A DNA stretch of 64,000 nucleotides. It comes from Minisyncoccota bacterium (GTDB lineage: Bacteria > Patescibacteriota > Minisyncoccia > UBA6257 > JAGOQP01). The stretch covers positions 2,259 through 66,258 of the forward strand of contig JAGOQP010000002.1 in NCBI GenBank assembly GCA_017991375.1, given 5' to 3'. Of the stretch, positions 1 to 64,000 are shown piece by piece; the first letter of the stretch is position 1, and each line of letters begins with the position of its first letter. Made by a program: the position numbers and the translations under genes. A model generated the notes under the pieces. The model saw nothing but the letters and a program-made list of their open reading frames with translations. It was not told the DNA's origin and did no database searches.

Positions 1-210
1 TCAAATCTTATCGCGGTCTCCGAAAAATCGGGACATATTGAAAATATTATGCAAACGCTTGCCGATTTTTATAAATCAGAAATAGAATCATCGGTCAAAT
101 CCCTTGTGTCATTTATAGAACCTGTCCTCCTTCTTTTTATCGGTATTATTGTGGGAACAATTGCGTTGGCGATCATTATTCCCGTATACCAACTCACGAG
201 TACGTTTTAG
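1..210 (+). CDS. pilC: GspF/PilC-type pilus platform protein, C-terminal fragment (5' end outside window)
   Basis: Frame-1 translation ...FIEPVLLLFIGIIVGTIALAIIIPVYQLTSTF* matches the conserved C-terminal TM segment of GspF/PilC; stop TAG 208-210. Confidence 0.7.
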   Translation, partial: SNLIAVSEKSGHIENIMQTLADFYKSEIESSVKSLVSFIEPVLLLFIGIIVGTIALAIIIPVYQLTSTF

Positions 211-245
211 ACAAACTAACCAGAGACAACTAACAACTAACAGCA

Positions 246-1346
246 ATGAAAAATTTCTTTTCACTTTCAATGTTTCACATTCGTCGTCACGGTTTCACTC
301 TCGTTGAGTTGCTCGTGGTTATTGGCATCATCGCGATTATTGCTGGGTTTTCATATATGAGCTTAAGTGGATTTAAAAACAGAAGAAGTTTTGACCTTGA
401 CGCGGAAAAAATCGTAGAGGGGATACGCAATGCTCAAAATAGCTCCATTGTACAAGAACAAGGCGCCGCGTGGCAGATTGTGTTTGCCAACACGATAACC
501 ACCAATGTTTCATTTGAAATTAGAAAAGCGACCGCTACAAGCTCAATCACCGGGAAAACAACGCTTTCAAGTGGTTCGTTTTCAAATCTATCATCGGGAG
601 CGACCACATCTATCGTTTTCGAGGCACGTACCGGAAAACCTTCTGATGGAGTAGCGCATACACTTGTGTTTAAAAGAAAAAACGCAACCGATACATATAT
701 TATCACGGTAAGTGTTCAAGGGGTTATCACGAGGCGTTTTGAAACGGGGCTTGCAATGGGATTACTCTTTGATGAGGCGACAAGCACGCTCTCATATGAT
801 ATTTCTGGCACGGGAAATAACGCAACGCTATATAATACTACGTGGTCCACGACAGGATGTCGTAGTGGATCGTGTTTATATTTTAACGGAAACCCGTCAG
901 CGTATGCGTCTTTTGGGACCACCCAATTCGGTTCAACGCAAGGGACTATATCATTATGGGTAAAAGCAACGGGCGTTTCCACCGATTCTTTCTTGTTTTA
1001 TCACCAAAACGCAGGGGAAAATCTAAATATCAGACCAAACAATCCTTCGCGTTTTATTGTGGATATTGATGACGGATCTTATTATGCGTATGCGGCTCCG
1101 TATGAGGGGGAGTGGGTTCATTATGTTTTAACTTACGATAATCAAGCTGGCATCTCTTTCTTTTACAGAAATGGAGCGGCGGTTTCCTCGAGTACGTATG
1201 CGACCAACGGGACTCTATTATTTGGTTCCACAGCGCGTATCGGTTATAGCACGGGATCGGGTTTTTATGGATTGATTGATGACGTGCGCGTGTACGACCA
1301 CGCGCTCACCCAGCAAGAAGTTCAATCGCTCTACGCTAGTTATTAA
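246..1346 (+). CDS. prepilin-type pseudopilin with C-terminal LamG/concanavalin-like domain
   Basis: N-terminus MKNFFSLSMFHIRRHG|FTLVELLVVIGIIAI (G/FTLVE prepilin cleavage-methylation motif, E at +5); C-terminus ...LIDDVRVYDHALTQQEVQSLY is typical of LamG domains. Confidence 0.8.
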   Translation: MKNFFSLSMFHIRRHGFTLVELLVVIGIIAIIAGFSYMSLSGFKNRRSFDLDAEKIVEGIRNAQNSSIVQEQGAAWQIVFANTITTNVSFEIRKATATSSITGKTTLSSGSFSNLSSGATTSIVFEARTGKPSDGVAHTLVFKRKNATDTYIITVSVQGVITRRFETGLAMGLLFDEATSTLSYDISGTGNNATLYNTTWSTTGCRSGSCLYFNGNPSAYASFGTTQFGSTQGTISLWVKATGVSTDSFLFYHQNAGENLNIRPNNPSRFIVDIDDGSYYAYAAPYEGEWVHYVLTYDNQAGISFFYRNGAAVSSSTYATNGTLLFGSTARIGYSTGSGFYGLIDDVRVYDHALTQQEVQSLYASY

Positions 1347-1351
1347 TACAT

Positions 1352-3091
1352 ATGCTCTTTATATCAAACTTAGTACAGCTCATGCGTTCATACGCTACAC
1401 GCATGCCATTTCATAACTTATCACAGGCAAAAAACGAAGAGCCATATACCATATACCATAAGCTATACGCTATTTCTACTGCCCGTTCGGGGCAACTCCT
1501 TGCCGAGGTGCTGATTGCGATTGCGGTAGGGAGCATTCTTATTATTGGGTCAACGATCGCGATGGTGTCTGTCGTAAGAACGAATAATCAAAATAGACAA
1601 AATCAAGCAGGTAGTGCGATGGCACACGATATGTTAGAGAGAATCCGGGCGCTGAGTGTCCGTGACTGGAACACGCTTAGCTCGCTTTCGCGTGGATCAA
1701 ACAATGCATACGCCGTGGCGCCAGGAACGTCAACCGCTTCTATTTTTTTGGGTAAGGAGGGTGTCTTGCTTAACGATATAACGGCGGGACTGGTGGGGCA
1801 TTGGAAATTTGACGAGCTTTCCGGAACAACTGTGTATGATTTCTCGGGGAATCAAAATAATGGAGTTTTGGGAACTACGACGCGCGTATCTGCCACGTCA
1901 AGTTGTCCTGTTAGTTTTTGCGCGAGTTTTAATGGAACGAGTAGCTCTCTCACCGTTCCGGATAATACCACCTTGGATATTTCAGGACAGTTTACGCTTG
2001 CCGCTTGGGTACGGTGGGATCAGTTTAAAAATCATGGCATTATTGCTCAAAAAGGAACGGGTGCCGACGCGAATGTTATGAATTATGGAATTGTTTCGTC
2101 TGTAGGAAATCAAATAACCGGAAGTATTAGCACCGCGACTACCAGCAATTCAGTTTCGTATACATCAGCAAGCATTCTTTCAACAAACACATGGCACCAC
2201 ATCGCCTTCGTTGCCGATGGATCAACGCTTACGTTATACGTTAATGGTGTTTCTCGGGCAACTCAGCAACAACTTATCCAACCACGGGCGAATGCTAATC
2301 CATTTCTCATATCGTCTCCATATTCATCGTACTCTTTTGATGGCGCCATCGACGACGTTCGTTTATATAATAGAGCGCTGAACACGAATGAAATTAACGC
2401 TCTTGCAAAAAATCTCGTGCTTATGAGAATGTTTTTTGTGGATTCAGTAGCGCGAGATCAATGCGGAAGTGGGAATGTTACTACAACGGCGACAACTACA
2501 TGCGTAACATGGAACGGCATTGCGTCTGATCCGTCAACGCTCAATATAACAACCCAAGTTCTATCAAATAGCAGCACGTTTTCAATTGTAGTTCCCACAT
2601 TAATAACAAGAACGCAAAACAATTCGGCGATTCAAAAAGGATGGTTGGAAGAATCAATTATTGGGCCTGTTTCCGATTTTGAGCTTGGTTTTGCAAGTTC
2701 GTCAAATATTGCGCTGGTGGGGCAGTCAATTCGTCCCCTGACATCTTCAACAACAGGGATCGTGTACTCAAGCATATTAGACACGCGGGGTACGTTAGGA
2801 GTGAATTTTAATACGTTGTGGTGGCACGGAACCTTACCTACTAATGCTCATGTTCGTTTCCAAATCGCATCATCAAATTCATCAAGCACATCAGGGTGGA
2901 ATTTCATTGGTCCTGGAGGAACATCTTTGATAACTGATTATTATGAACCATCCGATTCGGGAAAGCCGACTAAAATAAATATTCAATACCACAATAACCA
3001 TCGCTTTTTTAGATACAAACTTTTCTTAGTTCCTGATTCCGCTGGGCTAGGGCCGATTGTTAACGACGCGGTTATTAATTGGAGTTTCTAA
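1352..3091 (+). CDS. large pseudopilin-like protein with LamG domain (start codon uncertain)
   Basis: ...ARSG|QLLAEVLIAIAVGSILIIG (E at +5) TM helix; internal LamG-like block LVGHWKFDELSGTTVYDFSGNQNNG...DDVRLYNRALNTNEINAL; leader is unusually long, so the start may be internal (M at 1403). Confidence 0.7.
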   Translation: MLFISNLVQLMRSYATRMPFHNLSQAKNEEPYTIYHKLYAISTARSGQLLAEVLIAIAVGSILIIGSTIAMVSVVRTNNQNRQNQAGSAMAHDMLERIRALSVRDWNTLSSLSRGSNNAYAVAPGTSTASIFLGKEGVLLNDITAGLVGHWKFDELSGTTVYDFSGNQNNGVLGTTTRVSATSSCPVSFCASFNGTSSSLTVPDNTTLDISGQFTLAAWVRWDQFKNHGIIAQKGTGADANVMNYGIVSSVGNQITGSISTATTSNSVSYTSASILSTNTWHHIAFVADGSTLTLYVNGVSRATQQQLIQPRANANPFLISSPYSSYSFDGAIDDVRLYNRALNTNEINALAKNLVLMRMFFVDSVARDQCGSGNVTTTATTTCVTWNGIASDPSTLNITTQVLSNSSTFSIVVPTLITRTQNNSAIQKGWLEESIIGPVSDFELGFASSSNIALVGQSIRPLTSSTTGIVYSSILDTRGTLGVNFNTLWWHGTLPTNAHVRFQIASSNSSSTSGWNFIGPGGTSLITDYYEPSDSGKPTKINIQYHNNHRFFRYKLFLVPDSAGLGPIVNDAVINWSF

Positions 3092-3095
3092 TGAT

Positions 3096-3665
3096 ATGAC
3101 GATTAGACGAGGGCTATATATTGGCATAGTCGGCCTTTGCGCGTTGTGTGCCTTAGGGCTCTTTTTTCATTATCGTGAACATGCTTTGAATACAACACAA
3201 AACGTCGGCAATATAACATGTGTTACACGAGAGTATGAAGCGTTGGTGCAGGGCGTGTCGCTTGAAGAGATTGTGAAACCGGGATCGTTAGTGCGTGTTC
3301 AAGAGGGGTTTTATAACTGTAACCCAGTAAGACGAGGGGACGTGGTCGCGTATCATTACGCGGGAAACGCCGCGCCGGTTATTAAGATAGTATATGGTAT
3401 TCCCGGGGATGCGTGGCGCGTTTCTATGTCCGCAAGCGGAACTACAATCATTCTTAATGAACAAAACGTGACTACCCCTGCGGGTAAGACGTTCTTGATG
3501 ACATCAAAGCGGGCACAGATGCTTTCGATGTATGCGCGGGATTATCCAATTATTCCCGCCGACACCTATTTGCTTCTTGGTACCGATCCATGGGGGACGC
3601 TTGATAGCTCTCGCTTTGGACTGGTCCATAAAAATGATCTTATTGGGCGTGCGCGCGCGCAGTAG
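3096..3665 (+). CDS. S26 signal peptidase I-like protein
   Basis: N-terminal TM helix; RGDVVAYHY...VIKIVYGIPGD and LLLGTDPWGTLDSSRFGLVHKNDLIGRA resemble SPase I boxes D and E; start placed at M14 of the printed ORF to avoid overlap with the upstream gene. Confidence 0.5.
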   Translation: MTIRRGLYIGIVGLCALCALGLFFHYREHALNTTQNVGNITCVTREYEALVQGVSLEEIVKPGSLVRVQEGFYNCNPVRRGDVVAYHYAGNAAPVIKIVYGIPGDAWRVSMSASGTTIILNEQNVTTPAGKTFLMTSKRAQMLSMYARDYPIIPADTYLLLGTDPWGTLDSSRFGLVHKNDLIGRARAQ

Positions 3666-3720
3666 TGTTGTTGGGCGCCCATTAAAAAGGTATACTCAGT
3701 ACAAAGGGAAATAAAAACAT

Positions 3721-4164
3721 ATGACACAGACACGTGGTGGCGCTATTGCTCTTTCAGTCATTCTTATCGTTGGTGTTATCGTTGTGGAAATAGCGGCCGC
3801 GAGTATGCTTATTTCTTATTTCGCGAATCAAGAAGGATTCGGGACGCGTCTAGCAATAATAGCGGCAACATCTGCTCGAGTAGGAGTAGATGAAGCATTG
3901 CGGCGGATCGTGCGAGGTGATTATGCGTCAGCAGGAGGATCTTTCTCGGTATCTTTGGCAGGAAATGCATCCGCTGGCGTTACTGTCTGTAAGGACTTAA
4001 AAACAGTAACATCAGCGTGTGATACGGCTAACGGGGGCTTGTACGAGATTACTTCTATTGGATCAGCGGTGACTAAAAAAAGCAAATTACGAGCGTATGT
4101 TGTGGTTGATACCTTAACAGGACGAATGACTATTGAGTCAAGTCAATATAGCGCGGTAGAATAG
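3721..4164 (+). CDS. small membrane-anchored protein (possible minor pilin/pilus accessory)
   Basis: 147-aa ORF with a single N-terminal TM helix (AIALSVILIVGVIVVEIAAASMLI) inside the pilus gene cluster; no recognised motif. Confidence 0.45.
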   Translation: MTQTRGGAIALSVILIVGVIVVEIAAASMLISYFANQEGFGTRLAIIAATSARVGVDEALRRIVRGDYASAGGSFSVSLAGNASAGVTVCKDLKTVTSACDTANGGLYEITSIGSAVTKKSKLRAYVVVDTLTGRMTIESSQYSAVE

Positions 4165-4189
4165 AAAAAGAGGTGAAAATTTTTTAGCG

Positions 4190-5731
4190 TTGTGTATGAA
4201 AAAAATAATCAATGTCGCACGTACTATTATTTTGCGCGCCGCGCGCGTTATTAAACCCGAGCTAGAAATTGGCGGGCTTGATATAAGCGATAGTAGAATT
4301 TCGTTTATTTCTATCAACCCAGAAACCGACGCCGTAACGCAAGCATCGTGCAAATTACCCACAGGCGCGGTGCAAGATGGTGTTATCAAAGACAGTGGCG
4401 CGTTTCAGAAAGCTCTTAAAGAGCTTCACGCGCGTATTACTTATTCAGAGAATAAGAAAATACCCGTTATTGTTTCCATATCTGATACGAATGTATTCAC
4501 GCAAGCATTTACCCTTCCTCAGTTTCAAGGATCGGCGCTAAAAGATGCGGTGGAACTTAATATGCGTGCCGCGTCTCCCATTGAGTATGAGCATACGTAT
4601 CATGATTGGGAGCAAATACAAAAAAGAAACGATCAAGATAGCACAGGCGAAACTGAATTACTCTCATCGTTCATCAAAAAGGATATTATTGATGTATTAT
4701 GCCAAAATCTTAAAAACACCTCATTTATACCAGTGGCCATTGAGCAACGGGCCGTATCTTTCGCTCGTTGTATTAACGAGTTAGTGGACGATGTCACGTT
4801 TGATATTCCCTACTGTATATTGCATATAGGGGGCGACGGGGCGAGTTTCGCTATTATCAAATGGGGGAGGGTATATTTTGCAAATAACGTATCATGGGAC
4901 GCGGTAGTCCATACCGCGCATGCTCGTGAAATCTCTTTTGCTGAATTCACTTCATCAATTGTTCAAGGGGTGCAACGCATTGTAAATTACTACACGAGTC
5001 GCTTCCCCGATGATCTATCGGCGCTCTTTTTTGTCGCGCCAGGCCTTGAGCAAAACATTATTCCCATCTTAAGCAGCCATATTCATCTTCCTATCAAACC
5101 AGTGGCGCTTAAAAAATATATTGTTGAGGGGGATTCTATTATTGCCTTAGGTGGAGCGTTGCGCGGTCTTGTTTCAAGATCAAAAGATGCTCAGATCAGT
5201 TTAACACCAGAGGGAACCGAGGCAGAATTCTTTCATTCTCAGGTAACAACTTTTATTACTATGTGGCGCGCTATTGCGGTGGTGGTGTGTGGAGTTATTC
5301 TTGTGGCGGCATTTAGTTCGTTCTTGTTCCTTCGGACGGTCGTTTATAAAAACGCTCAAGGTCTTTCTGTTCTCTCGGTTGGACATACGGCGCAAGAGCT
5401 TGGGGCAAAAAAACGGGAAGCAGAAGTTTTTAACGCGCACATTGATCGCGCGCTTAGGGCAAAAGCACAACAAACAAGGTGGGCAGAAGTCGTTGATGCG
5501 TTATATAAAAAAGCGGGGACAGAAATTGTTATTGAACGCTTATATGCGCAATCGCCTGGTCTCCCGGTACTCGTTAATGCGCGTGCTATCAATGAGCAAG
5601 CAATGATAACGTTTAAAAACGAACTTTCACAGATTGCGCGGCTTAAAAATATAGATTTACCGGTAACAAGCGTCATTAGAGCGGATAACGGAGAAATGAC
5701 ATTCCGTCTATCGTTTACTTTGGATAAATAA
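4190..5731 (+). CDS. PilM-like (actin-fold) + PilN-like fusion protein
   Basis: N-terminal ~350 aa pilM-like (GLDISDSRISFISINPETDAVTQASCKLPTGAVQDGVIKD); a TM helix (ITMWRAIAVVVCGVILVAAFSSFLFL) follows, then a ~150-aa PilN-like periplasmic tail. Confidence 0.65.
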   Translation: MCMKKIINVARTIILRAARVIKPELEIGGLDISDSRISFISINPETDAVTQASCKLPTGAVQDGVIKDSGAFQKALKELHARITYSENKKIPVIVSISDTNVFTQAFTLPQFQGSALKDAVELNMRAASPIEYEHTYHDWEQIQKRNDQDSTGETELLSSFIKKDIIDVLCQNLKNTSFIPVAIEQRAVSFARCINELVDDVTFDIPYCILHIGGDGASFAIIKWGRVYFANNVSWDAVVHTAHAREISFAEFTSSIVQGVQRIVNYYTSRFPDDLSALFFVAPGLEQNIIPILSSHIHLPIKPVALKKYIVEGDSIIALGGALRGLVSRSKDAQISLTPEGTEAEFFHSQVTTFITMWRAIAVVVCGVILVAAFSSFLFLRTVVYKNAQGLSVLSVGHTAQELGAKKREAEVFNAHIDRALRAKAQQTRWAEVVDALYKKAGTEIVIERLYAQSPGLPVLVNARAINEQAMITFKNELSQIARLKNIDLPVTSVIRADNGEMTFRLSFTLDK

Positions 5732-5746
5732 CTACGAAATACGAAT
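5732..5746. repeat. left inverted repeat flanking GxxExxY gene (CTACGAAATACGAAT)
   Basis: Perfect 15-bp inverse complement of 6298-6312; flanking TACGAATATACGAA blocks extend the imperfect IR to ~45 bp. Confidence 0.8.
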
Positions 5747-5819
5747 GGTGCAATACGAATATACGAACTGTATTATAGCGAATTTTTCACAGCAGGCTAG
5801 TATACAAAGTTAAACTTAA

Positions 5820-6224
5820 ATGATGTTAAAAACTCCCATTCGAGACGATTTACTCTACCCAAATGAAACGTATCGGATAATGGGCGTGCTATTTGATGTA
5901 TGGAACCAAATAGGGTGGGGACATAGAGAACGAGTCTATCAGAACGCTTGCGCGGTGGCTTTTAAGAAGGCATTGATTCCATTCAAGAAAGAAGTGCATA
6001 TCCCTGTATTTTATAGAGGAGAAAAAATCTCTCATTCATTGAGCGATTTTCTTTTGTTTGATTGTATTATATTGGAGATAAAGGTTAGATCATTTTTTAG
6101 ATTGGGGGATATAAGACAGTGTTATAGGTACTTAAAGGAAAGTAATATGAAACTTGCAATTATCGCGCATTTTACAAAAGATGGCGTAAAATTTAAGCGA
6201 ATTGTAAATATTCCTAATAACTAG
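5820..6224 (+). CDS. GxxExxY family protein (PD-(D/E)xK-like)
   Basis: Signature WGHRERVYQNA (G-x-x-E-x-x-Y) near the N-terminus; 134 aa; flanked by inverted repeats. Confidence 0.8.
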   Translation: MMLKTPIRDDLLYPNETYRIMGVLFDVWNQIGWGHRERVYQNACAVAFKKALIPFKKEVHIPVFYRGEKISHSLSDFLLFDCIILEIKVRSFFRLGDIRQCYRYLKESNMKLAIIAHFTKDGVKFKRIVNIPNN

Positions 6225-6297
6225 TACAATTTTCTTGTTCGTCTGTTTGTTCATTAATAGTTCATATTGTCTAGGATTCGTATATTCGTACTATCCA

Positions 6298-6312
6298 ATT
6301 CGTATTTCGTAG
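6298..6312. repeat. right inverted repeat flanking GxxExxY gene (ATTCGTATTTCGTAG)
   Basis: Reverse complement of 5732-5746. Confidence 0.8.
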
Positions 6313-6321
6313 TATTGTTCT

Positions 6322-9024
6322 ATGTATAACCACAAAAAAATAGAAAAAAAATGGAGCACGCGGTGGAAAAAAGAGCGGTTATTTGAGTTGCCCGATAAAT
6401 ACATTCCCACCAAAAGAAGTAAGGCAATGTATATTTTAGATATGTTTCCTTATCCATCGGGCGCGGGGCTTCATGTGGGGCATCCTATGGGGTATATCGC
6501 TTCAGATGTGCTCTCTCGTTACTATCGTGCCCAGGGCAAAACCGTGCTTCACCCTATGGGATGGGACGCGTTTGGGTTGCCGGCGGAAAATTATGCAATC
6601 AAAAATAAGATTCATCCCAAGGTAGTGGTAAAGCAAAACGTTGCTCGATTTAAAAAACAAATTGATCGCATCGGATTTTCATACGATTGGTCGCGCGAAA
6701 TAAACACCACCGACCCCCAGTACTACAAATGGACGCAATGGATTTTTCTTAAATTATTTGAACATGGACTAGCGTATAAAAAAGAGACGCCAGTTAACTG
6801 GTGCCCATCATGCAAGACGGTATTGGCGGACGAGGAGGTTGAAAATGGGGCCTGCGAAAGATGCCATAGTGCTGTTGAAAGAAAAAATATAGAACAGTGG
6901 ATGCTTAAAATTACTCGATATGCTGATCGTTTGTTAAATGATCTAGACACTATAGAATGGCCAGAAAAAGTAAAAACCATGCAACGTAACTGGATTGGGA
7001 AATCCACCGGCGCGTTAATCGATTTCGGATTTCGGATTTCGGATTTTGGAGGTCAAGGATCAAAGATTAAAGATCACCGATTTAATATCCCTATTTTCAC
7101 CACCCGTCCCGATACGCTCTTTGGCGCGACACATCTTGTTATTGCTCCCGAACATCAACTTATCAAAGAGCTTGGCGATACTATCAAAAACAATAAAGAG
7201 GTTGCCGCGTATGTGCGTGCGGCGGTCAACAAATCAGATCAAGAACGTATTACTGAAGGAAAAAATAAGACGGGGGTGCGTTTGGAAGGAATAACGGCAA
7301 TCAATCCAGCGAACAAAAAGGAGATTCCAATCTTTGTTGCTGATTATGTGTTGCCACATTATGGTACCGGAGCGATTATGGCGGTGCCTGCCCACGATAG
7401 TCGCGATTTTGATTTTGCTAAAAAATATAATCTTCCTATTGTGCCAGTTGTTTGTGATTATTATGAATATAGAAGTAAGAACGCAAACAATCAACTTCAA
7501 ATAAACAGAATATCTGTAAACGTAGTAGGAAGCTCTCCTAAAATAACCAATTTATCTGAAATTGCAAAGTTTAGAGAACAGGCATATAAAAATCTAAAAA
7601 AAGAGAATATCTGTTTTCGTGAGGGTATACTTTTTGATTCTGGAAAATATTCAGGATATCACTCAACTCTAGCGGCAAAGGAGATAGTAAAGAAAGTAAA
7701 AGGAACTTTTAAAACAACATACCGCCTGCGTGATTGGATATTCTCTCGCCAGCGATATTGGGGGGAACCATTCCCAGTCGTGTTTTGCCAACACTGCAAA
7801 AAAGAAATAGAGTCCTTCCTCGCTAAACATCATCTCTCTCCCGACGCTTTTATTTCTTCCACTTCTCACTTACCACTTACCACTACCCGCTATTCTCTCG
7901 GCGAACTCCTCAACCCCGGTTGGGTTCCACTTAAAGAAAAAGATCTTCCACTTACATTGCCAAAAGTAAAAAAATATGAACCCACAGGCACACTCAATTC
8001 CCCGCTGGCCGCAATATCTTCATGGGTAAACACCACATGTCCCCGGTGTGGCGGTAAGGCACAGCGCGAAACAAACACTATGCCGCAATGGGCTGGTTCG
8101 TGCTGGTATTATTTGCGTTATATAGATCCGCGTAATAAAAAAGAATTAGTCAACACGAAAAAAGCAAAATCATTTTTGCCTGTTGATATATACATCGGAG
8201 GTGTTGAGCACGCTGTCCTCCATTTGCTCTATGCTCGTTTTTGGCATAAGTTTCTTTACGATATTAAGGCAGTGCCAACCGCCGAACCATTTTATCAACT
8301 CAAAAACCAAGGTCTTATTCTCGGTCCCGATGGAGAGAAGATGTCAAAGTCAAGAGGAAATGTTATCAATCCCGATGATATTATTGATCGTTACGGCGCC
8401 GACGCGCTTCGCTTGTATGAAATGTTTATGGGGCCATTTGAGGATGCAAAACCATGGAGCACAGATGGTATTGTGGGACTTGCGCGATTTTTGGAACGCG
8501 TATGGAATATATACAAGAAAAAACCAAAAAAGAACGCGTCCACTGTTCGCAATAAAAAATTGGAACGCGTTATGCACTACACGATAAAAAAGGTGGGGGA
8601 GGATATAAAGAATTTACACTTTAATACAGCGGTGAGCGCGCTCATGATCGCGAGTAAGGAAATTGATGCTACGCACGACGTTCCCCAGTGGGTATATGAT
8701 TCGTTTATTGTGTTGTGTGCTCCTTTTGCTCCGTTTATCGCCGAAGAAATCTGGCGTGTTATGCTTGGGCATAAGCACTCGATTACCAAAGAAAAATGGC
8801 CAACATTTAATGCCCGCATGCTTGTTCGCGATGAAGTGGTAATCGCGGTACAGATTAATGGCAAGACAAAAGGAACGGTTACTGTTGATCAGGGATCAGA
8901 AAAAGAAACAGTTATTGGTGTTCTTAAGAAAGATAAAAAACTGACGACCCATATTGAAAATAAAATCATACTCAAAACGATATTTGTTCCTGATAGAGTT
9001 ATTAATCTTGTTATAAAACAATGA
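6322..9024 (+). CDS. leuS: leucyl-tRNA synthetase
   Basis: HIGH motif (PYPSGAGLHVGHPMGY), KMSKS motif (KMSKSRGN), 900 aa. Confidence 0.95.
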   Translation: MYNHKKIEKKWSTRWKKERLFELPDKYIPTKRSKAMYILDMFPYPSGAGLHVGHPMGYIASDVLSRYYRAQGKTVLHPMGWDAFGLPAENYAIKNKIHPKVVVKQNVARFKKQIDRIGFSYDWSREINTTDPQYYKWTQWIFLKLFEHGLAYKKETPVNWCPSCKTVLADEEVENGACERCHSAVERKNIEQWMLKITRYADRLLNDLDTIEWPEKVKTMQRNWIGKSTGALIDFGFRISDFGGQGSKIKDHRFNIPIFTTRPDTLFGATHLVIAPEHQLIKELGDTIKNNKEVAAYVRAAVNKSDQERITEGKNKTGVRLEGITAINPANKKEIPIFVADYVLPHYGTGAIMAVPAHDSRDFDFAKKYNLPIVPVVCDYYEYRSKNANNQLQINRISVNVVGSSPKITNLSEIAKFREQAYKNLKKENICFREGILFDSGKYSGYHSTLAAKEIVKKVKGTFKTTYRLRDWIFSRQRYWGEPFPVVFCQHCKKEIESFLAKHHLSPDAFISSTSHLPLTTTRYSLGELLNPGWVPLKEKDLPLTLPKVKKYEPTGTLNSPLAAISSWVNTTCPRCGGKAQRETNTMPQWAGSCWYYLRYIDPRNKKELVNTKKAKSFLPVDIYIGGVEHAVLHLLYARFWHKFLYDIKAVPTAEPFYQLKNQGLILGPDGEKMSKSRGNVINPDDIIDRYGADALRLYEMFMGPFEDAKPWSTDGIVGLARFLERVWNIYKKKPKKNASTVRNKKLERVMHYTIKKVGEDIKNLHFNTAVSALMIASKEIDATHDVPQWVYDSFIVLCAPFAPFIAEEIWRVMLGHKHSITKEKWPTFNARMLVRDEVVIAVQINGKTKGTVTVDQGSEKETVIGVLKKDKKLTTHIENKIILKTIFVPDRVINLVIKQ
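7021..7048 (+). repeat. in-frame heptanucleotide microsatellite (GATTTCG)x3 plus one imperfect unit inside leuS
   Basis: gatttcg gatttcg gatttcg gattttg encodes DFGFRISDFG in a variable loop just upstream of the TTRPDTLFGAT editing-domain motif. Confidence 0.85.
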
Positions 9025-9179
9025 GTAAAGAAACGGTAAAGAAAATCGCGATTGTGCTCGCGCTGTTTTTCTTCGTATTTTATATCGCTCGCGCAATTGT
9101 CGCGAAAACAACCTCTATTGAGTGGTTTCGCGGCCCCAGCGAACGTCAAGCTCCCTACGCGGGTTATTTTGGAAAGTGA
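9021..9179 (+). CDS. small membrane protein (52 aa), start overlaps the leuS stop (ATGA)
   Basis: MSKETVKKIAIVLALFFFVFYIARAIVAK... single TM helix; short ORF, so weak support. Confidence 0.3.
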   Translation: MSKETVKKIAIVLALFFFVFYIARAIVAKTTSIEWFRGPSERQAPYAGYFGK

Positions 9180-9281
9180 GCACGGGGTGGCCGATGATAA
9201 GTGGATAGTGGGTAGCGATTGGTGATTAGTGAATAAAAATAGAAGACGAACAATTGTCCCTTCTCCACTTACCACTATTCT

Positions 9282-10352
9282 CTATCTCTCCTCCTTCATC
9301 GTCGCCTTCAGATCAATGATTTTTCCTTTCCTGATGATAGTGAGCGTCACCACACTTCCCACGCGAACATCTTCTAGCGCGTCTTGCAATGTGTGTTGAT
9401 TTGCGAGCAATTTTTTGTTCACGCGGATGATAATGTCTTTCTCTTTTAGTCCTGCTATGTCAGCGGAGCTTTTTGGGATAACCGCTTGTTGCCCGGGAGT
9501 TGGGCTCATAACAAGCGCGCCGTTACATACTGGTGTTTTAAATGTATGCTGCGTATCCCGATCTAAAATAATATAACGAACACCTAAAAATGGCCGACGA
9601 ATCACCCCTTCTTTTTTAAGCCGCGCGAGATCTTTTCGAATAACATTAATCGGAAGAGCAAACCCGATATTTTCTGCCTTAGTAACGCTTGCTGAATTAA
9701 TGCCGATGACGCGTCCTCGAAGATCAATAAGCGGCCCGCCGCTGTTTCCTGGGTTGATCGCGGCGTCTGTCTGAATAAGTCCGTGGAGATTTTCGGTAAT
9801 AGTGTCATTTTCTGCTTCGATGGAGCGAAAAAGCCCCGATACTATTCCGGCAGACACGGTGTTTCTAAAAAACCCTAGCACGTTTCCGATCGCTAGTACG
9901 GTTTGCCCCAAGACCACTAATGATGAATCTCCAACTGGAAGCGCTCGGAATTTTTTCTTTGGCGTTGTTTGTATTTTCAAAAATGCAACATCGTTTACGT
10001 AATCAGTTCCAACGAGCGTGGCTGAATAGGGAACTCCGTCGTGGGTAATAACCTGCCAATCAAGCTTACGATCGGCGATCACATGAATATTGGTCACCAC
10101 AATGCCGCTTGGGTCAATAATAAACCCCGATCCGCCACTCACATGCACTGACTCTCCCTCGATAGCGGTCGCCAGTTTTTTTGCTCGTTTTTTATCTCTA
10201 TCAAATACGGGAAACAATTCCGGGGACGATGAGCGAGAAAGTGTGTTGATATCTTTTGACGCGGATATGGAAACAACGGCTGGCAATGCTTTTTTAATAA
10301 CGCGCATTACTCTTCGTTCGACCGAAAAGAGAGATAAAAATGTGCTCAACAT
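9282..10352 (-). CDS. HtrA/DegP-family serine protease with PDZ domain
   Basis: Trypsin-like catalytic motif GNSGGPLIDLRGRVIGINSA; C-terminal PDZ-like region; true start may be the internal M (MRVIKKALPAVV). Confidence 0.9.
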   Translation of the reverse strand: MLSTFLSLFSVERRVMRVIKKALPAVVSISASKDINTLSRSSSPELFPVFDRDKKRAKKLATAIEGESVHVSGGSGFIIDPSGIVVTNIHVIADRKLDWQVITHDGVPYSATLVGTDYVNDVAFLKIQTTPKKKFRALPVGDSSLVVLGQTVLAIGNVLGFFRNTVSAGIVSGLFRSIEAENDTITENLHGLIQTDAAINPGNSGGPLIDLRGRVIGINSASVTKAENIGFALPINVIRKDLARLKKEGVIRRPFLGVRYIILDRDTQHTFKTPVCNGALVMSPTPGQQAVIPKSSADIAGLKEKDIIIRVNKKLLANQHTLQDALEDVRVGSVVTLTIIRKGKIIDLKATMKEER

Positions 10353-10452
10353 ATATGGTTAGTATACGCTACTCGTATAAAAAAATGAACCATAGCGGTA
10401 TTGTCGGGCATTAGAGTTTGTAAAAGCGTTTTATTAATTTTTCGTTAAAGCG

Positions 10453-10539
10453 CGGAGGGTACAGGATTTGAACCTGTGAGGGGATTTCTCCCCAACCGCA
10501 TTTCGAGTGCGGCGCGTTAGACCACTCTGCCAACCCTCC
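10453..10539 (-). tRNA. tRNA-Ser (anticodon CGA)
   Basis: Reverse-complement folds: acceptor GGAGGGT/ACCCTCC, anticodon stem CCGCA/TGCGG with loop CTCGAAA, long variable arm, T-arm ACAGG-TTCAAAT-CCTGT; 87 nt; no encoded CCA. Confidence 0.8.
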
Positions 10540-10567
10540 AGAATTAACCTACAACATACTTACTCGG

Positions 10568-10618
10568 TTAACGATTAAAGATGAAAGATAGATGGGTTAC
10601 ATGTAGAACGATAAACGT
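10568..10618. repeat. AT-rich direct repeat TTAACGATTAAAGATGAAAG..., copy 1
   Basis: About 80% identical to 11015-11068; the two copies bracket ORF 10697-11002. Confidence 0.6.
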
Positions 10619-10696
10619 GAAACGAGTCATAGATCAATACCATACCGTTAAGGATTAACGATCAATTTATCTGTTCCTCTTCTAACTTCCTTCTGT

Positions 10697-11002
10697 CTAT
10701 TCGTCTTCTTCTAAAATCTTTAGTATCATATCTTCCACGCTGATTTTTCCCATAGGTCGTTTACCATCGGATGATGTATCCAGTTCTTCCCATCGGGGTA
10801 TATAGCTCATTACTCCATTTTTTTTCGGGATGATAAAATGTTCATCGCTGAGCGTTATCTCAACATGAGGAAATTTTTCTCGCATTTTTCTTATGAGTTT
10901 TTGCGCGCGATCTGTTTCAATCCAATTTGAGTGGCCTCTGTTTCCATGGGAATCTTTTGTTTGTTCAATTTGTCGTGCCCAGTCGTTTTTTATGTGTTCC
11001 AT
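10697..11002 (-). CDS. hypothetical protein (101 aa)
   Basis: Intact ORF between direct repeats; no recognisable motif. Confidence 0.45.
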   Translation of the reverse strand: MEHIKNDWARQIEQTKDSHGNRGHSNWIETDRAQKLIRKMREKFPHVEITLSDEHFIIPKKNGVMSYIPRWEELDTSSDGKRPMGKISVEDMILKILEEDE

Positions 11003-11014
11003 AAATTTCTTTTG

Positions 11015-11068
11015 CTAACGATTAAAGATAAAAGGTAGATGAGTTAAATGTATAATGGTAAACGTTGT
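11015..11068. repeat. AT-rich direct repeat copy 2 (CTAACGATTAAAGATAAAAGGTAGATGAG...)
   Basis: See 10568-10618. Confidence 0.6.
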
Positions 11069-11129
11069 GCGATTATCAATTAACGATGAAAAGTAAAAGA
11101 TGAATGATCGTCCGCTCCTTCCTTCTTCA

Positions 11130-11298
11130 TTCAACGTTCAACTTTCCACACCCCGTCCACTCTTCGGCTTGCCCTGTTCTCACTCGTTTAACTTTCCACT
11201 TTCCACTCGTTCGTACCCCCGAGAGGAATATCCTTCGCCTCTCGTTTCGCCTTGCTTTCGTTCGTTTAACTTTCCACTTTTCACTTTCCACTCGTTCG
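11130..11298 (-). repeat. tRNA-Arg(CCU) 3'-flank element: GGAAAGTTAAACGA-type repeats plus a duplicated tRNA 3' end
   Basis: Bottom strand reads tRNA - CGAACGAGTGGAAAGTGAAAAGTGGAAAGTTAAACGAA - CGAAACGAGAGGCGAAGGA - TATTCCTCTCGGGGGTA (copy of the tRNA 3' 17 nt, top-strand 11215-11231) - further GGAAAGTTAAACGA repeats; same architecture as at 26205-26436. Confidence 0.7.
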
Positions 11299-11371
11299 TA
11301 CCCCCGAGAGGAATCGAACCTCTATCTATCCCTTAGGACGGGACTGTTCTAATCCGTTGAACTACGAGGGT
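11299..11371 (-). tRNA. tRNA-Arg (anticodon CCU)
   Basis: Reverse-complement: acceptor ACCCTCG/CGGGGGT, D-arm GTTC-AACGGATTA-GAAC, anticodon stem GTCCC/GGGAT with loop GTCCTAA, T-arm AGAGG-TTCGATT-CCTCT; 73 nt. Confidence 0.75.
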
Positions 11372-13013
11372 TTATAAGCAAAAAACACGTTGAAAACAGC
11401 CCTTGGGTATTGTATGCTAAGTGCGCATAAAAATTCAAATACCATGGGCCTATGGTATACCGGTAGAACGCCTCCATGGCATGGAGGAGAACGGGGTTCA
11501 ATTCCCCGTAGGTCCACCAAAGTTGATTAGTCGCCTCGCTCGGCGCTTCGCGCCTCGCTTCGGCAGGCATTTCCGCAAGGAAATGCCAAGGGTTTTTGAA
11601 ATCAATCGTCAATTTTCCCGCCGCAAGGCGGCGGTTCGAGCCGATGGTTTTGAGAAAATTTTTCATTTCCGAAAAATTTTCAGACAAAATGAGATTTTTG
11701 GCTTGGTTGGCCTCTAAAATCCAATTTCGGGTGAGTTCGAGCCAATGATTTCCTTTTCGCTCAAAATCCGATAATTTTTCCTCAATATCTTTCTTTTCCG
11801 CCATTAGTTTGTTTTTCTTTTCCTGAAATTCCGCCAGTTCAAAACTGCCTTCAAGATAGCCGTCCATTAAGCGGTCTATTTTTGTTTTTATGGCGGAAAG
11901 TTCGGTTTTAAGATTTTGAGCGAAAAGGTCTGATGTTTGGCGGTTTTCGCTTTCCCATTCTTTCACTTTGCAAAGATATTTTTCCCGCCAAACATCGGGC
12001 AAAGAAACTTTTTGACAAATCTCTTTTACTTGCTCGGTCAAAACTTCTTCCCGCAAAAAGCGAGCTTGAGAACAATTTTGCGTTTTGCTTTTGTGGGTGC
12101 AACGATAATAAACAAATTTTAGTCCGCTTTTCTTGATGTGCCGTTCGGCTGTTATGGCATATCCGCACTCGCCACAAACCGCAAAATTGAGAAATTGAAA
12201 GTTTTTCGGTCCTCGCTTTTTGCGGGGCTTGCCGTTTGTGATTAACGCTTCTTGTATTTGGTCAAAAAGTTTCTTTGAAATCATTGGCTTATGCGATCCT
12301 TGATGAATTTCGCCACGATAGCGAAAATGTCCGTAATAGAATGGATTAGTCAAAATTTTCTGAATGGTGGAAAGATGAGGCAGTTTCCCGTCTTTGCCAA
12401 CCAAGCCAAGAGAAAACATTTTGCCTTGAATAGCGGTAAGCGTGTAATTGCCAGTGGCAAAAGCCCGCAAAACTTCTTTCACTTTGTTAAAAGTTTTTCT
12501 ATCGGGTTCTATAGTTCGCAGACGAGGTTCGTTGAAATATCCGAGCGGGGCTTTTGCCGATAGCTCACCGCGTCTTATTTTCTGCCTGATTCCGCGCAAA
12601 ATGTTTTCTCTTAAATTGTCGGTGTAATACTTTGCTTGTCCGAAGGCGACAGACAACATAAATTTTCCCTGCGGTGTCGCTTCAAACCAAAATGTGGGGA
12701 ATTTTAGCGATTCAATCTTTTTTGTGTCCACAAGGTAAATTACTTTTCCGCCGTCTATTGAATTTCTAGCCAATCTATCGGGATTCCACGCTAAAATTCC
12801 CGAAGCGTTGCCTTTTTCAATTTCCGAAAGCATAAAATTAAAAACTTCTCGGCCCGGCTCTTTGGCTGTTTTGCTTTCGTAAAATTCTTTGACGACAAAA
12901 AGATTGTTTTGTTTGGCAAACTCGCGAAGTTCCGTGAGCTGGGCCTCAATAGACAAAACTTGTCTTTCCTCGTCCTCGCTTGATTTGCGACAATAGATAA
13001 AGTATTTTATCAT
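11349..13013 (-). CDS. large serine recombinase (resolvase/invertase N-terminal domain + recombinase domain + zinc ribbon + coiled coil)
   Basis: N-terminus MIKYFIYCRKSSEDEERQVLSIEAQ...AWNPDRLARN (serine-recombinase catalytic domain); CGECGYAITAERH...YYRCTHK zinc ribbon. The ORF has no stop until 11349, so it reads through IR-A, antisense tRNA-Ala and into tRNA-Arg; the true C-terminus is probably upstream (~455 aa to the IR boundary). Confidence 0.85.
   Translation of the reverse strand: MIKYFIYCRKSSEDEERQVLSIEAQLTELREFAKQNNLFVVKEFYESKTAKEPGREVFNFMLSEIEKGNASGILAWNPDRLARNSIDGGKVIYLVDTKKIESLKFPTFWFEATPQGKFMLSVAFGQAKYYTDNLRENILRGIRQKIRRGELSAKAPLGYFNEPRLRTIEPDRKTFNKVKEVLRAFATGNYTLTAIQGKMFSLGLVGKDGKLPHLSTIQKILTNPFYYGHFRYRGEIHQGSHKPMISKKLFDQIQEALITNGKPRKKRGPKNFQFLNFAVCGECGYAITAERHIKKSGLKFVYYRCTHKSKTQNCSQARFLREEVLTEQVKEICQKVSLPDVWREKYLCKVKEWESENRQTSDLFAQNLKTELSAIKTKIDRLMDGYLEGSFELAEFQEKKNKLMAEKKDIEEKLSDFERKGNHWLELTRNWILEANQAKNLILSENFSEMKNFLKTIGSNRRLAAGKLTIDFKNPWHFLAEMPAEARREAPSEATNQLWWTYGELNPVLLHAMEAFYRYTIGPWYLNFYAHLAYNTQGLFSTCFLLINPRSSTD
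11446..11519 (+). tRNA. tRNA-Ala (anticodon GGC), CCA encoded
   Basis: Acceptor GGGCCTA/TAGGTCC with the G3:U70 Ala identity pair; anticodon stem CCTCC/GGAGG with loop ATGGCAT; T-arm CGGGG-TTCAATT-CCCCG; ends ACCA. Confidence 0.8.
11514..11637. repeat. IR-A left copy (124 bp)
   Basis: Reverse complement of 13156-13279 with 2-3 mismatches; contains hairpins GGCATTTCC-gcaa-GGAAATGCC and CCGCCGC-aa-GGCGGCGG; outer end overlaps the tRNA-Ala CCACCA. Confidence 0.9.
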
Positions 13014-13155
13014 AATTTTTAGAAGTTTTTAATTTTATAAAAAGGCAACGCTTTACACCGACAATTTATTAAAATCTCATTTTGTATTCCGCTGAAGGCG
13101 GAAGAAAACCATCGGCTCATTGCGGCTTTGGCGCAATACAAATTCTTAAATTTGT

Positions 13156-13279
13156 GAACCGCCGCCTTGCAGCGGGAAAATTGGCGATTGATTTCAAAAA
13201 CCCTTGGCATTTCCTTGCGGAAATGCCTGCCGAAGCGAGGCGCGAAGCGCCGAGCGAGGCGACTAATCAACTTTGGTGG
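13156..13279. repeat. IR-A right copy (124 bp)
   Basis: See 11514-11637. Confidence 0.9.
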
Positions 13280-13561
13280 TGTTTGTTGGAAAAAGTCAGA
13301 ACTCATTTTGAACAAAATCCCGACTAATTCGCTCCGCCCCGCCGCCGCTCGCTTCGCTCGCTGTTCCGCAAAAAAAGTTTTCTTCGCATTTTTTGATTTG
13401 GCGCGCGATTTCTTTTTCTTCTAAAAGGAAAACAAAACTTTTTTGCGAGACCCTGCTCTGAACGAGCAGGGCGGCGGGGCTTCGCTTCGGCTCGGGCGAG
13501 GCGGAATTCCCCCCACACCCCCCTTCCGCCTCGCCCTCGCTTTGGACGCCGACGGAATTTG
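13278..13561. repeat. IR-B left copy (284 bp, GC-rich)
   Basis: Near-perfect reverse complement of 16141-16424; GC about 60% versus about 35% for the enclosed cargo; contains hairpins GAGGCGGAA-N17-TTCCGCCTC and GCCCTGCTC-gttca-GAGCAGGGtC; abuts IR-A. Confidence 0.9.
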
Positions 13562-13746
13562 TATTTTGCTTTGCAAAATGCACCGCAGAAAAAAGAGGTG
13601 TTGCCCTTGCCCCAACCCACCCGTGCGCGGGCAACGATAAGGAACTCCCTAATTTCGTTTGACTAAATGATAAAAATTTCATATACTAACTATTGATGAT
13701 AAAGGTTTTATATCCTCACTAACTATCATAGTAAAACTATACGAAT

Positions 13747-13956
13747 ATGTCAAACGAAAAATCCACAATCGGCGAGAATATAAAAAAATACCGAAACAAG
13801 CTCGGTATTTCACAGGATCAGCTTTCAAAGAAAGCGGATTTGGCTTTTCATACTATCGCCAAAATTGAAGCAGGCGCAACGCCCAATCCCACCATTGATA
13901 CTGTTAAAAAAATAGCGAGCGCATTGGGCGTTTCGCTTGATGTATTAATGAAATAA
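13747..13956 (+). CDS. XRE-family helix-turn-helix transcriptional regulator
   Basis: 69 aa; IKKYRNKLGISQDQLSKKADLAFHTIAKIE is a canonical Cro/C1 HTH. Confidence 0.8.
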   Translation: MSNEKSTIGENIKKYRNKLGISQDQLSKKADLAFHTIAKIEAGATPNPTIDTVKKIASALGVSLDVLMK

Positions 13957-14070
13957 AAACAACATCGGGGTGTTTAAAAGTTGCCTTTTTAGCCTAATTT
14001 GATATAATAAGTTTAATATGTTTCTACATAATATATACAAAAATACCACACTTTCTTTTCCTACCGTCAC

Positions 14071-14113
14071 TTAACCGGTTGTTTTAGTGCATGAGCAAAA
14101 AACAACCGGTTAA
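14071..14113. terminator. inverted repeat TTAACCGGTTGTTTT-N11-AAAACAACCGGTTAA followed by T-rich tract (terminator and/or operator)
   Basis: 15-bp perfect arms, downstream ttgttttttaaatttt; lies between the xre gene and the rnk-like gene. Confidence 0.4.
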
Positions 14114-14140
14114 AACGGTTGTTTTTTAAATTTTAAACCT

Positions 14141-14536
14141 ATGACCAACATATATATTACAAAAAATGATCACAAAAAATTGATCAAGTTGATAAATGAA
14201 AAATTGCCGGATAACGACAGTACTCGTTCTTTGCTTTCTGAACTTAAAAGAGCGGAAATTGTTGAACCGGAAAAGATCCCGGCCAATATCATCACCATGA
14301 ATTCCTTGGTGAATTTTACAGATGTAGATTCGGGGACGGAACTTGAGTATCGGTTGGTTTTCCCCGAGGATGCCGACATTGCTCAACGCAAGATATCGGT
14401 GATTTCTCCGGTGGGGTGTGCTTTATTGGGGTATCGCGTTGGTGATATCATTAATCTTAAAACACCGAGCGGAGAGAAAAAAATCAAAGTCGAAAAAATA
14501 TTGCACCAACCCGAAGCCGAAGGCAATTATGAATAA
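14141..14536 (+). CDS. Rnk-like regulator (GreA/GreB C-terminal FKBP-like domain)
   Basis: C-terminus ISVISPVGCALLGYRVGDIINLKTPSGEKKIKVEKI matches the GreA/GreB C-terminal domain consensus; 131 aa, as for Rnk. Confidence 0.65.
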   Translation: MTNIYITKNDHKKLIKLINEKLPDNDSTRSLLSELKRAEIVEPEKIPANIITMNSLVNFTDVDSGTELEYRLVFPEDADIAQRKISVISPVGCALLGYRVGDIINLKTPSGEKKIKVEKILHQPEAEGNYE

Positions 14537-15185
14537 TATGATAAACAAGAATAAAATAAGCACAACAATCCGCTTTTTGATATTGTCTGACTTTTTTCTT
14601 TTTTTTGCTGTCGGTTTATTGGCCCCAATATTCGCCGTCTTTGTCCTTGAAAATATAGAAAATAAAATAGAAGTTATCGGTTTTGCCATGTCTTGCTACT
14701 GGTTGACCAGAGTGATTATGGTTGTTCCACTTAGTCGGCTGATGGATAAAATCAGAGGTGAAATTGACGAATGTTCGTTCATGATTATTGGCACCTTTTT
14801 AATATCAATCATTCCTTTGTTTTACATCATGTCATCTGCCCCTTGGCATATTTATGTATTGCAGATAGTGAACGGAATTGCTAACTCTATGGCGGTTCCG
14901 GCTTGGCGTATTCTCTTTACCAATCACATAGATAAAAAAATTGTTGGTCTTGAATGGTCGTTAGAAGATGTCGGGGTTGGCATCGCTACGGCCTCCAGCG
15001 CCACTATCGGCGCTTTTATTGCCAGCAAACTGGGTTTTAACGTTTTGTTTGGAATGATTTCGTTTTTTGGTTTATTAGCGACAATAATTCTTATTGTTTT
15101 GAGCAAGAAAAAAGGAATGATTTTAAGTAAATTTATCATCAATAAAGCGGAAAAAGCACCGCTCAAGTTGGATACTTTTAAATAA
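14526..15185 (+). CDS. six-TM half-size MFS-like membrane transporter
   Basis: Six predicted TM helices; start taken at ATG 14526, overlapping the upstream gene end. Confidence 0.45.
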   Translation: MMNNMINKNKISTTIRFLILSDFFLFFAVGLLAPIFAVFVLENIENKIEVIGFAMSCYWLTRVIMVVPLSRLMDKIRGEIDECSFMIIGTFLISIIPLFYIMSSAPWHIYVLQIVNGIANSMAVPAWRILFTNHIDKKIVGLEWSLEDVGVGIATASSATIGAFIASKLGFNVLFGMISFFGLLATIILIVLSKKKGMILSKFIINKAEKAPLKLDTFK

Positions 15186-15189
15186 ATTT

Positions 15190-16122
15190 ATGGCAATCAA
15201 TTTATTAATTTTTATTATCTCGCTTTACGCCATTGCCAAAGGAGCGACAATGGCCACAAAATATTCCGTCAAACTGGCAGAAAATTTTAGAATCTCAAAA
15301 TTTCTGGTCGGTTTCATGATCGTGGCAATAATTTCAATCCTCCCCGAAACATTTGTTGCCATTAATGCTTCATTGGAAAATATTCCCTCATTCGGACTTG
15401 GTACTCTGTTCGGATCAAATGTCGCTGACTTGACTTTAGTTTTTGCGGTAGTTGTGTTTCTCACCGGCAAAAAGTTAAAAGTTGAAGGGAAAATTTTAAA
15501 GAATAACATTGTGTATCCATTTATACTTTTATTGCCATTAATATTGGGTTTAAATGGACACTATTCGAGACTTGAGGGTCTGACTCTGATTGTTGCGGGA
15601 GGAATATTTTATTATCTTGCTCTGAGAAACGGAACTAACCATTCTGCCGTGGTACACAATGGGCATAACGGGAAAAGCAAAAACTTTCTACTTCTATTAT
15701 TTAGCATGGCAATCTTATTGGTAGGATCACATTTTACCGTTACTTCTGCTGTAGGAATCGCCAATTATTTTAATATAAACCCTGTTCTTATTGGAATGCT
15801 TGTCGTAGGACTTGGTACAACCATTCCAGAATTACTTTTCTCACTAAAATCTGTCAAAAAACACGATGATTCGTTAGCTGTCGGAGATATTCTCGGTACA
15901 GTGCTTGCTGATGCTACTATCGTAGTGGGGATACTCGCCTTGATCAATCCATTTTCATTTCCACAAAAAATCATTTATATAACTGGCATGTTTATGGTCG
16001 GCGCTTCGTTTATGTTGTTTAAATTTTTGAAAACTGGCCGTACTCTTTCAAAAAAAGAAGCTTGTTTGTTGATTATTTACTGGTTGCTTTTTGTAGTTGT
16101 GGAATTTACGGTAAACAGGTAA
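15190..16122 (+). CDS. CaCA-family cation/Ca2+ antiporter (YrbG-like)
   Basis: Two alpha-repeat motifs: ISILPETFVAI and GLGTTIPELLFSL; about 10 TM helices. Confidence 0.7.
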   Translation: MAINLLIFIISLYAIAKGATMATKYSVKLAENFRISKFLVGFMIVAIISILPETFVAINASLENIPSFGLGTLFGSNVADLTLVFAVVVFLTGKKLKVEGKILKNNIVYPFILLLPLILGLNGHYSRLEGLTLIVAGGIFYYLALRNGTNHSAVVHNGHNGKSKNFLLLLFSMAILLVGSHFTVTSAVGIANYFNINPVLIGMLVVGLGTTIPELLFSLKSVKKHDDSLAVGDILGTVLADATIVVGILALINPFSFPQKIIYITGMFMVGASFMLFKFLKTGRTLSKKEACLLIIYWLLFVVVEFTVNR

Positions 16123-16140
16123 AATAAGTGTACAAAGCCT

Positions 16141-16424
16141 CAAATTCCGTCGGCGTCCAAAGCGAGGGCGAGGCGGAAGGGGGGTGTGGGGGGAATTCCG
16201 CCTCGCCCGAGCCGAAGCGAAGCCCCGCCGCCCTGCTCGTTCAGAGCAGGGTCTCGCAAAAAAGTTTTGTTTTCCTTTTAGAAGAAAAAGAAATCGCGCG
16301 CCAAATCAAAAAATGCGAAGAAAACTTTTTTTGCGGAACAGCGAGCGAAGCGAGCGGTGGCGGGGCGGAGCGAATTAGTCGGGATTTTGTTCAAAATGAG
16401 TTCTGACTTTTTCCAACAAACACC
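16141..16424. repeat. IR-B right copy (284 bp)
   Basis: See 13278-13561. Confidence 0.9.
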
Positions 16425-16480
16425 ACTGCTACTCCGCCGCAACGAGATCAGTAAACCCAGGAAAACTATTCATGTTTTTT

Positions 16481-16522
16481 CTCTACCACAAATCTCCACG
16501 ATCGTGGAGATTTGTGGTAGAG
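16481..16522. repeat. 42-bp perfect palindrome CTCTACCACAAATCTCCACGATCGTGGAGATTTGTGGTAGAG
   Basis: Self-complementary; second copy (36 bp) at 32075-32110; both followed by AAGTGTTA. Confidence 0.95.
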
Positions 16523-16543
16523 AAGTGTTAGGTAGTTCACGTG

Positions 16544-16579
16544 CCCTTCCGTAGTCCGCCCTTGGTGGATGTAGGAGGG
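16544..16579 (+). repeat. REP-like hairpin element, copy 1 (CCCTTCCGTAGTCCGCC...TGGATGTAGGAGGG)
   Basis: Family consensus CCCTTCCGTAGTCC-loop-GGAC-N-AGGAGGG; other copies at 25427, 26664 (-) and 41435 (-). Confidence 0.75.
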
Positions 16580-16667
16580 CTAATCACTCCAGTTATAGAT
16601 TAGTCCTTCTCTGGCTGATGGTAATTATCCGTTTCACTTTCTACGTTTAACATTCCACTCTTCTTTG

Positions 16668-16738
16668 TCGGGCTGCTGGGAATTGAACCCAGGCCGTATG
16701 CTCCCAAAGCATATATACTACCGTTATACTACAGCCCG
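16668..16738 (-). tRNA. tRNA-Pro (anticodon UGG)
   Basis: Reverse-complement: acceptor CGGGCTG/CAGCCCG, anticodon stem TATGC/GCATA with loop TTTGGGA (G37), T-arm CTGGG-TTCAATT-CCCAG; 71 nt. Confidence 0.75.
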
Positions 16739-17009
16739 CTAGACAACACACATACTATATCAGATGTATGTTTTGGTCAATTTTTACTAAGGATTGGTGA
16801 TCGCTTCTTTCTCCATCATTGATTATTCGCCGTCGTTGGTTGTGGGTCGTTGGTCGTTTGTTGGTCCATACTTCTAGTAAAGGATTAATGATCAACGGCC
16901 AATAATCGCGCCTTGCCATACGCTATTCATTGCCCGTTCCACGTTTATCGTTACGCGTTTCGCCCATCTTCCCATTTATCCACTATTTCCCTAGCCCCTG
17001 CTTCTTTTT

Positions 17010-20000
17010 GTGTGGTATACTTATAGTGTGATAGTGAACGATGTAAATAACGCACATAAGGTTAAGCGGAGTGCTGTTCGTATCCTTGCGTCACTAGGCA
17101 TAGGCATGGTGATTTTTGGTGCGCTTGGTGGAGCGGCATATGTGTTTGCTATTCCTCCGCTCTCGCCATACGATCCCAATGAAACACTGGATCCAACTTG
17201 TGCCCCCGGTGATATTAATTGTACCGTTGTAACACCAGTTGCTGGGACAGGAGCTCTTGGGCAAATCGGATTTTTTAGCGGGACATCAACGATTGCAAGT
17301 GATTCAAAATTTACCTTTAGTTCGTCAACGGGTGATTTGGGGCTTGTGTCGGATTCGGCCCAGTTTAAACTAGGGGCGCTCTCTGATGTGGGGATCACGC
17401 GTAGTGTAGCGGGAACGTTAAAAATCACCGATGGATCAACTGGTCTTGGATCAATACACATTGGAGGGATGACCTTTGGCACTGCGAGCGGATTACTCAA
17501 AGCAACTGCAGGTGTAGTGAGCACCGCGACATCAAGCGATGCTGATCTAATTCTTCCTACGCAAACAGGAAATAGCGGAAAATATCTTACCACCAACGGA
17601 GCAACGTCTTCGTGGGCGACAGTCCCCAGTTCACAATGGACTACATCGGGGAGTGGTATTTATTACGACAGTGGAAACGTAGGAATTGGAACGGTTAGTC
17701 CGTTGTCAAAACTGCACGTGTCTGGTGGAGCGCGTGTTGATGGAGATACTGGCAACGCGACGTTAGCTGGGTATCTCTCAAGCTCGACCCTCAATGTTTA
17801 CAACGGAAATACAACAGATAATAATTACGCGTCGATCGGATTTTCTTCGTATTTTGAACGAACGGGATTAATTAATATAAATGGAGCTCCAGCGGCTGGG
17901 ATGGGGGCACAATTCTTAAGTCACGTGTCGGCAAGTAGTTTTAACTTTCCAACAGATCTTTATTTTTGGACAGGATATAGCGCTATCGGAGAAGGACTTG
18001 GAATTCCAGCGAGTGAGAAAATGAGAATCACTGCCGCGGGTAATGTCGGTATTGGTACATCAACCCCCCGGGGTCTTTTGGAGGTAGCAAGTAGCACTTC
18101 AAAAACAACTTTGTTTACCGTGTTACCGAATGGATATGTAGGAATAGGGACGGCAACTCCAAGTTATGGATTACAAGTTACTGGGTCATCTTATCTTGCA
18201 GGGAACGCTTTTACGGCAAATGGTGGGTATTTTGGTTTTGGTGGAAGCAATTCTTCTATTTATGGATCATCAGCCGTTGGAAGTAACTACATGGCATTCT
18301 ACACATCAAGTACGGAAAGAATGAGGATTAATCATACAGGCAATGTCCTTATCGGCACCTCAACCGCATCGGGCGTGTTTGTCGTAGCAACAAGCACCGC
18401 AACAAGTCCATTGCTTAGTGTTCTTAATAACGGGAGTGTTTATATGGGCGTTTCTACGCAGGGTTTTGGATTGTTGAATATGAATTCTGATGGAACAGTA
18501 ACGTTAAGAAACACTGCTGGTGCCAATGGTATAACATTTACTGGTGGCACTGCGTCAAGTATTGTGTTTAATTCCGACTCAACCGTGAACGCACAAGTCA
18601 TAAAAACAAGTTCAGCTAACTCATTAACCTTTGGGACAAATAACACCGAACGAATGAGGATTGATAGCACCGGCAACGTCCTTATTGCCACCACCACAAC
18701 ATCGACAGCGCTTCTTACTCTTGGTGCCGCAACAACCACAACAATAACCGATCTTCTTATCAATCCAGCGGCAAAAAACGCGGGGAATTTAATTGACGCC
18801 CAAGTAGGAGGGGTGAGTAAGTTTAGTGTAAGTAATACGGGGAGCGTTATTGCTTCGGGTGCGCTTACGGTTGGTAGTTTTTCAATCAATGCCAGAAAAT
18901 GGTATTCAGATGGCGTATATTTTGCGGCTGGTTCTGCAAATCAATTAATGTGGTCATCCACTATTGATGCTATAGGCACTAAAGACCTTGGTCTTGCTCG
19001 TTCCTCAGCTGGGACATTAAAAATTACTGATGGTTCAACAGGATTTGGAGATTTGTTGGCTGGGAAAGTATCTTTAACGGCAACTGATTCTTCTGCGGCA
19101 ACTGATTTGCTTGTTAACCCAACGACAAAGACAAGTGGAAATTTGATTGACGCCCAGGTAGGAGGGGTGAGTAAGTTTAGTGTAACGAACTTAGGAGCAT
19201 TAACTACGGGAAGTAGTATTACTTCAAGTGGAAATATAACAGCCAAATCTTCAATGAGAACTACTGGTGATTACCTACAACCATCAGGAGCTTTTATTGC
19301 TTGGTCTAGTACAGCTAGTACATTTGCGACTCCAGATATCGGCCTCTCTCGCTACAACGCAGGAGTGCTGGCGGTAGGCAATGGAACTGCGAGTGATTAC
19401 TCAGGAAGTATGCTCGTGGGTCGTATTGGCATAGCTACGACCACTACGTCAACAGCTATTCTCACTGTCGGTGCCGCTACAACCACAACCATAACTGACT
19501 TACTCATCAATCCATCAGCAAAGGATGGGGGGAAATTAATTGACGCCCAGGTAGGAGGAGTGAGTAAGTTTAGTGTAAGTAATAGAGGTTTACTGACAAC
19601 GGCGAGCGCAATAGTATCTGGAACTCTCTATAACTACAACATTGGGGGTGGTGGTAACACAACGCTTAATTTACAAAATGGGAGCATGGTTGCTAGTAGT
19701 ACCACTGCCGTAAGTGCAGCGGGCGGAACGTTCAGTCAGACATCTGGTTCTAATGTGGCATTTAGAATTAATCCTACCTACAACCAATCTTCAGGCACAG
19801 CCGCTAACACCGACCTGCTTATCAACCGCACCGAAACAGCAGTAGGGAGTGGGACGCAAAGATTAATTGACGCCCAGGTAGGAGGAGTGAGTAAGTTTAA
19901 CGTTACCAATCTCGGTCGAGGATATTTTGCTGACGGGATTAGTATTGCTACATCGTCGACTTCATATGGATTAATTGTTGGTGACGGGTCAACACAAAAG

Positions 20001-20960
20001 GATGTATATATTCCCAAAGGGGGACTTTGTGTGGATGATGATAACGCTGGGTGTGCGTCAACACCAACAGCAGGAACGATTTATGCCAAAGCAACGGCAA
20101 TTACCGGCATAGACGTTGCTGAACATTATCCGACTAACGATATATCACTCGAATCAGGCGATGTGGTTTCGTTCAGCACACAAAATTCAACATTTATAGA
20201 AAAATCAACGGCCTCATCAACTCAATATCTTGCGGGAGTCATTTCAACAGAGCCGGGCGTGCTTCTTGGAAAAAATATAGAAAACGCGCGACCGGTCGCT
20301 CTTAACGGGCGCGTGCCGGTAAAAGTATCAACTGAAAACGGAGCGATTAATATTGGTGATTATCTTACCGTATCATCACAACCGGGCGTTGCGGCAAAAG
20401 CGACGAGTCCAGGTATGACTATTGGTATGGCGCTTGAGACATACAATCAGTCGGGTGTTGGAAAAATTACCGTGTTTGTGCGCACCGGGTTTGCGCTGGG
20501 GTCAAGCGAAGCCGCTTCTGGTGGTGAAGGTGGTCTTATCACGCTTCTCACGCGAACATTCGCGTCAATTGGTATTACTATAGAAAACGGAATTACATCA
20601 ATTAAACAACTCATTGTTGATAAAATTACTACCAAAGAATTGTGCGTGGAAGATCTTTGTTTAAATAAAGAACAACTCAAGTTTATCTTGGATAGAAATG
20701 GTATTACTATTGGATCGCCTATCCCTCCACAAGAATCATTGCCACCTGCTCCAACACCTCCCGTAACAGCATCGTCAACAGAGGAGGCCACTCCTACTGA
20801 AACTCCAGCTGAAACTCCAATAGAAACCCCCGTTCCCACTCAAGCGCCTCCGGAACCAACCGCTTCGGAAACTCCACCATCTCCAGAGCCGTCGGCATCT
20901 CCCAGTGAGCAAACACAATCGCCAACAGAAACAGTAACACCAGAAACACCAAGTCAGTAA
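17010..20960 (+). CDS. giant repeat-rich cell-surface protein (about 1300 aa) with a Pro/Thr/Glu/Ser-rich C-terminal tail
   Basis: Signal-peptide-like N-terminus (KVKRSAVRILASLGIGMVIFGALGGAAYVFAI); four copies of LI(N/D)...GNLIDAQVGGVSKF(S/N)V(S/T)N; Gly/Thr/Ser-rich beta-repeat character; tail ETPAETPIETPVPTQAPPEPTASETPPSPEPS. Start codon uncertain: GTG at 17010, first ATG at 17106. Confidence 0.8.
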   Translation: MWYTYSVIVNDVNNAHKVKRSAVRILASLGIGMVIFGALGGAAYVFAIPPLSPYDPNETLDPTCAPGDINCTVVTPVAGTGALGQIGFFSGTSTIASDSKFTFSSSTGDLGLVSDSAQFKLGALSDVGITRSVAGTLKITDGSTGLGSIHIGGMTFGTASGLLKATAGVVSTATSSDADLILPTQTGNSGKYLTTNGATSSWATVPSSQWTTSGSGIYYDSGNVGIGTVSPLSKLHVSGGARVDGDTGNATLAGYLSSSTLNVYNGNTTDNNYASIGFSSYFERTGLININGAPAAGMGAQFLSHVSASSFNFPTDLYFWTGYSAIGEGLGIPASEKMRITAAGNVGIGTSTPRGLLEVASSTSKTTLFTVLPNGYVGIGTATPSYGLQVTGSSYLAGNAFTANGGYFGFGGSNSSIYGSSAVGSNYMAFYTSSTERMRINHTGNVLIGTSTASGVFVVATSTATSPLLSVLNNGSVYMGVSTQGFGLLNMNSDGTVTLRNTAGANGITFTGGTASSIVFNSDSTVNAQVIKTSSANSLTFGTNNTERMRIDSTGNVLIATTTTSTALLTLGAATTTTITDLLINPAAKNAGNLIDAQVGGVSKFSVSNTGSVIASGALTVGSFSINARKWYSDGVYFAAGSANQLMWSSTIDAIGTKDLGLARSSAGTLKITDGSTGFGDLLAGKVSLTATDSSAATDLLVNPTTKTSGNLIDAQVGGVSKFSVTNLGALTTGSSITSSGNITAKSSMRTTGDYLQPSGAFIAWSSTASTFATPDIGLSRYNAGVLAVGNGTASDYSGSMLVGRIGIATTTTSTAILTVGAATTTTITDLLINPSAKDGGKLIDAQVGGVSKFSVSNRGLLTTASAIVSGTLYNYNIGGGGNTTLNLQNGSMVASSTTAVSAAGGTFSQTSGSNVAFRINPTYNQSSGTAANTDLLINRTETAVGSGTQRLIDAQVGGVSKFNVTNLGRGYFADGISIATSSTSYGLIVGDGSTQKDVYIPKGGLCVDDDNAGCASTPTAGTIYAKATAITGIDVAEHYPTNDISLESGDVVSFSTQNSTFIEKSTASSTQYLAGVISTEPGVLLGKNIENARPVALNGRVPVKVSTENGAINIGDYLTVSSQPGVAAKATSPGMTIGMALETYNQSGVGKITVFVRTGFALGSSEAASGGEGGLITLLTRTFASIGITIENGITSIKQLIVDKITTKELCVEDLCLNKEQLKFILDRNGITIGSPIPPQESLPPAPTPPVTASSTEEATPTETPAETPIETPVPTQAPPEPTASETPPSPEPSASPSEQTQSPTETVTPETPSQ

Positions 20961-20972
20961 CACTAAAAAAGT

Positions 20973-22352
20973 ATGAATAAAATCCTAAAACTACGTGTTC
21001 AGTCGGAAGAACACACGAATTACTACACATCGGTGTCAGAGGAGGCGATGGTAGTCAGTGAGCGTATTGAAAGTGAGAGTAAGCAGGTAGAACAAAAACA
21101 ACAAAGTATTTTTACTCGCACTGCTCGGTGGTGCGTGTATGTGCTGGTTGGTTTACTCCCTCTGTTTTTTTTGCCATTTACAAACGCTCACCTGGTTATC
21201 AATAAAACACTCCTAGCGGTTGTTTTAATGGGGATTGGTTTGATCGCGTATGGCGCGGAGAGCATCAGAACACGAACAATCGTATACCCAAAGACGCTGT
21301 TAAGTAGCGCTATTGGGGTATTTTTACTCACTTATATTATAAGCACCGTTTTGTCGCGTGCTCCATGGATCAGTGGATGGGGGATGCTTGGTGCCTCGGA
21401 CTCACTTCTTTCCTTATGCGTAGGATGCGCGGCGTTTTGGTTAGCATCTGTATTTTTTGGCGAAGAAGATAAAATACATCTTGCTCGAGCGTTTTTTATA
21501 GGATGGGGTGTCGCGCTTGTTGAGGGGTGCGTCGTTCTTGTTAACATTCCGCTGATATCGCCATTTCTTACGCGTATAATCGGATATAACACTATCGGAT
21601 CAATTCTTGATTGGGGTGTGTTTGTGTCTTTGGGCCTTGTGGTAGCATCGGCAATATATGTGGTGTTTGACATAAAGAAAAAATGGCGCTACGCGCTTAT
21701 CATCGGAATGGTGCTTGGTGTTCTAGCGCTTACCGCTGTCAATTATTGGTGGTTGTGGGTGCTTCTGGCTATTGCAGGAATTATTACCGGGCTTCGAGAG
21801 CTTAAAAATAGTAGCGTGAAGGCACGAGTGAGTATTCCATTGGTACTTGCGGTGATCGCTATTTTCTTCTTAGCGGTGGGTAATCGTATCCCATCCATCG
21901 CGCGATTCCCAACCGAAGTCCGTCCCAATGTCAGCTCAACTATTGGTGCCGCGCGGGATGTGATAACTAGTATGCGCGCTCCTATTGGAGTAGGGCCAGC
22001 ACTTTTTGGAGACGAATATGCGAAAAACAGATCGGTAACTCTCAATAATACTCAATTGTGGCAACTGCGATTTGATCAAGGGTTTAGCTTCTGGCTGACG
22101 CTTTTAGTTACTACTGGCGTGCTGGGTGTTCTATTTTTTGGAGTAATAGTATATTCGCTTGTTCGATTGATACGCACAGAACACATAGACCAACAAAAAA
22201 GCATTGTTGCTGACGCGGCGCTTTTTATAGCGGCAGCGCTCATTCTATACCCAGCGTCGTTTATAGGAATAGTGTTCTTTTTTGTGAGTATGGGTTTTGT
22301 GGTAGGTATGACACAGAATACAAAAATAATATTATTACACGCCAATGATTAA
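20973..22352 (+). CDS. polytopic membrane protein, possibly O-antigen ligase/Wzy_C-like
   Basis: About 12 TM helices with a large loop; the functional call is by architecture only. Confidence 0.4.
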   Translation: MNKILKLRVQSEEHTNYYTSVSEEAMVVSERIESESKQVEQKQQSIFTRTARWCVYVLVGLLPLFFLPFTNAHLVINKTLLAVVLMGIGLIAYGAESIRTRTIVYPKTLLSSAIGVFLLTYIISTVLSRAPWISGWGMLGASDSLLSLCVGCAAFWLASVFFGEEDKIHLARAFFIGWGVALVEGCVVLVNIPLISPFLTRIIGYNTIGSILDWGVFVSLGLVVASAIYVVFDIKKKWRYALIIGMVLGVLALTAVNYWWLWVLLAIAGIITGLRELKNSSVKARVSIPLVLAVIAIFFLAVGNRIPSIARFPTEVRPNVSSTIGAARDVITSMRAPIGVGPALFGDEYAKNRSVTLNNTQLWQLRFDQGFSFWLTLLVTTGVLGVLFFGVIVYSLVRLIRTEHIDQQKSIVADAALFIAAALILYPASFIGIVFFFVSMGFVVGMTQNTKIILLHAND

Positions 22353-23403
22353 AACACTCTTTACGCGTCTCGTGGATGCGATAAAAAAAATAAAGAACAA
22401 AGGTTTTATTGTAGGGGTTATTGTCGGTATGAGTGTGATACTGGTGGCGTTGTTTATGATAGGAGTACAGTACAGTGCCGCGCTCTACTACCATACCTGG
22501 ACACGTGTTGGATCGTTTAACGCGTTACAAAATGCGGTGCGCCTCGACCCAAAAAGCGATCTATATCAGCGTGATATGAGTCAGGCAATTATTGCTGTCG
22601 CTGATCAAGTACTTGCGGGGGCGCAAACGCAACAAGAATTTAATACTCAACTGCAAGTTGCCGCGTCGGCGGCTATAGACGCGGCTATGCGTGCTACGCA
22701 AAACAATAGTAGTGATGCGCGCAATTGGGCAAATCGGGGGAGTGTGTATTCATTCTTTATTTCGTTAGTGGGTGGAGCTGATACTGCCGCGCAAGACAGC
22801 TATGAAAAAGCTATTTCACGCGATCCTCAAAATCCACAATACTATCTTGATCGCGCAAATACCTTTATTCGTTCTGCTGATTTAAATGCGGCACAAGAGC
22901 GCGTATCGGCACAGAAGGAAAATCTAGATCAAGCTCAAAAAGATATTGAAAAAGCAATCGCGCTCAAACCGGATTATCAGCCAGCGTTACTCGGGCGTAT
23001 GCGTTTAGCGCTCAAAAACAAAGACACCGATCTTGCTGAAAATACAGCTCGATCGATTATGTCATATTATCCGCAAGATATGCAGGCCGCGATTAACATT
23101 GCTCTCGTGTATGCAAAAGTCGGTTATAGCGAGAGGGCACTTGCTCTCGCTCAAGACATTGTGCGTATTGCTCCCTCATATGTTGACGGGCGGTATGTCT
23201 TGGGACTTTTATATAACGCGCGCGGAGATCGCACACGCGCCCTTTCGCAGTTTGAGGAGCTTGAAAAAATGGATTTGAAAAACGCGCACATCATTCTTAT
23301 CACAGAAAATCTTCGCGCGGGTAAGGACGCTCTTGATGGGGGGATTGTTTCGGTATTCGGAGATATTCCAAGATTAGAGCCGATCGTTGAAAAGAAAAAA
23401 TAG
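22345..23403 (+). CDS. TPR-repeat protein with N-terminal TM anchor
   Basis: Repeated 34-aa A/L/Y-rich modules (e.g. AINIALVYAKVGYSERALALAQDIVRIAPSY). Confidence 0.65.
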   Translation: MIKTLFTRLVDAIKKIKNKGFIVGVIVGMSVILVALFMIGVQYSAALYYHTWTRVGSFNALQNAVRLDPKSDLYQRDMSQAIIAVADQVLAGAQTQQEFNTQLQVAASAAIDAAMRATQNNSSDARNWANRGSVYSFFISLVGGADTAAQDSYEKAISRDPQNPQYYLDRANTFIRSADLNAAQERVSAQKENLDQAQKDIEKAIALKPDYQPALLGRMRLALKNKDTDLAENTARSIMSYYPQDMQAAINIALVYAKVGYSERALALAQDIVRIAPSYVDGRYVLGLLYNARGDRTRALSQFEELEKMDLKNAHIILITENLRAGKDALDGGIVSVFGDIPRLEPIVEKKK

Positions 23404-23412
23404 CCAATCATA

Positions 23413-25410
23413 ATGTCGTGGTACGCATATCAGCACAAAAAAGTGGTTATGACCGTGTGCACGGTGTTTTTGTGTTGTGTATGTATGTTGTGGCATAGTG
23501 TTTTGCCCGTGTACGCGTCAGTGGTTGATGGAACCATAGACCCAAGCGCGAAATATGCCTGGGGAGATGTAATGGGGTGGATCAATTTTGGCGCAACACA
23601 TGGAAACGTTCATATTACTGATACGCAACTGACTGGATACATATGGAGCCCTGTGTATGGGTGGATTAACCTTAATCCGACTACTAGCGGCGTGAAAAAT
23701 GATAGCGAAGGACATCTTTCGGGATACGCGTGGTCCGCCCAGCGCGGGTGGATTAATTTTTCCGGCGTCTCTATTTCTACGCAGGGAGTTTTTGGTGGTA
23801 CCGCGACAAGTGATACCGCGGGGACTATTACGTTTAACTGCGCGCAATGTTTAGTGAAAACAGATTGGCGACCCGCGAGTACGCGCACATCACCAACCCC
23901 AACCTCAGTTCCTTATCCTGGGGGAGCGGCGCTTCCGTGGGGTCAAGCAACAACAACGCGCTCAACATCAACATTGGCTTCAACGACGATGTCTATAGTG
24001 ACGGAAAATGAGAACGAGCTATCACTCTTTGAAAAAATAAGCAGAGTACCTTTAGCGCTGTTGCGTAAGATTTTGGGAAAGAAAACGCCGCCAGCTGCTG
24101 AAATTCCGCTTGAACAACAACTACCCAAAGAAGCGCCGCTCGCATTTAAGGGTGCGTGGGGTCTGTTGCCGCAAAAACCAATTAACGCGTTTGTTCTCGC
24201 GCCACTTCCAAACGAACTCAATCGTCTTGCACAAAAAGTTCCGGGACTTGGAAAACTTTTTGGCGAGGTGGGTGTAAACAAAGTAACTGACGTAAGAAAA
24301 CTTGAACTGGCAAAGTTTATCTTGCCGAACTTGAGTCAAACAACAGCGCTTCCTAAAGGAGTTATCGCAAAAGGAGATCTACGTATACCGACAAATATTC
24401 CCATTGGCGAAGTACCTTCCCACATAAAAGAAAAAATTCCAACAGAGGTTCTTTTTGCGCGATCATTTGGTGAAAAGATAGATCTCAATGTAGCGCTTAC
24501 TGTTGATGATCGTGGAAAGCCACAACAGAAAATCGCAACCATTACTGGGAAACCTATTACACTCATTGTTCGCGTAGATCAACCGGCGCGAAGTGTGAAA
24601 GGGTATCTAGTGTTTAAATCAAAGGGCAAGAGTGTTTCGGTAGAAACTGGTCCAGTGATCGCGGGAGAAAATGCTTCCCCTATTAGCGCCAAAGATCTTA
24701 TGGCATCAGCGCTCTTTTCTGTCCCATCGTTTGGAGAAAAGGCCCAAAATGCCACCATCGTTCCAGTTGAAGGCGGTGAAGTAAACACTCAAGCGAAAAA
24801 TAAGAAAAAATCAATTGCACAAGAGACGCGATTGGTTCTAAGTGAGTTTGACTATGAGGGACCCGATGAGCAAGGCATCTATACCGCTCATTTGTATGCG
24901 CCCGTGGTGAGTGGGGAGTACGAAGTTATCACCGCGATTGATTATATAAGTCCGACACTTGCTCAAGAAGAGATTCGTCTGGTTACCGTTGTTGATCCTG
25001 AGGGGTATATCTATGAATCAGATGATGGAAAGGAGGCGCGCATCCCTGGCGCCATTGCGTCACTCTACTGGCTTAATCAGGAAACAAAAGAGTATGAACT
25101 ATGGCCAGGAGAAGAATTTCAACAAGAAAATCCACAAGTAACCGATGTGCGAGGAACATATTCGTTCTTGGTTCCCGAGGGCACGTACTATCTCAAAGTC
25201 CAAGCCCCAGGGTATCAAGAATACATAGGCAAGCCGTTTCAAGTTAAAGAGGGGAGTGGTGTGCATACCAACATAGAAATGCGTAGCACTTATTGGTGGC
25301 TCAATATTGTTGATTGGAAAACTATTTTGTTAGCGCTCGTAACAGTGCTTCTGCTCTATAACTTTTATAAAGACGCGCGACGAAATAGGGAGAAGGCAGG
25401 AAGCACGTAG
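23413..25410 (+). CDS. secreted/surface protein with GWINF repeats, Thr-rich linker and C-terminal CarboxypepD_reg-like domain + TM anchor
   Basis: N-terminal TM; three G(Y/W)...GWIN(F/L) repeats; linker TSPTPTSVPYPGG...TTTRSTSTLASTT; C-terminus EGTYYLKVQAPGYQEYIGKPFQVKEG followed by a TM helix. Confidence 0.6.
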   Translation: MSWYAYQHKKVVMTVCTVFLCCVCMLWHSVLPVYASVVDGTIDPSAKYAWGDVMGWINFGATHGNVHITDTQLTGYIWSPVYGWINLNPTTSGVKNDSEGHLSGYAWSAQRGWINFSGVSISTQGVFGGTATSDTAGTITFNCAQCLVKTDWRPASTRTSPTPTSVPYPGGAALPWGQATTTRSTSTLASTTMSIVTENENELSLFEKISRVPLALLRKILGKKTPPAAEIPLEQQLPKEAPLAFKGAWGLLPQKPINAFVLAPLPNELNRLAQKVPGLGKLFGEVGVNKVTDVRKLELAKFILPNLSQTTALPKGVIAKGDLRIPTNIPIGEVPSHIKEKIPTEVLFARSFGEKIDLNVALTVDDRGKPQQKIATITGKPITLIVRVDQPARSVKGYLVFKSKGKSVSVETGPVIAGENASPISAKDLMASALFSVPSFGEKAQNATIVPVEGGEVNTQAKNKKKSIAQETRLVLSEFDYEGPDEQGIYTAHLYAPVVSGEYEVITAIDYISPTLAQEEIRLVTVVDPEGYIYESDDGKEARIPGAIASLYWLNQETKEYELWPGEEFQQENPQVTDVRGTYSFLVPEGTYYLKVQAPGYQEYIGKPFQVKEGSGVHTNIEMRSTYWWLNIVDWKTILLALVTVLLLYNFYKDARRNREKAGST

Positions 25411-25426
25411 TGTAGGGTGTACTGCG

Positions 25427-25462
25427 CCCGTCCGTAGTCCACCACAAGTGGACGAAGGAGGG
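25427..25462 (+). repeat. REP-like hairpin element, copy 2
   Basis: CCCGTCCGTAGTCCACCACAAGTGGACGAAGGAGGG, 17 bp after the stop of the upstream gene. Confidence 0.75.
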
Positions 25463-25579
25463 TTTCGTAGTCGCGAATAACCATTAATCATTCATCTTTA
25501 ATCATTAACCGAGAGTAACATGTATCGCATTTCGTAGTTTATTAAAAATATAATATAAAATAAAAAGTAATAAAAACGT

Positions 25580-25942
25580 ATGAGCAGCAATCAAAGATCA
25601 ACATTAATAGCAATTATCCTATTACTTCTTGCGGGGAATATCTTTTTCTCGTATCAGTATGTAGCACTCAAACGTGCCAATGACCAGGGACGTGTTGCTA
25701 TTGATCTACTTAACAGTCGTAGTAAAACGCTTGAGTTTACAAAATTATTCATCCAGAAGGTGATTAACGCAACTGGAGAAATAAGTTTTGATACGCGTCT
25801 TGAGTTGGAAAACGCCGTACGCGCGTTGAATGACAAAGAAATTCTTAATCAATGGAACGCGTTTGTAGCGAGTAAAACAGAAGAAGAAGCTCAGGAGAAT
25901 ACAAAGTTACTTCTTAATGTACTTATTAAGAAATGTCAGTAA
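25580..25942 (+). CDS. small membrane-anchored hypothetical protein
   Basis: 120-aa ORF with one N-terminal TM helix. Confidence 0.4.
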   Translation: MSSNQRSTLIAIILLLLAGNIFFSYQYVALKRANDQGRVAIDLLNSRSKTLEFTKLFIQKVINATGEISFDTRLELENAVRALNDKEILNQWNAFVASKTEEEAQENTKLLLNVLIKKCQ

Positions 25943-26132
25943 TGCTTTTTGGATGTTGATTAATTGCTCATACGTCCCCGCCCTTTTGATTTCATAAAAA
26001 GGGCGGGGTTTGATTTTAGGAGCGCATTATCGGTACACTTATTAAGTAGATGAACATCCTTACGCTTTGAGTTTCTTATTCTGTTTTAATCTGCGTTGTT
26101 AGTGGTCAGTGGTAGGTTGTTAGTTACTATTT

Positions 26133-26204
26133 GCCCCCATAGTTCAATGGATAGAACGACTCCCTTCTAAGGAGTAAATCTAGGTTCGATTCCTAGCGGG
26201 GGTA
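26133..26204 (+). tRNA. tRNA-Arg (anticodon UCU)
   Basis: Acceptor GCCCCCA/CGGGGGT, D-arm GTTC-AATGGATA-GAAC, anticodon stem ACTCC/GGAGT with loop CTTCTAA, T-arm CTAGG-TTCGATT-CCTAG. Confidence 0.8.
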
Positions 26205-26356
26205 CGGAGTATCCACGAGCAAGCAAATAATTTTGCTTGCGTCAGGAATCGAACGCCGGAGCTTGTGCGAGTGAGCACACGAGCACGCGAGGCGGTGCCT
26301 AGCCCGAGTTGAGCGACGGCGAAACGAGAGGCGAAGGAGATTTCCTAGCGGGGGTA
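26205..26356 (+). repeat. tRNA 3'-associated conserved structured element ending in a duplicated tRNA-Arg 3' end
   Basis: Hairpin GCAAGCAAATAATTTTGCTTGC; core GAATCGAACGCCGGAGCTTGTGCGAGTGAGCACACGAGCACGCGAGGCGGTGCCTAGCCCGAGTTGAGCGACGGCGAAACGAGAGGCGAAGG; then TTTCCTAGCGGGGGTA, which equals the last 16 nt of the tRNA. The same core lies after tRNA-Tyr (51172-51373); a covarying version lies after tRNA-His (27152-27310). Confidence 0.8.
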
Positions 26357-26436
26357 CGAACGAGTGGAAAGTGAAAAGTGGAAAGTTAAACGAATAAAAG
26401 CAAAGCAAATTGAAGGATGGAAAGTTAAACGATTGG
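26357..26436 (+). repeat. GGAAAGTTAAACGA-type short direct repeats
   Basis: CGAACGAGTGGAAAGTGAAAAGTGGAAAGTTAAACGAA...GGATGGAAAGTTAAACGA; the same block occurs (reverse strand) beside tRNA-Arg(CCU) at 11130-11298. Confidence 0.8.
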
Positions 26437-26663
26437 TCGTTGGTCATTGATTCTTAACCGCAAGACACTCATCTTTAATCGAGAGAGATGGTAGTTAGTT
26501 TTAAGATCAATCCTTGCGTAAGCACTGTTTTCGTATTAGAATACGTTTTGCGTATTTTTATTAATCCCAGTCACTGGTTGTCTGTTGTTAGTCGTTTGTT
26601 GTCTGCCTACGGCAGATCCTGAGCGTAAGTCGAAGGGTAAGTTACTCATATGCCGCGGTAGCT

Positions 26664-26699
26664 CCCTCCGTCGTCCATTTGTGATGGACTATGGAAGGG
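26664..26699 (-). repeat. REP-like hairpin element, copy 3
   Basis: Reverse complement CCCTTCCATAGTCCATCACAAATGGACGACGGAGGG; immediately preceded by a 13-nt tRNA-Phe 5' fragment (GCCGCGGTAGCTC). Confidence 0.7.
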
Positions 26700-26765
26700 C
26701 ACGCAGTGTGCTCCTAGTGTTTGTGCCGTTGTCTGTTGTTAGTCGTTTGTTGTTTGTTGCTATAT

Positions 26766-26872
26766 GCCGCGGTAGCTCAGTGGGTTTAAAGCAAACGATT
26801 TTGCTTTAAACGGGAAATCCAAAAGATATATTGGATTTTCCCTGGAAGAACAGAAAACCGAAGGTCTGCGAT
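26766..26872 (+). repeat. tRNA 5'-associated element: duplicated tRNA-Phe 5' end (18 nt) plus conserved two-hairpin module
   Basis: GCCGCGGTAGCTCAGTGG, then GTTTAAAGCAAACGATTTTGCTTTAAAC (hairpin), GGGAAATCCAAAAGATATATTGGATTTTCCC (hairpin), TGGAAGAACAGAAAACCGAAGGTCTGCGAT; about 90% identical module at 51838-51948 led by the tRNA-Thr 5' end. Confidence 0.8.
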
Positions 26873-26923
26873 ACGAAAGCACAAGACAATAAAGATATAT
26901 AAAAGCAACAATAGAAATAATAT

Positions 26924-26995
26924 GCCGCGGTAGCTCAGTGGTAGAGCAGACGCCTGAAGAGCGTCGTGTCGGGGGTCCGATTCCCTCTCGCGGCA
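26924..26995 (+). tRNA. tRNA-Phe (anticodon GAA)
   Basis: Acceptor GCCGCGG/TCGCGGC, D-arm GCTC-AGTGGTA-GAGC, anticodon stem GACGC/GCGTC with loop CTGAAGA, T-arm GGGGG-TCCGATT-CCCTC. Confidence 0.8.
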
Positions 26996-27077
26996 CTGGA
27001 TTGACACACGACTCGCAATTGATTCTAAAAAATAGTTCTTTTGTGGGTTGTCCGTTGTCGGTCGTTAGCAAGTATAT

Positions 27078-27151
27078 GGTGGCTATAGTTTAACGGTAAA
27101 ACTTCGGTTTGTGGAACCGATGTCAAGGGTTCAACTCCCTTTAGCCACCCA
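27078..27151 (+). tRNA. tRNA-His (anticodon GUG) with G-1
   Basis: Extra 5' G; acceptor GTGGCTA/TAGCCAC; anticodon stem TCGGT/ACCGA with loop TTGTGGA; T-arm AAGGG-TTCAACT-CCCTT; discriminator C. Confidence 0.75.
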
Positions 27152-27310
27152 GAATAGATTTACGTCTATTTTTGTGGCTAAGCGAGCAAACTGCTTTGCT
27201 CGCGTAAGAAGTTGAACGCCGGAATATGTGCAATTATAAATTGCACAATGAGGCGGCGACTAGACTGTGCTATTTAGCACAAGTCGGAGTCAACTCCCTT
27301 TAGCCACCCA
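27152..27310 (+). repeat. tRNA 3'-associated structured element ending in a duplicated tRNA-His 3' end
   Basis: Hairpin GCGAGCAAACTGCTTTGCTCGC; core GAAGTTGAACGCCGGAATATGTGCAATTATAAATTGCACAATGAGGCGGCGACTAGACTGTGC... with compensatory change in the GTGC...GCAC hairpin relative to the Arg/Tyr copies; then TCAACTCCCTTTAGCCACCCA, equal to the tRNA-His 3' 21 nt. Confidence 0.75.
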
Positions 27311-27315
27311 AAATT

Positions 27316-27861
27316 ATGCAAAAAGAAATTGAAGTCAAAATACAGGTCTCCGATTTAAAGCCCATACAAGAAAAATTGGAAAGTTTAGGATGTGTGATTT
27401 CTAACCCAATAGCGCAACACGACACCATTTTTAATCTTAATGGAATTACTATCAATGATCATAAAACTCCGGTATTGCGTATAAGAGAGCAAAATGGAAA
27501 GTATATTTTTACTTTTAAACAAGACGTAACCAATGAGCTTGACTGTATTGAGCATGAGACAGAGATAACAAACAAAGACGAACTCGTTAAGATTATTGAG
27601 CGACTTAATTTTGTAAAAACGGTTGAGGTTAGAAAAACGCGTCGTAAGACACAATATGGGGAGTACGAAATCTGTTTGGACGACGTTGATAATCTCGGGT
27701 TATTTGTAGAGGCCCAGAAGATGTCAGAACAAGACGGAAAAATAGTACAGGATGAGCTAATAGATTTTTTGGTTGAGCTCGGAGTCCCACGAGAAGGGGT
27801 TGTGTCCAGAGGATACGATACGCTTGTGTTTGAGAAGTTGCACCAAAAAGAGAGCTTATAA
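27316..27861 (+). CDS. CYTH-domain protein (class IV adenylyl cyclase/triphosphate tunnel metalloenzyme family)
   Basis: N-terminal EIEVKIQV (ExExK motif); 181 aa. Confidence 0.7.
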   Translation: MQKEIEVKIQVSDLKPIQEKLESLGCVISNPIAQHDTIFNLNGITINDHKTPVLRIREQNGKYIFTFKQDVTNELDCIEHETEITNKDELVKIIERLNFVKTVEVRKTRRKTQYGEYEICLDDVDNLGLFVEAQKMSEQDGKIVQDELIDFLVELGVPREGVVSRGYDTLVFEKLHQKESL

Positions 27862-27974
27862 ACGGTCATTTTTGGCGTTGTTTTTTGGGCGGTAGTATGA
27901 TATACTTACTGTGTCGCTAAGGGCGCTTGAAGGCCCATTTTTAGTGGCAAAATGACTATATTTGAAAAAGCGGT

Positions 27975-29999
27975 ATGGCTTCAAAAGAGGATAAAAAGCA
28001 AGAAAAGGTGTCATCATACAGTGCCAAGGATATATACGTTTTAGAGGGCCTGGAACCAGTGCGAAAGCGCCCAGGTATGTACATCGGATCAACCGGTCCC
28101 GATGGATTACACCACCTTATTTGGGAAATTGTGGACAACTCAATTGATGAAGCAATGGGTGGTTTTGCGCACACTATTCGCATTGAATTGCTTAAGGACA
28201 ACATGGTAGCAGTAACCGACGACGGTCGTGGTATTCCGGTTGACATTCATCCACAAACAAAGAAATCAGCATTAGAAACGGCGCTTTGTACTCTTCACGC
28301 GGGAGGAAAATTTGGAGGTGACTCCTACAAAGTATCGGGAGGACTTCACGGCGTGGGCGTTTCGGTAGTAAACGCGCTCTCTACGTGGATGAAAGCGGAA
28401 GTTCAAAAAGACGGCGGAATATGGGTTCAGGAATATAAACGTGGAGTGCCACAATATAATGTAAAAAAAATAGGAAAGACCGACAGCACCGGAACAAAAA
28501 TCATATTTCAGCCCGATCCTGAGATTTTTAATAAGATAGAATTTGATTGGAAAAAAATAATAGAACATCTTCGTCAGCAAGCGTTTTTGGTAAAAGGTGT
28601 GTCTATTGAAGTAATAGACGCCCGCGAGGACGTTCCCAACTACTACGCTTTTAAATTTGAGGGCGGACTTCTCTCCTTTTTGGCGTATCTGAATGAATTT
28701 GAGGACTCGGTTCAGGTAACGCCATTTTATGTAAACAAAGAAATGGACGGCATTCAAGTAGAAGCTGCGTTTACGTACAACAACGATGCTGATATGCAAG
28801 AGTTGAGCTTTGCGAATAATATCTACACACCAGAAGGCGGTATGCATCTTACTGGATTTCGTACGGCGCTCACGCGGGTACTTAATGATTACGCGCGCGA
28901 GAACAACTACATCAAAGACAAAGAAGAAAATCTTACCGGAGACGACGTGCGTGAAGGAATTGTGGCAATTGTGTCGGTAAAAATTACCGAACCGCAATTT
29001 GAAGGACAGACAAAAGCAAAACTCGGAAACCCGCCGGCACGTACCGCGGTAGATGCCGTTGTGTCGGAGGCGCTTAAAGAGTTTTTACAAAAATATTCAG
29101 GTGATGCGCGTGCGGTTATTGGAAAATGTTTACTCGCGGCCAAAGCGCGTCGTGCCGCGCGGGCGGCCAAAGAAACCGTTTTGAGAAAGGGCCCACTTGA
29201 AGGGCTTGCGCTCCCTGGAAAACTTGCTGATTGCACCTCAAAAGATGCCTCTATCTCTGAGCTTTTTATCGTTGAGGGAGATAGCGCCGGCGGTTCGGGA
29301 AAGCAAGGGCGTGATCGTCGTACGCAGGCGATATTACCGCTACGCGGAAAGATACTAAACGTAGAAAAAGCGCGATTAGACAAAATGCTCGCCAATAACG
29401 AAATTAGGTCGTTGGTAATCGCTTTGGGAACGGCTATTGGAAATGATTTCACGCTTGAGAAGCTTCGGTATCACAAAATTATCATTATGACCGATGCTGA
29501 TATCGATGGCGCCCATATTCGCACGTTGCTTTTGACGCTCTTTTATAAATACTTTAAAGATGTGGTAGAGCAGGGATTTTTGTATGCCGCGCAACCGCCG
29601 CTCTTTAGAGTGCAATACGCCAAAGAGGTGCGTTACGCGTACGATGAAGCAGAAAAAGATCGTATAGTGGAAGAGATACAAAAAATTCGCTCCGCGAAGA
29701 AAAAAACAAAGGGTGAAGAAAAAAATTCAGAGATGGAGATTGTTGAGTCCGATGAAACAACGCCGGAGACAAACGAAAAAGGCATTTTGATTCAGCGATA
29801 TAAAGGTCTGGGAGAAATGAACCCGGATCAACTATGGGAAACCACTATGGATCCCGAACGTCGAGTGCTCAAGCAAATTACAATCAGGGACGCGCAGGAA
29901 GCCGAGCGTATGTTTGATGTTTTAATGGGTCAGAAAGTCGAACCAAGAAAACATTTTATTCAAAGTCGCGCGTCAACGGTGCAAAATCTTGACATCTAG
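27975..29999 (+). CDS. gyrB: DNA gyrase subunit B
   Basis: GLEPVRKRPGMYIGSTGPDGLHHLIWEIVDNSIDEAMGG; TOPRIM and C-terminal domains; 674 aa. Confidence 0.95.
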   Translation: MASKEDKKQEKVSSYSAKDIYVLEGLEPVRKRPGMYIGSTGPDGLHHLIWEIVDNSIDEAMGGFAHTIRIELLKDNMVAVTDDGRGIPVDIHPQTKKSALETALCTLHAGGKFGGDSYKVSGGLHGVGVSVVNALSTWMKAEVQKDGGIWVQEYKRGVPQYNVKKIGKTDSTGTKIIFQPDPEIFNKIEFDWKKIIEHLRQQAFLVKGVSIEVIDAREDVPNYYAFKFEGGLLSFLAYLNEFEDSVQVTPFYVNKEMDGIQVEAAFTYNNDADMQELSFANNIYTPEGGMHLTGFRTALTRVLNDYARENNYIKDKEENLTGDDVREGIVAIVSVKITEPQFEGQTKAKLGNPPARTAVDAVVSEALKEFLQKYSGDARAVIGKCLLAAKARRAARAAKETVLRKGPLEGLALPGKLADCTSKDASISELFIVEGDSAGGSGKQGRDRRTQAILPLRGKILNVEKARLDKMLANNEIRSLVIALGTAIGNDFTLEKLRYHKIIIMTDADIDGAHIRTLLLTLFYKYFKDVVEQGFLYAAQPPLFRVQYAKEVRYAYDEAEKDRIVEEIQKIRSAKKKTKGEEKNSEMEIVESDETTPETNEKGILIQRYKGLGEMNPDQLWETTMDPERRVLKQITIRDAQEAERMFDVLMGQKVEPRKHFIQSRASTVQNLDI

Positions 30000-30055
30000 G
30001 ACTCTGCCTGATACTATAAGGCACACAGCGAACATCCACAGGGTAGCACAAAGAT

Positions 30056-30241
30056 ATGCTTACGAAGATAAAAAGTTATTTTGTTGAATCGTTTTACGAA
30101 CTTAAGCAGGTAAATTGGCCGACCAAAAATGAAACGGTTCGTTTGACGTTGGTGGTTATCGGATTATCGCTCGGGGTCGCGTTATTCTTGGGAATTTTAG
30201 ATATTTTATTCTCGTACGGGCTTCAGTCGATCATTCTCTAA
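30056..30241 (+). CDS. secE: preprotein translocase subunit SecE (61 aa, single TM)
   Basis: WPTKNETVRLTLVVIGLSLGVALFLGILD; directly upstream of nusG. Confidence 0.8.
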   Translation: MLTKIKSYFVESFYELKQVNWPTKNETVRLTLVVIGLSLGVALFLGILDILFSYGLQSIIL

Positions 30242-30246
30242 ACAGT

Positions 30247-30822
30247 ATGGCAGAGGACGTAAAAAAAGGAGCATTAGACACCCCAGAGCGTGGGCAACGC
30301 GCTTGGTTTGCGGTGCATACGTATTCGGGATACGAAGATGCTGTTGAGCGGTATCTTAAGCAACGCGTTGAATCGCTTTCAATGGGAGATAAAATTTTTA
30401 ATGTTATTGTTCCCAAAGAAAAGAAAATTAAGATCAAAAATGGAAAGCGCAAGACCATTGAAGAAAAAATTTATCCCGGATATGTGCTTGTTGATATGGT
30501 TCTCACTGAAGATTCCTGGTATGTGGTCAGAAACACGCCACGGGTTATGGGATTTGTTGGTCCGGACTCAACAAAACCAACACCGCTTTCTAAGGACGAA
30601 ATAGAAAATCTGATGAGTAGAATGGGAGAAGGCAAAGACGCGCGCTTTACGGTTGACTACGCGATAGGGGATTTGATAAAAGTAGTGGATGGCCCGTTTA
30701 AGGATTACGAAGGAACGATTACTGAAATAGATGAAGAGCACGGGCGCGTAAAGGCAACGGTTCCGGTCTTTGGTCGCGATACAGTCGTGGAGATTGACTC
30801 TCTGCAAATTCAAAAAATTTAG
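30247..30822 (+). CDS. nusG: transcription termination/antitermination factor NusG
   Basis: NGN domain ([18 protein letters not shown]) and KOW domain ([18 protein letters not shown]). Confidence 0.9.
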
Positions 30823-30841
30823 ATTATTATTTATAGCATTT

Positions 30842-31267
30842 ATGGCAAAAGCAGTAAAAACAACATTAAAGATACAACTTCCCGCAGGAGCGGCAACGCC
30901 AGCTCCTCCAGTGGGAACGGCACTCGGTCCGCATGGTATTAACCTGGCGCAATTTTGTCAGCAGTTTAATGACGCGACTAAAGAAATGACTGGTAGCGTT
31001 ATCCCGGCGGTGATTACGATCTACGAAGACCGAACATTTGAATTTAAGCTCAAAACACCCCCAGTTTCTGATTTGCTCAAAAAAGCAGCTGGTGTACAGA
31101 AGGGGAGTGGTAATCCGCTTAAAGATAAAGTAGGCACCGTTACGCGCGCACAAGTCAAAGAGATTGCGGAAAAAAAGATGGCAGACCTCAATACAACAAA
31201 GATTGAATCGGCTCAAAAGATTGTAGAGGGGGCGGCTCGCTCAATGGGAATTACTATTGCTGAATAG
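30842..31267 (+). CDS. rplK: 50S ribosomal protein L11
   Basis: [34 protein letters not shown]...; start at the internal ATG of the printed ORF. Confidence 0.9.
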
Positions 31268-31348
31268 ACAAAAATAGGATGTATTTTTATAAACACCCTC
31301 GGTATATGCCGAGGATGTTTTGGTATGTGATGTATCGCCCGAAAGCAC

Positions 31349-31378
31349 TTGACAAAATAGCATAAAATGTGCTATAAT
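31349..31378 (+). promoter_or_regulatory. consensus sigma70-type promoter TTGACA-N18-TATAAT
   Basis: ttgacaaaatagcataaaatgtgctataat; upstream of the GC-rich ORF at 31523. Confidence 0.6.
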
Positions 31379-31522
31379 CTGTTTGTTACAAGCACGCTAA
31401 CATATTACTTGCAGATAACAGCTCACAAAAACTGTACATGGGAATTGACCCAAAAACAGTGGTGAGCTCTTACACAGCATGGAGCCCGACTAGGAATCGG
31501 GTAAGATGCCAAGGAGGATACC

Positions 31523-31939
31523 ATGGCAAAAAGTGTTCAGTTTGTTCTCCCCTCCGCTCTCACTCTGCCCTTTTGGGCAAGGGGGGTGGCGGAAAACCAC
31601 GAAGAACCCTTTGTCGGCAAGAACGTGGAGCTCGAGTTGGTTGAGTTCTGCTCTGCCGGCGAGCCATACACCAGTGGCGAGGAGATGCTCAGGCGCTCTC
31701 TCGCCAAGACCATGCCCACGGGCAACCGGACATTCGAGCACTTGGCCGCCCATCAGGAGATCATTCCGGAGGAGTGGCGGGAGTTTGTGCTCGTTTTCCC
31801 CGGTACGGTTCTGCTCGACGAGCGCGGCCTTCGCTGCGTTCAGTGCCTGGCCGTCCGCAATGGCCGGTGGGGTCGGTACGACTATTGGCTCAGTCGCAAC
31901 CTCCGCTCCTGCTGCCGCGTCGTCGGATTCTGCAAGTAG
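31523..31939 (+). CDS. GC-rich (about 60%) hypothetical Cys-containing protein (138 aa), probably horizontally acquired
   Basis: AAGGAGG 5 nt upstream of the ATG; compositionally distinct from flanks; C-terminus RCVQCLAVRNGRWGRYDYWLSRNLRSCCRVVGFCK. Lies where rplA is expected downstream of rplK. Confidence 0.55.
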   Translation: MAKSVQFVLPSALTLPFWARGVAENHEEPFVGKNVELELVEFCSAGEPYTSGEEMLRRSLAKTMPTGNRTFEHLAAHQEIIPEEWREFVLVFPGTVLLDERGLRCVQCLAVRNGRWGRYDYWLSRNLRSCCRVVGFCK

Positions 31940-32074
31940 TTTTCCCTGGGGATCTTGGAGTTCTTGCGCTCTGCCGCGCTTGGCTCCTTGGTCCCTTTTA
32001 ATTTTTCAACAAAACTGATATGGTGGAAACGGATATTAGGTTCGTATGCGTACGGTCAAGAATTTTGCGTCTTG

Positions 32075-32110
32075 TACCACAAATCTCCACGATCGTGGAG
32101 ATTTGTGGTA
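32075..32110. repeat. 36-bp palindrome TACCACAAATCTCCACGATCGTGGAGATTTGTGGTA (copy 2)
   Basis: Same element as 16481-16522; located at the distal end of the GC-rich insert. Confidence 0.95.
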
Positions 32111-32278
32111 AAAAGTGTTAAACACTCCGTGTTTTAAGATATGAGCTCTAAACTTGTCTAAAGAGTGCTTAATGTTTCTCACCTGACTTGTTTTTTCTCA
32201 CTATTTATTATCCACTAATTGCTTTACCTATTTTCTCGTTTGCCTTCTTTGTTGTAACTAAGGTACTATAAGAGAGAT

Positions 32279-33727
32279 ATGGAAACGCGTTATCAACCAA
32301 CAATCGGGCTTGAAATACACGCAGAATTGGCGACCAAAACGAAAATGTTTTGTTCGTGCGCGAACGACGAAACGCAACTAACGCCAAACACAAATGTATG
32401 CCCCGTTTGTCTTGGGCATCCGGGGACATTACCGGTTCCCAATCAAACAGCGATTGATATGGTGGTAAAAACAGGGCTTGCGTTACAGTGTGCCATAAGT
32501 CGCGCGTCAAAATTTGATCGAAAAAATTACTTTTACCCGGATCTCCCAAAGGCATATCAAATAAGTCAGTATGATCAACCATTGTGCGAACACGGATCAT
32601 TTACGCTTCCCACTGGTAGTGTTATTCGCATTAAAAGAATTCATTTAGAAGAAGATGCCGCTGGGCTCTCTCACTCGGCCGATAATAAACACAGCTTGGT
32701 TGATTTTAACCGAGCCGGCGTGCCGCTTATGGAGTTGGTTACCGAACCAGATTTTCACACTGCCGATGACGCGGTTTTATTCGCGCAAGAATTACAGCTA
32801 CTCTTGCGCTATCTTGAGGTTTCTGATGGTGATATGGAAAAAGGACATATGCGCATAGAGGCAAATATCTCAATTGCTCCCCAGGGATCAGACAAGTTGG
32901 GAACTAAAGTTGAGGTAAAAAATCTAAATTCGTTTCGTGCGGTAAAGCGCGCGATCACGTATGAAATACATCGGCACGAAAAGATGCTATTGGAAGATCG
33001 TCACATAGACCAAGAAACGCGTGGGTGGAACGACGAAAAACAAGAAACATTTTCCCAACGATCAAAAGAAGAAGCACACGATTATCGTTACTTTCCCGAA
33101 CCGGACATCCCGCCACTAGTACTTGCCGATGAATACATTGAGCGTATTCGCGCGTCTGTGGGAGAGTTGCCGTGGGAGAAACGTAAACGGTTTTCCCATG
33201 AATACAATCTTTCAGATACACAGAGCGAATTTTTAGTTCAAGATGAAAAACTCTCAGCGTTTTTTGAACACGCTGTTTCGGAGCTCAATACCTATACTCA
33301 CAAAATAGATATTCAACTTTTATTTAACTATCTAGCGTCTGATGCGCAGGGTCTGGCGACAGATAGGGGAATGCCTATATATGTATCACGACTAACACCC
33401 GCGCATCTTGCGCAATTGGTCGCGTACGTCTCGGAAGAAAAAATATCGAGCCGTGTGGCAAAAGATGTGCTTGCGCGTGTTTTTGATGATGGCCAAAGTC
33501 CACAGGACATCATTATGGCCGAAAATCTTTTTCAGGTATCGGATGTAAGCGCTCTTGAAAGCATGGTGCGTCTGGTAATTGATCAAAACGACAAAGCTGT
33601 TTTAGAATATAAACAGGGAAAGCTTAACGCGCTCCAGTTCCTTATGGGGAAAGTAATGGCGCAGAGCAAAGGAGCGGCTAATCCCGATGTGGTCAAAACA
33701 ATACTTGCAAAATTATTAAATATGTAG
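32279..33727 (+). CDS. gatB: Asp-tRNA(Asn)/Glu-tRNA(Gln) amidotransferase subunit B
   Basis: YQPTIGLEIHAELATKTKMFCSC...VCPVCLGHPGTLPV; 482 aa. Confidence 0.9.
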   Translation: METRYQPTIGLEIHAELATKTKMFCSCANDETQLTPNTNVCPVCLGHPGTLPVPNQTAIDMVVKTGLALQCAISRASKFDRKNYFYPDLPKAYQISQYDQPLCEHGSFTLPTGSVIRIKRIHLEEDAAGLSHSADNKHSLVDFNRAGVPLMELVTEPDFHTADDAVLFAQELQLLLRYLEVSDGDMEKGHMRIEANISIAPQGSDKLGTKVEVKNLNSFRAVKRAITYEIHRHEKMLLEDRHIDQETRGWNDEKQETFSQRSKEEAHDYRYFPEPDIPPLVLADEYIERIRASVGELPWEKRKRFSHEYNLSDTQSEFLVQDEKLSAFFEHAVSELNTYTHKIDIQLLFNYLASDAQGLATDRGMPIYVSRLTPAHLAQLVAYVSEEKISSRVAKDVLARVFDDGQSPQDIIMAENLFQVSDVSALESMVRLVIDQNDKAVLEYKQGKLNALQFLMGKVMAQSKGAANPDVVKTILAKLLNM

Positions 33728-33742
33728 TATAATATAAGCACT

Positions 33743-34144
33743 ATGAAAAAAGAATTTCCAATATCAGAAAAAAATAATTGGTCGTCGGAACAAGAAGAGA
33801 TAAAGCAAAAAGCCGAGCGGGCAAAAAAAGTTCTTATAACAGGTCTTGTTGATGCAACTGTACGCGCGCTCAACGACGACGCCGATCTCTCTAATCCGTT
33901 GCGTGTCAAAGGGTTGATTGCAGAGTTACGGCCCGTTATTGAGCAAATAAAAGGACACGGTTCAGATTGGGCAACTGTTCGCCATGAGATTCAAGAAAAA
34001 GCATACAGAGAGGTAGAGACACGATGCCAGAGCGCGAGCCAATACGAAAAAGCTCACCGCATATACGAATCATTGGCAGATGAACTCTTTGGTAAAGTAG
34101 CGCGTATTTCTGAGGAGGATGGAGGTCAAGAACGAATGGAATAA
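33743..34144 (+). CDS. hypothetical protein (133 aa)
   Basis: Intact ORF; no motif recognised. Confidence 0.4.
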   Translation: MKKEFPISEKNNWSSEQEEIKQKAERAKKVLITGLVDATVRALNDDADLSNPLRVKGLIAELRPVIEQIKGHGSDWATVRHEIQEKAYREVETRCQSASQYEKAHRIYESLADELFGKVARISEEDGGQERME

Positions 34145-34145
34145 A

Positions 34146-35084
34146 CTAATATTTCAAAAAAGCATTCACTAACGTGAGTGCTTTTTTTGTTTCTCCAATT
34201 TCAATCCAGTTGATGGTGTTGTTTCGTGAAAACCACGTCATTTGGCGTTTGGTGTATTGTTCTATATCTTTGGATAGTCCGTTGATATATTCTTCCTTTG
34301 TTATATCTTTCTTAAGTAATCGAGCTGTCCATTTATACTCAAGTCCAAACTGCTCAAGTCGTTTCCACGAAACGCCATCGCGATGTATTTTACTAACCTC
34401 GTTAATCATGCCGGCTTTAATGCGACGTTCAAGTCGCTTGTGTATTCGCTCTGACAAGATTTGTTTTGGTGCGTGTATGCCAATAAAAAGAGTGTGGTAG
34501 GGGGATGTGGCGTGCAACTGAGGAACTGGTTTTTTTGTTGTTATAACAATTTCAAGGGCTCGGATAAGGCGTCTTCGATTGTGGAAATCTATAGTGCTCG
34601 CGCGGCGTGGGTCTTTTTTTAAGAGAAGATCAAAAAGATCGCCTGTTGATTTTTTTTCAAGTTTTTTTCTCAAGACAGTGTCTGCTTTCACATTAGGGAT
34701 GTCCACGCCATTAACGAGCGTGTCTATGTAAAGCCCTGTGCCGCCGCACACAATAGGTATTATATGTTTCTGGTGTAGTCGCTGTACTATATTTTGTGCT
34801 CGTTTTTGAAACTGGGCAACGGAAAACGTTCTAGTAGGGGAGGCAACATCAAGAAGATGGTGGGGAATTCCTCGCGCCTCTTTTTTGGTTATTTTTCCCG
34901 CGGTGAGATTAAACCCTTTGTATACCTGTCTGGAGTCCGCAGAAATAATCTCTGCTCCGGCAATGCTAAATTGTTTTTTGTGGCGAATTAAAAAACGCGC
35001 GAGTAAAACAGCTAAATCTGATTTTCCAGTCGCTGTTGGTCCGCACACAACAATAATAGGGGGTTTTTGTTGAAATATTGACAT
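34146..35084 (-). CDS. miaA: tRNA dimethylallyltransferase
   Basis: P-loop IIVVCGPTATGKSDLAV; 312 aa. Confidence 0.9.
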   Translation of the reverse strand: MSIFQQKPPIIVVCGPTATGKSDLAVLLARFLIRHKKQFSIAGAEIISADSRQVYKGFNLTAGKITKKEARGIPHHLLDVASPTRTFSVAQFQKRAQNIVQRLHQKHIIPIVCGGTGLYIDTLVNGVDIPNVKADTVLRKKLEKKSTGDLFDLLLKKDPRRASTIDFHNRRRLIRALEIVITTKKPVPQLHATSPYHTLFIGIHAPKQILSERIHKRLERRIKAGMINEVSKIHRDGVSWKRLEQFGLEYKWTARLLKKDITKEEYINGLSKDIEQYTKRQMTWFSRNNTINWIEIGETKKALTLVNAFLKY

Positions 35085-35169
35085 TATATTAAAAATATGC
35101 TAGCATATAATCACGAAAAGTTCAAGAACGTACACAAAAACAGGGCAAAAAAACGCAAGGAGGAAAATC

Positions 35170-35331
35170 ATGTTGGAAGTACTTTTGCTGTCGCTCCCGA
35201 TCACAGCTCCTCTCCTTATCGGTGGGGGGCTGGTCGTCCTCTTCGTCAGAAAGAGGGCGATCACCACGCTGCGCCGGAGGAAGAACAGCCGGCACAGCAA
35301 GAGGCCCCACCAGAAGAAGCTCGTGATCTAG
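35170..35331 (+). CDS. 53-aa GC-rich small membrane peptide with polybasic tail (type I toxin-like)
   Basis: MLEVLLLSLPITAPLLIGGGLVVLFVRKRAITTLRRRKNSRHSKRPHQKKLVI; AAGGAGG 6 nt upstream; rho-independent terminator downstream; not on the >=60-aa ORF track. Confidence 0.55.
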   Translation: MLEVLLLSLPITAPLLIGGGLVVLFVRKRAITTLRRRKNSRHSKRPHQKKLVI

Positions 35332-35351
35332 ATTCACGGGCACAGAACACA

Positions 35352-35383
35352 AGAGCCGCGGCGCACGCCACGGCTCTTTTTGT
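35352..35383 (+). terminator. rho-independent terminator
   Basis: AGAGCCG-loop-CGGCTCT followed by TTTTTGTT. Confidence 0.6.
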
Positions 35384-35440
35384 TGCCGAGCTTATTTGTA
35401 GTGGTATACCATCAAAATTTTCTATATTTCTATATCTACG

Positions 35441-35480
35441 TATGTTACAAAAATTAGCGATCGCTAATTTTTGTAACATA
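35441..35480. repeat. 40-bp perfect palindrome TATGTTACAAAAATTAGCGATCGCTAATTTTTGTAACATA (copy 1)
   Basis: Self-complementary; copies also at 36189-36224 and 55707-55740. Confidence 0.95.
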
Positions 35481-35585
35481 TAAGCGCATAGGAAAAAGAA
35501 TATAAAAGATGGATAAAAATATACACAGTGGTATGATATAAATAGAAGGATAATACAAGAGACAAAAAATCGTCTTAATGATATT

Positions 35586-36155
35586 ATGAGACGCGTCTCG
35601 CGAATCGAGTTTTTGAAAAATGTGCATAGTGGTAATTTTTCAAATGCATTTACGGCATTCCTGTTTTCGTTTGGGTCGGTCGATATTCTACGAAAAAATT
35701 TGAGATCTATTGGAAATAATAGTTCGATAGATTGTCATGATGATGAGAGAAGAAAACTGAAAAGAAGATTTGATGTGGTTATGTGCCGTCTTAAAAAAGA
35801 TGGGATGATAAAAGAAGATGGGCATATAACAAAGAGGGGAATTATTTTTTTATCAAGTATTATTGGTCGTGAAAGTAAATATTTACCGACGCGATCATAT
35901 CAACATGGCAAAAGTGACACAATAACATTAGTCACATTTGATATCCCAGAAAAATATAAGAGATATCGCGAATGGTTACGGTTTGTTTTGCGAGATATGG
36001 GATTTTCGATGCTTCAGCGTAGTGTGTGGATAGGTAAAGTAAAAATTCCAAAGGAATTTTTGACGGATCTAAAAAACACTAAAATGATTCCATTCGTAGA
36101 AATAGTTGAAATCTCAAAACTCGGCTCTGTAGAAAGAATTTCCAATGCGGGATAA
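35586..36155 (+). CDS. winged-helix-like N-terminal domain fused to a Cas2-like C-terminal domain (orphan; PaaX-like architecture)
   Basis: C-terminus ITLVTFDIPEKYKRYREWLRFVLRDMGFSMLQRSVWIG aligns with Cas2 N-terminal beta-alpha-beta core (compare [38 protein letters not shown]); N-terminal ...RKLKRRFDVVMCRLKKDGMIKEDGHITKRG looks like a wHTH; no cas1/cas9 or CRISPR array in the window. Confidence 0.6.
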   Translation: MRRVSRIEFLKNVHSGNFSNAFTAFLFSFGSVDILRKNLRSIGNNSSIDCHDDERRKLKRRFDVVMCRLKKDGMIKEDGHITKRGIIFLSSIIGRESKYLPTRSYQHGKSDTITLVTFDIPEKYKRYREWLRFVLRDMGFSMLQRSVWIGKVKIPKEFLTDLKNTKMIPFVEIVEISKLGSVERISNAG

Positions 36156-36188
36156 TTTAAAAAAGTGATAAAAAAAGAAAACAAAGAG

Positions 36189-36224
36189 TGTTACAAAAAT
36201 TAGCGATCGCTAATTTTTGTAACA
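36189..36224. repeat. 36-bp perfect palindrome (copy 2 of GTTACAAAAATTAGCGATCGCTAATTTTTGTAAC)
   Basis: 34 bp downstream of the Cas2-like gene stop. Confidence 0.95.
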
Positions 36225-36356
36225 TGTGTAAAATTTGCCCTGCCATCAATTATGATAAGCTACAATAAATAATAGAAGACCATAGTAAACCATAAAAATA
36301 GAGCTTGATCGATACAAGCTCTATTTTTATAAGTGTTTTGGTGTTTCCGTACTGTT

Positions 36357-38216
36357 TTACAAATGTTTTTTGATCTCGTTCATAATATGATCACGCGTTG
36401 CGTCAATACTCATTTGTCCCAGTTGTCCTTTATGGTAACTGCGCACACTCACTGTATTTGTTTCTTTTTCTTTATCTCCCACTACCAGAATATAGGGCGC
36501 CTTGCTTAATTCTGCTTCACGAATGCGTTTTCCAAGCGTTTCATTCGCCTCGCTTATGGTGACGCGAATATCGTCTTCGCGTAATGCGCGCGCAACCGTA
36601 TCGGCATATGACGCGTGTTTCTCCGATATGGGGAGTATGGTTGCTTGAACGGGAGACAGCCATACGGGGAACGCGCCCGCGTAATGTTCAATAAGAAGGC
36701 CGATGAATCGTTCATATGATCCAAAAAGCGCGCGGTGCAACATGTACGGCTGTTCCGTTTTCCCCTCGTTGTTTATGAAATTCATTGCGAAACGAGAAGG
36801 AAGGTTAAAATCAAACTGTAGCGTGGAGCATTGCCATTGACGTCCGAGCGCGTCTTTTATTTTAAAATCCAGCTTAGGACCATAAAACGCTGCTTCGCCA
36901 ATTTCTTCGGTGAAATGCAATCTTTTTTCTTGTGCCACGGATCGTAATACGCTTTCTGCGAACCTCCATCCACTATCGTTGCCAACATACTTGGTTTTAT
37001 TCTTTGGATCGCGGAGCGAGAGATAAACCTGCACATCGTCGATAGAAAATCCAAAAGACGTATAGATGAACAAAATAAAATCAATTACGCGCTTGAGTTC
37101 GTCTTCGACTTGATCTTTGCGGCATATAATATGCGCGTCATCTTGGGTAAATCCTCGCACTCGTGTAAGCCCAGAAAGCTCTCCTTTCTTTTCAAATCGG
37201 TATACCGTGCCACACTCAGCCCAGCGGAAGGGGAATTCACGATACGAGCGCAGTTGGCCTTTATAGATTTGCACATGGAATGGACAGTTCATCGGCTTGA
37301 GTAGATATTCTTCGGACGCGGCAATTTTCTTTTTTTGTTGTCGCTCTTCAAGCGTTTGTCCCACTTCGAGCGGGGGATACATGGATTTATTGTAAAATCC
37401 CCAGTGTCCTGATGTTTCCCACAATGTTCTGCTACCAATGTGTGGCGTACGCACTAAATCATACCCTCCCTTTAGATGTTCCTTGTACCAAAACTCTTCA
37501 ATAACGCGCCACAATAGCGCTCCTTTTGGATGCCAGAGGGGGAGCCCTAGCCCCACCGCATCATCAAGATGAAACAGATCCAACTCTTTTCCTAGTTTTC
37601 GATGGTCTCGTTTTTCGGCTTCAGCAATACGTTCCAAGTACACATTGAGCTCTTTTTGGTTTACAAAAGCCACTCCATAAATACGAGCGAGCATCGCGTT
37701 CTTTTCATCTCCTCTCCAATATGCTCCCGCAATAGAACGAAGTTTAAATGCGAGCGGATCAATTTCGCTCGTGTGGGTTACGTGAGGACCAGAGCATAGA
37801 TCAACAAATATCTCCTGAGCATGCTTTCCCGTTCCACGTATGGTGCTGTATATTGAAATACTCTTTTTTGCTTTTTTTAGCTCGCTGATTAATTCCTTTT
37901 TATACGGAGCATTTTTAAACAACGTCGTTGCGCGCGCGGGAGTGATAATCTTTTTGGAAAACGTTACATTTTGTTGAATAAGTTCGCGCATTTTGTTTTC
38001 AATCCATTCCAAATCGGTATCGGAGATTGATGAGCCCTTGGTCTTAGCATACGCCGCAAAATCAAAATCATAATAAAACCCATTATCAATTACTGGCCCG
38101 ATAGCGAGTTTGACTTTCGGCCATCGCTCAAGCACAGCTGTCGCCATAAGATGCGAGAGAGAATGCCTTATTTTTTCAATTTGTTTTTCGCCGTTTGTAG
38201 ATATTTTTTTATTCAT
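36357..38216 (-). CDS. thrS: threonyl-tRNA synthetase
   Basis: Class II aaRS core and C-terminal anticodon-binding region ...HRALFGSYERFIGLLIEHYAGAFPVWLSPVQ; 619 aa. Confidence 0.9.
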   Translation of the reverse strand: MNKKISTNGEKQIEKIRHSLSHLMATAVLERWPKVKLAIGPVIDNGFYYDFDFAAYAKTKGSSISDTDLEWIENKMRELIQQNVTFSKKIITPARATTLFKNAPYKKELISELKKAKKSISIYSTIRGTGKHAQEIFVDLCSGPHVTHTSEIDPLAFKLRSIAGAYWRGDEKNAMLARIYGVAFVNQKELNVYLERIAEAEKRDHRKLGKELDLFHLDDAVGLGLPLWHPKGALLWRVIEEFWYKEHLKGGYDLVRTPHIGSRTLWETSGHWGFYNKSMYPPLEVGQTLEERQQKKKIAASEEYLLKPMNCPFHVQIYKGQLRSYREFPFRWAECGTVYRFEKKGELSGLTRVRGFTQDDAHIICRKDQVEDELKRVIDFILFIYTSFGFSIDDVQVYLSLRDPKNKTKYVGNDSGWRFAESVLRSVAQEKRLHFTEEIGEAAFYGPKLDFKIKDALGRQWQCSTLQFDFNLPSRFAMNFINNEGKTEQPYMLHRALFGSYERFIGLLIEHYAGAFPVWLSPVQATILPISEKHASYADTVARALREDDIRVTISEANETLGKRIREAELSKAPYILVVGDKEKETNTVSVRSYHKGQLGQMSIDATRDHIMNEIKKHL

Positions 38217-38251
38217 AGTGAATAAGAAAAGCGATATTGTGTATAGTATCT

Positions 38252-41200
38252 CTAGTTCAATTTTACTACTTGATCAACAATAATTTTTTGTTCTCCATCG
38301 CGAGGCGATGTCTTTCCTTGAATAATAACAATTGATCCTTCAGTCCACACGTCAGGTTTTCGTTCAAGTGTTTCTGAAAATACCACCACCTCTACAGTAT
38401 CGGTCATGTCTTCTATTTTTGCAAACAGCACGGGTTTATTGTTTTTACTGACTATTTTCTTAATTGTTGTTACTACTCCACCAATGCGAACCGATTTTCC
38501 TGATATGGGTGTTGGTGTGGCGACTAAATCGTGAATAGGTGTCGCTTTCTTTTGGGTAAAGAGATGGGCGTAGTGGTGAGCAGGATGTCCTGATATATAG
38601 AATCCCAATAGCTCACGTTCCCACAATAATCGCTGATCAGCCGTTGCTGGTTGTGTAGGGGCTAGAGAAAGTTGCATCCCATTAGTAATTGCCCCAAATA
38701 AATTGTGCTGTGATGCTTGCATGTGTTTTTTTAATTGTTGTGAACAGGCGAGTACGGTGTCCATATTATTCAAAATCGCGTTACGCTCTATGTTCAAAGA
38801 ATCGAATGCTCCTGATTTTGCTAAACTCTCGAGCGATTTTCTGTTGAGGTCCTTGTGTGTAATACGCGCAAGAACATCTTGAAAATTTAAAAACGGACCG
38901 CGGCGCTGGCGCTCTTGGATGATAGCGTCAACAATTCCCTCTCCTACATTTTTAATGGCGCCGAGTCCAAAACGAATAGATCCATTATCCGCGGTAAAGC
39001 GCGCGTAGCTTTGATTAATGTCGGGCGGAAGTACCGCGATTCCCATTTTTTTCGCCTCATCAACCAAAAAAGCGATGCGATCAATATCACCAGAGTCCGC
39101 GTTAAAAAGACTTACACCGAATTCAATAGGGTAATGCGTCTTAAGGTATGCGGTGCGATATGCGATGAACGCATAACATACAGCGTGGCTACGATTGAAT
39201 CCATATCGCGCAAAAGGAGGAAATAGCTCCCATATTGCTTTTGCTATTTTTACATCAAGCCCGTTGGCGGTCATACCGCTAATGAGTTTTTCTTTCTGTT
39301 CGTCAAGAAGCTCTTTTATTTTTTTTCCAATAGCTTTGCGCAGAGTGTCTGTTTGTGCCAATGTAAACCCCGCAACGTCGCGAGCGATCTGCATCATTTG
39401 TTCCTGATACACTCCAATGCCATATGTTTTTTTAAGAATGGGCTCCAGGAGCGGGTGAAGGTACGTCACTTCTTCTTTGCCATGCTTGCGAGCAATGTAT
39501 TGGGGTATAAGTTCAAGCGGCCCTGGGCGGTAGAGCGCAACCATAGCAATGATATCTTCCAATTCGGTCGGTTTTAACTCTTTTAGATACCGGCGCATGC
39601 CCGATGATTCCAATTGAAATACTCCAGTGGTATTCCCTGCCTGAAGGAGCGCGAATACACCCTGATCGTCTAATGGGATAGAAGAAATATCTATATCAAT
39701 TCCATAGGTGTCTCGTACTAAACGTAGAGTGTCTTCGATAATAGTAAGGTTTTTGAGTCCCAGTAAATCCATTTTGAGAATGCCAACCGCTTCAACGGAA
39801 TTACCCTCAAATTGGGTGATAATGGTGTTGGTATCTTGTGGAGCGTACTGTAGTGGCATGTACTGAGTCAGAGATCCTTTTGCGATCACGGTGCCACAAG
39901 CGTGTACCGATGCGTGACGCACCACGCCTTCAAGATGTTGAGCTGAATCAATTAATTTTTGCGCGTCAGGATTTGAATCATGTAATTTTTTAAGCTCCTC
40001 AACATTTTCAAGCGCCTCCTGAAGGGAATTGTTAAAAGGAATTAACTTGGCAATTTGATCGCAAAATCCATATGAAAATCCCAACGCTCGTCCGGTATCG
40101 CGGATTGCCGCGCGCGATGCCATTGTTCCGAAAGTAATAATCTGCGCGACGCTTTCTTTGCCGTACGTATCTTGCAAATAGCCAATTACTTCGTCTCGGC
40201 GTACGTCAGTAAAATCGATATCAATATCGGGCATCTGAATACGGTCGGGGTTTAAAAAACGTTCAAAAAGAAGGTTGTATTGTATGGGGTCGACGTCGGT
40301 AATCTTGAGGATGTAGGACACAATACTTCCCGCGGCGCTCCCACGTCCTGGGCCAACCGCAATTTTTCGTTCTTTTGCCCAGTTCACAAAATCTTGAACG
40401 ATCAGGAAGTAATCAATAAATCCCGTTTTTTCAATAACCGATAGTTCATAATTCAATCGATCCTGCACTTCTTGGGTGATAACGGGGTATCGTTGGTTGA
40501 TGCGTTCATTAATGAGGCGTTTTAAATATGAGGTATTGGTTTCTCCTGTGGGAATGGTAAATTCGGGCAAGATTGTTTTTCCTAACGCTATGTCAACAGA
40601 ACACAAATCGGCAATTTTTTGTGTATTTGAAATTGCTTCCGGCGTGGCTTTAAAAAGTTCCGTCATTTCTTCTGGGGAGCGCATAGAAAAATCTCCCGCA
40701 CGCAGAGTGAGTCGATCATCATCGGTGATTTTGTTTCCTGTCTGTACCGCAAGCAACACGTCATGATAAAACGAGTCCTCTTTCTTGATGTAGTGCATGT
40801 CCTGAGTAGCAACAAGAGGTAGACGGTACTCTTTGGCGAGTGCGACTAATTTGGGAATTGCCGCCATGACTTCGGGTATTTTTTCCTGATGCCAAATCTC
40901 AATGTAAAAGCGTTCATTGAAAATATGAAGATACTGTTCCAGCGCCGCGCGTGCCTGTTCGTCTTGGCCGCGTAGAAGCAGTCGGGCGATTTCTCCACTG
41001 GGACACCCCGAGAGCGCGATAATGCCCTCGCCGAGCTCTTTGAGTAATTCTTTGTCGGCGCGTGGTTTGTAATAAAATCCTTCAAAGTGAGAACGCGTAA
41101 TGAGTTGTAACAAATTGAGCCATCCCTGATTATTTTGTGCTAGCAGAGTGATATGGAAGTACTTATCATCTAGTCCGTTCTTATCAAACCGACTTTTGGG

Positions 41201-41410
41201 AGCGAGGTATGCCTCAACACCCATAATGGGCTTAACCCCCTCCTTGAGTGCCGCTTTGTAAAATTCTATGGCGCCGTATAAATTTCCATGATCGGTTAAA
41301 GCAAGTGCCTTCATCCCTAGACTCTTGGCTCGTTTGATCATATCTTCTGGCTTGGCGAGTCCGTCGAGCATTGAGTAGTAGCTATGGTTATGAAGATGGA
41401 CAAATGACAT
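38252..41410 (-). CDS. dnaE: DNA polymerase III alpha subunit
   Basis: PHP domain MSFVHLHNHSYYSMLDG at the N-terminus (start taken at this ATG, not the upstream ATG of the printed ORF); about 1050 aa. Confidence 0.9.
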   Translation of the reverse strand: MSFVHLHNHSYYSMLDGLAKPEDMIKRAKSLGMKALALTDHGNLYGAIEFYKAALKEGVKPIMGVEAYLAPKSRFDKNGLDDKYFHITLLAQNNQGWLNLLQLITRSHFEGFYYKPRADKELLKELGEGIIALSGCPSGEIARLLLRGQDEQARAALEQYLHIFNERFYIEIWHQEKIPEVMAAIPKLVALAKEYRLPLVATQDMHYIKKEDSFYHDVLLAVQTGNKITDDDRLTLRAGDFSMRSPEEMTELFKATPEAISNTQKIADLCSVDIALGKTILPEFTIPTGETNTSYLKRLINERINQRYPVITQEVQDRLNYELSVIEKTGFIDYFLIVQDFVNWAKERKIAVGPGRGSAAGSIVSYILKITDVDPIQYNLLFERFLNPDRIQMPDIDIDFTDVRRDEVIGYLQDTYGKESVAQIITFGTMASRAAIRDTGRALGFSYGFCDQIAKLIPFNNSLQEALENVEELKKLHDSNPDAQKLIDSAQHLEGVVRHASVHACGTVIAKGSLTQYMPLQYAPQDTNTIITQFEGNSVEAVGILKMDLLGLKNLTIIEDTLRLVRDTYGIDIDISSIPLDDQGVFALLQAGNTTGVFQLESSGMRRYLKELKPTELEDIIAMVALYRPGPLELIPQYIARKHGKEEVTYLHPLLEPILKKTYGIGVYQEQMMQIARDVAGFTLAQTDTLRKAIGKKIKELLDEQKEKLISGMTANGLDVKIAKAIWELFPPFARYGFNRSHAVCYAFIAYRTAYLKTHYPIEFGVSLFNADSGDIDRIAFLVDEAKKMGIAVLPPDINQSYARFTADNGSIRFGLGAIKNVGEGIVDAIIQERQRRGPFLNFQDVLARITHKDLNRKSLESLAKSGAFDSLNIERNAILNNMDTVLACSQQLKKHMQASQHNLFGAITNGMQLSLAPTQPATADQRLLWERELLGFYISGHPAHHYAHLFTQKKATPIHDLVATPTPISGKSVRIGGVVTTIKKIVSKNNKPVLFAKIEDMTDTVEVVVFSETLERKPDVWTEGSIVIIQGKTSPRDGEQKIIVDQVVKLN

Positions 41411-41434
41411 AGAGGTGAGATGAGAGTGATTAGG

Positions 41435-41470
41435 CCCTCCTGCGTCCACCTACGGCGGACTACGGAAGGG
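41435..41470 (-). repeat. REP-like hairpin element, copy 4
   Basis: Reverse complement CCCTTCCGTAGTCCGCCGTAGGTGGACGCAGGAGGG; just upstream of the dnaE start. Confidence 0.75.
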
Positions 41471-41717
41471 TGAATGAAAAGCGAGGAAATTGATTAGAAA
41501 AAGTATCTTCCAATGGGTATGTATTTAGTAGGTTTTGGAGAGATATATTGGATAAAGCATAGCCAGACAAAACACGGAATCTATAACAGGATAGGAACAT
41601 TATACGGTCATCGGGAATAATTCGCAAAAGAGGAATTGACGTATATTTTCTGATGTGATAAAACAATTTCTAGTTCTTTGGCGCGCTATCTCAAGCGATA
41701 GAAAGGAGTTTGCCACC

Positions 41718-42203
41718 ATGGGCAATAGGAATGGTAAAAGAGCTGGTCTGAAACGATACGCTCTCGGACTTATGCGCGACCTTCTCTTTCCTCAAGGAGT
41801 TGATTCAAGAAAAAGATTGGTGCAAAAACGCTTAGCGGAGATATTTGACGCATGTGATCTTTACGCTTGCGAACATAATATCGAATCTGGTGCCGCGACT
41901 CGCGTGGTGTTGCAGGTTATCATTCTTGAAATGGCGGCGGTATTATCCCTCGCTTTCAGTAAGTATATGCAAGATCAGCGTGAAAAGGGTATTAGAGGTC
42001 GCTTGTCAGAACGAGAGATGCTAGTGATCTTTGAGGAAATTCGTTCTCTTTTGGCGCGCAAAGCCGAAGACGATATGATTAAGGAGAATGAGAGATTGTT
42101 TAAACGCGGGGCGCGCGATCGCCGAAGCAATCTCCCCCCTCAAATATGGGGAGGAAGTTATGTGAAGGGATATTTTGACAGTACGATTGGGGAAGGCGAA
42201 TAA
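41718..42203 (+). CDS. hypothetical protein (161 aa)
   Basis: Start at MGNRNGK preceded by AAAGGAG; higher GC than neighbours. Confidence 0.45.
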   Translation: MGNRNGKRAGLKRYALGLMRDLLFPQGVDSRKRLVQKRLAEIFDACDLYACEHNIESGAATRVVLQVIILEMAAVLSLAFSKYMQDQREKGIRGRLSEREMLVIFEEIRSLLARKAEDDMIKENERLFKRGARDRRSNLPPQIWGGSYVKGYFDSTIGEGE

Positions 42204-42215
42204 GGGAGGTGATCT

Positions 42216-42521
42216 ATGGCACGACTGGATCGCGAAGACGAAGTTATCGTTGGTCGTATTGTTGAGGCCGTAGAAAGAATGTGCTCTCAGGTTGTTAAGA
42301 TTATGCACAAACCAGGCAAGAAAATCGCCGTCGTCATAGACACAAAAGAAGCAAATCGCCTTATCACTCTGTGTTCGGTGAATATCGCTGGAGCGACTCC
42401 CAGCGTATCACTCATTCAGATTGAGGACGCACTCAAAGAGGCACTCAAATCAGCAATGTGCAAAAAGGTTAGCTCGTGTCTTACTAAAGAGTTGGCTGAT
42501 AACCGATACAGACCTTTCTAG
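42216..42521 (+). CDS. hypothetical protein (101 aa)
   Basis: AAGGGAGG ribosome-binding site upstream; pairs with the preceding gene. Confidence 0.45.
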   Translation: MARLDREDEVIVGRIVEAVERMCSQVVKIMHKPGKKIAVVIDTKEANRLITLCSVNIAGATPSVSLIQIEDALKEALKSAMCKKVSSCLTKELADNRYRPF

Positions 42522-42590
42522 CACGCATAGCACATCACGCCCCCAATCGCGCATCGGGGGTTTTGTTTTATAGAGACAAAAAGGTACAAT

Positions 42591-43265
42591 GTGCTGGTGA
42601 AAAAAGAAAAGTACGATATGATTGTGGGGATTGATGAAGTTGGGCGAGGTCCACTTGCTGGTTCTGTGTGTGTTGGCGCGGTGGTGCTTACCAAAGAGCA
42701 ACACAAACGTCTTACTATTCATCAACGAAATAAAACGCGCCCCAATAAATTCTCTAAAAATTTTCCAGGAGTTTTGCGCGATTCAAAGAAACTCTCAGAA
42801 TCTCAGCGAAAAGAATGGGTGTTCTGGATAAGAAAAAACAAGATTACACACACAACAGCATCTGTTTCCCACGCGGTTATAGACGCTACCACTATCACGC
42901 GCGCATGCAATCGCGCGGCGCAAAAAGTATACGACACAGTAGCGCGAACAATAAAAAAAGGTGCGCGCGTGCTCGTCATTGCCGATGGATCACTCATGGT
43001 AAGAACCCACAACATCGCCACCATATTTAGACATTTCCCCAAGGCGGACGAAACGGTGTCGGCTGTTTCTCTTGCCTCCATTGTTGCTAAAGTATCACGA
43101 GATGCGGCAATGATACGTCTAGCAAAAAAATATCCCCAATATGGATTTGATGAGCACAAAGGATATGGCACGCAAAAACATATTCACGCGATAAAAAAAC
43201 ACGGACCCTCTCCGATTCACCGTGCAGGTTTTTTAAAAAATATCTGCACGAGACCGATTAAATAG
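42591..43265 (+). CDS. rnhB: ribonuclease HII
   Basis: IVGIDEVGRGPLAGSVCVGAVVL. Confidence 0.9.
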   Translation: MLVKKEKYDMIVGIDEVGRGPLAGSVCVGAVVLTKEQHKRLTIHQRNKTRPNKFSKNFPGVLRDSKKLSESQRKEWVFWIRKNKITHTTASVSHAVIDATTITRACNRAAQKVYDTVARTIKKGARVLVIADGSLMVRTHNIATIFRHFPKADETVSAVSLASIVAKVSRDAAMIRLAKKYPQYGFDEHKGYGTQKHIHAIKKHGPSPIHRAGFLKNICTRPIK

Positions 43266-43466
43266 ATAAAGGGTATTAGGCGCGGTTAAGTGGGTAGTGG
43301 TGTGCGCCATTCTACTCCACGCGTTACACTTTTGTCTTATTATCTGTTTGACTTTACTGTTTGTATCACGTACTATTAACCTTGCTTAGGGGCGAAAGTG
43401 CTTTTTAAGTAAGTTTTTAGAAGCTTTCTTGTTGATGAGCACTTCTTATCGCCCACGTCCACTATT

Positions 43467-43640
43467 ATGGGAGGAGTACCAACAAAACATCATACACGGT
43501 CTAAGACAGGCAATCGTCGGTCACACTTGGCTCTTAAACCAAGGACAGTTTTGGTATGCCCTGAATGCAAGCACCCGACCGCGCCGCATCGTGCCTGTTC
43601 AAATTGTGGTGTGTACAAAGGAAAGAAAATCGCCAAATAA
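43467..43640 (+). CDS. rpmF: 50S ribosomal protein L32
   Basis: MGGVPTKHHTRSKTGNRRSHLALKPRTVLVCPECKHPTAPHRACSNCGVYKGKKIAK (57 aa, Cys4 zinc ribbon); not on the ORF track (<60 aa). Confidence 0.8.
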   Translation: MGGVPTKHHTRSKTGNRRSHLALKPRTVLVCPECKHPTAPHRACSNCGVYKGKKIAK

Positions 43641-43679
43641 GACGCCGTTTCATCTCCGGCTGTTTTCACTTGTTATATT

Positions 43680-44150
43680 ATGGCTACTCGTCATTTAGCA
43701 CGTTCCATCGTTTTACAATCTCTGTATGAGTGGGACTTTTGTGACAAAAAGCCCGATCTAGTGGAGATTGTTGAACGTAACATGGAAGAATTCGGACCCG
43801 GCATCAACGAGCCCGAGTTTGTGTGGAAAATGGTTAGGGGCATTATAGAAAACATAGCGGCTATTGATGGGATTATTTCAAAATCCGCCGTAGAGTGGCC
43901 GTTTGATCAAATAACTATTATTGATCGTAATGTATTGCGTATCGGCGTGTACGAACTTTTGTACGCTGATCGCGCCGAGGTTCCGTACAAAGTAGCTATT
44001 AACGAAGCGATTGAATTGGCGAAGAATTATGGGGGTATTAATTCGGGTAAGTTTGTGAATGGCGTACTAGGTACGGTGTTTAAACAAATAGAAAGTGTAA
44101 CCGAACAAAAATCTCACCCTGCCGATACTCACGAACCAGAGAAAAAATAA
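43680..44150 (+). CDS. nusB: transcription antitermination factor NusB
   Basis: [18 protein letters not shown]... Confidence 0.85.
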
Positions 44151-44180
44151 TCGAGCAGATAGTAACCACACGTATTTTGT

Positions 44181-44882
44181 ATGGCGCACGATATTGATCA
44201 ACTGCAGAGTCGTATTGGAATTGTTTTCAAAAATAGCAGCATTCTCAAGGAGGCACTGACGCACCGTTCATACCTGAACGAGAATCCTTCGTGGGAACTT
44301 CCACATAATGAACGTCTTGAATTTCTTGGAGACGCGGTGTTGGAATTGGTTATTACTGAAAATCTTTTTCATGTCTATCCTCAGCATGACGAGGGACGTC
44401 TTACGAGTATTCGCGCGGCGTTGGTAAACTATATATCACTGGCACGCTGTGCGCGAGACATTGAATTAGAAAATTATTTACTTCTTTCGCGTGGGGAGGA
44501 AAAGGATACCGGAAAGGCGCGGGAGGTCATTTTGGCAAACGCATTTGAAGCGTTACTAGGAGCTCTCTATGTTGACCAGGGATATGAGCACACCGCGGAA
44601 TTCATCAAGCGTACAGTGTTTATTTACGCCGACGAGATTATAAAAAACGATCTCTATAAGGACGCAAAAAGCAATTTTCAAGAATTGGCTCAGGATAAAC
44701 AACGTATTACGCCGACCTATCAAGTCCTTGATGAGGTTGGTCCAGAGCATAAAAAAATATTTCGTGTTGGCGTGTTTTTGAAAGATAAAAAAATCGCCGA
44801 GGGAGAGGGGACTTCAAAACAAGAAGCCGAGATTGAAGCAGCAAGAAACGCTCTTTATGTTTTTAAAACGACTCGAGATTAA
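44181..44882 (+). CDS. rnc: ribonuclease III
   Basis: ERLEFLGDAVLELVITENLF signature; C-terminal dsRBD. Confidence 0.9.
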   Translation: MAHDIDQLQSRIGIVFKNSSILKEALTHRSYLNENPSWELPHNERLEFLGDAVLELVITENLFHVYPQHDEGRLTSIRAALVNYISLARCARDIELENYLLLSRGEEKDTGKAREVILANAFEALLGALYVDQGYEHTAEFIKRTVFIYADEIIKNDLYKDAKSNFQELAQDKQRITPTYQVLDEVGPEHKKIFRVGVFLKDKKIAEGEGTSKQEAEIEAARNALYVFKTTRD

Positions 44883-47058
44883 TGGATTTAAATCGTTTGC
44901 TCAAAAAACCGTTTTTGAATTTCCAACGGGAATTGTTGGTATTGTAGGGCCCAATGGATCGGGAAAATCAAATGTTATTGACGCGGTACGATGGCTTTTA
45001 GGAGAGCGAGAAGCAAAAAATCTTCGTGGGGGGAAAATAGAAGATCTTATCTTTGCGGGAACGCCAAAACGTGCCCGATCGGGCATGGCGCATGTAAGCT
45101 TGGTGTTTGATAATGTTGACGGGCGACTCCCCGTTGATTTCAAGGAAGTTGTTATATCGAGAAAGATAAATCGAAGCGGTGAATCTGACTACGCGATTAA
45201 TGACGCGGCGGTGCGTCTCAAAGATATCATCGAGTTTTTTACTAAAATCAAACTGGGGACAAAGGGGCTTACTATTATTGGGCAGGGATCGGCTGATATG
45301 TTTGTTAAAGCGTTGCCAGTGCAACGTATGATGATGGTGCAAGAAATTCTTGGGCTTCGAGAATATCAGGTAAAGAAAAACGAAGCACAGCGCAAACTCA
45401 AACATACCGCGACAAACATAGAAAAGGTAACCGCGATGATGCAAGAGGTCGCGCCTCGTTTGAGGATGTTAAAGCGCCAGACAGCAAAATGGGAAAAACG
45501 TTTTGATGTTGACAAAGAACTTAACGAACTTGAATACGATTATATCGCGTTTAAGATAAAAACACTTGAACAATCACGCGCGAGTGCTACTGAGCCATTA
45601 GCGCGTATCAAACACGAATACGAAAAAACACTCAAAGCGCTTAAGGAAGTTGAGGCACATCTGGAGGCGATTGAAAAACAATCGGTTTCAAGCGCTGCCA
45701 TTCAAAAAGTTCAAGAAGAAAAAAGAACGCTTTTTGCGCATCGAGCCGAGGTTGAACGAAGATTGTACAAAATAGAGGCGCTTATTGAGCGCCTGAGTGA
45801 AGAGACACCAAATGAGGCCACTCTTTCGATTACGCAAGCGCGTAGCGCGCTTTCTCACGCGCGTCAAAAAATGCAGGAAGCGGCGCGCCTTGATTCACTC
45901 AGTGAAATAAAAAAGATTATCAATGAGGTTGTGCTCGCGATTGATGGTCTTTTTGAAACAAAAAAGGAAACAACAGCGCATAAAGAGCACGAATCGTTAA
46001 AAAAAGAAAAGGACGAACTTGAAAAAGAAATTGTGCGCATGGAGGCGCGACTCACCGAACTAGAGGAGCAAGAAAAAACACTCTCAGCGGGCATAGATGA
46101 CTTTAGTAGAACTTTTAAAGAAACATTTGCCCAAGCTGAGGAGTTACGGCAAACTCTTTCGTCGCTTAATGAACAAAAGAGCAGAAGCGAGCTTGAGTGT
46201 GAAAAAATAGCATTTAAACTTGACGAGCTTAAACATCAGGTTGTGTCAGCGCAAAAAGAGTGGCGTTTATTTGAACAACGCGCAGCCGACCCCTCTTTTG
46301 TCAAAGCATTCACCGAAGATGAGTTACTTGAGAACGAACGACGTATTATGCGTTTGCGGGGCGAGTTAGCGAGTATTGGCGATATTGATGAGTCGCTGGT
46401 TAAGGAAACGCATGAGGTTGAGGCACATTACGAATTTCTTACGAAAGAATCAAAAGATCTTGAAGAAGCAACCGCGAACCTTAACGTGCTCATAACCAAC
46501 CTTAATGAAAAGATAGAGACGGAGTTTCGCGCGTCGTTTAAGAAAGTGAATGATGAATTCAATTCATTTTTCCGTCTTATGTTTGGCGGGGGGTCCGCTC
46601 ACATGAAAATTATAGAAAAAGAACGCGCGGCGTTAATGGAAGATAAAGCGGAAAAAGAAGGGCAAGAGGACCAAGAGCTTACTATCGCCGACGTGGGACC
46701 ATCTGATACCGATGATACGTTAAGTGGAATTGAGGTAACCGTATCAATTCCACAAAAGAAAATAACAAGCTTAGAAATGCTTTCGGGGGGAGAAAAGACG
46801 CTGGTGTCACTTGCCGTGCTTTTTGCGTTGATTGCGGTAAGTCCACCTCCCTTTCTTATCCTTGATGAAGCAGATAGCGCTCTTGATGAAAAAAACTCAA
46901 AGCGATTTGCGGATTTGGTCAAACAATTTGCCAAACACACACAGTTTTTAGTGGTGACGCATAATCGTGTTACAATGGAGGCGGCACAGGTGCTTTATGG
47001 GGTAACGATGGATGACACGGGTTCGTCTAAGGTGCTTTCTATGAAGTTGGGGGAGTAG
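44857..47058 (+). CDS. smc: SMC-like chromosome segregation ATPase (short form)
   Basis: Walker A GPNGSGKSNVIDAVRWLLGE, long coiled coil, C-terminal LSGGEKTLVSLAVLFAL...LDEADSALD; start set at the internal ATG to limit overlap with rnc. Confidence 0.8.
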   Translation: MFLKRLEINGFKSFAQKTVFEFPTGIVGIVGPNGSGKSNVIDAVRWLLGEREAKNLRGGKIEDLIFAGTPKRARSGMAHVSLVFDNVDGRLPVDFKEVVISRKINRSGESDYAINDAAVRLKDIIEFFTKIKLGTKGLTIIGQGSADMFVKALPVQRMMMVQEILGLREYQVKKNEAQRKLKHTATNIEKVTAMMQEVAPRLRMLKRQTAKWEKRFDVDKELNELEYDYIAFKIKTLEQSRASATEPLARIKHEYEKTLKALKEVEAHLEAIEKQSVSSAAIQKVQEEKRTLFAHRAEVERRLYKIEALIERLSEETPNEATLSITQARSALSHARQKMQEAARLDSLSEIKKIINEVVLAIDGLFETKKETTAHKEHESLKKEKDELEKEIVRMEARLTELEEQEKTLSAGIDDFSRTFKETFAQAEELRQTLSSLNEQKSRSELECEKIAFKLDELKHQVVSAQKEWRLFEQRAADPSFVKAFTEDELLENERRIMRLRGELASIGDIDESLVKETHEVEAHYEFLTKESKDLEEATANLNVLITNLNEKIETEFRASFKKVNDEFNSFFRLMFGGGSAHMKIIEKERAALMEDKAEKEGQEDQELTIADVGPSDTDDTLSGIEVTVSIPQKKITSLEMLSGGEKTLVSLAVLFALIAVSPPPFLILDEADSALDEKNSKRFADLVKQFAKHTQFLVVTHNRVTMEAAQVLYGVTMDDTGSSKVLSMKLGE

Positions 47059-47195
47059 GGAAAGCTAACAACTTACGACCAACAACGTACAACACACGAC
47101 AGAAAAAGATTATTGATTGCCTAAGGAACGCATAGTTGACTTATTTCTCTTTTTTATTTACACTACATCGACACAAACAGTAATGAAACGAATAC

Positions 47196-47621
47196 ATGTT
47201 AGCAATTAAATTGCGCCCAGTGGGCAAGAAAAAACAGATTTCATACCGCATCGCGGTCATGGAAAAGAAGTCAAAACTCAAAGGTAAATTCTTGGAGGAT
47301 TTAGGTTGGTATAATGCGCACACAGACAAGTTTCAACTCAAAGCAGAACGGGCAAAGCACTGGATAGCAGTAGGGGCGCAACCAACCGACTCAATTCACA
47401 ACTTGTTGGTTACCGCGAAAGTTATCGACAGTCCCAAGATCCCGCTCCATAAAAAATCAAAACAACCACCGCAAGAGGTAAAACAAGAAGTGCTAGAGAA
47501 AAAGTCAGAAACAATACCAGAGACGACACCCGAGATAGCCGAACCTGTGCCATCTGAAGTAGCTCCTAAAGAGCCAATAACAGAAGAAGCACAAGAAACA
47601 CAACAAACAGAGACTGTTTAA
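47196..47621 (+). CDS. rpsP: 30S ribosomal protein S16 with C-terminal extension
   Basis: MLAIKLRPVGKKKQISYRIAV. Confidence 0.9.
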   Translation: MLAIKLRPVGKKKQISYRIAVMEKKSKLKGKFLEDLGWYNAHTDKFQLKAERAKHWIAVGAQPTDSIHNLLVTAKVIDSPKIPLHKKSKQPPQEVKQEVLEKKSETIPETTPEIAEPVPSEVAPKEPITEEAQETQQTETV

Positions 47622-47661
47622 AAAAGGTCGAAAGGAACTAACCGAACAATCTGTACGATCT

Positions 47662-47988
47662 ATGGAAAAAGATCAGGCATTCCTGGAATTCCTCGTAAAA
47701 TCACTCGTTGATAAGCCCGAGGATGTGATAGTAGAGCGCAAGATTGATGAAATGGGGGTGTTGCTCACGCTCAAAGTCAATCGAGGCGATATGGGACAGA
47801 TCGTGGGACGTCAGGGTTCAACCGCAAAGGCGATTCGTTCACTTCTGCGCATCGTTGGTATGAAAAACAACGCACGCGTAAACCTCAAGATTCTTGAACC
47901 AGAAGGAGGAACAGGAGGAAATCGTCCGTCAGGAGAAACCCCAACCTCATCACTTGATCAAGCGATGGAAGATCTCAAGAATCTCTAA
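47662..47988 (+). CDS. KH-domain RNA-binding protein (UPF0109/YlqC-like)
   Basis: GQIVGRQGSTAKAIRSLLRIVG. Confidence 0.8.
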   Translation: MEKDQAFLEFLVKSLVDKPEDVIVERKIDEMGVLLTLKVNRGDMGQIVGRQGSTAKAIRSLLRIVGMKNNARVNLKILEPEGGTGGNRPSGETPTSSLDQAMEDLKNL

Positions 47989-48177
47989 AAATGAATAAAA
48001 ACGCTCCCGATGTTATATCGGGAGCGTTTTTTGAGGGCAAAATAAATTATAAAACATAGCGCATAATCTTACTCTTACATTCTCTATTTAACGTTCCACA
48101 TTCAATCCTGTGTTGGTTGCCTTTCTGTTTTTTACAGTATACGCTATACAGTGTGTAGTGTGTGCTATACCTTTCTT

Positions 48178-48840
48178 ATGATTTTTCATATTCTCTCAGT
48201 CATTCCTCATGTATTGGATGCGTATGTTAATGAATCCATCGTGGGGCGTGCTCAAAAGAAAAAACTACTATCGGTTAAAACGTACAATATCCGTACGTGG
48301 GCGACTGACAAGCATAAAAAAGTTGACGATCGTCCATTTGGTGGGGGAGCAGGAATGGTTTTGAAGGTTGAGCCTATCTATAGAGCAGTTGCATCAATTC
48401 GTGCCGCGATAGCAAGAGGAAGAAAAAAAACAAAAACACGAGTGATTCTCTTTAGTACGCGTGGGACACTCTTTACCCAAGAGAAGGCAACGCAACTTTC
48501 TAAATACAATCATATTATTCTCATCTGTGGACGCTATGAAGGAGTTGATGAGCGTGTCGCTCGCTATATTGCCGACGAAGAAATTTCTTTAGGCGATGTG
48601 GTATATTCAGGGGGGGAAATTCCCGCGCTCGCTGTGGTGGACGCAGTTGCGCGAAAAATACCAGGGGTATTGGGGAAGTATGAATCGTTGGAAGAGATTC
48701 AGGGAAGCTATCCAACATATACTCGTCCGGAAATATTTATTCCTGATTCAAAGAACAAAAAGAAAAAGTGGATAGCGCCCGCGGTACTAAGATCTGGTGA
48801 TCACAAAAAAATAGAAAACTGGCGGGCAATTGACAAATAA
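48178..48840 (+). CDS. trmD: tRNA (guanine37-N1)-methyltransferase
   Basis: [20 protein letters not shown]...; start at the internal ATG. Confidence 0.9.
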
Positions 48841-48911
48841 TAATTTGTATGCTATAATAGCGCACAGGACACTAAAAAATCACACACTCACGCTGCGAAA
48901 AGGAGATTCAC

Positions 48912-49121
48912 ATGCGTGGAATCGGTTTCATTTGGTTGGTTAACACCTTCGGCCTCTTTTGGTCGGGGGTAATACTTCTCACAGTCGCCACTTTCCTCGC
49001 CGTCTGCGCGGCAAGGAAATACGCTCAGAGAAAGGGGATGTTCTGGCACGCCGTTGGCGTCGTATCAATTGGTATCGGCGTTAACGGGATCAGGTATCTC
49101 TTGTTGTGGTTAAACAACTAG
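48912..49121 (+). CDS. small two-TM membrane protein (69 aa)
   Basis: AAAAGGAG ribosome-binding site; TATAAT at 48852. Confidence 0.45.
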   Translation: MRGIGFIWLVNTFGLFWSGVILLTVATFLAVCAARKYAQRKGMFWHAVGVVSIGIGVNGIRYLLLWLNN

Positions 49122-49380
49122 TTGGGTGTAGTGTGGTGCCCTCTCTTCCCCAGAGTCGCTAGATTCTGGGGGTCGCCAGTGCGCATAACACACGTTGTTT
49201 GCAGTGGCGATCCATTCTCTTGATTTTTGAATTTATATTTTGTTATAGTGTAAACGGCGTTATGGAGCCGTTTTATTGTGCTCACAAATGACGCCTTATT
49301 ACAAAGTAAGAATAATTCAACTCTGTCGTTATTGCTACGCGATAAAGTGAAACGGAGTTAGCCGTAAAACGGCACATACT

Positions 49381-50139
49381 ATGAGTGATCAAAAAAACGA
49401 TCAGAAACAGTCAGCGGGGAGTTTGTTTATTGACGCAAGCGCTCTGTTTGGGGGTTCGGAGGTGGATGATGCCACGCTACTTGAAATGGCACAGGCGGGA
49501 GTTTTATATGGACATAAGAAATCACGCCGCAACCCACGTTTTGGTGAGTATATCTTTACCACACGAAACGGCGTTGAGGTGCTCGATTTGGTAAAAACAG
49601 CAAAAGCGATTGATTTTGTGGCAGGTCTTATTAAGAAAGGAAAAGAAGACAAAAAGAATTTTATTATTGTCGGTACGCAGCCGGCGGCACATGATTCGAT
49701 AAAAGCGCTCTCGCAGGCATTAGGCGACTGTCCGTTTGTTATTAACAAATGGATTGGAGGTCTTATTACTAATTTTAGCGTGCTTTCAAAGCGTATCACG
49801 TACTACAAACAGCAAAAGCAGGGATTGGAAGAAAAGAAATTCGAAGGATACACCAAAAAAGAACGCTTAATGATCGCGCGCGAGGTTGAAAAAATGCAGG
49901 GACGATTTTCTGGATTTGAAAATATTGAGGGCATTCCCGACATTATGATAGTGATCGATGGAAGCATTAAAGGACACGCGACTGCTATTCACGAGGCGCG
50001 TCTCAAGAAAGTGAAAGTGTTTGGTATTATTGACAGCGATGACAACCCGGGTGACTTTGATTACTTCATCCCAGCAAATGATCATGCTCGATCGTCGATC
50101 TCATGGGTGATAAATCGGATCATCCAAAAGATTGCTTAG
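49381..50139 (+). CDS. rpsB: 30S ribosomal protein S2
   Basis: GVLYGHKKSRRNPRFGEYIFTTRNGVEVLDL. Confidence 0.9.
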   Translation: MSDQKNDQKQSAGSLFIDASALFGGSEVDDATLLEMAQAGVLYGHKKSRRNPRFGEYIFTTRNGVEVLDLVKTAKAIDFVAGLIKKGKEDKKNFIIVGTQPAAHDSIKALSQALGDCPFVINKWIGGLITNFSVLSKRITYYKQQKQGLEEKKFEGYTKKERLMIAREVEKMQGRFSGFENIEGIPDIMIVIDGSIKGHATAIHEARLKKVKVFGIIDSDDNPGDFDYFIPANDHARSSISWVINRIIQKIA

Positions 50140-50171
50140 TAAATACATTTAATCAAACAGCACACAGTACT

Positions 50172-50612
50172 ATGAACGATGCTATTGTTCGTTTGCGCGA
50201 AGAGACGGGCGCGGGGGTTATGGATTGTAAACGCGCGCTTGATGACGCGCAGGGGGATTTGGATAAGGCGCGGACGCTTATTTTTGAGCGCGGTGCCGCC
50301 AAAGCGGAGAAAAAAGCAGAGCGTAAAACAGGTTCGGGGCTTTTGGAAACATATGTCCACAACAACCGCGTGGGGGTATTACTAGAATTGCGCTGTGAAA
50401 CTGATTTTGTGGCGCGTACTGACGCGTTTAAAACACTCGCTCACGATATCGTGATGCAAATTGCTTCTATGAATCCACAAAGCGTTGATGAATTGCTGAC
50501 ACAAGAATTTATCAAAGACAGCGCGATTACTATCAATGAATTAGTAACACGGGCAATCGCGTCAATTGGAGAAAATATCAAAATTGAGCGATTCTGCCGG
50601 TACGAGTTATAG
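50172..50612 (+). CDS. tsf: elongation factor Ts (short form)
   Basis: MNDAIVRLREETGAGVMDCKRALDDAQGDLDKARTLI; start at the internal ATG. Confidence 0.85.
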   Translation: MNDAIVRLREETGAGVMDCKRALDDAQGDLDKARTLIFERGAAKAEKKAERKTGSGLLETYVHNNRVGVLLELRCETDFVARTDAFKTLAHDIVMQIASMNPQSVDELLTQEFIKDSAITINELVTRAIASIGENIKIERFCRYEL

Positions 50613-50664
50613 AAATAAAAAAGCGTTGCGTTTAGGGCGGTCTCTGTGATACACTGCCTAAGGC

Positions 50665-51069
50665 GTGACGCTTTTGGCGTCATTATACGTATCATATATG
50701 GTGTATACCATCTTGCAGTTAGTGTTTATGGCGAGTGTAAGCGTGATAATCATAATGATTATTCGCAAGCTACCGCTTATTGACGGATTTGAGTTTTCCG
50801 AATCAACTCAAACGCGTAAAAACGGCCATCGGATTATACGATCCGAAGTTGTTGACGCGATTGATCAACGTCTTGCCGCCATACTTGCTAAAATTCTCAG
50901 GCGGTCAAAATTAATTTTGATGCGCTTGGATAATTTTGTGGCAAAACACCTGGAAGCAGTTAAACAGCGATCGGGGTCTCATAACAAAAATGGTGTGAAC
51001 GTTATAGAGGCGGTTCATGAACAACGCGAAGAAAAAAATGATACGGAAGAAACCAGTAGCCAGGAATGA
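50665..51069 (+). CDS. hypothetical membrane protein (134 aa)
   Basis: N-terminal TM helix. Confidence 0.4.
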   Translation: MTLLASLYVSYMVYTILQLVFMASVSVIIIMIIRKLPLIDGFEFSESTQTRKNGHRIIRSEVVDAIDQRLAAILAKILRRSKLILMRLDNFVAKHLEAVKQRSGSHNKNGVNVIEAVHEQREEKNDTEETSSQE

Positions 51070-51086
51070 GTGCACGTTTACATATT

Positions 51087-51171
51087 GGGTAGGTAGTCTC
51101 GTAGGGGCCGAGGGCGGTCTGTAAAACCGTTGGCCAATGTGCTCGCGTGAGTTCGACTCTCACCCTACCCA
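51087..51171 (+). tRNA. tRNA-Tyr (anticodon GUA), long variable arm
   Basis: Acceptor GGGTAGG/CCTACCC, anticodon stem GCGGT/ACCGT with loop CTGTAAA, T-arm GTGAG-TTCGACT-CTCAC. Confidence 0.75.
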
Positions 51172-51373
51172 CATAATAAAATTATTTTCCTTCACGCAGT
51201 GAGCGTGAGGGAGTAATTTTATTAAGTTGGTCAAGAAAAAACCAACTGCTTGGTTTTTGAGTGAGAGTCGAACGCCGGAGCTTGTGCGAGTGACCACACG
51301 AGCACGCGAGGCGGTGGCTAGTCTGAGTCGAGTGACGACGAGACAAGAGGCGAGGCCGACTCTCACCCTACCC
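51172..51373 (+). repeat. tRNA 3'-associated conserved element ending in a duplicated tRNA-Tyr 3' end
   Basis: Hairpin CCAAGAAAAAACCAA-ctgc-TTGGTTTTTG; core GAGTCGAACGCCGGAGCTTGTGCGAGTGACCACACGAGCACGCGAGGCGGTGGCTAGTCTGAGTCGAGTGACGACGAGACAAGAGGCGAGGCC; then GACTCTCACCCTACCCA, equal to the last 17 nt of the tRNA. Confidence 0.8.
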
Positions 51374-51521
51374 ACTCGACGCGCCCTGAGTAAAATCGAA
51401 GGGCTTGCTCGTGGCAAGCCACATTCTATGAGTGAATTTCAAACACGCACGATAATCAGTTGTTATGAATTTTGTTGGTTCCTTGTTGTTAGTCGTGGGT
51501 GGTTAGTCGTTAGTTATATAT

Positions 51522-51545
51522 GCCATAGCTCAGCTGGGTTTATGG
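51522..51545 (+). repeat. truncated tRNA 5'-fragment + GTTTA module
   Basis: GCCATAGCTCAGCTGG-GTTTATGG; a decayed copy of the 5'-associated element upstream of tRNA-Thr(UGU). Confidence 0.5.
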
Positions 51546-51588
51546 ATTTTATTGTTAGTTGTAAGTAGTTAGTTGTTAGTCAATGCAT

Positions 51589-51660
51589 GCCACCTTAGCT
51601 CAGCGGTAGAGCAACTGTTTTGTAAACAGTAGGTCCCCGGTCCGAATCCGGGAGGTGGCT
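51589..51660 (+). tRNA. tRNA-Thr (anticodon UGU)
   Basis: Acceptor GCCACCT/AGGTGGC, anticodon stem ACTGT/ACAGT with loop TTTGTAA, T-arm CCCGG-TCCGAAT-CCGGG. Confidence 0.8.
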
Positions 51661-51837
51661 CAACTATCTGGACTTTTTTTATAATTTGAATACAATTATA
51701 ACGTGGTTCCAGATGCTTTATCGCTTGCTGTCTGTCTACGGCAGGTTCTGACTGGTGGTGAGTATAATCGAACCAGTAAGTGAAACGCATTGAAGGGTAG
51801 GTGATCGGTAGTTAGTTGTAAGTTGTTAGTTACATAT

Positions 51838-51948
51838 GCCAATGTAGCTCAGCTGGGTTTAAAGCAAACAATTTTGCTTTAAACGGGAAATCCAAAAAGA
51901 TATATTGGACTTTCCCCGGAAGAGCAAGCAACCGAAGGTATTGCGATG
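51838..51948 (+). repeat. tRNA 5'-associated element: duplicated tRNA-Thr(GGU) 5' end (19 nt) plus conserved two-hairpin module
   Basis: GCCAATGTAGCTCAGCTGG, then GTTTAAAGCAAACAATTTTGCTTTAAACGGGAAATCCAAAAAGATATATTGGACTTTCCCCGGAAGAGCAAGCAACCGAAGGTATTGCGATG; the intact tRNA begins 47 nt later. Confidence 0.8.
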
Positions 51949-51995
51949 TCATGCACATTTATATACAGTACAATCAAGTCTGGAAATAAGCACTT

Positions 51996-52262
51996 GCCAA
52001 TGTAGCTCAGCTGGTAGAGCAACTCCATGGTAGAATAAACACTGCCCACTGTCTGAGAAATTAAACAGTGAATCCCGAATGACGGTCAAAAGCCTGTGCA
52101 GGCCAAGACCGTTCCGCTCAAAGCGGACGAACGACTGACAAGGGTGACTAAATTCACTTTTGGTGAACAAGTCAAAGATACAGTCTAATCCTCAAATAAG
52201 CATTGTATAAATTGGGGTAGAAATGAAGGAGTAGGTCGCCGGTTCAATTCCGGCCATTGGCT
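51996..52262 (+). tRNA. tRNA-Thr (anticodon GGU) interrupted by a ~194-nt group I-like intron in the anticodon loop
   Basis: 5' exon GCCAATG-TA-GCTC-AGCTGGTA-GAGC-A-ACTCC-ATGGT (ends at 52031, U36); 3' exon AA-GGAGT-AGGTC-GCCGG-TTCAATT-CCGGC-CATTGGC-T (from 52226); the exons splice to a 73-nt tRNA. Confidence 0.6.
52032..52225 (+). ncRNA. group I-like intron in tRNA-Thr(GGU)
   Basis: Preceded by U and ends in G (omega-G); contains GGGTGACTAAAT (R-like, GACTA) and CAAAGATACAGTCTAATCC (S-like, compare AAGATATAGTCC), the P7-forming elements of group I introns. Splice junctions inferred, not computed. Confidence 0.5.
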
Positions 52263-52275
52263 CTCTGTAGATTTT

Positions 52276-54870
52276 ATGTGCAAAAAACATATGGTTAATA
52301 AAAACACTTCGCTCATATTTTTCTTTTGCCTATTTATTTTTTTTATATACGTAGAACACGTTCATGGAGCAGTTACGCTGGATTCTGTTAATGGTATATA
52401 TACAAATGATTTTAATACTAATACTGGCTTATACCAAACAAACAAAGCCAAAATCGACGTGAGCGATGGGAAACTTAAATTAACCAATGCAACTAATACA
52501 TCTATTTTTACCGCTCCGTTCGCGACCTCTGGTTACGCGATTCTTTCAGCTATCACTCCCTCAAGTACAGCCGCATGGGGGACGCTTTCTTTAAATTTTC
52601 AAAAACCAACAAGCACGCAGATTTTATTTCAAGTACTTGATGGTGGGTACTATGCTTATGACGATACATTAGTAGCGGGCAATTCGACTGGTTTTTCAAG
52701 CTCATCAACTAACTTTTCGACACTGTCGATAACTCAAACGGGAAATAGTAGCGGAAGCGCAAAATATGGCAAAATCTCCTTCAAATTATTATTATCTACC
52801 TCTGACGCCAGTACTACGCCATCAATTGATGACTTATCTTTTTCATGGGCAGTAAATCAAGGAGACCTAAGCACGTCAACGCCAAAAGAGAGTATATGGT
52901 ACAACCAACAGGGAGACAACCAAGGGACTCAACGCGCTCGAGTCGATTATGGTATTTTATACCCCTCTATACGATGGGTAAAAACCTCGATGCCTGGTGA
53001 TGGATATGGACATTTTTTAAGAGGGTCGGGGGATACCATATACCATAAGTCAGTAGGCGGGCTTGTTTCGTGGCCCTGGATGACTGATGGGGTGCTTAGA
53101 AAATTAAACAGACACACTGGGGAGATAGTTTGGGAAAAAAAGTTTTCTGGCTATTCGTACTCTAATACTGATATGGCCTTATCTCAAAATGATACTATTT
53201 ATAATTCGGATATCTATTCAGATATCATGGTAGCGCTTGATGGTTCTGATGGGAGTGTAAAGTGGACATATCAGTTTAGCGGCGGGCATGGCAATCAGGA
53301 TGTGGTCATTGGTCCGGATGGGTCTATCTATACCATGCGATATGATAACACCACTTATTTAACCGTATATGCTTTTAACGCGAACGGTACGGTGAGATGG
53401 ACTAAAACTATCGTTCCCCCTGGCTCAACTTTTGGCGGATCGCCTATCTCTTTGGCGTCTGATGGAAGTACTCTCTATTTTGGGACGTACTCAAAAAGTG
53501 GAGCAAATTTTACCAATAATGGATTGTTGTATGCTCTAAATACATCAGATGGCTCCATAAAATGGACATATCCAAGTGGTGATTTTGGCTCTACTATATT
53601 TACATCGCCCATTGTGGACGTTGATGGGTCTATTTATATTACAAACTCTGTTCCAACTGAATACAGAAAAAGGATAACCGCGGTTACCTCTGACGGCTCA
53701 CTTAAATGGGAATATTCAATTGGTACTACTACTGATTTTTGGAGAGGCATGGCTCTAAGAGAAGATGGTGTGTTACTCGTGGAACGTTTTCCATCACTCT
53801 TTTACTTGCCCTTTTCAACGGGCTTAATAGAGGCCATTAATATAAACGATGGATCACTTTTGTGGTCAAAAACAACAAGTGACCATGGAAATACTACAGG
53901 GGGCGACTCGTTTGTGACAAACAACGCTGAAGGATTATTCCGTGCCTATTCGGTTTCCGCGCCGTCTCCAACCAGCACCTTTTTTTCTTACTATGATGCA
54001 CAAGGGAATGAAAAGTGGTCTATTAACAAAATTGACAACTCCTTAACTGATTACATTAGATTTTACAGAAGTATGCAAGATGAAGATGGATGGGTGTACG
54101 TAGATGGATGGGGGTCATCTTCAAGCGTGCTTATGGGCATTGCTCCGTGGACATTGAATGCCTCATTAGACAGAACAGACGCGTATCAAACCGATACCAT
54201 TGTTATTACGGCGACGTCATCAATGCAACAAATAAGCCCGCTTACTAATCAAGTAAATAAAATTCAGATTGTTTTTGATAATGGAGCGACTATTCCACTT
54301 GTGTATAATTCAAGCGATGATTCGGGAAATAACATATGGAGGGGAACATATACCATTCCGACAACGTACGAAGCCGGTGTTCACCAGTATACCGTGGAGG
54401 CTGGCGCCGCTGAAATTAGAACAGATATAACGACTAGATTTAGTGAGCCGGCGAATAATTCTAATAATACTGGTATCACTTTAACGGGTTCATTTAATAT
54501 CAAAAGAGTTGGAGGCGCGCTTCCCTCATATAAAAATACAGCTCAATCAAGTGGCATAGCGTTAAAGCTCAACAACGCAGAACAACAAAAGGGAAACTTA
54601 TCTACGGGAACACAAATTAGTTTATCTATTACAAAAACATTGAGGTTTGGTATGATTGATCCTCAAGTAATAATTGCGCAGAAAATACTGCAAAAAGTTG
54701 GTACGCTATCAAAAGAAATTACACCAATAAATATCTTTGGCCCCAAGACGCTTAAGGCGGTAAAACAATTTCAGGTGCAAAAAAGAATCGCATTTTCTGG
54801 ATTAGCGGGGTATGGTCAAATTGGCCCCAAGACAAGAAAGGCACTGAACGAAATGAACATTCGAGATTAG
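52276..54870 (+). CDS. secreted beta-propeller (PQQ/BamB-like repeats) protein with C-terminal peptidoglycan-binding domain
   Basis: Signal peptide; repeated DGS(I/V)KWTY / GEIVWEKKF motifs; C-terminus ...AQKILQKVGTLSKEITPINIFGPKTLKAVKQFQVQKRIAFSGLAGYGQIGPKTRKAL (PG_binding_1-like). Confidence 0.65.
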   Translation: MCKKHMVNKNTSLIFFFCLFIFFIYVEHVHGAVTLDSVNGIYTNDFNTNTGLYQTNKAKIDVSDGKLKLTNATNTSIFTAPFATSGYAILSAITPSSTAAWGTLSLNFQKPTSTQILFQVLDGGYYAYDDTLVAGNSTGFSSSSTNFSTLSITQTGNSSGSAKYGKISFKLLLSTSDASTTPSIDDLSFSWAVNQGDLSTSTPKESIWYNQQGDNQGTQRARVDYGILYPSIRWVKTSMPGDGYGHFLRGSGDTIYHKSVGGLVSWPWMTDGVLRKLNRHTGEIVWEKKFSGYSYSNTDMALSQNDTIYNSDIYSDIMVALDGSDGSVKWTYQFSGGHGNQDVVIGPDGSIYTMRYDNTTYLTVYAFNANGTVRWTKTIVPPGSTFGGSPISLASDGSTLYFGTYSKSGANFTNNGLLYALNTSDGSIKWTYPSGDFGSTIFTSPIVDVDGSIYITNSVPTEYRKRITAVTSDGSLKWEYSIGTTTDFWRGMALREDGVLLVERFPSLFYLPFSTGLIEAININDGSLLWSKTTSDHGNTTGGDSFVTNNAEGLFRAYSVSAPSPTSTFFSYYDAQGNEKWSINKIDNSLTDYIRFYRSMQDEDGWVYVDGWGSSSSVLMGIAPWTLNASLDRTDAYQTDTIVITATSSMQQISPLTNQVNKIQIVFDNGATIPLVYNSSDDSGNNIWRGTYTIPTTYEAGVHQYTVEAGAAEIRTDITTRFSEPANNSNNTGITLTGSFNIKRVGGALPSYKNTAQSSGIALKLNNAEQQKGNLSTGTQISLSITKTLRFGMIDPQVIIAQKILQKVGTLSKEITPINIFGPKTLKAVKQFQVQKRIAFSGLAGYGQIGPKTRKALNEMNIRD

Positions 54871-55203
54871 AGGTGAGTTTAACGTATAAATGGCCGCACA
54901 GAAAGCAAAAAAAGCGGCGAGAGAAAAGAATGTTTGAGCGTAAAGGCATGTGCCGTTCGTTGAGCTCGCTTGAGCGAGTAACGAACGTGTTACCTTAGAG
55001 CTGATGGCCCGGTCGACTCGCATGCGTTCGACCCATGGTTTTATTCGCTCTGCGCACCCCTATCTCTCGCCAGTGATCGTATAATTACATAAATAAGCAT
55101 ATTTGTCAATAATAAAAACTATACCCAAAAACTTGATTTTTTCTCTTTGGTGGTGTATCCTTCCACCACTAGACGCTAATCGCTATTCACTTATCACTAT
55201 TTC

Positions 55204-55374
55204 ATGGCAAAATCAAAATTCAGCGAAAATCTTATAAAGCTCCGATGTGCCGAATGCAAACGGACGAATTACTACACACGCAAAAATAAAAAGACCAACC
55301 AGGAAAAACTTGAGGTAAAAAAATATTGCCCGTGGTGCCGGGAACACGCCAAACATACCGAAACGAAAAAATAA
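55204..55374 (+). CDS. rpmG: 50S ribosomal protein L33
   Basis: [56 protein letters not shown] (56 aa, Cys4); not on the ORF track. Confidence 0.8.
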
Positions 55375-55377
55375 ACT

Positions 55378-55416
55378 AAACCCCCTTTGTAGAACATTTT
55401 CACGAGGGGGTTTTGT
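55378..55416 (+). terminator. rho-independent terminator after rpmG
   Basis: AAACCCCCT-loop-AGGGGGTTT followed by TGTAT. Confidence 0.6.
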
Positions 55417-55481
55417 ATAGGAGTTAAGTTTTAACAATAAGCGCGCCTTCGCGCTCGATGGTGCTTTTGGCGAACTGGAGG

Positions 55482-55553
55482 CGGGAGCTGAGGGAATCGA
55501 ACCCCCGACCGCGGTTTTGGAGACCGCCGGTATACCACTTACCTAAGCTCCCT
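55482..55553 (-). tRNA. tRNA-Trp (anticodon CCA)
   Basis: Reverse-complement: acceptor GGGAGCT/AGCTCCC, D-arm GGTA-AGTGGTA-TACC, anticodon stem GCGGT/ACCGC with loop CTCCAAA, T-arm GGGGG-TTCGATT-CCCTC. Confidence 0.8.
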
Positions 55554-55706
55554 TGTTTTTTACCAACCACCAACCACTAACAACTAATCACTATTCTTAT
55601 TGTAGCAGAAAAACCATACCATTTGTCAAAATGAGTAAAATCAAACAATAAATGCACAATGACACACAGACACGGGAGAATCGCAAAGAGAGCATGAAAA
55701 TTAAAC

Positions 55707-55740
55707 GTTACAAAAATTAGCGATCGCTAATTTTTGTAAC
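55707..55740. repeat. 34-bp perfect palindrome GTTACAAAAATTAGCGATCGCTAATTTTTGTAAC (copy 3)
   Basis: Identical core to the palindromes flanking the Cas2-like gene. Confidence 0.95.
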
Positions 55741-56045
55741 ATAGATAAAACATAGCAAGAGCAAGAAAGCAAAAGTTGTTTTTCCGTCTACGTTTCCGTA
55801 TTATGTACTAAGGAAGATTTAAAATAGATGAGTAAAATGTGGAATGAATGACAGAGTGAAACGAATGAGATGTGGTTAACAGTCAAAGATAAAAGATGAA
55901 TGATTACCCACATTTTCTGTATTCGACTCTGAGGGATGAACCCTCAGGTTCAGGCCCAAATGAGGGCGATTTATGGTGAGCTCGTCGAACCAGTGAAGTG
56001 AATAGAAAAATCCGTCGTTAGTTGTTTGTCGTTAGTTACTGTACT

Positions 56046-56702
56046 ATGCATACGTATGACGATTTAATACATGAACTCATCCGATTGGGATATCTCAAGA
56101 CGGATCGAGTTATAGAAGCGTTCAAAACGGTTGATCGCGCGCTTTTTATTCCCGAAGAAAAAAAAGAATACGCTTATAAAAACGTTCCCATTCAAATCGC
56201 GCAGAATGGATTTATTGTTCAGCCGCTCATCGCGGCGTTTGTTATAGAGTTACTTGATCTACGCCCAGGAAACGCCGTGCTTGAAATTGGAACAGCAACA
56301 GGGTGGCAAACGGCAATCATGGCACGACTTGTCGAGTATATCGGTGGCATTACCGAAGATGAAGACGGAAGATATGGTATTACCTCATGCGAACCAAATG
56401 AGGAAATAAAAAATCACGCGTATACGATATTGGATTCTTTTGGGTATGTGGAAAAAGGAGTGGTGCGCGTAATAGGCGACACTGGTCAGAAAGGGGATAT
56501 TGATCACGCGCCGTTTGATAAAATTGTGTGCTGGTACGGAACGTTAATCGCGCCAGGTGCGTGGCATGAGCAGTTACGCATTGGTGGGCAGATGATCGTT
56601 CCCACCTATTCTGGAATTGCGCTGTACGAAAAAACGGACAAGAATACATTTACTCACAAAGAATATTTTGGATATACAACTCCTCATTGGCATCCGGAGT
56701 AA
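56046..56702 (+). CDS. pcm: protein-L-isoaspartate O-methyltransferase
   Basis: ...TVDRALFIPEEKKEYAYKNVPIQIAQNGFIVQPLIAAFVIELLDLRPGNAVLEIGTATGWQTAIMARLV (SAM-binding motif I); contains an internal insertion. Confidence 0.75.
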   Translation: MHTYDDLIHELIRLGYLKTDRVIEAFKTVDRALFIPEEKKEYAYKNVPIQIAQNGFIVQPLIAAFVIELLDLRPGNAVLEIGTATGWQTAIMARLVEYIGGITEDEDGRYGITSCEPNEEIKNHAYTILDSFGYVEKGVVRVIGDTGQKGDIDHAPFDKIVCWYGTLIAPGAWHEQLRIGGQMIVPTYSGIALYEKTDKNTFTHKEYFGYTTPHWHPE

Positions 56703-57003
56703 CAAATAATAGTAAATAGTGGAAAGAGGAAAGTGATTAATGGTTAGTCCTCCTACCCCGCCGCGGAGGGTACGAAAAAATAGGCTACGTAGTGGAGTGT
56801 TTAAAGTAGAACGTGAAACGTTGAACGAAGAAAAGAGGAATAAATAATCGTTGATCTTTAATCTTTAATCCTTAACTGGGAGCGGGGAGAGAATCATTAA
56901 TCTTTCATCGTTGATTATTAACCGCATGCCATTCATCTCTAATCGTTATTCGTAATCCATTACCCGTTCCACGTTCATCGTTCCGCGTGTAACTTGTTTA
57001 GTG

Positions 57004-57032
57004 TTGACATTTGCTATCTTTTATGGTAACAT
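57004..57032 (+). promoter_or_regulatory. sigma70-type promoter TTGACA-N17-TAACAT
   Basis: ttgacatttgctatcttttatggtaacat; followed by a ~110-nt leader with alternative hairpins (GAACGCT...AGCGTTC and CGCTGGGAAA...TTTTCCAGCG). Confidence 0.5.
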
Positions 57033-57163
57033 CCGTCAGTTAATACAGCACTCTGGGAACGCTAAAAAAATCGCTGGGAAACTTACTTTTCCAGCGTTCA
57101 GGAAGTTTTGTTAGAAACCAAGAACGAAAACCCCAGACAACTTAGACCCAAAGGAGGTCTGCT

Positions 57164-58054
57164 ATGTCGAAGAAGCTCGTCGGCCTGTTTGTGGCGATTT
57201 TCATCGCCATCTTCGTCAACGTTTTCTGCGCGAACATCGCGTTCGCGCAGATGCCCGTGGGAACTGCGCCCGACATCCTCGCTCAGTGGGAAGAGGTCGA
57301 GTGCCCCAACGGGTACTACGACATCGGACGCGCTGCCGTCAACCGGAATCGGATTCTGGAAGACGGGGAGTGCTACGTGGAATTCGCGTTCGGGATCCCG
57401 GGGAAGATGGGATACCGGCGCGGGTTTGGGGGGAACCAGTGTCTCCCCAAGCGTGAGATGTTCATCATCGACAGGGCCTCCGTCAGTGAGACGGGGGTGA
57501 TCAACAAGGGTACGCGGGTCGACATCCGTCGATGCGGGAACGGTTTCGAGTTGGGGATCGTTCTCAACATCCTCAACGCGGAGCGCGTCGAAGGGGAGGG
57601 GTGCGAGATGGGCTTCTGGGAAAAGAAGCCGGACCCGCCGAAAGCTGAGGCGGCGCCGACTTCACCTCCAGCTCCACCAGCTCCACCAGCGCAGGAGACA
57701 CCAAAGGTGGATGCACCTCCGATCCCCTCAAGAACGACTGTCGTCAACAACTACCCCCCCGCCTTCTCCGACGAACAGGTCGCGGAGATGCTCAAGAAGG
57801 CGGTTCAACCTCCAAAGAAGGAGAGGGGTTGGTGGAATCGCAACTGGGGATGGGTCGCTGGTGGAGTCGTTGTCGCCGGCGCGGTCATCGCGCTTGGTGA
57901 CAAGAAGGACAAGAACGACAACGGCAACAAGCCGACCATCTCGGGGATCAAGGGGGTGGTGGCAGGAGGACGGAATTCGCCGCCACGATTTGCTGGTGGC
58001 GGGGGAGGGTTTGGTGGTGCTGGCATGACCGCCGGCATCCGTGTCCGCTTCTAG
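57164..58054 (+). CDS. GC-rich (about 62%) secreted Cys-containing, Pro-rich protein with C-terminal TM and Gly-rich tail (296 aa)
   Basis: AAGGAGG 6 nt upstream; signal peptide MSKKLVGLFVAIFIAIFVNVFCANIAFA; PAPPAPPAQETPKVDAPPIPS linker; TM WVAGGVVVAGAVIAL; composition unlike the host. Confidence 0.6.
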   Translation: MSKKLVGLFVAIFIAIFVNVFCANIAFAQMPVGTAPDILAQWEEVECPNGYYDIGRAAVNRNRILEDGECYVEFAFGIPGKMGYRRGFGGNQCLPKREMFIIDRASVSETGVINKGTRVDIRRCGNGFELGIVLNILNAERVEGEGCEMGFWEKKPDPPKAEAAPTSPPAPPAPPAQETPKVDAPPIPSRTTVVNNYPPAFSDEQVAEMLKKAVQPPKKERGWWNRNWGWVAGGVVVAGAVIALGDKKDKNDNGNKPTISGIKGVVAGGRNSPPRFAGGGGGFGGAGMTAGIRVRF

Positions 58055-58071
58055 CAACAACTTCCTGGTGT

Positions 58072-58110
58072 GGGTCGCGCGTCAAAGGACACGCGCGACC
58101 CCACTGTTTT
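58072..58110 (+). terminator. rho-independent terminator
   Basis: GGGTCGCGCG-loop-CGCGCGACCC followed by CACTGTTTT. Confidence 0.65.
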
Positions 58111-58239
58111 AAAGCACTCAACTACAATATATTTGAGTATTTCAAAACGGTGCATATATGTACCGTGTACGTTACAATCATGTGTATTTTGAATGGCATA
58201 TTATCTCGTGGACACGTTAGGCAGTTTTACGGGATAGTG

Positions 58240-58268
58240 TTGACTTCCATCTATTTTTATGCTAGAAT
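58240..58268 (+). promoter_or_regulatory. sigma70-type promoter TTGACT-N17-TAGAAT
   Basis: ttgacttccatctatttttatgctagaat, 16 nt upstream of ATG 58285. Confidence 0.5.
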
Positions 58269-58284
58269 ATACACACGGTTTGTT

Positions 58285-61200
58285 ATGCGTAAAAAGCGCA
58301 TAAAATCTATGAAAAACATTATTATCAAAGCATCAATTGCGGTAGCGCTCGTTGTAGCGCTCGGTTTTGTGTTTGCGGGCGTTACTCACGCTCAAACACA
58401 GGCGCAATTTGATTCAAACTTTTTTGAGGTCGGAGATCACAAAGACACGGGGACGATAAATTGGCAAAAGGCCCTTTATAACATCAAACCAGGCGATCAG
58501 GTGCAATTTCTTTTCTCTCTGCATAACATCTCAAATGTAAAAGCACTGGATGCGCGCACCACATTGTCTGTTCAAAATTCGGGAAACGTTATTTCAATTA
58601 CGGGGCGTATTTGGGCTCAAAACGCTCCCGCAATTACCGAAACAGTAACTATTCACGCCGCTCCTGGGTATACCATTCGTCTTGATATTCAAAACGGTGA
58701 TTACGGTGGTGTGGGGGATGTAAATCCGGGACAAATCAAATACCACACAACTAATTTGCTCCCGATCACCGGAGGGCCTGTTACTCCTACGCTTACATGT
58801 ACAGCAAATGCAAGCCCTTCATCGGGGAATAGTCCGCTTTTAACCGTGCTTTCGGTTAATGCTCAAGGTGGAAGCGGGGGATACATGTATAAGTATGCAT
58901 ATGGCGATGGCGGATACACTGATTTTATTTCCAACGCATCGATTCCCTACACGTATGCTTCTAACGTATCAAAAACGTTTACAGCAACTATCACGGTAAA
59001 AGACAGTCAAAACAATCAAACATCATGTACCACACAGGTAGCGGTAACTGTAACACAAACAGGTGGCGCTCCCATTGTTCAAACAAACGCGGCAACTATT
59101 GTCGCGCAAGTAAGCGCCGTTCTTAACGGATCAGTCAATCCTAATGGCGCTAATACGATGTATTGGTTTGAGTACGGCACATCAAATAATCTTGGAAATA
59201 ACACGCCTTCGCAAAACATCGGATCGGGAACATCGGCACAATCGGTCTCTGCTCAACTAACAGGACTTTCGGGGAATACTACTTATTACTTTCGTGTTAC
59301 GGCGCAAAATACATACGGCGTATCACGTGGCCAGATTCTTACCTTCACGACAACCGGCGATGGTGGGTTAGTAAACTCATCACTTTCGTTGCAAGCATTA
59401 GAGCGTACCAATTGTAACGCGTCGGGCGGCACTCCTATCTCGGGTGTGCGTATGCCAATTCGCAATCCACGTAATTTACTAGTGTATAGTGGAAACACCA
59501 ACTCAGGTACGTCATTTCCAGTAACGGTTGCGGGAAATTATACTGCCGAAACTCCATCGGGATATGGCAATCGCCAATTCTGTCGCTTTGAAGGATCCCC
59601 AGCATATTTTGATCAAAACAATCAGACAAAAACCATTACAGCCATCTTTGCGGTTCAACAGAGCGGAGGGGCCCCCATCGTTCAAACCAATAGCGCGACT
59701 AACATCTCGCAAACGGGTGCAACGCTCAATGGTTCAGTCAATCCTAACGGCGCCAACACCAACTACTGGTTTGAGTACGGCACCTCAATGTCATTGGGGA
59801 ATAACACTCCGATGCAAAGCGCTGGATCAGGAACATCAGCACAATCAGTATTTGCTTCGCTGACCGGACTTTCTGCTAACACCACATATTACTTCCGTAC
59901 CGTTGCGCAAAACCAATATGGTACTACTCAGGGTTCTATCTTGAGTTTTACCACGGGGACAAATACTCAGTGCCAAATCCCATTCGCGTCAACCGCGGCG
60001 GCAACTAATATTAGTGCGTCTTTGGCAACGCTTAATGGAACAATTAATGGAAATGGATGCCAAACAACCTACTGGTTTGAGTACGGCACCTCAATGTCAT
60101 TGGGGAATAACACTCCAACACAGAATGGTGGAACTGGAAGCGCGCAAGCATACGCATCTGTGTCAAACCTTGCGGCCAATACCACATACTATTTTCGTGT
60201 GATGGCGCAAAATCAACAGGGATCAGCGCAAGGATCAATTTTGAGTTTTACGACGGGGAATGGAGGTGGTGGATCTGCCCCCATCGTTCAAACCAATAGC
60301 GCGACTAACATCTCGCAAACGGGTGCAACGCTCAATGGTTCAGTCAATCCTAACGGCGCCAACACCAACTACTGGTTTGAGTACGGCGCCTCAATGTCAT
60401 TGGGGAATAACACTCCGATGCAAAGCGCTGGATCAGGAACATCAGCACAATCAGTATTTGCTTCGCTGACCGGACTTTCTGCTAACACCACATATTACTT
60501 CCGTACCGTTGCGCAAAACCAATATGGTACTACTCAGGGTTCTATCTTGAGTTTTACCACGGGGACAAATTCAGGAAGTTCTCCGTATGTCCAAACCAAT
60601 AGCGCGACCAACATTTCGCAAACAAGCGCAACGCTCAATGGGCAGGTTAATCCAAACAATTCAAACACAACGTACTGGTTTGAATATGGAACGACCAGTG
60701 GTCTTGGAAATACCACTCAAACACAAAGCGCCGGATCGGGAAACAACACTACTAATATCTCGCAATACGTTTCTGGGCTTACGAGCAACACCACGTATTA
60801 CTTCCGCGCGGTTGCGCAAAATCAGTATGGTACTTCATACGGACAAATTCTTACGTTTACCACCAATACGGGTGGGGGAGGATCTGCTCCGATAGTGCAA
60901 ACCAACAGCGCGACCAACATCTCGCAATCATACGCGACTCTAAACGGATCGGTGAATCCAAACAATGCCAACACCAACTACTGGTTTGAGTACGGCACTA
61001 ACGGAAACTTGGGGAACTCAACAGTGATGCAAAATGCCGGATCGGGAAATTACAGCATGAACATCTCCCAGTATCTTTCGGGGCTAATGTCTAACACGAC
61101 CTACTACTTCCGCGCGGTGGCGCAAAATCAATACGGTACTTCGTATGGACAAATTCTCACGTTTGTAACAAACACAGGAGGTGGAAGCTGTACCATTTCC

Positions 61201-62406
61201 CCGAATGTATGGACTAATAGCGCAAACAGCATTTCTTCAAATGGGCTTACTTTCAATGGCCAAGTAACAGCCAATGGAGACAACGCGTATGCGTGGTTTG
61301 AGTATGGAACAGGAAGTGGCTATTTGAGCTACACCACCAACTCAACCAACGTAAGCAACTGGAGTGGTTCTCAGAACGTTTCACAGTCGGTGTACAATCT
61401 CTCATCGGGAGCAACGTACTATTATCGTATGGTAGCGCGCAATAACTGTGGAACGTCATATGGGCAAACATTATCAGCAACAACGGGAGGATATTACTAC
61501 GATGGGCAAGCGCCTTATGTCGTAACACTTCCGGCTACGTACGTGTATCGCAATTCAGCGCTTCTTAACGGTCAAATCAATCCCAATGGCAGTATGACTA
61601 CAGGATGGTTTGAGTATGGAACAACTATGAACTTGGGATCACGAACGCCGACGCAAGCAATGGGATCAGGATCATACCTTTCAAACATTGCGGCGGCACT
61701 TTCTGGGTTAGTACCAAACACAACCTACTACTTCCGCGCGGCGGCGCAGAACACGTATGGGACAGCATACGGCCAAGTATTAAGCTTCACCACACAAGGA
61801 CAACAGATTATTGTTACTCCTCCAAGCGAGCCAACGATTGTTATTCAACGATCGGGCGTGGTTACTACCGGATCGGGAACGTCGTGTGTGATCTTGGTAC
61901 CGGCATTGGATGTGTCTGAATTACTCCCAGGTCAAACCTTTACGTATACCATTACGTATCGCAATGGATGTGCCTATAATTTGGGGAACGCGTTCTTGAA
62001 AGTTATCTTGCCGACTGAAACGGACTTTGTCTCTACTAACTATCCATTCTTCAATCGCGACGCGAACGGAATTTCATACAACCTTGGCGTTATCTCACAG
62101 AATTTCCAATCGGCGATTAGTATTAAGGGTATAGTGAAAGAAACGGTAAAACGGGGAGATACGTTAATCTTTAGCGCGGTGCTCAACTTTAACGACGCGC
62201 AGGGACGCTTTCAGTCAATTAGCGCCTATCTAACTGCGGTAGTTGGAGGAGCGCAAGTGCTTGGAGCTTCAATCTTTGGCGCATTCGCGGGACTCTTTAG
62301 TAACTGGCTCTTTGATCTGTTCTTAGTACTTCTTATCATCTTTGCTATTTGGTGGATCTTCTTTAGGAATAAAGAGTCATCGGTAAAAGTTGACGTGTTA
62401 AAATAA
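58285..62406 (+). CDS. giant cell-surface protein with about nine ~101-aa FN3/Ig-like repeats, N-terminal signal anchor and C-terminal TM anchor
   Basis: Repeats APIVQTNSATNISQTGATLNGSVNPNGANTNYWFEYGTSMSLGNNTPMQSAGSGTSAQSVFASLTGLSANTTYYFRTVAQNQYGTTQGSILSFTT; many N-x-S/T sequons; two repeat units (59671-59972 and 60277-60578) are about 99.7% identical at DNA level; start set at MRKKRIKS. Confidence 0.8.
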   Translation: MRKKRIKSMKNIIIKASIAVALVVALGFVFAGVTHAQTQAQFDSNFFEVGDHKDTGTINWQKALYNIKPGDQVQFLFSLHNISNVKALDARTTLSVQNSGNVISITGRIWAQNAPAITETVTIHAAPGYTIRLDIQNGDYGGVGDVNPGQIKYHTTNLLPITGGPVTPTLTCTANASPSSGNSPLLTVLSVNAQGGSGGYMYKYAYGDGGYTDFISNASIPYTYASNVSKTFTATITVKDSQNNQTSCTTQVAVTVTQTGGAPIVQTNAATIVAQVSAVLNGSVNPNGANTMYWFEYGTSNNLGNNTPSQNIGSGTSAQSVSAQLTGLSGNTTYYFRVTAQNTYGVSRGQILTFTTTGDGGLVNSSLSLQALERTNCNASGGTPISGVRMPIRNPRNLLVYSGNTNSGTSFPVTVAGNYTAETPSGYGNRQFCRFEGSPAYFDQNNQTKTITAIFAVQQSGGAPIVQTNSATNISQTGATLNGSVNPNGANTNYWFEYGTSMSLGNNTPMQSAGSGTSAQSVFASLTGLSANTTYYFRTVAQNQYGTTQGSILSFTTGTNTQCQIPFASTAAATNISASLATLNGTINGNGCQTTYWFEYGTSMSLGNNTPTQNGGTGSAQAYASVSNLAANTTYYFRVMAQNQQGSAQGSILSFTTGNGGGGSAPIVQTNSATNISQTGATLNGSVNPNGANTNYWFEYGASMSLGNNTPMQSAGSGTSAQSVFASLTGLSANTTYYFRTVAQNQYGTTQGSILSFTTGTNSGSSPYVQTNSATNISQTSATLNGQVNPNNSNTTYWFEYGTTSGLGNTTQTQSAGSGNNTTNISQYVSGLTSNTTYYFRAVAQNQYGTSYGQILTFTTNTGGGGSAPIVQTNSATNISQSYATLNGSVNPNNANTNYWFEYGTNGNLGNSTVMQNAGSGNYSMNISQYLSGLMSNTTYYFRAVAQNQYGTSYGQILTFVTNTGGGSCTISPNVWTNSANSISSNGLTFNGQVTANGDNAYAWFEYGTGSGYLSYTTNSTNVSNWSGSQNVSQSVYNLSSGATYYYRMVARNNCGTSYGQTLSATTGGYYYDGQAPYVVTLPATYVYRNSALLNGQINPNGSMTTGWFEYGTTMNLGSRTPTQAMGSGSYLSNIAAALSGLVPNTTYYFRAAAQNTYGTAYGQVLSFTTQGQQIIVTPPSEPTIVIQRSGVVTTGSGTSCVILVPALDVSELLPGQTFTYTITYRNGCAYNLGNAFLKVILPTETDFVSTNYPFFNRDANGISYNLGVISQNFQSAISIKGIVKETVKRGDTLIFSAVLNFNDAQGRFQSISAYLTAVVGGAQVLGASIFGAFAGLFSNWLFDLFLVLLIIFAIWWIFFRNKESSVKVDVLK

Positions 62407-62469
62407 ACGACTTACCACTTACGACTGACGACAGGCAACGATTCAGTCAGAAAAATTTGTAATCGGGAA

Positions 62470-62510
62470 AACAACGCCCTTTCTGTTAAAACAGAAAGGG
62501 CGTTGTTGTT
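62470..62510 (+). terminator. rho-independent terminator after the giant gene
   Basis: AACAACGCCCTTTCTGTT-aaaa-CAGAAAGGGCGTTGTTGTT. Confidence 0.7.
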
Positions 62511-62633
62511 GACAAGAGCTCTTAAAAATGATAGCGTAACATTATTCCCCATAAAGACGAAGATCGTCTTTCTACACAGAAGAGCTGTGTTAGGCGCAAC
62601 GCGGGGGAATGTACGCCTCATAAGGAGGGGTGT

Positions 62634-63050
62634 ATGACAGGGTTAGAAATTTTCTTGTTGGTTTTTTTGTGTGGTGCCTTGGTTTGCGTCATCAATCTCG
62701 CTCGAGAGGTCAGAGATCGTTCGTGGTTCATTCGAGTTATGTGTACTCGAGAGATGATGATTCATATACGTCTCTCACAAGCAGCGAGAGGGTTGGAGGA
62801 GTATTTTCAGAAAGAAATCGCACGTCAACAAGAGTGTGTTAAGCAGGGGATTGATCCATCGCAAGACGCAGACCTATGTCGAATGAAAAAACAAAGCACT
62901 TTGTTCAAAAAGCGTTTCTGGAAACTAGTCCGTCTAGCGAAGGAATACGGTCTTATCTATGAATCTTGGGCTTCTGCGAAAGAAAAGAGCAAGAGATATA
63001 GTGACTTCATTGATCCAGAAGATACAAGCTATCGACTTTATCTAGGTTGA
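62634..63050 (+). CDS. hypothetical protein with N-terminal TM helix (138 aa)
   Basis: AAGGAGGGG 5 nt upstream; terminator downstream. Confidence 0.5.
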   Translation: MTGLEIFLLVFLCGALVCVINLAREVRDRSWFIRVMCTREMMIHIRLSQAARGLEEYFQKEIARQQECVKQGIDPSQDADLCRMKKQSTLFKKRFWKLVRLAKEYGLIYESWASAKEKSKRYSDFIDPEDTSYRLYLG

Positions 63051-63068
63051 CAACCTCAGCTCTTTCCT

Positions 63069-63098
63069 GCCCCGACCTTGTGTTGGGGCTTTTTTGTT
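63069..63098 (+). terminator. rho-independent terminator
   Basis: GCCCCGAC-loop-GGGGC followed by TTTTTTGTT. Confidence 0.65.
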
Positions 63099-63347
63099 GG
63101 CTTATTATCCTCTTGATTTTTAGACAATGATATGATACGCTTCCTCCAAGATCCACAGACCGTATGCAATCCGCCGTAGGTGGATATAAGTCATACCGAG
63201 GATAATCGCTTTTTTTCAAAAAGCATCTGTCGCGATCTTATCAAAGGTCGTTTTATTTTATTGTTTTCTTGATATTCGTATCTATTAGTTCGCCGCGGCG
63301 AATTCGTGCGTATTAGTAGATTAGTATCATGAAAGCGTAAGCATTGT

Positions 63348-63851
63348 ATGAAGTCAAAACAGCAAAAGATCAAAGAAATAGAACAAGAAACAGCGCTTGT
63401 TGATAGTGCTCAGTCGCTTATCTTCGTTGATTTTGCAAAAACGCCAACAAAAGATATTGTCTCTCTCAAGCAGGCGTTGGAGCATATAGAGAGCGTATAT
63501 AAGGTGGTCAAAAAGCGCTTGCTCAAAATTGTTTTAGGAAAAAAGGAAATTCCTGTTGATCCAAAATCATTTTCGGCACAGTTAGCAACCGTGTTTTCTC
63601 CTAAGGATATTTCAGAATCTGCGGGGGTGGTATACCGATTTGCAAAAGAGAGAGAAAAAGACGGGGGAGCGTTTAAGGTACTGGGAGGATACGACGTGAT
63701 CGCGCGTACGTTCTTTGGTGAACAAGATATCAAACGCATTGGACAACTTCCTTCTCGCGAAGTGCTCTTGGCACAGCTGGTCGGTATGGTCCAGGCACCG
63801 TTGCGATCTCTGGCGTATGTGCTTGATCAAGTAGCAAAGAAGAACGCGTAA
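63348..63851 (+). CDS. rplJ: 50S ribosomal protein L10
   Basis: ...REVLLAQLVGMVQAPLRSLAYVLDQVA typical L10 C-terminal region; followed by rplL. Confidence 0.8.
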   Translation: MKSKQQKIKEIEQETALVDSAQSLIFVDFAKTPTKDIVSLKQALEHIESVYKVVKKRLLKIVLGKKEIPVDPKSFSAQLATVFSPKDISESAGVVYRFAKEREKDGGAFKVLGGYDVIARTFFGEQDIKRIGQLPSREVLLAQLVGMVQAPLRSLAYVLDQVAKKNA

Positions 63852-63879
63852 CACATTACTAGTAATTAACACGTGATAT

Positions 63880-64000
63880 GAACGAAAAGTTTAATGACAT
63901 TTTGTCAAAAATTGAATCAATGACCGCGCTTGAAATTTCAGAGCTGGTCAAAGCGTTAGAAGAAAAGTTTGGTGTTTCTGCCGCGATGCCGGTTATGGCA
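63880..64000 (+). CDS. rplL: 50S ribosomal protein L7/L12, N-terminal fragment (3' end outside window)
   Basis: [41 protein letters not shown]. Confidence 0.8.

What the first reader, a model, noticed from the sequence alone, without database searches (positions are those of the whole stretch)
1..5731. Type IV pilus-like cluster with two giant LamG-domain pseudopilins, an S26 signal-peptidase-like gene and a PilM-PilN fusion
Pseudopilins of 366 and 579 aa, each carrying a LamG/concanavalin-like C-terminal domain, are much larger than canonical minor pilins. This suggests an adhesive or enzymatic tip. An SPase I-like protein lies inside the pilus locus and a fused PilM-PilN is present. The arrangement is consistent with episymbiont attachment or DNA uptake machinery.
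Basis: partly seen in the sequence, partly recalled or inferred. Interest (0 to 1): 0.5.

Follow-up and report, generated by a model that had tools for sequence, protein, structure and literature searches.

The report
CPR type IV pilus operon with lectin pilins
This is the second half of an ordinary type IV pilus operon from a tiny Pacebacteria-group bacterium; its pilus-tip proteins carry sugar-binding-type domains, an arrangement already known from related bacteria, and the signal peptidase gene lying inside it is an occasional passenger, not a fixed part of the machine.

Summary
Window 1-5731 holds the 3' end of pilC, a 366-aa GspH-like pilin with a C-terminal LamG domain, and a 579-aa PilV-like pilin with a LamG domain. 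A 98%-identical strain shows the upstream half: response regulator, major pilin, PilB, PilC.

Thirteen related Paceibacteria, Wolfebacteria and Parcubacteria loci keep the same order, always ending next to leuS where that side was read. Both LamG pilins, the small pilin and the fusion are core. The S26 gene is in only 3 of the 14 loci, and its subfamily elsewhere mostly flanks Sec-secreted fibre-like proteins.

In the 579-aa pilin LamG is an insertion, not a C-terminal domain. It sits in a widespread family of about 335-aa CPR pilins that share a conserved C-terminal module.

Pilins combining N_methyl with PF13385 are a published, frequent modular-pilin architecture. Lectin-type minor pilins have been shown to act in adhesion in Streptococcus sanguinis and in Saccharibacteria TM7x. 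PilD and PilT were not found in the 64 kb, so their presence in the genome is untested.

Verdict: a new member of a known kind, of low to moderate interest.

The parts
1..210 (+). 3' end of pilC (platform protein, PilC/GspF family); the last 69 residues of a 402-aa protein
   Evidence: It matches Pfam T2SSF at E 5e-12 and aligns to the last ~65 profile positions of TIGR02120 GspF and NF052607 PilC. The full 402-aa gene is seen in L002 and L007.
246..1346 (+). Minor pilin 1 (366 aa). It has a class III signal peptide (leader MKNFFSLSMFHIRRHG | FTLVELL, Glu at +5), a GspH/FimU-like pilin part and a C-terminal LamG domain (residues 216-360, nt 891-1325).
   Evidence: It matches N_methyl at E 7.5e-8 and Laminin_G_3 at E 5.8e-22. 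TIGR01708 gspH matches residues 15-78 at E 8.8e-9, below that model's cut-off. Of 13 positional orthologues, 11 carry both N_methyl and LamG.
1352..3091 (+). Minor pilin 2 (579 aa). It has a PilV-like N-terminus (..ARSG | QLLAEVLIAIAVG, Glu at +5), a LamG domain inserted at about residues 135-350 (Pfam match 194-349, nt 1931-2398) and a conserved C-terminal module at residues 351-579 (nt 2402-3088).
   Evidence: It matches Laminin_G_3 at E 7.7e-29. TIGR02523 PilV matches residues 47-121 at E 5.6e-5, below its cut-off. Q48, L49, L50 and E52 are invariant in 13 orthologues, and all 13 have LamG. BLASTP against the 335-aa pilin P0142 aligns residues 46-134 and 351-578 on either side of the LamG block. 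The C-terminal module is found in 601 clusters, always at the protein's end. In the AF2 model LamG is confident and the C-terminal part is not. The closest folds to LamG are carbohydrate- or receptor-binding jelly rolls.
3096..3665 (+). Signal peptidase I (S26, bacterial Ser/Lys type, 189 aa) with an N-terminal membrane anchor. It is a lineage-specific insertion in the operon.
   Evidence: It matches Peptidase_S26 at E 1e-14 and TIGR02227 at 60 bits against a cut-off of 47. Ser55 aligns with the catalytic Ser of S. aureus SpsB, in the column that is Ala in the 4wvg mutant, and Lys97 with the SpsB Lys. K97, D170 and S171 are invariant in the subfamily. A GGAG lies 12 nt before the ATG, inside the end of the preceding gene. 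The gene is in the cluster only in the window, L007 and L013.
3721..4164 (+). Small pilin-like protein (147 aa). It has a short basic leader ending in an invariant Gly (MTQTRG | GAIALSVILIVGVIVVEIA) and no Glu at +5, so it is a candidate PilX/GspK-type or S. sanguinis PilA-type tip or priming subunit.
   Evidence: A positional orthologue lies directly upstream of PilMN in all 14 syntenic loci, and G7 is invariant. No family reaches significance: only 1 of 14 members touches PilX_N, at E 0.033, and a PDB profile search finds nothing. The assignment is an inference from the N-terminal pattern and the position.
4196..5731 (+). PilM-PilN fusion (511 aa). It has a cytoplasmic actin-like PilM domain (about residues 20-330), a conserved ISL(T/A)PEG segment, a membrane helix (about 357-379), a coiled coil and a ferredoxin-like beta-beta-alpha-beta-beta domain (444-509).
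   Evidence: TIGR01175 matches at E 8e-11 and PF11104 at 33.3 bits against a cut-off of 27 on residues 1-337. The AF2 model has pLDDT 81.7. The best Foldseek hits are P. aeruginosa PilM 5eou (E 2e-19), Thermus PilM 2ych (TM 0.74) and M. xanthus PilM 3jc8. The fusion aligns over its whole length in 10 clusters of about 500 aa. No PilN Pfam hit was obtained.

Best explanation
Window 1-5731 is the promoter-distal half of a type IVa-like pilus operon of a Pacebacteria-group (CPR/Patescibacteria) bacterium. The full order is: response regulator, major pilin, PilB, PilC, minor pilin 1, minor pilin 2, [S26], small pilin without Glu5, PilM-PilN.

Proposed mechanism. Except for the presence of the parts, these steps are inferred:
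- The three minor pilins have their leaders removed by a prepilin peptidase encoded elsewhere in the genome.
- They assemble in the membrane into a priming complex that ends up at the pilus tip.
- The small subunit lacking Glu5 is the first or capping subunit.
- The two LamG jelly-roll modules project outward as lectin-type adhesins, probably for glycans on a host cell or a surface.
- PilB and PilC polymerise the 189-aa major pilin underneath this complex.
- The single-chain PilM-PilN protein links the cytoplasmic ATPase/platform to the outer face of the membrane, as GspL does in type II secretion.

The S26 gene encodes an active bacterial-type signal peptidase I. In this sub-lineage it has landed in the variable slot between minor pilin 2 and the small pilin. 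It most likely processes ordinary Sec signal peptides and is not part of the pilus machine. A plausible substrate is the 1316-aa GNVGIGT-repeat surface protein at 17010-20960.
For: -
- The upstream half of the operon was read from a 98%-identical strain.
- The same gene order is found in 13 further loci, including a complete 562-kb Parcubacteria genome.
- LamG is present in 13 of 13 pilin-2 orthologues and 11 of 13 pilin-1 orthologues.
- The small pilin and PilMN are present in all loci.
- The PilM fold is supported.
- The LamG model is closest to carbohydrate- or receptor-binding domains: AbnA domain 4 (TM 0.77), the clostridial neurotoxin Hc N-domain and the trans-sialidase lectin domain.
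- Genes are 4-55 nt apart on one strand.
- Published precedents exist. S. sanguinis PilA/PilB/PilC form a tip complex with a ConA-like lectin pilin (PMC9934059). The TM7x lectin-like pilin PilX2 is needed for host binding (PMC11623550). N_methyl plus PF13385 is a frequent architecture (PMC8179133).
- For S26: the gene is absent from 11 of the 14 loci while everything else is kept. It passes the TIGR02227 cut-off and has Ser55/Lys97.
Against: - No prepilin peptidase (A24) and no PilT were found in the window or in the loci read, so processing and retraction are assumed, not shown.
- No PilO was found.
- The tip location, the glycan binding and the role of the 147-aa protein rest on analogy only. 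That protein matches no family.
- The C-terminal module of pilin 2 could not be modelled (pLDDT below 50), and its role is unknown.
- S26 of this subfamily recurs beside genes that belong to the same operon slot in other lineages: p145-like genes in L013, L058, L071, L078 and L090, with PilMN two genes on in L071 and L090. This leaves room for a functional link.
Confidence: 0.8

Rival explanations
1. The S26 peptidase is a dedicated maturation enzyme of a pilus-associated surface-fibre module. It would process Sec-exported fibre or adhesin proteins and/or the small membrane proteins encoded in the slot between minor pilin 2 and PilMN. These fibre proteins have an AXA cleavage site followed by W/F-T-x-P...PP-x-G-N, plus GNVGIGT repeats. 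Their export or display would be coupled to the pilus machine, as SipW-BsaA-BsaC secretion depends on type IV pilus proteins in Clostridium perfringens.
For: - In 79 metagenomic loci of this S26 subfamily, proteins with this signal lie within two genes of S26 in 13 of 73 loci. That is 13 of 215 nearby genes against 2 of 197 distant genes (Fisher p 0.007).
- The same protein type sits inside the pilus operon slot in L010 and L020.
- S26 is directly followed by the slot gene p145 in L013, L058, L071, L078 and L090, and by a small pilin-like gene in the window, L006 and L029.
- In L071 and L090 the order is S26, p145, PilMN.
- The window holds one such fibre protein at 17010-20960.
- The precedent is PMC11580942.
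Against: - Eleven of 14 pilus operons have no S26, and those carrying fibre genes (L010, L020) have none.
- The enzyme is the ordinary Ser/Lys type that passes the housekeeping equivalog cut-off, not the SipW type.
- The cleavage sites are ordinary AXA sites that any signal peptidase I would cut.
- If each small genome has a single S26, lying next to abundant secreted-protein genes needs no special link.
- The number of S26 genes per genome was not measured.
Confidence: 0.2
2. The machine is mainly a DNA-uptake (competence) pilus or a short secretion pseudopilus, not an adhesive surface pilus.
For: - CPR bacteria are reported to be naturally competent, and type IV pili are near-universal in them (papers listed; the competence report is seen only in the listed abstract of PMC10187176, which was not read).
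- No PilT was found in the cluster or the window.
- The PilM-PilN single chain has the same layout as GspL of type II secretion (lower-ranked hits 1yf5, 1w97, 4pht).
Against: - The PilC fragment scores higher against PilC/GspF models than against ComGB.
- PilB carries the MshEN N-domain and the major pilin is 189 aa.
- PilM structures fit much better than GspL (E 2e-19 against about 1e-9).
- Two conserved lectin-type modules are what an adhesin would carry.
- No comEC or comEA was seen among the window ORFs scanned.
- The functions are not mutually exclusive.
Confidence: 0.15

Closest known systems
[quoted passage not shown]
   Same: Both are monoderm-type pili. Both have three minor pilins: one small subunit without Glu5 and two bulky modular pilins. 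At least one module is a ConA/LamG-type jelly roll. Here the N_methyl plus PF13385 architecture was confirmed.
   Different: Here both modules are LamG, with no vWA module. In pilin 2 the LamG is inserted into the pilin and is not appended through a linker. There is no detectable sequence relationship beyond the domains. Tip location and glycan binding are untested here.
Saccharibacteria TM7x minor pilins PilX1 and PilX2 (lectin-like accessory domains; PilX2 is needed for host binding; PMC11623550)
   Same: Both are CPR bacteria with type IV pilus loci in which the largest minor pilins carry jelly-roll or lectin-like domains. Episymbiont attachment is the proposed role.
   Different: The class is different (Paceibacteria/Parcubacteria rather than Saccharimonadia). 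TM7x has separate PilM, PilN and PilO, and has PilD and PilT in its locus. Here PilM and PilN are fused, and PilO, PilD and PilT were not found in the cluster.
GspL of type II secretion systems, and PilM plus PilN of type IVa pili
   Same: The layout is the same: a cytoplasmic actin-like domain, one membrane helix and an outer ferredoxin-like domain in one chain, as in GspL. The fold of the N-terminal domain is closest to PilM. A conserved ISL(T/A)PEG segment sits where PilN carries its PilM-binding INLLP motif (the motif is recalled from the PilM:PilN structures 2ych and 5eou).
   Different: There is no sequence match to the PilN or GspL families. GspL cytoplasmic domains fit worse than PilM.
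Dedicated S26 peptidases in fibre operons: Bacillus subtilis SipW (tapA-sipW-tasA) and Clostridium perfringens sipW-bsaA-bsaB-bsaC (PMC11580942)
   Same: In both cases an S26 gene is embedded among genes for surface filaments or adhesins. In C. perfringens, secretion of the operon product BsaC depends on type IV pilus proteins.
   Different: The window enzyme is the bacterial Ser/Lys type. It scores above the TIGR02227 cut-off and below the TIGR02228 cut-off (24.8 against 51.85). There are no TasA-like genes, and the gene is absent from most related pilus operons.

Membership tests
Type IV pilus / type IV filament system | Pilins with a class III signal peptide (short leader, Gly at -1, hydrophobic helix, Glu at +5) | tested here: met
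   The 366-aa protein matches N_methyl at E 7.5e-8 and TIGR02532 at 30.1 bits against a cut-off of 16.3. The 579-aa protein has G47|QLLAE with Q48, L49, L50 and E52 invariant in 13 orthologues. The major pilin MNKKG|FTLVELL lies upstream in L002.
Type IV pilus / type IV filament system | Extension ATPase (PilB/GspE family) and platform protein (PilC/GspF family) | tested here: met
   The PilC C-terminus is in window 1-210. A full PilC (T2SSF_N + T2SSF) and PilB (MshEN + T2SSE) lie directly upstream in L002, which is 98% identical to the window, and in L007.
Type IV pilus / type IV filament system | Prepilin peptidase (PilD, peptidase A24) | not testable with these tools
   None was found among the window ORFs of at least 150 aa that were scanned, nor among the called genes of loci L002, L007 and L010-L013. 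The 187-aa membrane protein next to the major pilin in relatives has no conserved Asp pair. The rest of the genome could not be read.
Type IV pilus / type IV filament system | Alignment proteins PilM, PilN and PilO | tested here: inconclusive
   PilM is met. PilN is supported only by layout and by a conserved ISLxPEG segment, with no PF05137 hit. No PilO candidate is present in the window cluster.
Type IVa pilus (retractile) | Retraction ATPase PilT | tested here: not met
   No second T2SSE-family gene was found in the cluster, in the window ORFs scanned or in the related loci. One may exist elsewhere in the genome.
Modular pilins (Raynaud et al. 2021) | [quoted passage not shown] | tested here: met
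   The 366-aa protein has N_methyl plus Laminin_G_3. The 579-aa protein has a pilin motif by alignment plus Laminin_G_3. The architecture with PF13385 is named in PMC8179133.
Signal peptidase I, bacterial type (S26A; TIGR02227) | A score above the curated cut-off, a Ser/Lys catalytic pair and an N-terminal membrane anchor | tested here: met
   The score is 60 bits against a cut-off of 47. Ser55 and Lys97 align with the SpsB catalytic residues. K97, D170 and S171 are invariant. There is a hydrophobic N-terminus.
SipW / ER-type signal peptidase (TIGR02228) | A Ser/His catalytic pair and a score above the cut-off | tested here: not met
   The score is 24.8 bits against a cut-off of 51.85. The general-base position is an invariant Lys.
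PilX / GspK-type minor pilin | A match to PilX_N (PF14341) or T2SSK, and a pilin N-terminus lacking Glu5 | tested here: inconclusive
   The N-terminal pattern without Glu5 is present and Gly7 is invariant. Only 1 of 14 orthologues touches PilX_N, at E 0.033, and a PDB profile search finds nothing.
TafC (haloarchaeal Tat-fimbriae subunit, NF052521) | A full-length match above the cut-off (410 bits) | tested here: not met
   The score is 65 bits, and the match covers residues 148-352 of the protein, mostly its LamG domain. TafC belongs to a Tat-dependent haloarchaeal filament (PMC11821415).

The most novel reading that the evidence does not exclude
In Paceibacteria the slot between minor pilin 2 and PilMN would be the home of a CPR-specific, pilus-coupled surface-fibre module. 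Its parts would be Sec-exported proteins with a conserved mature N-terminus (W/F-T-x-P-x3-P-P-x-G-N) and GNVGIGT repeats, a small 'YYAVYLxTGDLYFGKL' membrane protein, and a dedicated S26 peptidase. The window would carry a reduced version holding only the peptidase. This would be a second filament or adhesin system that relies on the type IV pilus machine, comparable to SipW/BsaA/BsaC in Clostridium perfringens.
Probability: 0.15. Interest if true: 0.55.

Novelty: new member of a known kind. Interest (0 to 1): 0.25.

Why it matters
The practical value is a cleaner parts list for the type IV pilus of Paceibacteria and Parcubacteria, a group with no cultured member studied for pili.

- The operon is conserved and always abuts leuS where that side was read.
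- Its minor-pilin set is minimal: a GspH-like LamG pilin, a PilV-like LamG pilin and a small pilin without Glu5.
- A single-chain PilM-PilN replaces separate alignment proteins.
- The two LamG modules are the obvious candidates for host or surface recognition and could be expressed for glycan arrays.

Neither the modular lectin pilins nor the fusion changes current understanding. The S26 gene is interesting only if the neighbourhood pattern seen in metagenomes reflects a dedicated fibre-processing role.

Tried and rejected
- **The 147-aa protein.** Pfam and NCBIfam scans of it alone, a Pfam scan of its 14 orthologues and a PDB profile search gave nothing significant. The PilX-like label is therefore an inference.
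- **The PilN part.** Pfam on residues 336-511 alone gave no PilN hit.
- **AlphaFold of the 579-aa pilin.** Only the LamG part was confident; the C-terminal 220 residues had pLDDT below 50. No fold claim is made for them.
- **TafC hit.** It was rejected as membership because only the region around LamG matches.
- **An S26-for-membrane-protein swap.** I asked whether S26 replaces the 187-aa membrane protein found between the major pilin and PilB in relatives. The two looked complementary in six loci. However, L015 and L018 have neither, and the membrane protein has no conserved Asp pair, so it is not an A24 peptidase.
- **Promoter and terminator scan of 1-6400.** Counts were no better than shuffled sequence.
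- **A second S26 or further class III pilins in the 64 kb.** None was found.
- **The Pam pilus preprint (10.64898/2026.03.03.709456).** It describes an unrelated donor-strand pilus and does not mention S26.


Full report
**What is in the sequence.** Six co-directional reading frames, 4-55 nt apart, fill window 1-5731.

- Bases 1-210 encode the last 69 residues of a PilC/GspF platform protein (T2SSF, E 5e-12; TIGR02120 and NF052607 profile ends).
- 246-1346 encodes a 366-aa protein with a canonical class III signal peptide, MKNFFSLSMFHIRRHG|FTLVELL. It matches N_methyl at E 7.5e-8. TIGR02532 scores 30.1 bits against a cut-off of 16.3. There is a GspH-like stretch (TIGR01708, E 8.8e-9, below its cut-off) and a C-terminal Laminin_G_3 domain at residues 216-360 (E 5.8e-22).
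- 1352-3091 encodes a 579-aa protein with the motif SG|QLLAEVLIAIAVG. It has a weak PilV match (TIGR02523, E 5.6e-5) and a strong Laminin_G_3 domain at residues 194-349 (E 7.7e-29).
- 3096-3665 encodes an S26 signal peptidase I.
- 4196-5731 encodes a 511-aa protein whose first 330 residues are PilM.

**Source and the missing upstream half.**
- The S26 protein and the PilM fusion are identical to proteins named from a 'Candidatus Pacebacteria bacterium' MAG.
- An exact-sequence look-up of the 366-aa pilin found two assemblies. L001 is identical to the window. L002 is 98% identical and extends 4.8 kb upstream.
- That upstream stretch holds a receiver-only response regulator, a 189-aa major pilin (MNKKG|FTLVELLIVIAVL), PilB (MshEN + T2SSE), a small 23S_rRNA_IVP-family gene and a 402-aa PilC.
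- No A24 prepilin peptidase and no PilT-type ATPase were seen in these loci or among the window ORFs scanned. The rest of the genome could not be read.

**Conservation.**
- Homologues of the PilM fusion were traced to their contigs and to named genomes.
- Fourteen loci were compared: the window, counted together with its 98%-identical strain L002, plus L007 and L010-L020. They include Candidatus Paceibacter, two Wolfebacteria and a complete 562-kb Parcubacteria genome.
- They share one order: response regulator, major pilin(s), PilB, PilC, pilin 1, pilin 2, a variable slot, the small pilin-like gene, the PilM fusion. In 13 of the 14 loci leuS comes next; in L015 the next gene is an HtrA-type protease gene on the opposite strand. 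That protease gene was also seen beyond leuS wherever the sequence was read that far.
- Laminin_G_3 is present in 13 of 13 pilin-2 orthologues and 11 of 13 pilin-1 orthologues.
- The small pilin-like protein and the fusion are in every locus.
- The two LamG pilins are therefore a fixed feature of this pilus, not a curiosity of one genome.

**Anatomy of the 579-aa pilin.**
- Its last 225 residues were searched against 1.84 billion cluster representatives. This gave 601 hits at E <= 1e-3, and in all 150 listed hits the match lay at the extreme C-terminus. Many are CPR pilins of about 335 aa with the N-terminus G|QSLVEII and no LamG.
- BLASTP against one of them, P0142, aligns window residues 46-134 with its residues 10-100, and window residues 351-578 with its residues 105-334.
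- LamG (about residues 135-350) is therefore an insertion into a widespread CPR minor pilin, not a C-terminal domain.
- In the AlphaFold model the LamG part is confident, with pLDDT mostly 70-95. The conserved C-terminal module is not (below 50), so nothing is claimed about its fold.
- The closest solved folds to the LamG part are carbohydrate- or receptor-binding jelly rolls: arabinanase AbnA domain 4 (TM 0.77, rmsd 3.2 Å), the N-terminal half of clostridial neurotoxin binding domains and the lectin-like domain of trans-sialidases.
- From the first ATG the leader would be 47 residues. This region is poorly conserved between the window and the strain L007, whose nucleotide sequence is 89% identical, whereas Met18 is conserved. 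No clear ribosome-binding site is visible. The true start is therefore uncertain.

**The 147-aa protein.**
- All 14 loci have a positional orthologue directly before the PilM fusion.
- These share a short basic leader ending in an invariant Gly, about 20 hydrophobic residues without Glu at +5, then an amphipathic helix and a small beta-rich part.
- This is the pattern of the Glu5-less subunits that start or cap minor-pilin complexes, such as GspK/PilX and S. sanguinis PilA (PMC9934059).
- No profile reaches significance, so the assignment remains an inference.

**The PilM-PilN fusion.**
- Ten clusters of about 500 aa align over the whole length.
- The AlphaFold model (pLDDT 81.7) shows an actin-like domain, a 100-residue helix that includes the membrane segment, and a beta-beta-alpha-beta-beta domain.
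- Foldseek ranks solved PilM structures first: 5eou at E 2e-19, 2ych at TM 0.74, and 3jc8. FtsA comes next, and the cytoplasmic domain of GspL lower, at about 1e-9.
- Between the PilM domain and the membrane helix lies a conserved ISL(T/A)PEG segment (I334 and S335 nearly invariant). It sits where free PilN carries its PilM-binding INLLP motif; that motif is recalled from the 2ych and 5eou work and was not tested here.
- No PilN or GspL family matches by sequence.
- The layout equals that of GspL, so a single-chain form of this module is not new in kind. No PilO candidate is present.

**The S26 peptidase.**
- It passes the curated cut-off of the bacterial signal peptidase I equivalog (60 bits against 47) and fails the SipW/archaeal model (24.8 against 51.85).
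- Aligned to S. aureus SpsB, Ser55 falls in the column that is mutated to Ala in entry 4wvg, and Lys97 falls on the SpsB lysine. K97, D170 and S171 are invariant in the subfamily. It should therefore be active.
- Its active site faces outward, so it cannot make the cytoplasmic cut of class III signal peptides. That statement rests on established knowledge of S26 and A24 topology.
- Only the window, L007 and L013 have it in the operon. The other 11 loci keep all the other genes without it.
- No second S26 gene exists in the 64 kb.
- A scan of metagenome contigs returned 79 loci of the same subfamily. Few contain recognisable pilus genes.
- The commonest neighbours are Sec-type secreted proteins. 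These have an AXA site followed by W/F-T-x-P...P-P-x-G-N, GNVGIGT repeats and a DAxTKxYVD motif. Such proteins lie within two genes of S26 in 13 of 73 loci, which is 13 of 215 nearby genes against 2 of 197 distant genes (Fisher p 0.007).
- The same kind of protein occupies the variable slot of the pilus operon in L010 and L020.
- A small slot gene, p145, directly follows S26 in L013, L058, L071, L078 and L090.
- The window has one GNVGIGT protein, at 17010-20960.
- My reading is that this is an ordinary signal peptidase that tends to sit among envelope genes and was inserted into the slot in one sub-lineage. A dedicated link to pilus-associated fibres is possible but unproven (about 0.2).

**How it most likely works.** The shown steps are that the parts are present, their order is conserved and the domains are as assigned. 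The inferred steps follow.
- A prepilin peptidase encoded elsewhere removes the leaders.
- The Glu5-less small pilin, the GspH-like pilin and the PilV-like pilin form the priming complex that becomes the tip.
- Their two LamG jelly rolls are displayed as lectin-type adhesins.
- PilB and PilC extend the filament with the 189-aa major pilin.
- PilM-PilN couples the motor to the outside of the membrane.
- This mirrors the S. sanguinis PilA/PilB/PilC model (PMC9934059) and the lectin-like TM7x minor pilins, of which PilX2 was needed for host binding (PMC11623550).
- Attachment to a host or a surface is therefore the best guess. DNA uptake is neither supported nor excluded.

**Novelty.**
- N_methyl plus PF13385 is named among the most frequent modular-pilin architectures, and several representatives of that top-15 list come from CPR bacteria (PMC8179133).
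- Lectin-type minor pilins have been studied experimentally in a CPR bacterium, with PilX2 shown to be needed for host binding.
- A single-chain PilM-PilN layout is that of GspL.
- The finding is a well-resolved new member of a known kind.
- Three points add detail: LamG is inserted into a CPR-wide pilin family, the C-terminal module is conserved but of unknown fold, and the neighbourhood pattern of the S26 subfamily could be followed up.

Noticed in passing
window 5733-6320 (gene 5820-6224): A 134-aa PDDEXK_3 nuclease-family gene lies between the PilM fusion and leuS. It is an insertion/deletion polymorphism: the 98%-identical strain L002 has 221 unrelated bases there. A 23S_rRNA_IVP four-helix gene similarly sits between pilB and pilC in L002 and L007, and between pilC and pilin 1 in L019. 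These small genes look mobile.
   Followed up: partly
window 17010-20960: A 1316-aa protein with no Pfam match, a Sec-type signal (..GGAAYVFA|IPPLSPYDP) and GNVGIGT motifs. It belongs to the same protein type that flanks the S26 subfamily in metagenomes and that sits inside the pilus operon slot in L010 and L020. It is followed by unannotated genes of 459 aa (no match), 352 aa (TPR) and 665 aa.
   Followed up: partly
loci L021-L099 (for example L023, L035, L038, L062, L064, L077, L078): A family of CPR secreted proteins has an AXA cleavage site followed by a conserved mature N-terminus, W-T-x-P-x3-P-P-x-G-N-(V/I). These proteins often carry GNVGIGT repeats and a tail-fibre-like DAxTKxYVD motif, and they are enriched next to this S26 subfamily (p 0.007).
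   Followed up: partly
window 2402-3088; proteins P0139, P0142, P0150, P0155, P0182: The C-terminal 225 residues of the 579-aa pilin form a module found in 601 protein clusters, always at the C-terminal end. Its last ~110 residues (..VKFQIASSN..GPW.Y.GPDG..YY.P....NN.RYFRYK..L....P.VDD.IINWSP) also occur alone and as three copies in P0155. There is no Pfam family for it, and its fold could not be predicted here.
   Followed up: partly
L010 629-1204; L011 2645-3163; L012 1388-1951; L014, L016, L017, L019: A conserved multi-pass membrane protein of about 190 aa lies between the major pilin and PilB in 7 related operons and is absent from the window lineage. It has an invariant LLPP motif and one invariant Glu but no conserved Asp pair, so it is not a recognisable A24 peptidase.
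   Followed up: partly
L013 8144-8581; L010 9056-9472; L014, L015, L018, L020; L058, L071, L078, L090: A small membrane protein with the motif YYAVYLxTGDLYFGKL is present in 6 of 14 pilus operons (not in the window). It directly follows the S26 gene in five loci. In L071 and L090 the order is STT3-like oligosaccharyltransferase, S26, this gene, PilM fusion.
   Followed up: no
window 11298-13013: A large serine recombinase gene (554 aa; Resolvase + Recombinase + Zn_ribbon_recom; minus strand) overlaps the tRNA-Arg(CCT) gene at 11298-11371. This may be the edge of an integrated element. ARAGORN also calls a tRNA-Ala(GGC) inside the recombinase ORF on the other strand.
   Followed up: no
window 52276-54870 and 58150-62406: Two large surface-type proteins. 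One is 864 aa, with a PQQ-like beta-propeller and a peptidoglycan-binding domain. The other is 1418 aa, with Fn3 and purple-acid-phosphatase-N-like repeats. A 189-aa protein at 35586-36155 has a Cas2-like/PaaX_M domain.
   Followed up: no

Follow-up and report, generated by a model that had tools for sequence, protein, structure and literature searches.

A repetitive flank of tRNA-Arg(CCU) as a probable relic of a structured element family at tRNA gene ends in Patescibacteria

The 3' flank of the tRNA-Arg(CCU) gene raises a simple question: why does the end of the tRNA recur there among short repeats, and why is the same repeat block found behind a second arginine tRNA? The gene lies on the minus strand at positions 11299–11371 of the 64,000-nt stretch of DNA that was analysed as a whole (the window) and was called by both ARAGORN and Rfam; its positions ~57–73 are the tail that is repeated. 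Reading away from it on the same strand, we find a 38-nt trailer, CGAACGAGTGGAAAGTGAAAAGTGGAAAGTTAAACGAA (11261–11298), then a segment (11230–11260) made of CGAAAGCAAGG, the junction 19-mer CGAAACGAGAGGCGAAGGA (11231–11249) and T(A), then a 17-nt second copy of the tRNA 3' end, ATTCCTCTCGGGGGTAC (11213–11229), which belongs to repeat family D3 (39 nt, 97%), and finally a second trailer (11184–11212), recognised by motif scan and repeat analysis. The original prediction had described this order of trailer repeats, junction motif, tail copy and second trailer run, and the order holds on the minus strand; the tail copy has the predicted length of 17 nt and lies two bases away from 11215–11231, where it had been placed, and the second run said to complete the locus is there, shortened by 7 nt relative to the first. 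Further out (11120–11183, minus strand) lie a decayed remnant of the second unit and a probable third tail and trailer (GTGAGAACAGGGCAAGCCGAAGAGTGGA, CGGGGTGT and GGAAAGTTGAACG), recognised through repeat families D1 and D2 at 68–80% identity and partly by eye. The local repeat unit measures 39 nt, with 97% identity and 85-nt spacing, and the set of tail, trailer and remnant is present about three times, its decay rising from unit to unit.

The second arginine tRNA is tRNA-Arg(UCU) (26133–26204, plus strand; ARAGORN and Rfam). The same repeat block had been reported to follow its duplicated end, and the trailer of the first CCU unit indeed matches positions 26357–26394 in 38 of 38 nucleotides. 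The trailers are A/G-rich and internally repetitive, a property that speaks for a chance similarity of low-complexity, purine-rich sequence. Shuffle controls exclude such a similarity: the six copies of GGAAAGTTAAACGA, four exact and two near, were reached in 0 of 100 shuffles. The junction 19-mer has exactly two copies in the window at up to 3 mismatches, with 0.03 expected. In the pairwise alignment of the two flanks, identity runs unbroken from GGCGAAACGAGAGGCGAAGGA through the tail copy into the trailer and then falls to ~70% over ~50 nt. Because this identity spans motif, tail copy and trailer, the likeness between the Arg(CCU) and Arg(UCU) flanks is not confined to low complexity. With 38/38 and 19/19 identities, tail copies that are specific to their tRNA and a family of ~140 members to account for, the probability of a chance origin is negligible.

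The two arginine flanks are part of a larger set. Behind four of the ten tRNA genes of the window, Arg(CCU), Arg(UCU), His(GUG) and Tyr(GUA), there is a second copy of the last 16–20 nt of the gene itself, and at the last three the intervening 140–190 nt are homologous to one another; each of these three genes is followed by a full element of ~150–200 nt. At tRNA-Arg(UCU) the element consists, on the plus strand, of a hairpin P0, AGCAAGCAAATAATTTTGCTTGCG (26218–26241), identified by folding and by homologous hairpins in other copies; an antisense arm, TCAGGAATCGAAC (26242–26254), which is the reverse complement of the tRNA T-loop and 3' T-stem; a conserved core with helices P2–P5 (26255–26340), within a covariance-model hit of 114.6 bits (26235–26361); and a second copy of the tRNA 3' end of 16–17 nt (26341–26357; family D2, 17 nt, 100%). 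Distal to the full element is a trailer with a decayed and truncated unit (26357–26436, plus strand), which motif scan, alignment and repeat analysis identify as a decayed copy of the CCU-type array. The element of tRNA-His(GUG) (27198–27313, plus strand; 69.3 bits; tail copy 27293–27312) also carries an acceptor complement, GTGGCTAA, in addition to P0, and folds into a cloverleaf-like structure that reuses the tRNA-His acceptor stem (z = -7.6). The element of tRNA-Tyr(GUA) lies at 51254–51379 (plus strand; 113.2 bits; fold z = -6.4; tail copy 51357–51375). These are exactly the three full copies that the covariance model detects in the window (E from 4e-33 to 3e-19), and all three fold far better than shuffled sequences, at z-scores between -3.5 and -7.6. 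The Arg(UCU) and Tyr cores are ~89% identical, the tRNAs themselves being unrelated. The junction motif ends the 3' elements, as had been proposed, exactly at tRNA-Arg(UCU) and in variant form at tRNA-Tyr and tRNA-His. At tRNA-Pro(UGG), motif scan and flank comparison reveal the trailer motif only, AAAGAAGAGTGGAATGTTAAACGTAGAAAGTGAAACGG (16620–16666, minus strand), possibly a relic of an element 5' end.

Set beside these copies, the flank of tRNA-Arg(CCU) looks like a deletion product. Its insert retains the 38-nt trailer and the last ~28–30 nt of the core, that is, the 3' strand of P4 together with P5, and its 19-mer is the end of the full core at 26320–26338; in the alignment P0, the antisense arm, P2, P3 and most of P4 are missing. 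The 'variant module' of the original prediction does not form a distinct type of module: it is an internally deleted remnant. Judged from its sequence, the locus can be read as a tandemly repeated relic that keeps both element ends; in every unit, what flanks the tail repeat is no more than the 5' trailer motif and the final ~30 nt of the core. Such a state seems to be rare: in a comparison with non-LTR (SINE-like) retroposons, which are often truncated at the 5' end and have target duplications of variable length, the spacing of the tail copies fell below 105 nt in 2 of 81 exact duplications, one of them being the Arg(CCU) locus, which alone of the two keeps the core 3' end. The GGAAAGTTAAACGA runs are this genome's version of a ACGAACGAAGTGAGT-like trailer motif, which is ~7-fold enriched directly after Patescibacteria tRNA genes and is the 5' end of one element subtype ('type A').

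A full element follows immediately after an intact tRNA gene, in the same orientation, and is composed, from 5' to 3', of a linker, P0, the antisense arm, a core of ~95 nt in the form of a three-way junction and the tail copy (tRNA position ~57 to 73/76). As a linker, some copies have a conserved ACGAACGAAGTGA-type loop and others a terminator-like hairpin. In the window copies P0, often with a CUGC loop, is followed by the antisense segment, GAACGCCGGA, a hairpin, GAGGCGGYGNCTAG, a long irregular hairpin, CGAAG.. and the tail. Arm and tail copy are both specific to the neighbouring tRNA. The arm is the Watson–Crick complement of positions 53–64 of the adjoining tRNA, with identity of 94–96% at positions 59–62 and of 84%, 72% and 44% at positions 63, 64 and 65. 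We also considered that it could be a sense duplicate of the tRNA 5' strands and rejected this: at G:U positions of the T-stem the arm agrees with the complement of the 3' strand in 11 cases and with the tRNA 5' strand in 4, so the arm is genuinely antisense rather than a partial tandem duplicate of the tRNA. Upstream of P0, roughly one copy in four also has a stretch of 7 nt or more, in the range of 8–10 nt, that is complementary to the acceptor 3' strand.

Between positions ~60 and 73 the tail copy matches the tRNA at 90% identity or more; identity starts at ~56–59, the exact ends of the duplication being blurred by the resemblance of the core ends to T-loop halves. The repeat ends at the tRNA 3' end, at a median of 2 nt past position 73, and the duplication is 15–21 nt long or longer, its edge following the tRNA end and not a fixed distance; selection on two functional tRNA ends could explain this right edge equally well. 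The spacing of the duplicated tails is 110–200 nt in 74 of 81 cases and longer in five, mostly arrays, and at many loci the second copy is decayed. An origin of the tail as a reverse transcript of mature tRNA was considered and dismissed. Among 53 genes without an encoded CCA the tail copy has it in nine, and most copies at such genes are without it, so the tail is not generally copied from mature tRNA. Many elements sit behind terminator-like hairpins whose stems extend into long palindromes including the tRNA end; hairpins of this kind between tRNA and element argue against efficient co-transcription. About ten 'orphan' elements are preceded by a conserved sequence of ~100 nt, for which we found no consensus fold and no match in Rfam.

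The three-way-junction fold of the element is conserved and real. From 68 sequences RNAalifold predicted 29 pairs, 22 of them with compensatory changes. Paired cells amount to 93.5%, as against 72% in shuffled alignments (0 of 500 shuffles reach the observed value) and 37–46% when the partners are slid by 1–3 columns; the covariation score is 0.569, compared with 0.18 after shuffling and ~0.1 after sliding. Nearly all column pairs with the highest mutual information are predicted pairs, including that of T-loop position 59 and sites that alternate between tandem G.A and A:U, and no non-nested pairs or pseudoknot stood out in the mutual-information search. In this fold P1 is formed by the antisense arm and the tail copy, P2 (CGCC:GGCG) bears hairpin P3, and P5 (SCU:AGS') bears the long hairpin P4 with its GAC loop. 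A kissing contact of the P0 loop (CUGC) with the P3 loop (CAGCAG) was rejected, the window's own copies being without it. On the tRNA-sense strand, G:U pairs outnumber A:C pairs 44 to 19 in our own tally from the alignment, which speaks for an RNA, or for a folded sense strand, with the same reading direction as the tRNA. An RNA-type fold in turn suggests expression as a tRNA 3' trailer.

The strong covariation also fits a non-coding RNA that benefits the host. Such an RNA, tRNA-like and derived from the 3' trailer, would have been inherited vertically on each tRNA since early Patescibacteria and might act in tRNA 3' processing, in quality control or as a decoy. Its junction bases are conserved in essentially every copy, in part through ascertainment, as 119 loci were found with a pattern that fixes the 'invariant' bases of the core. 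The tail copy stays at least 90% identical through position 73 even where it has no partner strand. Between the orthologous copies L053 and L103 there is a compensatory change from U:A to C:G, which suggests selection on individual resident copies and is thereby as compatible with a host function as with a selfish element.

The pattern GAACGCCGGA-N22-32-GAGGCGGYGNCTAG occurs at no fewer than 119 loci of the species-representative genome collection, where by our own arithmetic ~0.4 chance matches are expected in 596 Gb. A tRNA on the same strand lies 24–250 nt upstream in 95 of 123 pattern hits, and 36 anticodons are represented. Among the matches listed, the records are nearly all Patescibacteria/CPR MAGs, from Saccharibacteria, Paceibacteria, Microgenomates, Uhr-, Yanofsky-, Komeili-, Kaiser-, Moran- and Wolfebacteria and other groups. 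A few records are labelled 'Gammaproteobacteria'; one of these, L012, has a tRNA-Leu locus near-identical to that of the Patescibacteria record L024. A 'delta proteobacterium' hit (L068) that was not confirmed by the covariance model is probably due to chance. In the fetched loci the covariance model recovers ~140 copies, among them ones missed by the pattern, and at some loci, for example L019, every tRNA carries an element, as would suit a host RNA. The proposal that both arginine tRNAs carry related 3' appendages through a shared insertion or recombination mechanism is supported by the recurrence of the same architecture at at least 119 Patescibacteria loci, and it reaches well beyond two tRNAs, to a widespread structured family of tRNA-tail elements in Patescibacteria.

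This family appears to be undescribed. At the gathering score of Rfam 15 only tRNAs were matched in the window; at E ≤ 1 three loci with strong copies returned only tRNAs and chance plastid hits, at E ≤ 5 locus L083 returned nothing relevant, and ARAGORN called no tRNA or tmRNA over the element. We found no description of the element in Rfam 15 or in the searchable literature, the nearest report being one on group I introns (PMC13011429).

The neighbourhood of the elements is not informative as to an enzyme. Clustering of the adjacent ORFs at the 119 loci revealed no recurrent protein family, integrase, recombinase or TnpB; the commonest neighbours are housekeeping genes (IF-2, the CCA-adding enzyme, Mur ligase, YraN, L19), each at 14 loci or fewer. 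The lack of a nearby mobility gene agrees with a host RNA. It is at odds with the idea that the repeats are att-site relics (attL/attR) of integrase-carrying islands that lost their cargo, with a nearby large serine recombinase as the agent at tRNA-Arg(CCU). This idea draws on the T-loop-to-3'-end direct repeats, reportedly the classic identity block of tRNA-integrating elements, and on a 554-aa serine recombinase ORF that abuts tRNA-Arg(CCU). However, this ORF is upstream of the tRNA and outside the repeats, and serine recombinases are not known to create 17-nt duplications; the inserts, moreover, are uniform, with the narrow spacing given above, and have a conserved structured core in place of random cargo remnants. 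We consider att relics highly unlikely.

Occupancy differs between related genomes. In the relative L017, whose GyrB is 78% identical to that of the window and which shares its gene neighbourhood, the site behind tRNA-Arg(UCU) is empty, whereas in the window it is filled; its tRNA-Phe carries an element, and the tRNA-Phe of the window does not; its tRNA-His has a short variant different from that of the window. Tandem arrays of the form tRNA-E2-tail-E1-tail also exist, in which E2 belongs to a second subfamily with the core GAAAGCCGCAG...TTCGTGACC, and in L110 and L116, the two arrays that were studied closely, decay is greatest in the outermost tail. Since occupancy differs between relatives and tandem arrays occur, the element is probably mobile. 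Idiosyncratic hairpins are common to copies within one genome, while the tRNA-specific parts differ; shared hairpins are seen, for example, in Arg(UCU) and Tyr of the window, in two copies of L016 and in L003 versus L023. No filled/empty polymorphism within one species was found, same-strain Logan contigs breaking at the repeats. Look-ups with exact proteins likewise gave only the same strain, on contigs ending at the repeats; the strain is also present in SRR11088371 and SRR11235434. A search of metagenomes for close relatives with empty sites, with the neighbouring CyaB protein as query, brought up relatives at no more than 45% identity, and these had no shared tRNA synteny.

For a resident host RNA these differences would have to be losses through recombination between tail copies, and the likeness of copies within a genome would have to be concerted evolution. 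It is difficult to explain in this way why two subfamilies are stacked in tandem behind one tRNA, or why, between the window and L017, the tRNA-His variants differ and the occupancy of Phe and Arg is reciprocal. The invariant stretches of the ~89% identical Arg(UCU) and Tyr cores, 10–12 nt, are short for gene conversion, and truncated repeated units like those of the flagged locus look like decay. A host RNA thus seems to us rather unlikely.

How a mobile element would reach this arrangement we infer from its anatomy, fold, spread, targets, arrays and differences in occupancy. An enzyme acting in trans, most likely integrase- or transposase-like, would cut in a staggered manner, once at the T-loop and once near the end of the tRNA; the element would enter at the conserved palindromic T-loop (TTCGAA), and the segment from T-loop to 3' end would be duplicated, leaving the tRNA intact. 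Staggered cleavage and fill-in would be like the duplication of a CRISPR repeat by Cas1-type enzymes or of a casposon target, as a resemblance only. Entry has to leave every target tRNA working, and a conservative crossover in the T-loop would graft the tail of the old tRNA onto the new one; duplication of the target segment would avoid this. New units would be inserted beside the tRNA, and older units would be pushed outward together with the old tail, which would produce arrays. The element would presumably be transcribed with the tRNA as its 3' trailer; the arm would pair with the duplicated tail as P1 and close the core, and the resulting compact fold would mimic the acceptor/T-arm half of a tRNA. 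The match of the arm, and of the acceptor complement where there is one, to each tRNA may be templated at insertion or may belong to a guide that selects the target.

We lean, with a confidence slightly better than even, to reading the flagged locus as a decayed member of a family of small non-coding elements that is specific to the 3' ends of Patescibacteria (CPR) tRNA genes, the mechanism just outlined included. It is a possibility, which we put forward only tentatively, that the family is of a new class, either of mobile elements made of structured RNA with a guide or of functional RNAs linked to tRNAs, and makes use of the palindromic T-loop as the single sequence common to all tRNA genes. 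On this reading the arm would select or copy the target, the core would be a ribozyme or a handle for a trans-acting integrase, and insertion would duplicate the tRNA tail in a polar fashion like that of CRISPR arrays.

The abundance of these elements is remarkable for their hosts. Patescibacteria genomes are among the smallest and most streamlined of any bacteria, and yet in the 64-kb window three of ten tRNA genes carry a full appendage of ~150–200 nt and a fourth a remnant. If the element is mobile, it would illustrate a safe way of spreading in a minimal genome, by means of a trans-acting enzyme and a universally conserved feature of an RNA gene, the gene itself being rebuilt. If it is a host RNA, it would be a widespread and apparently undescribed partner of tRNA in a phylum whose RNA processing is poorly understood. 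It also has practical consequences: the elements break short-read assemblies (Logan contigs end there) and give rise to annotated 'pseudogenes' that are tRNA fragments. Our covariance model offers a means of annotating the elements.

Several known systems share features with the tRNA-tail element. The folded single-stranded attP of CTX phage (IMEX elements) and the attC sites of integrons resemble it in layout: ~90 nt from the junction they have an inverted target copy, which can form a stem imitating the double-stranded target; conservation of the structure concerns one strand, and the recombinase need not be encoded in cis. In our element an inverted target copy near one end likewise pairs with the adjacent direct copy (P1, with covariation that includes position 59). 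This raises the explanation that the element is an integration-site mimic in folded single-stranded DNA, in which P1 rebuilds the double-stranded T-loop and T-stem, a host tyrosine recombinase exchanges one pair of strands and replication completes the event. The overall plan is that of an integrated CTX phage, with direct target repeats at both ends and an inverted copy ~95 nt inside, and the strand bias of the conserved structure, the dispensability of a cis gene and the existence of arrays all agree with it. However, conservative recombination would yield a chimeric, non-functional tRNA at each change of target, yet closely related cores are found at 36 anticodons, and such an exchange cannot explain many tRNA targets. 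The target of our element is the tRNA T-arm and not attI or dif, the site of XerCD integration, its junction sequences are strongly conserved, and we found neither phage or integron context nor a rolling-circle replication gene; a scan of IMG/VR with the core pattern gave no hits. A mimic of this type is improbable.

The group I introns of Patescibacteria reside in the same phylum and the same class of host gene, are small and have no protein genes, and the antisense arm resembles their internal guide sequence. They are located in anticodon loops and interrupt the tRNA gene (PMC13011429), while our element follows an intact gene, has no match to the intron model (RF00028) and is about half the size. 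An intron of the T-loop, or a self-inserting ribozyme, would nevertheless account for the arm as an internal guide over the T-loop junction, with the element spliced out or reverse-spliced. Self-splicing tRNA introns abound in Patescibacteria (PMC13011429), the stretch to which the arm is complementary, positions 53–64, extends to both sides of the tail-copy start, and in tRNA-Ser(GGA) of L025, which has no intact first tail, the element lies inside the T-loop of an otherwise complete cloverleaf. This tRNA is the one interrupted case that a brute-force join-and-scan returned, the first-tail region of L026 being masked as Ns. But that makes one interrupted tRNA in ~140 copies, all others being behind an intact gene, and the second tail, decayed at many loci, could not serve there as an exon. 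No group I, group II or ribozyme family of Rfam is matched even at E ≤ 1–5, and by eye, unscored, we saw no G.U pair at the 5' splice site and no terminal G. We think an intron or ribozyme of this kind very doubtful.

Islands and prophages with T-loop-class tyrosine integrases also target the 3' part of a tRNA, regenerate the gene and leave a displaced T-loop-to-3'-end copy downstream. Unlike them, our element is 150–200 nt long, with inserts of 110–200 nt, has no integrase or cargo, possesses a structured core and an antisense arm, and is present as closely related copies on dozens of different tRNAs. Most transposable elements duplicate 2–9 bp of their target, and casposons are known to use tRNA 3' ends. 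Cas1-type integration and casposons have in common with our element a long target duplication and, as far as the examined arrays L110 and L116 go, a polarity in which the youngest-looking unit is beside the tRNA and the degenerate repeat is outermost; in contrast, no Cas1 or casposase gene was seen beside the elements, the inserts are an RNA-like module and neither spacers nor a self-replicating transposon, and the duplication length is not demonstrably fixed. Among mobile elements with RNA guides, IS110 duplicates a 2-nt core and IS605 nothing, and their guide RNA is encoded beside the recombinase or nuclease gene; compared with the IS110 bridge RNA and the TnpB omega-RNA, our element has no adjacent recombinase or TnpB at 119 loci and a duplication of 15–21 nt. 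A subset of copies reproduces the acceptor and T-stem of the neighbouring tRNA, and their RNA would have a tRNA-like 3' end, as in tRNA mimics (the tRNA-like domain of tmRNA, the bacterial Y-RNA-like YrlA, viral tRNA-like structures), and the element is in the position of a 3' external transcribed spacer, like small RNAs derived from 3' trailers. In distinction from tRNA mimics, a domain of 95 nt replaces the T-loop, whichever tRNA is adjacent is the one mimicked, and ARAGORN and Rfam do not recognise the result. Finally, MITEs and REP-type repeats are, like our element, short, non-coding and multi-copy, have no enzyme in cis and give rise to deletion derivatives that keep both ends, as at the flagged locus. 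What sets our element apart from them is that its inverted arms derive from the target and change with the tRNA, in place of terminal repeats specific to the element, that its duplication of 15–21 nt or more ends at the tRNA end, that one structural site of one class of genes is targeted and that its interior covaries in the manner of an RNA.

The element carried behind tRNA genes ends in a displaced tail copy, a second copy of the host tRNA's positions ∼57–73, and this copy seems to retain a trace of the gene's earlier state. It bears CCA at 9 of the 53 tRNA genes that do not themselves encode it (fetched loci L018, L036, L039, L043, L079, L092, L107, L112 and L117), while ∼0.8 would be expected by chance. 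This suggests that CCA was once encoded by the original gene and was lost on arrival of the element.

The elements are not uniform. A second subfamily, distantly related to the standard one, has a core that starts with GAAAGCCGCAG and ends with TTCGTGACC; its copies (L110:470-650, L116:1800-1990 and L113:3990-4150) are stacked, so that the tRNA is followed by the second-subfamily element and then by a standard one. A third, short variant, GAACCGCGGGCC...GAGCGAGAGGC, stands behind tRNA-His of L017, the locus of the window's closest relative. In a subset of elements (L021, L026, L113 and L116) an additional small hairpin, AGCGTACTCGCGG, separates core from tail copy and replaces the T-loop-derived bases. 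About ten 'orphan' elements adjoin no tRNA, and their tail copies resemble tRNA-Ser ends. Five of them are preceded by a conserved sequence of ∼100 nt (..ACCCTTACGGTG..GTTCGAA..AGCCCGCA; upstream of the element in L008, L104, L083:5600-5720, L086 and L006), which has no match in Rfam and lacks a consensus fold.

In the window, GTTGTTAGT occurs in nine exact copies versus 0.48 expected, on the plus strand at 26095, 26116, 26584, 26735, 51485, 51572 and 51822 and on the minus strand at 229 and 55576. The copies are enclosed by TTAGTTGTTAGT-like runs, and tRNA genes start shortly downstream of most of them; the module is probably this genome's tRNA promoter or upstream module. On either side of tRNA-Thr lie the tRNA 5' fragments GCCATAGCTCAGCTGGGTTTA (51523-51545) and GCCAATGTAGCTCAGCTGGGTTTA (51838-51880), which may be a counterpart, on the 5' side, of the tail elements. 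A promoter-like module precedes both fragments, and a hairpin like P0, the one 5' of the antisense arm in full elements, comes after the second (AAAGCAAACAATTTTGCTTT).

Next to tRNA-Arg(CCU), where a decayed element remnant was flagged, is a large serine recombinase ORF of 554 aa (11349-13013, minus strand) with Resolvase, Recombinase and Zn-ribbon domains. It reads on for ∼130 codons, running antisense through tRNA-Ala(GGC) (11446-11519, plus strand, CCA encoded, with its own terminator at 11566-11587) before it enters tRNA-Arg(CCU), of which it covers the initial 23 nt. The overrun represents either an integration junction or a reading frame that has been fused or extended. G+C drops to 0.37 at 14001-16000, and since the genes in this dip (a GreA-like factor, an MFS transporter and a Na/Ca exchanger) sit between the recombinase and tRNA-Pro, the stretch may be a foreign island.

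Some inserts interrupt the tRNA gene itself. In L025:2160-2400 (plus strand) the element lies within ∼150 nt standing in place of the T-loop of tRNA-Ser(GGA), which lacks an intact first tail copy. Folded in full, this sequence forms a cloverleaf whose T-loop is greatly enlarged (–100.8 kcal/mol, z = –4.4); no other such replacement occurs among ∼140 element copies. The tRNA-Phe of L017 (6195-6565, plus strand) was missed by ARAGORN because its anticodon loop holds an insert of ∼300 nt; the window's tRNA-Phe lacks an insert of this type. The L017 insert matches a group I intron in size.

Follow-up and report, generated by a model that had tools for sequence, protein, structure and literature searches.

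What are the two long palindromes that stand beside GC-rich DNA in this Patescibacteria genome? The sequence-only reading of the 64,000-nt stretch analysed here (the window) took them as marks of foreign-DNA boundaries and proposed a restriction site, a recombination site or a dimeric binding site. Our results argue for the last of these. On sequence evidence and by analogy with the E. coli repressor PaaX, we consider it probable that a small PaaX-like homodimer has its cognate sites in these palindromes, the two copies in question being solo members of a Patescibacteria-wide class. As defined here, this class comprises long palindromic sites (30-60 bp, often perfect) centred on CGATCG; in the ultra-small CPR/Patescibacteria it is apparently large and undescribed.

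Five palindromes with a common pattern

The first palindrome (family A, copy 1) occupies positions 16479-16524 and reads TTCTCTACCACAAATCTCCACGATCGTGGAGATTTGTGGTAGAGAA: it is perfect over 46 bp, slightly longer than the 42 bp originally claimed, and has CGATCG at its dyad centre. The second (copy 2, 32075-32110) is a perfect palindrome of 36 bp, exactly as had been described. None of the palindromes discussed here is assigned a strand. The 32-mer CCACAAATCTCCACGATCGTGGAGATTTGTGG occurs exactly twice in the window, once in each copy (16486-16517 and 32077-32108), and not once in 100 dinucleotide-preserving shuffles. The 8-mer AAGTGTTA, read directly from the sequence, follows copy 1 on the plus strand (16523-16530) and is seen again after copy 2 (32113-32120). 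Its presence at both copies had been noted correctly, but the spacing differs by 1 nt, as it starts at the 4th base past the 36-bp core at copy 1 and at the 3rd base at copy 2. Neither AAGTGTTA nor the palindrome arms provide a convincing -35/-10 pair as promoter elements of the family-A copies. GTTRRRY after both copies suggested an integron attC reading, which was dropped because attC palindromes are imperfect and come in arrays accompanied by an integrase; no array or integrase is present.

Both family-A copies are solo. Copy 1 lies between convergent transcription units, flanked by a 286-nt inverted repeat, whose end at 16426 leaves a gap of 52 bp, and a tRNA-Pro gene (16667-16738, minus strand). 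Copy 2 is located about 15 bp past the end of a GC-rich cassette (at approximately 32060), and gatB (32279) starts 168 bp downstream of it; the placement of both copies next to GC-rich segments had thus been read accurately. No PaaX-like gene or remnant was found near copy 1, and the 64-kb window holds no cognate gene for family A. The exact family-A core had no matches in JGI metagenome contigs, where no further family-A contexts or cognate gene were obtained. Rfam searches (the whole window at the gathering threshold, and 11-17 kb at E <= 1) returned tRNAs only, plus two weak sub-threshold chance matches.

Family B consists of three further sites, all of them perfect and centred on CGATCG, in agreement with what had been said of the palindromes around 35441. 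The first (35441-35480, 40 bp, centre GCGATCGC) lies upstream of the PaaX-like gene, with a TATAAG hexamer adjoining its gene-proximal edge; its dyad and the annotated ATG are about 126 bp apart, at the far end of the distribution across genes. The second (36189-36224, 36 bp) starts 34 bp past the stop codon of the same gene and precedes the convergent thrS, whose canonical terminator is found beside it (36292-36330). The third (55707-55740, 34 bp) is a solo copy in the region from which tRNA-Trp (55480-55552, minus strand) and an ORF on the plus strand (56022-56702) diverge.

Families A and B both carry ACAAA-N6-CGATCG-N6-TTTGT, and the stricter pattern ACAAA-N2-T-N3-CGATCG-N3-A-N2-TTTGT matches exactly these five sites in the window (0.06 matches expected). 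The suggestion that both families follow a common recognition logic therefore stands: they share a pattern, and such palindromes flank a PaaX-like gene in the window as well as across the Patescibacteria.

A PaaX-like gene between palindromes

The gene flanked by family B (35586-36155, plus strand) encodes a protein of 189 aa with a predicted N-terminal winged helix and a C-terminal Cas2-fold (PaaX_M) domain. The latter is matched by Pfam PF20803 (PaaX_M) over residues 114-179 with an E value of 4.7e-10 and a score of 39.9 bits (gathering score 24). Matches to Cas2 models span about 40 residues (114-153), and the NCBIfam cas2 cut-off is barely reached (24.9 against 24.5 bits); such a Cas2-fold, PaaX-like protein may be mis-annotated as an orphan Cas2. 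PADLOC likewise gave only Cas2 models for this protein and nothing for the GC-rich ORFs, PHROGs gave no match for either, and no transposase family matched the protein. In the AlphaFold2 model (pLDDT 78) the C-terminal domain resembles Cas2 structures according to Foldseek, with a probability of up to 1.0 (SSO1404, E. faecalis Cas2), and residues ~48-100 form helices and a wing (pLDDT 79-91). Profile searches with the N-terminal part gave only weak winged-helix matches of the MarR/PadR/AspA type (E 0.004-0.1), and the Pfam model of the PaaX N-terminal domain did not match. Given that the C-terminal effector (phenylacetyl-CoA-binding) domain is absent, the protein ending at 189 aa, and that the full-length PaaX equivalog TIGR02277 scores far below its cut-off (13.7 against 264.55 bits), we call the protein PaaX-like and not PaaX.

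The protein shares 99% identity with KBC26_00905 from a MAG of Candidatus Pacebacteria, and it belongs to a family of 779 clusters at 50% identity (E <= 1e-30), in which Asp119 is invariant. Its neighbours in the window are miaA and thrS. As the gyrB/thrS/miaA/gatB neighbourhood is conserved across deeply diverged genomes, the PaaX-like gene is a resident gene.

The association of gene and palindromes was approached from both directions. A scan of 185,579 species genomes with a degenerate pattern yielded at least 111 loci, mostly in Patescibacteria. Using a family HMM, a homologue was detected within 600 bp of 29 out of 130 pattern matches, namely at 22 of the 111 loci that had been fetched by DNA pattern only, plus the window (both counts among the matches listed). 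In a de novo palindrome search, most of these HMM-found genes had CGATCG-centred palindromes close beside them, in many cases on either side. An independent, protein-first sample of 80 metagenome loci contained 81 homologous genes. CGATCG-centred palindromes flank 55 of these genes on at least one side and 28 on both, while 26 have none by the criteria used. The flanking palindromes of any kind in this sample are centred on CGATCG (85), CGGCCG (10) or CGRYCG variants (5).

The upstream dyad is found at a median distance of 47 bp from the predicted start codon and the downstream dyad at a median of 51 bp past the stop codon. The upstream copy overlaps the promoter region of the PaaX-like gene and adjoins a hexamer resembling a -10 box: at dyad offsets 30-34 and 40-44, 28 such hexamers were counted across 55 upstream palindromes, against 10 on the distal side of 61 downstream palindromes. 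A Staskawiczbacteria MAG illustrates the arrangement with a 200-aa homologue that has a near-family-A palindrome on both sides; TGGTACAAT starts 6 nt past the upstream copy and is separated from the ATG by 8 nt.

Within the sites it is the centre and the arms that are conserved. Internal mismatches are concentrated at dyad positions 5-8, with positions 1-4 and 9-17 kept, and their types (75 G:U-type, 57 A:C-type, 133 other) show no G:U bias. This anatomy points to a reading at the level of DNA. Moreover, identity of the C-terminal domain tracks the distance between inner sites (positions 4-8) when the N-terminal domain is controlled for (10 of 1000 permutations as extreme; partial Mantel-type test). 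Identity of the N-terminal domain tracks arm distance (0 of 1000 permutations), a correlation that is gone once close relatives are excluded. The apparent double dissociation is a weak hint that each domain may read its own sub-region of the site.

Candidate dimer sites and competing explanations

E. coli PaaX is an autoregulated winged-helix repressor with a central dimerisation domain, and its operator is TGATTC-N27-GAATCA, 39 bp in all (PMC9493321). The protein studied here resembles PaaX in combining a predicted winged helix with a Cas2-like dimerisation domain (the PaaX_M match). Its candidate sites resemble the operator as long palindromes with distal half-sites at the gene's own promoter: family B in the window has the form TGTTAC-N24-GTAACA, and the palindromes measure 34-46 bp. 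Together with their place beside the gene, this matching geometry makes a dimeric binding site the best of the functions originally proposed. The differences are nonetheless considerable: the CPR proteins (189-200 aa) do not have the C-terminal effector domain, their candidate sites are often perfect with an almost invariant CGATCG centre, these sites occur on both sides of the gene and in multiple solo copies, and no paa catabolic genes are found near the gene.

Besides flanking its gene, the palindromes most likely bind the small PaaX-like DNA-binding protein, as is suggested by their co-location and by family analogy. The dimer would be placed on double-stranded DNA with its two winged helices on the arms (approximately positions 9-17 from the dyad) and its Cas2-fold dimer over the CGATCG centre, comparable to E. 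coli PaaX on its operator. The upstream copy at the gene would then act as an autorepression operator, whereas the downstream and solo copies, including both of family A, would be extra binding sites, perhaps with a roadblock, insulation or architectural role. The two families have ACAAA (positions 10-14), T (position 7) and the centre in common; family A may therefore be bound by the protein encoded in the window or by a paralogue encoded outside it. No enrichment of -10 hexamers adjoins the solo palindromes, and copy 1 lies between convergent units, so that the data give no support to a classical regulon in which the solo copies would be operators overlapping promoters. All solo copies are intergenic, whatever the orientation of the neighbouring genes: of 65 classifiable copies, 36 lie between tandem, 15 between divergent and 14 between convergent genes. 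A tRNA is found within 300 bp of 9.2% of the palindromes against 3.5% of random positions, roughly as for any intergenic element.

A REP/RAYT-like system, in which the palindromes are selfish or domesticated repeats that the Cas2-fold protein recognises, cuts or propagates (with 16481 and 32075 as dispersed copies), has in our view a modest chance of being correct. Like REP/REPIN elements, the palindromes are short intergenic repeats with several near-identical copies per genome, and they stand on either side of a single resident gene, which is also the arrangement of RAYT genes. The dispersed copies within one genome are near-identical over 32-44 bp and fully identical (32-36 bp) even at positions that vary freely between genomes; one Saccharibacteria MAG holds some 15 copies surrounded by a cloud of single-arm and symmetric variants. 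Several sequence families can coexist in a genome with shared arms and different inner positions (A and B in the window, X and Y at L057, and JACPKF01). Between the copy upstream and the copy downstream of the same gene, changes that affect both arms symmetrically (53) outnumber those in a single arm (36), and at L057 the gene has the same 115-bp block of two palindromes on either side, as a perfect direct repeat. For these identical copies and symmetric changes, copying, gene conversion or hairpin-templated correction would fit at least as well as independent selection of operators. The Cas2 fold with its family-wide Asp119 is also a nuclease fold, and the solo copies are not tied to promoters.

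Several observations nevertheless speak against propagation. Neither presence/absence polymorphism nor a target-site signature was observed, and copy numbers are low (about 5-15 per genome). Gene synteny is conserved, although RAYTs are likewise vertically inherited. The upstream copy keeps a fixed relation to the promoter, which argues for regulation. The flanked gene is of the PaaX_M/Cas2-like type and not a Y1/HUH transposase, nor does its product belong to any known transposase type. The palindromes also differ from REPs in being spacer-less, often perfect and devoid of a REP-like 5' tetranucleotide. In PaaX, the Cas2-like domain is a dimerisation motif (PMC9493321).

It might further be argued that the Cas2-fold/winged-helix protein is a Patescibacteria-specific enzyme for maintenance or propagation of its own palindromes, REP/RAYT-like or proto-CRISPR-like, and that the palindromes may at the same time be preferred landing sites for small promoter-bearing gene cassettes. 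We give this only a small chance. If true, it would explain the identical dispersed copies, the symmetric evolution of the arms and the fact that three GC-rich segments of the window have an end 15-60 bp from a palindrome.

Bidirectional terminators or mRNA-stabilising hairpins, acting at the RNA level, are quite improbable. As with rho-independent terminators, the predicted hairpins are stable and contain GC (-18.5 to -39.4 kcal/mol, with z-scores of -6 to -10), many copies are situated just past stop codons (see the downstream median given above), and a terminator scan did find one copy (36189, minus strand). The ordinary terminators of this genome (14097, 36292, 47997, 62470), however, have loops and A/T tracts, whereas the palindromes have neither a U-tract nor a loop, family A being devoid of a U-tract on either strand. 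Moreover, thrS has its own terminator beside the 36189 copy, and 15 of the 65 classifiable solo copies have divergent genes on their two sides, a setting with promoters but no 3' ends. Mismatches avoid the would-be loop, CGATCG, which is the best-conserved stretch of the site, and the G:U wobble bias of an RNA structure is absent. The generic terminator that had been named as an alternative can thus be set aside.

The boundary idea itself, an att-like site or insertion hot spot marking the edges of horizontally acquired GC-rich DNA, we consider just as improbable, and as a general rule it is largely refuted. Locally the observation holds: three of the five window palindromes have a GC-rich segment 15-60 bp away (nominal p ~0.006), and the segment at 31.3-32.06 kb, which ends so close to copy 2, is a portable cassette that recurs in two other contexts (L198 and L199). 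The pattern was not replicated elsewhere. At 82 perfect palindromes from other genomes the GC-rich flank amounts to 0.081 against 0.082 at random positions, so that copies across genomes are scattered without relation to compositional boundaries. No palindrome follows the cassette at L199 or marks its proximal edge in the window, nor does one accompany the window's GC-rich segments at 13.3-13.6 kb and 57.2-58.1 kb. Conversely, a Saccharibacteria MAG (L074) with the same gyrB-nusG-rplK...gatB order carries a palindrome of the same class downstream of rplK without the cassette. The palindrome may have come first: the cassette would have been inserted between rplK and a pre-existing palindrome, which itself would lie outside the insert. 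The degenerate pattern had no match in the 2.9 million viral contigs of IMG/VR and gives no phage link.

The serine recombinase encoded in the window (11640-13013) was considered as the enzyme of a recombination site, and this part of the original proposal found no support. Among 196 other loci carrying such palindromes or PaaX-like genes we found no homologue. An att site of a large serine recombinase has an imperfect dyad around an asymmetric central dinucleotide; the site here is a perfect palindrome with a symmetric AT centre, and in those 196 loci it does not co-occur with a homologue of the recombinase.

Finally, there is barely any chance that a restriction-modification or methylation motif (PvuI-type CGATCG or Dam-type GATC) in chance palindromes, similar to cyanobacterial HIP1, accounts for the sites: although the centre (CGATCG or GCGATCGC) is invariant, in the window CGATCG (17 observed, 16.4 expected) and GATC (253 against 220) are neither depleted nor hyper-abundant, which also leaves the restriction site proposed earlier without support. 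The likeness to HIP1, which is reportedly linked with CGATCG and GATC methyltransferases in cyanobacteria, resides in the GCGATCGC octamer of family B and in CGATCG at the dyad of family A. HIP1 is, however, an 8-mer that is hyper-abundant genome-wide and also found within genes, whereas the octamer is rare here (4 in 64 kb against 1.1 expected, three of them inside family-B palindromes) and the conserved unit is an intergenic palindrome of 30-60 bp, not a motif of 6-8 bp.

Relation to CRISPR-Cas2 and wider significance

The Cas2 fold of the C-terminal domain, together with palindromic repeats of about 36 bp, calls to mind CRISPR adaptation. The Cas2 protein of that system stands alone, measures about 90-110 aa and is encoded with cas1 beside a CRISPR array. 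Here only some 40 residues match and the domain is fused to a predicted winged helix. The repeats are spaced about 650-750 bp apart around a gene and not around 30-bp spacers, and a repeat search of the window found no tandem array of 28-37-bp repeats.

A large part of bacterial diversity belongs to the Patescibacteria/CPR, yet to our knowledge few of their regulators, and almost nothing of their regulation, have been characterised. The preferred reading, cognate sites of a PaaX-like dimer, would tie a large protein family to a precise and easily recognised DNA site, which could then be predicted in one genome after another, and provides a directly testable candidate protein-DNA pair in these organisms. 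The apparent dimer-wide reading of a perfect palindrome of 36-46 bp, with arms that co-evolve symmetrically, poses a mechanistic question in its own right.

A minor observation concerns assembly. Contigs in Logan assemblies of the same organism are short, and one contig across the region, the single case that was traced, has both of its ends inside palindromes (window positions 32081 and 35470). As this short-read contig begins and ends there, the palindromes may contribute to the fragmentation of CPR MAGs.

Long palindromes with a CGATCG centre

The 32-mer on which the sequence-only reading was built has exactly two occurrences in the window (16486-16517 and 32077-32108) and none across 100 shuffles, which confirms a palindrome at two sites. 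These occurrences lie within perfect, spacer-less palindromes of 46 bp (A1, 16479-16524) and 36 bp (A2, 32075-32110), here called family A. As had been described, AAGTGTTA is found 3' of both copies, with an offset differing by 1 nt. A sister family B, TGTTACAAAAATTAGCGATCGCTAATTTTTGTAACA, is perfect at three window sites: 35441-35480 (40 bp), 36189-36224 (36 bp) and 55707-55740 (34 bp). The pattern common to both families, ACAAA-N2-T-N3-CGATCG-N3-A-N2-TTTGT, has five exact matches in the window (against 0.06 expected), and these are the five palindromes. The counts of CGATCG (17 against 16.4 expected), GATC (253 against 220) and GCGATCGC (4 against 1.1, with three of the four within family B) are not unusual, so that the interest attaches to the long palindrome and not to the hexamer.

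A1 is located where an upstream plus-strand gene block and tRNA-Pro converge, and A2 lies upstream of gatB, which begins 168 bp further on; no convincing promoter overlaps A1 or A2. Intrinsic terminators of the ordinary type, with a loop and an A/T tract, occur in the window at 14097, 36292, 47997 and 62470. The CGATCG palindromes are unlike these: they lack a loop, and in family A neither strand carries a T-run.

One genome per species (185,579 species) was scanned with a degenerate 28-nt pattern containing 18 fixed bases, for which about 9 chance matches are estimated in 596 Gb. We obtained at least 111 loci. Among the matches listed, roughly 76 loci have perfect palindromes of 28-54 bp, about 60 of them from CPR-labelled MAGs; the CPR labels among these matches are Saccharibacteria, Parcubacteria, Microgenomates, Berkelbacteria, Uhrbacteria, Nomurabacteria, Staskawiczbacteria and Roizmanbacteria. 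A few listed matches carry other MAG labels (Gammaproteobacteria, Limnocylindria, Thermotogota and Bacteroidota; binning as labelled). The same pattern gave no match in 2.9 million viral contigs. Copies are dispersed, not clustered; on a 397-kb Saccharibacteria contig they fall in the 176-184, 184-192 and 384-392 kb blocks, and in a fragmented Saccharibacteria MAG about 15 copies share a 32-bp core that hardly varies.

A PaaX-like gene beside the palindromes

The two closest family-B copies bracket an ORF of 189 aa (35586-36155, plus strand). Its product matches Pfam PaaX_M ('PaaX protein central Cas2-like domain') at 4.7e-10 (39.9 bits, cut-off 24), Cas2 models match its residues 114-153, and in the AlphaFold2 model (pLDDT 78) the C-terminal domain resembles Cas2 structures with a Foldseek probability of up to 1.0. 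The N-terminal half gives weak winged-helix matches (MarR, PadR, AspA). The protein is PaaX-like and not PaaX, since the PaaX C-terminal effector domain is absent and the equivalog score fails (TIGR02277, 13.7 bits against a cut-off of 264.55). It has its fold in common with CRISPR Cas2 but is not one: the domain is fused to a putative winged helix, and a repeat search of the window found no array.

A family profile built from 18 homologues retrieved 779 clusters (50% identity) with E <= 1e-30; almost all are 185-225 aa long. The window reads as a Patescibacteria (CPR) chromosome. It has ten tRNAs and the gene order gyrB, nusG, rplK, GC-rich ORF, gatB, 133-aa ORF, miaA (minus), 53-aa ORF, 189-aa ORF, thrS (minus). 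Elsewhere the synteny gyrB-PaaX-like-thrS is seen in at least six loci, with miaA or gatB adjoining in others, and this conservation indicates a resident, vertically inherited gene.

A homologue detected with the HMM of this family lies within 600 bp of 29 of the 130 pattern matches. Among the matches listed, this is the case for 22 of the 111 loci found by DNA pattern only, plus the window. When palindromes were detected de novo, most of these genes proved to be closely flanked by CGATCG-centred ones, many on both sides. As a control for bias, 80 metagenome loci (81 genes) were fetched by protein similarity alone: CGATCG-centred palindromes occur on both sides of 28 genes, downstream only of 19 and upstream only of 8, and are absent by the analysis criteria in 26. 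The centres of flanking palindromes of any kind are CGATCG (85), CGGCCG (10) and one-mismatch CGRYCG variants (5), and the arms vary widely by lineage (ACTATCCTA, AGTCAACTG, ATAACAAAT and others). The universal signature is thus a CGATCG dyad plus lineage-specific arms. In a Staskawiczbacteria MAG the palindrome TTTTCCACAAATTTCCACGATCGTGGAAATTTGTGGAAAA flanks a 200-aa homologue on both sides; because it differs from family A by one base in the inner arm, family A belongs to the same class. No second PaaX-like homologue or remnant was found in the window.

For ten of the 18 closest homologues the sole source is a contig of 770-1072 bp. The one case that was traced is a Logan short-read contig of the same organism (L115); it equals window positions 32081-35470 and both of its ends fall inside palindromes; the palindromes are a likely cause of CPR MAG fragmentation.

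Site anatomy, proposed binding and possible copying

The median distance from the upstream dyad to the predicted start codon is 47 bp, and that from the stop codon to the downstream dyad is 51 bp. At 30-34 and 40-44 from the dyad we counted 28 -10-like hexamers for 55 upstream palindromes, against 10 on the distal side of 61 downstream palindromes. By these offsets the gene's -35 region falls inside the proximal arm, which, as far as predicted promoters go, would be the classical layout of an autorepressor and its operator. At the Staskawiczbacteria locus TGGTACAAT starts 6 nt past the palindrome and the ATG follows 8 nt past TGGTACAAT. Solo copies (those without an adjoining PaaX-like gene) are intergenic in every arrangement (tandem 36, divergent 15, convergent 14) and show no -10 enrichment beside them; the 12 'genic' matches are mostly chance and non-palindromic. 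In imperfect copies the mismatches are concentrated at dyad positions 5-8, with positions 1-4 and 9-17 kept. They comprise 75 of G:U type, 57 of A:C type and 133 others, and in the absence of a G:U-type bias selection on an RNA-level hairpin is not indicated.

Co-location with the gene, promoter overlap and the anatomy of the site are all observed, and with modest confidence we favour the reading that the palindromes are binding sites of the dimeric PaaX-like protein. We infer that a homodimer would bind the palindrome as double-stranded DNA with a division of labour between domains, the two winged helices lying on the arms and the Cas2-fold dimer over the CGATCG centre; at the upstream copy, the bound dimer would repress the gene by occluding its own promoter. 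In a partial Mantel-type test, which speaks weakly for this division of labour, N-domain identity tracks arm distance with C-domain identity controlled (0 of 1000 permutations as extreme, a signal that is gone without close relatives), and C-domain identity tracks distance at positions 4-8 with N-domain identity controlled (10 of 1000). The common recognition logic suggested earlier for the two families fits a dimeric binding site; its other variants, a restriction or a recombination site, were not upheld.

In E. coli, PaaX combines a winged helix with a central dimerisation motif; this repressor acts on its own promoter and binds TGATTC-N27-GAATCA (PMC9493321). Family B can be written as TGTTAC-N24-GTAACA, and the palindromes are like PaaX operators in geometry and promoter placement. 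We classify the system as a minimal PaaX-type regulator whose presumed site is unusually long, perfect, CGATCG-centred, duplicated round the gene and dispersed. Cyanobacterial HIP1 has only the core in common. A full-text literature search returned no description of the palindromes or of a link to the PaaX-like family (which is not proof of absence); this appears to be a widespread, testable and so far undescribed protein-DNA system in CPR bacteria.

Some observations go beyond a plain operator model. Copies dispersed in one genome are identical over 32-36 bp, including positions that vary freely between genomes. Comparing 35 upstream/downstream pairs of one gene, we counted 53 symmetric differences in both arms against 36 in one arm, where independent mutation is estimated to give about 3 symmetric complementary changes (with an ascertainment bias, only near-perfect palindromes being compared). 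In a Saccharibacteria contig (L057) a block of ~115 bp, made up of two different palindromes and a spacer, is present on either side of the gene as a perfect direct repeat (2198-2318 and 3047-3163). Such patterns could come from a co-evolving dimer that reads the whole site, from gene conversion or hairpin-templated correction, or from copying of the palindromes as elements. The last of these would make the system REP/RAYT-like, which it resembles in genomic layout; we regard this as unlikely. RAYT genes, too, are vertically inherited, and synteny therefore cannot separate this alternative from the operator model.

GC-rich segments and other features of the window

The palindromes had also been proposed to mark boundaries of foreign DNA, and as a general rule this did not hold. 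Three of the five in the window lie within 15-60 bp of a GC-rich segment (nominal p about 0.006); for 82 perfect palindromes elsewhere the corresponding value is 0.081 against 0.082 at random positions, which is no excess. No palindrome accompanies the GC-rich segments at 13.3-13.6 and 57.2-58.1 kb. The segment at 31.3-32.06 kb (31326-32060) is a real portable cassette, with a consensus TTGACA-18-TATAAT promoter (31349-31378), a leader of ~140 nt, a strong Shine-Dalgarno site, an ORF (31523-31939) and a conserved 3' flank. The ORF encodes a 138-aa orphan (KBC26_00880) without any family match; in a Candidatus Pacebacteria MAG (108-kb contig), KBC26_00905 and KBC26_00880 match two proteins of the window at 99-100% identity. 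The cassette recurs in a Logan contig downstream of efp (L198, 4817-5753) and in a JGI contig (L199, about 250-1300), with longer ORFs (219 and 189 aa); in the window copy, parts of the leader and of the N-terminus are deleted. Homology with L199 stops about 15 bp short of A2 and L199 has no palindrome there, which places the palindrome outside the cassette. In L074, a Saccharibacteria MAG whose gene order is likewise gyrB-nusG-rplK...gatB, the cassette is missing and a palindrome of this class lies about 138 bp past rplK. The simplest history would be insertion of the cassette between rplK and a palindrome already present.

The idea of a recombination site fares no better, as 196 related loci contain no homologue of the large serine recombinase encoded nearby. 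The gene for this recombinase (11640-13013, minus; as listed, the ORF continues through tRNA-Ala) lies between the arms of a 124-nt inverted repeat (11514-11637 / 13156-13279, 98%). Directly next lies a 2.6-kb segment inside a perfect 286-nt inverted repeat (13276-13561 / 16141-16426), with genes for an XRE-type HTH protein, a GreA-like protein and two membrane proteins. Reverse-complementing 13156-13561 gives the sequence of 16141-16426 joined to 11514-11637, and 11514-16426 looks like two adjacent invertible segments or the product of past recombination.

A 37-nt GC-rich motif (CCCTTCCGTAGTCCGCC..GGAGGGC), extending to about 46 nt with TAATCACTC, is present at 16544-16580 (20 bp past A1) and, inverted, at 41434-41470, directly upstream of a 1065-aa gene (38252-41449, minus). 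The copies are 89% identical, and Rfam over 11-17 kb gave nothing matching the motif, whose function may be that of a leader or of a regulatory RNA/DNA element. Between miaA and the upstream family-B palindrome sits an inserted GC-rich mini-gene (35078-35384), in which a promoter of its own (35078-35106) and a Shine-Dalgarno site precede a 53-aa ORF (35170-35331) and a separate terminator (35351-35378) follows. With its hydrophobic N-terminus and basic tail, the 53-aa product resembles a toxin or small membrane peptide. The ORF at 57164-58054 (296 aa, GC about 61%, signal-peptide-like start, proline-rich region) has no PADLOC or PHROGs family, and the nearest palindrome is >1.4 kb off; it is a compositional outlier to which the palindromes are unrelated.

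A region of ~700 bp beside tRNA genes is present twice (26246-26865 and 51265-51939). It holds an 89-nt GC-rich repeat (89% identical), small hairpins (GTTTAAAGCAAACGATTTTGCTTTAAAC) and low-complexity GTTGT-rich tracts, and similar tracts lie beside other tRNAs (10.5-11.3, 16.8 and 55.8 kb). Two giant surface-protein-like ORFs contain internal tandem domain repeats: 58150-62406 (1418 aa; 300-nt units, 5-7 repeats, 59.0-61.8 kb) and 17010-20960 (1316 aa; 350-390-nt units at 18.7-19.9 kb). Finally, two loci of the same organism from two samples, L112 (6324-6728) and L113 (about 10566-10908; window about 5.8-6.2 kb), appear to differ in whether a 134-aa PDDEXK_3 gene lies between a 511-aa ORF and leuS.
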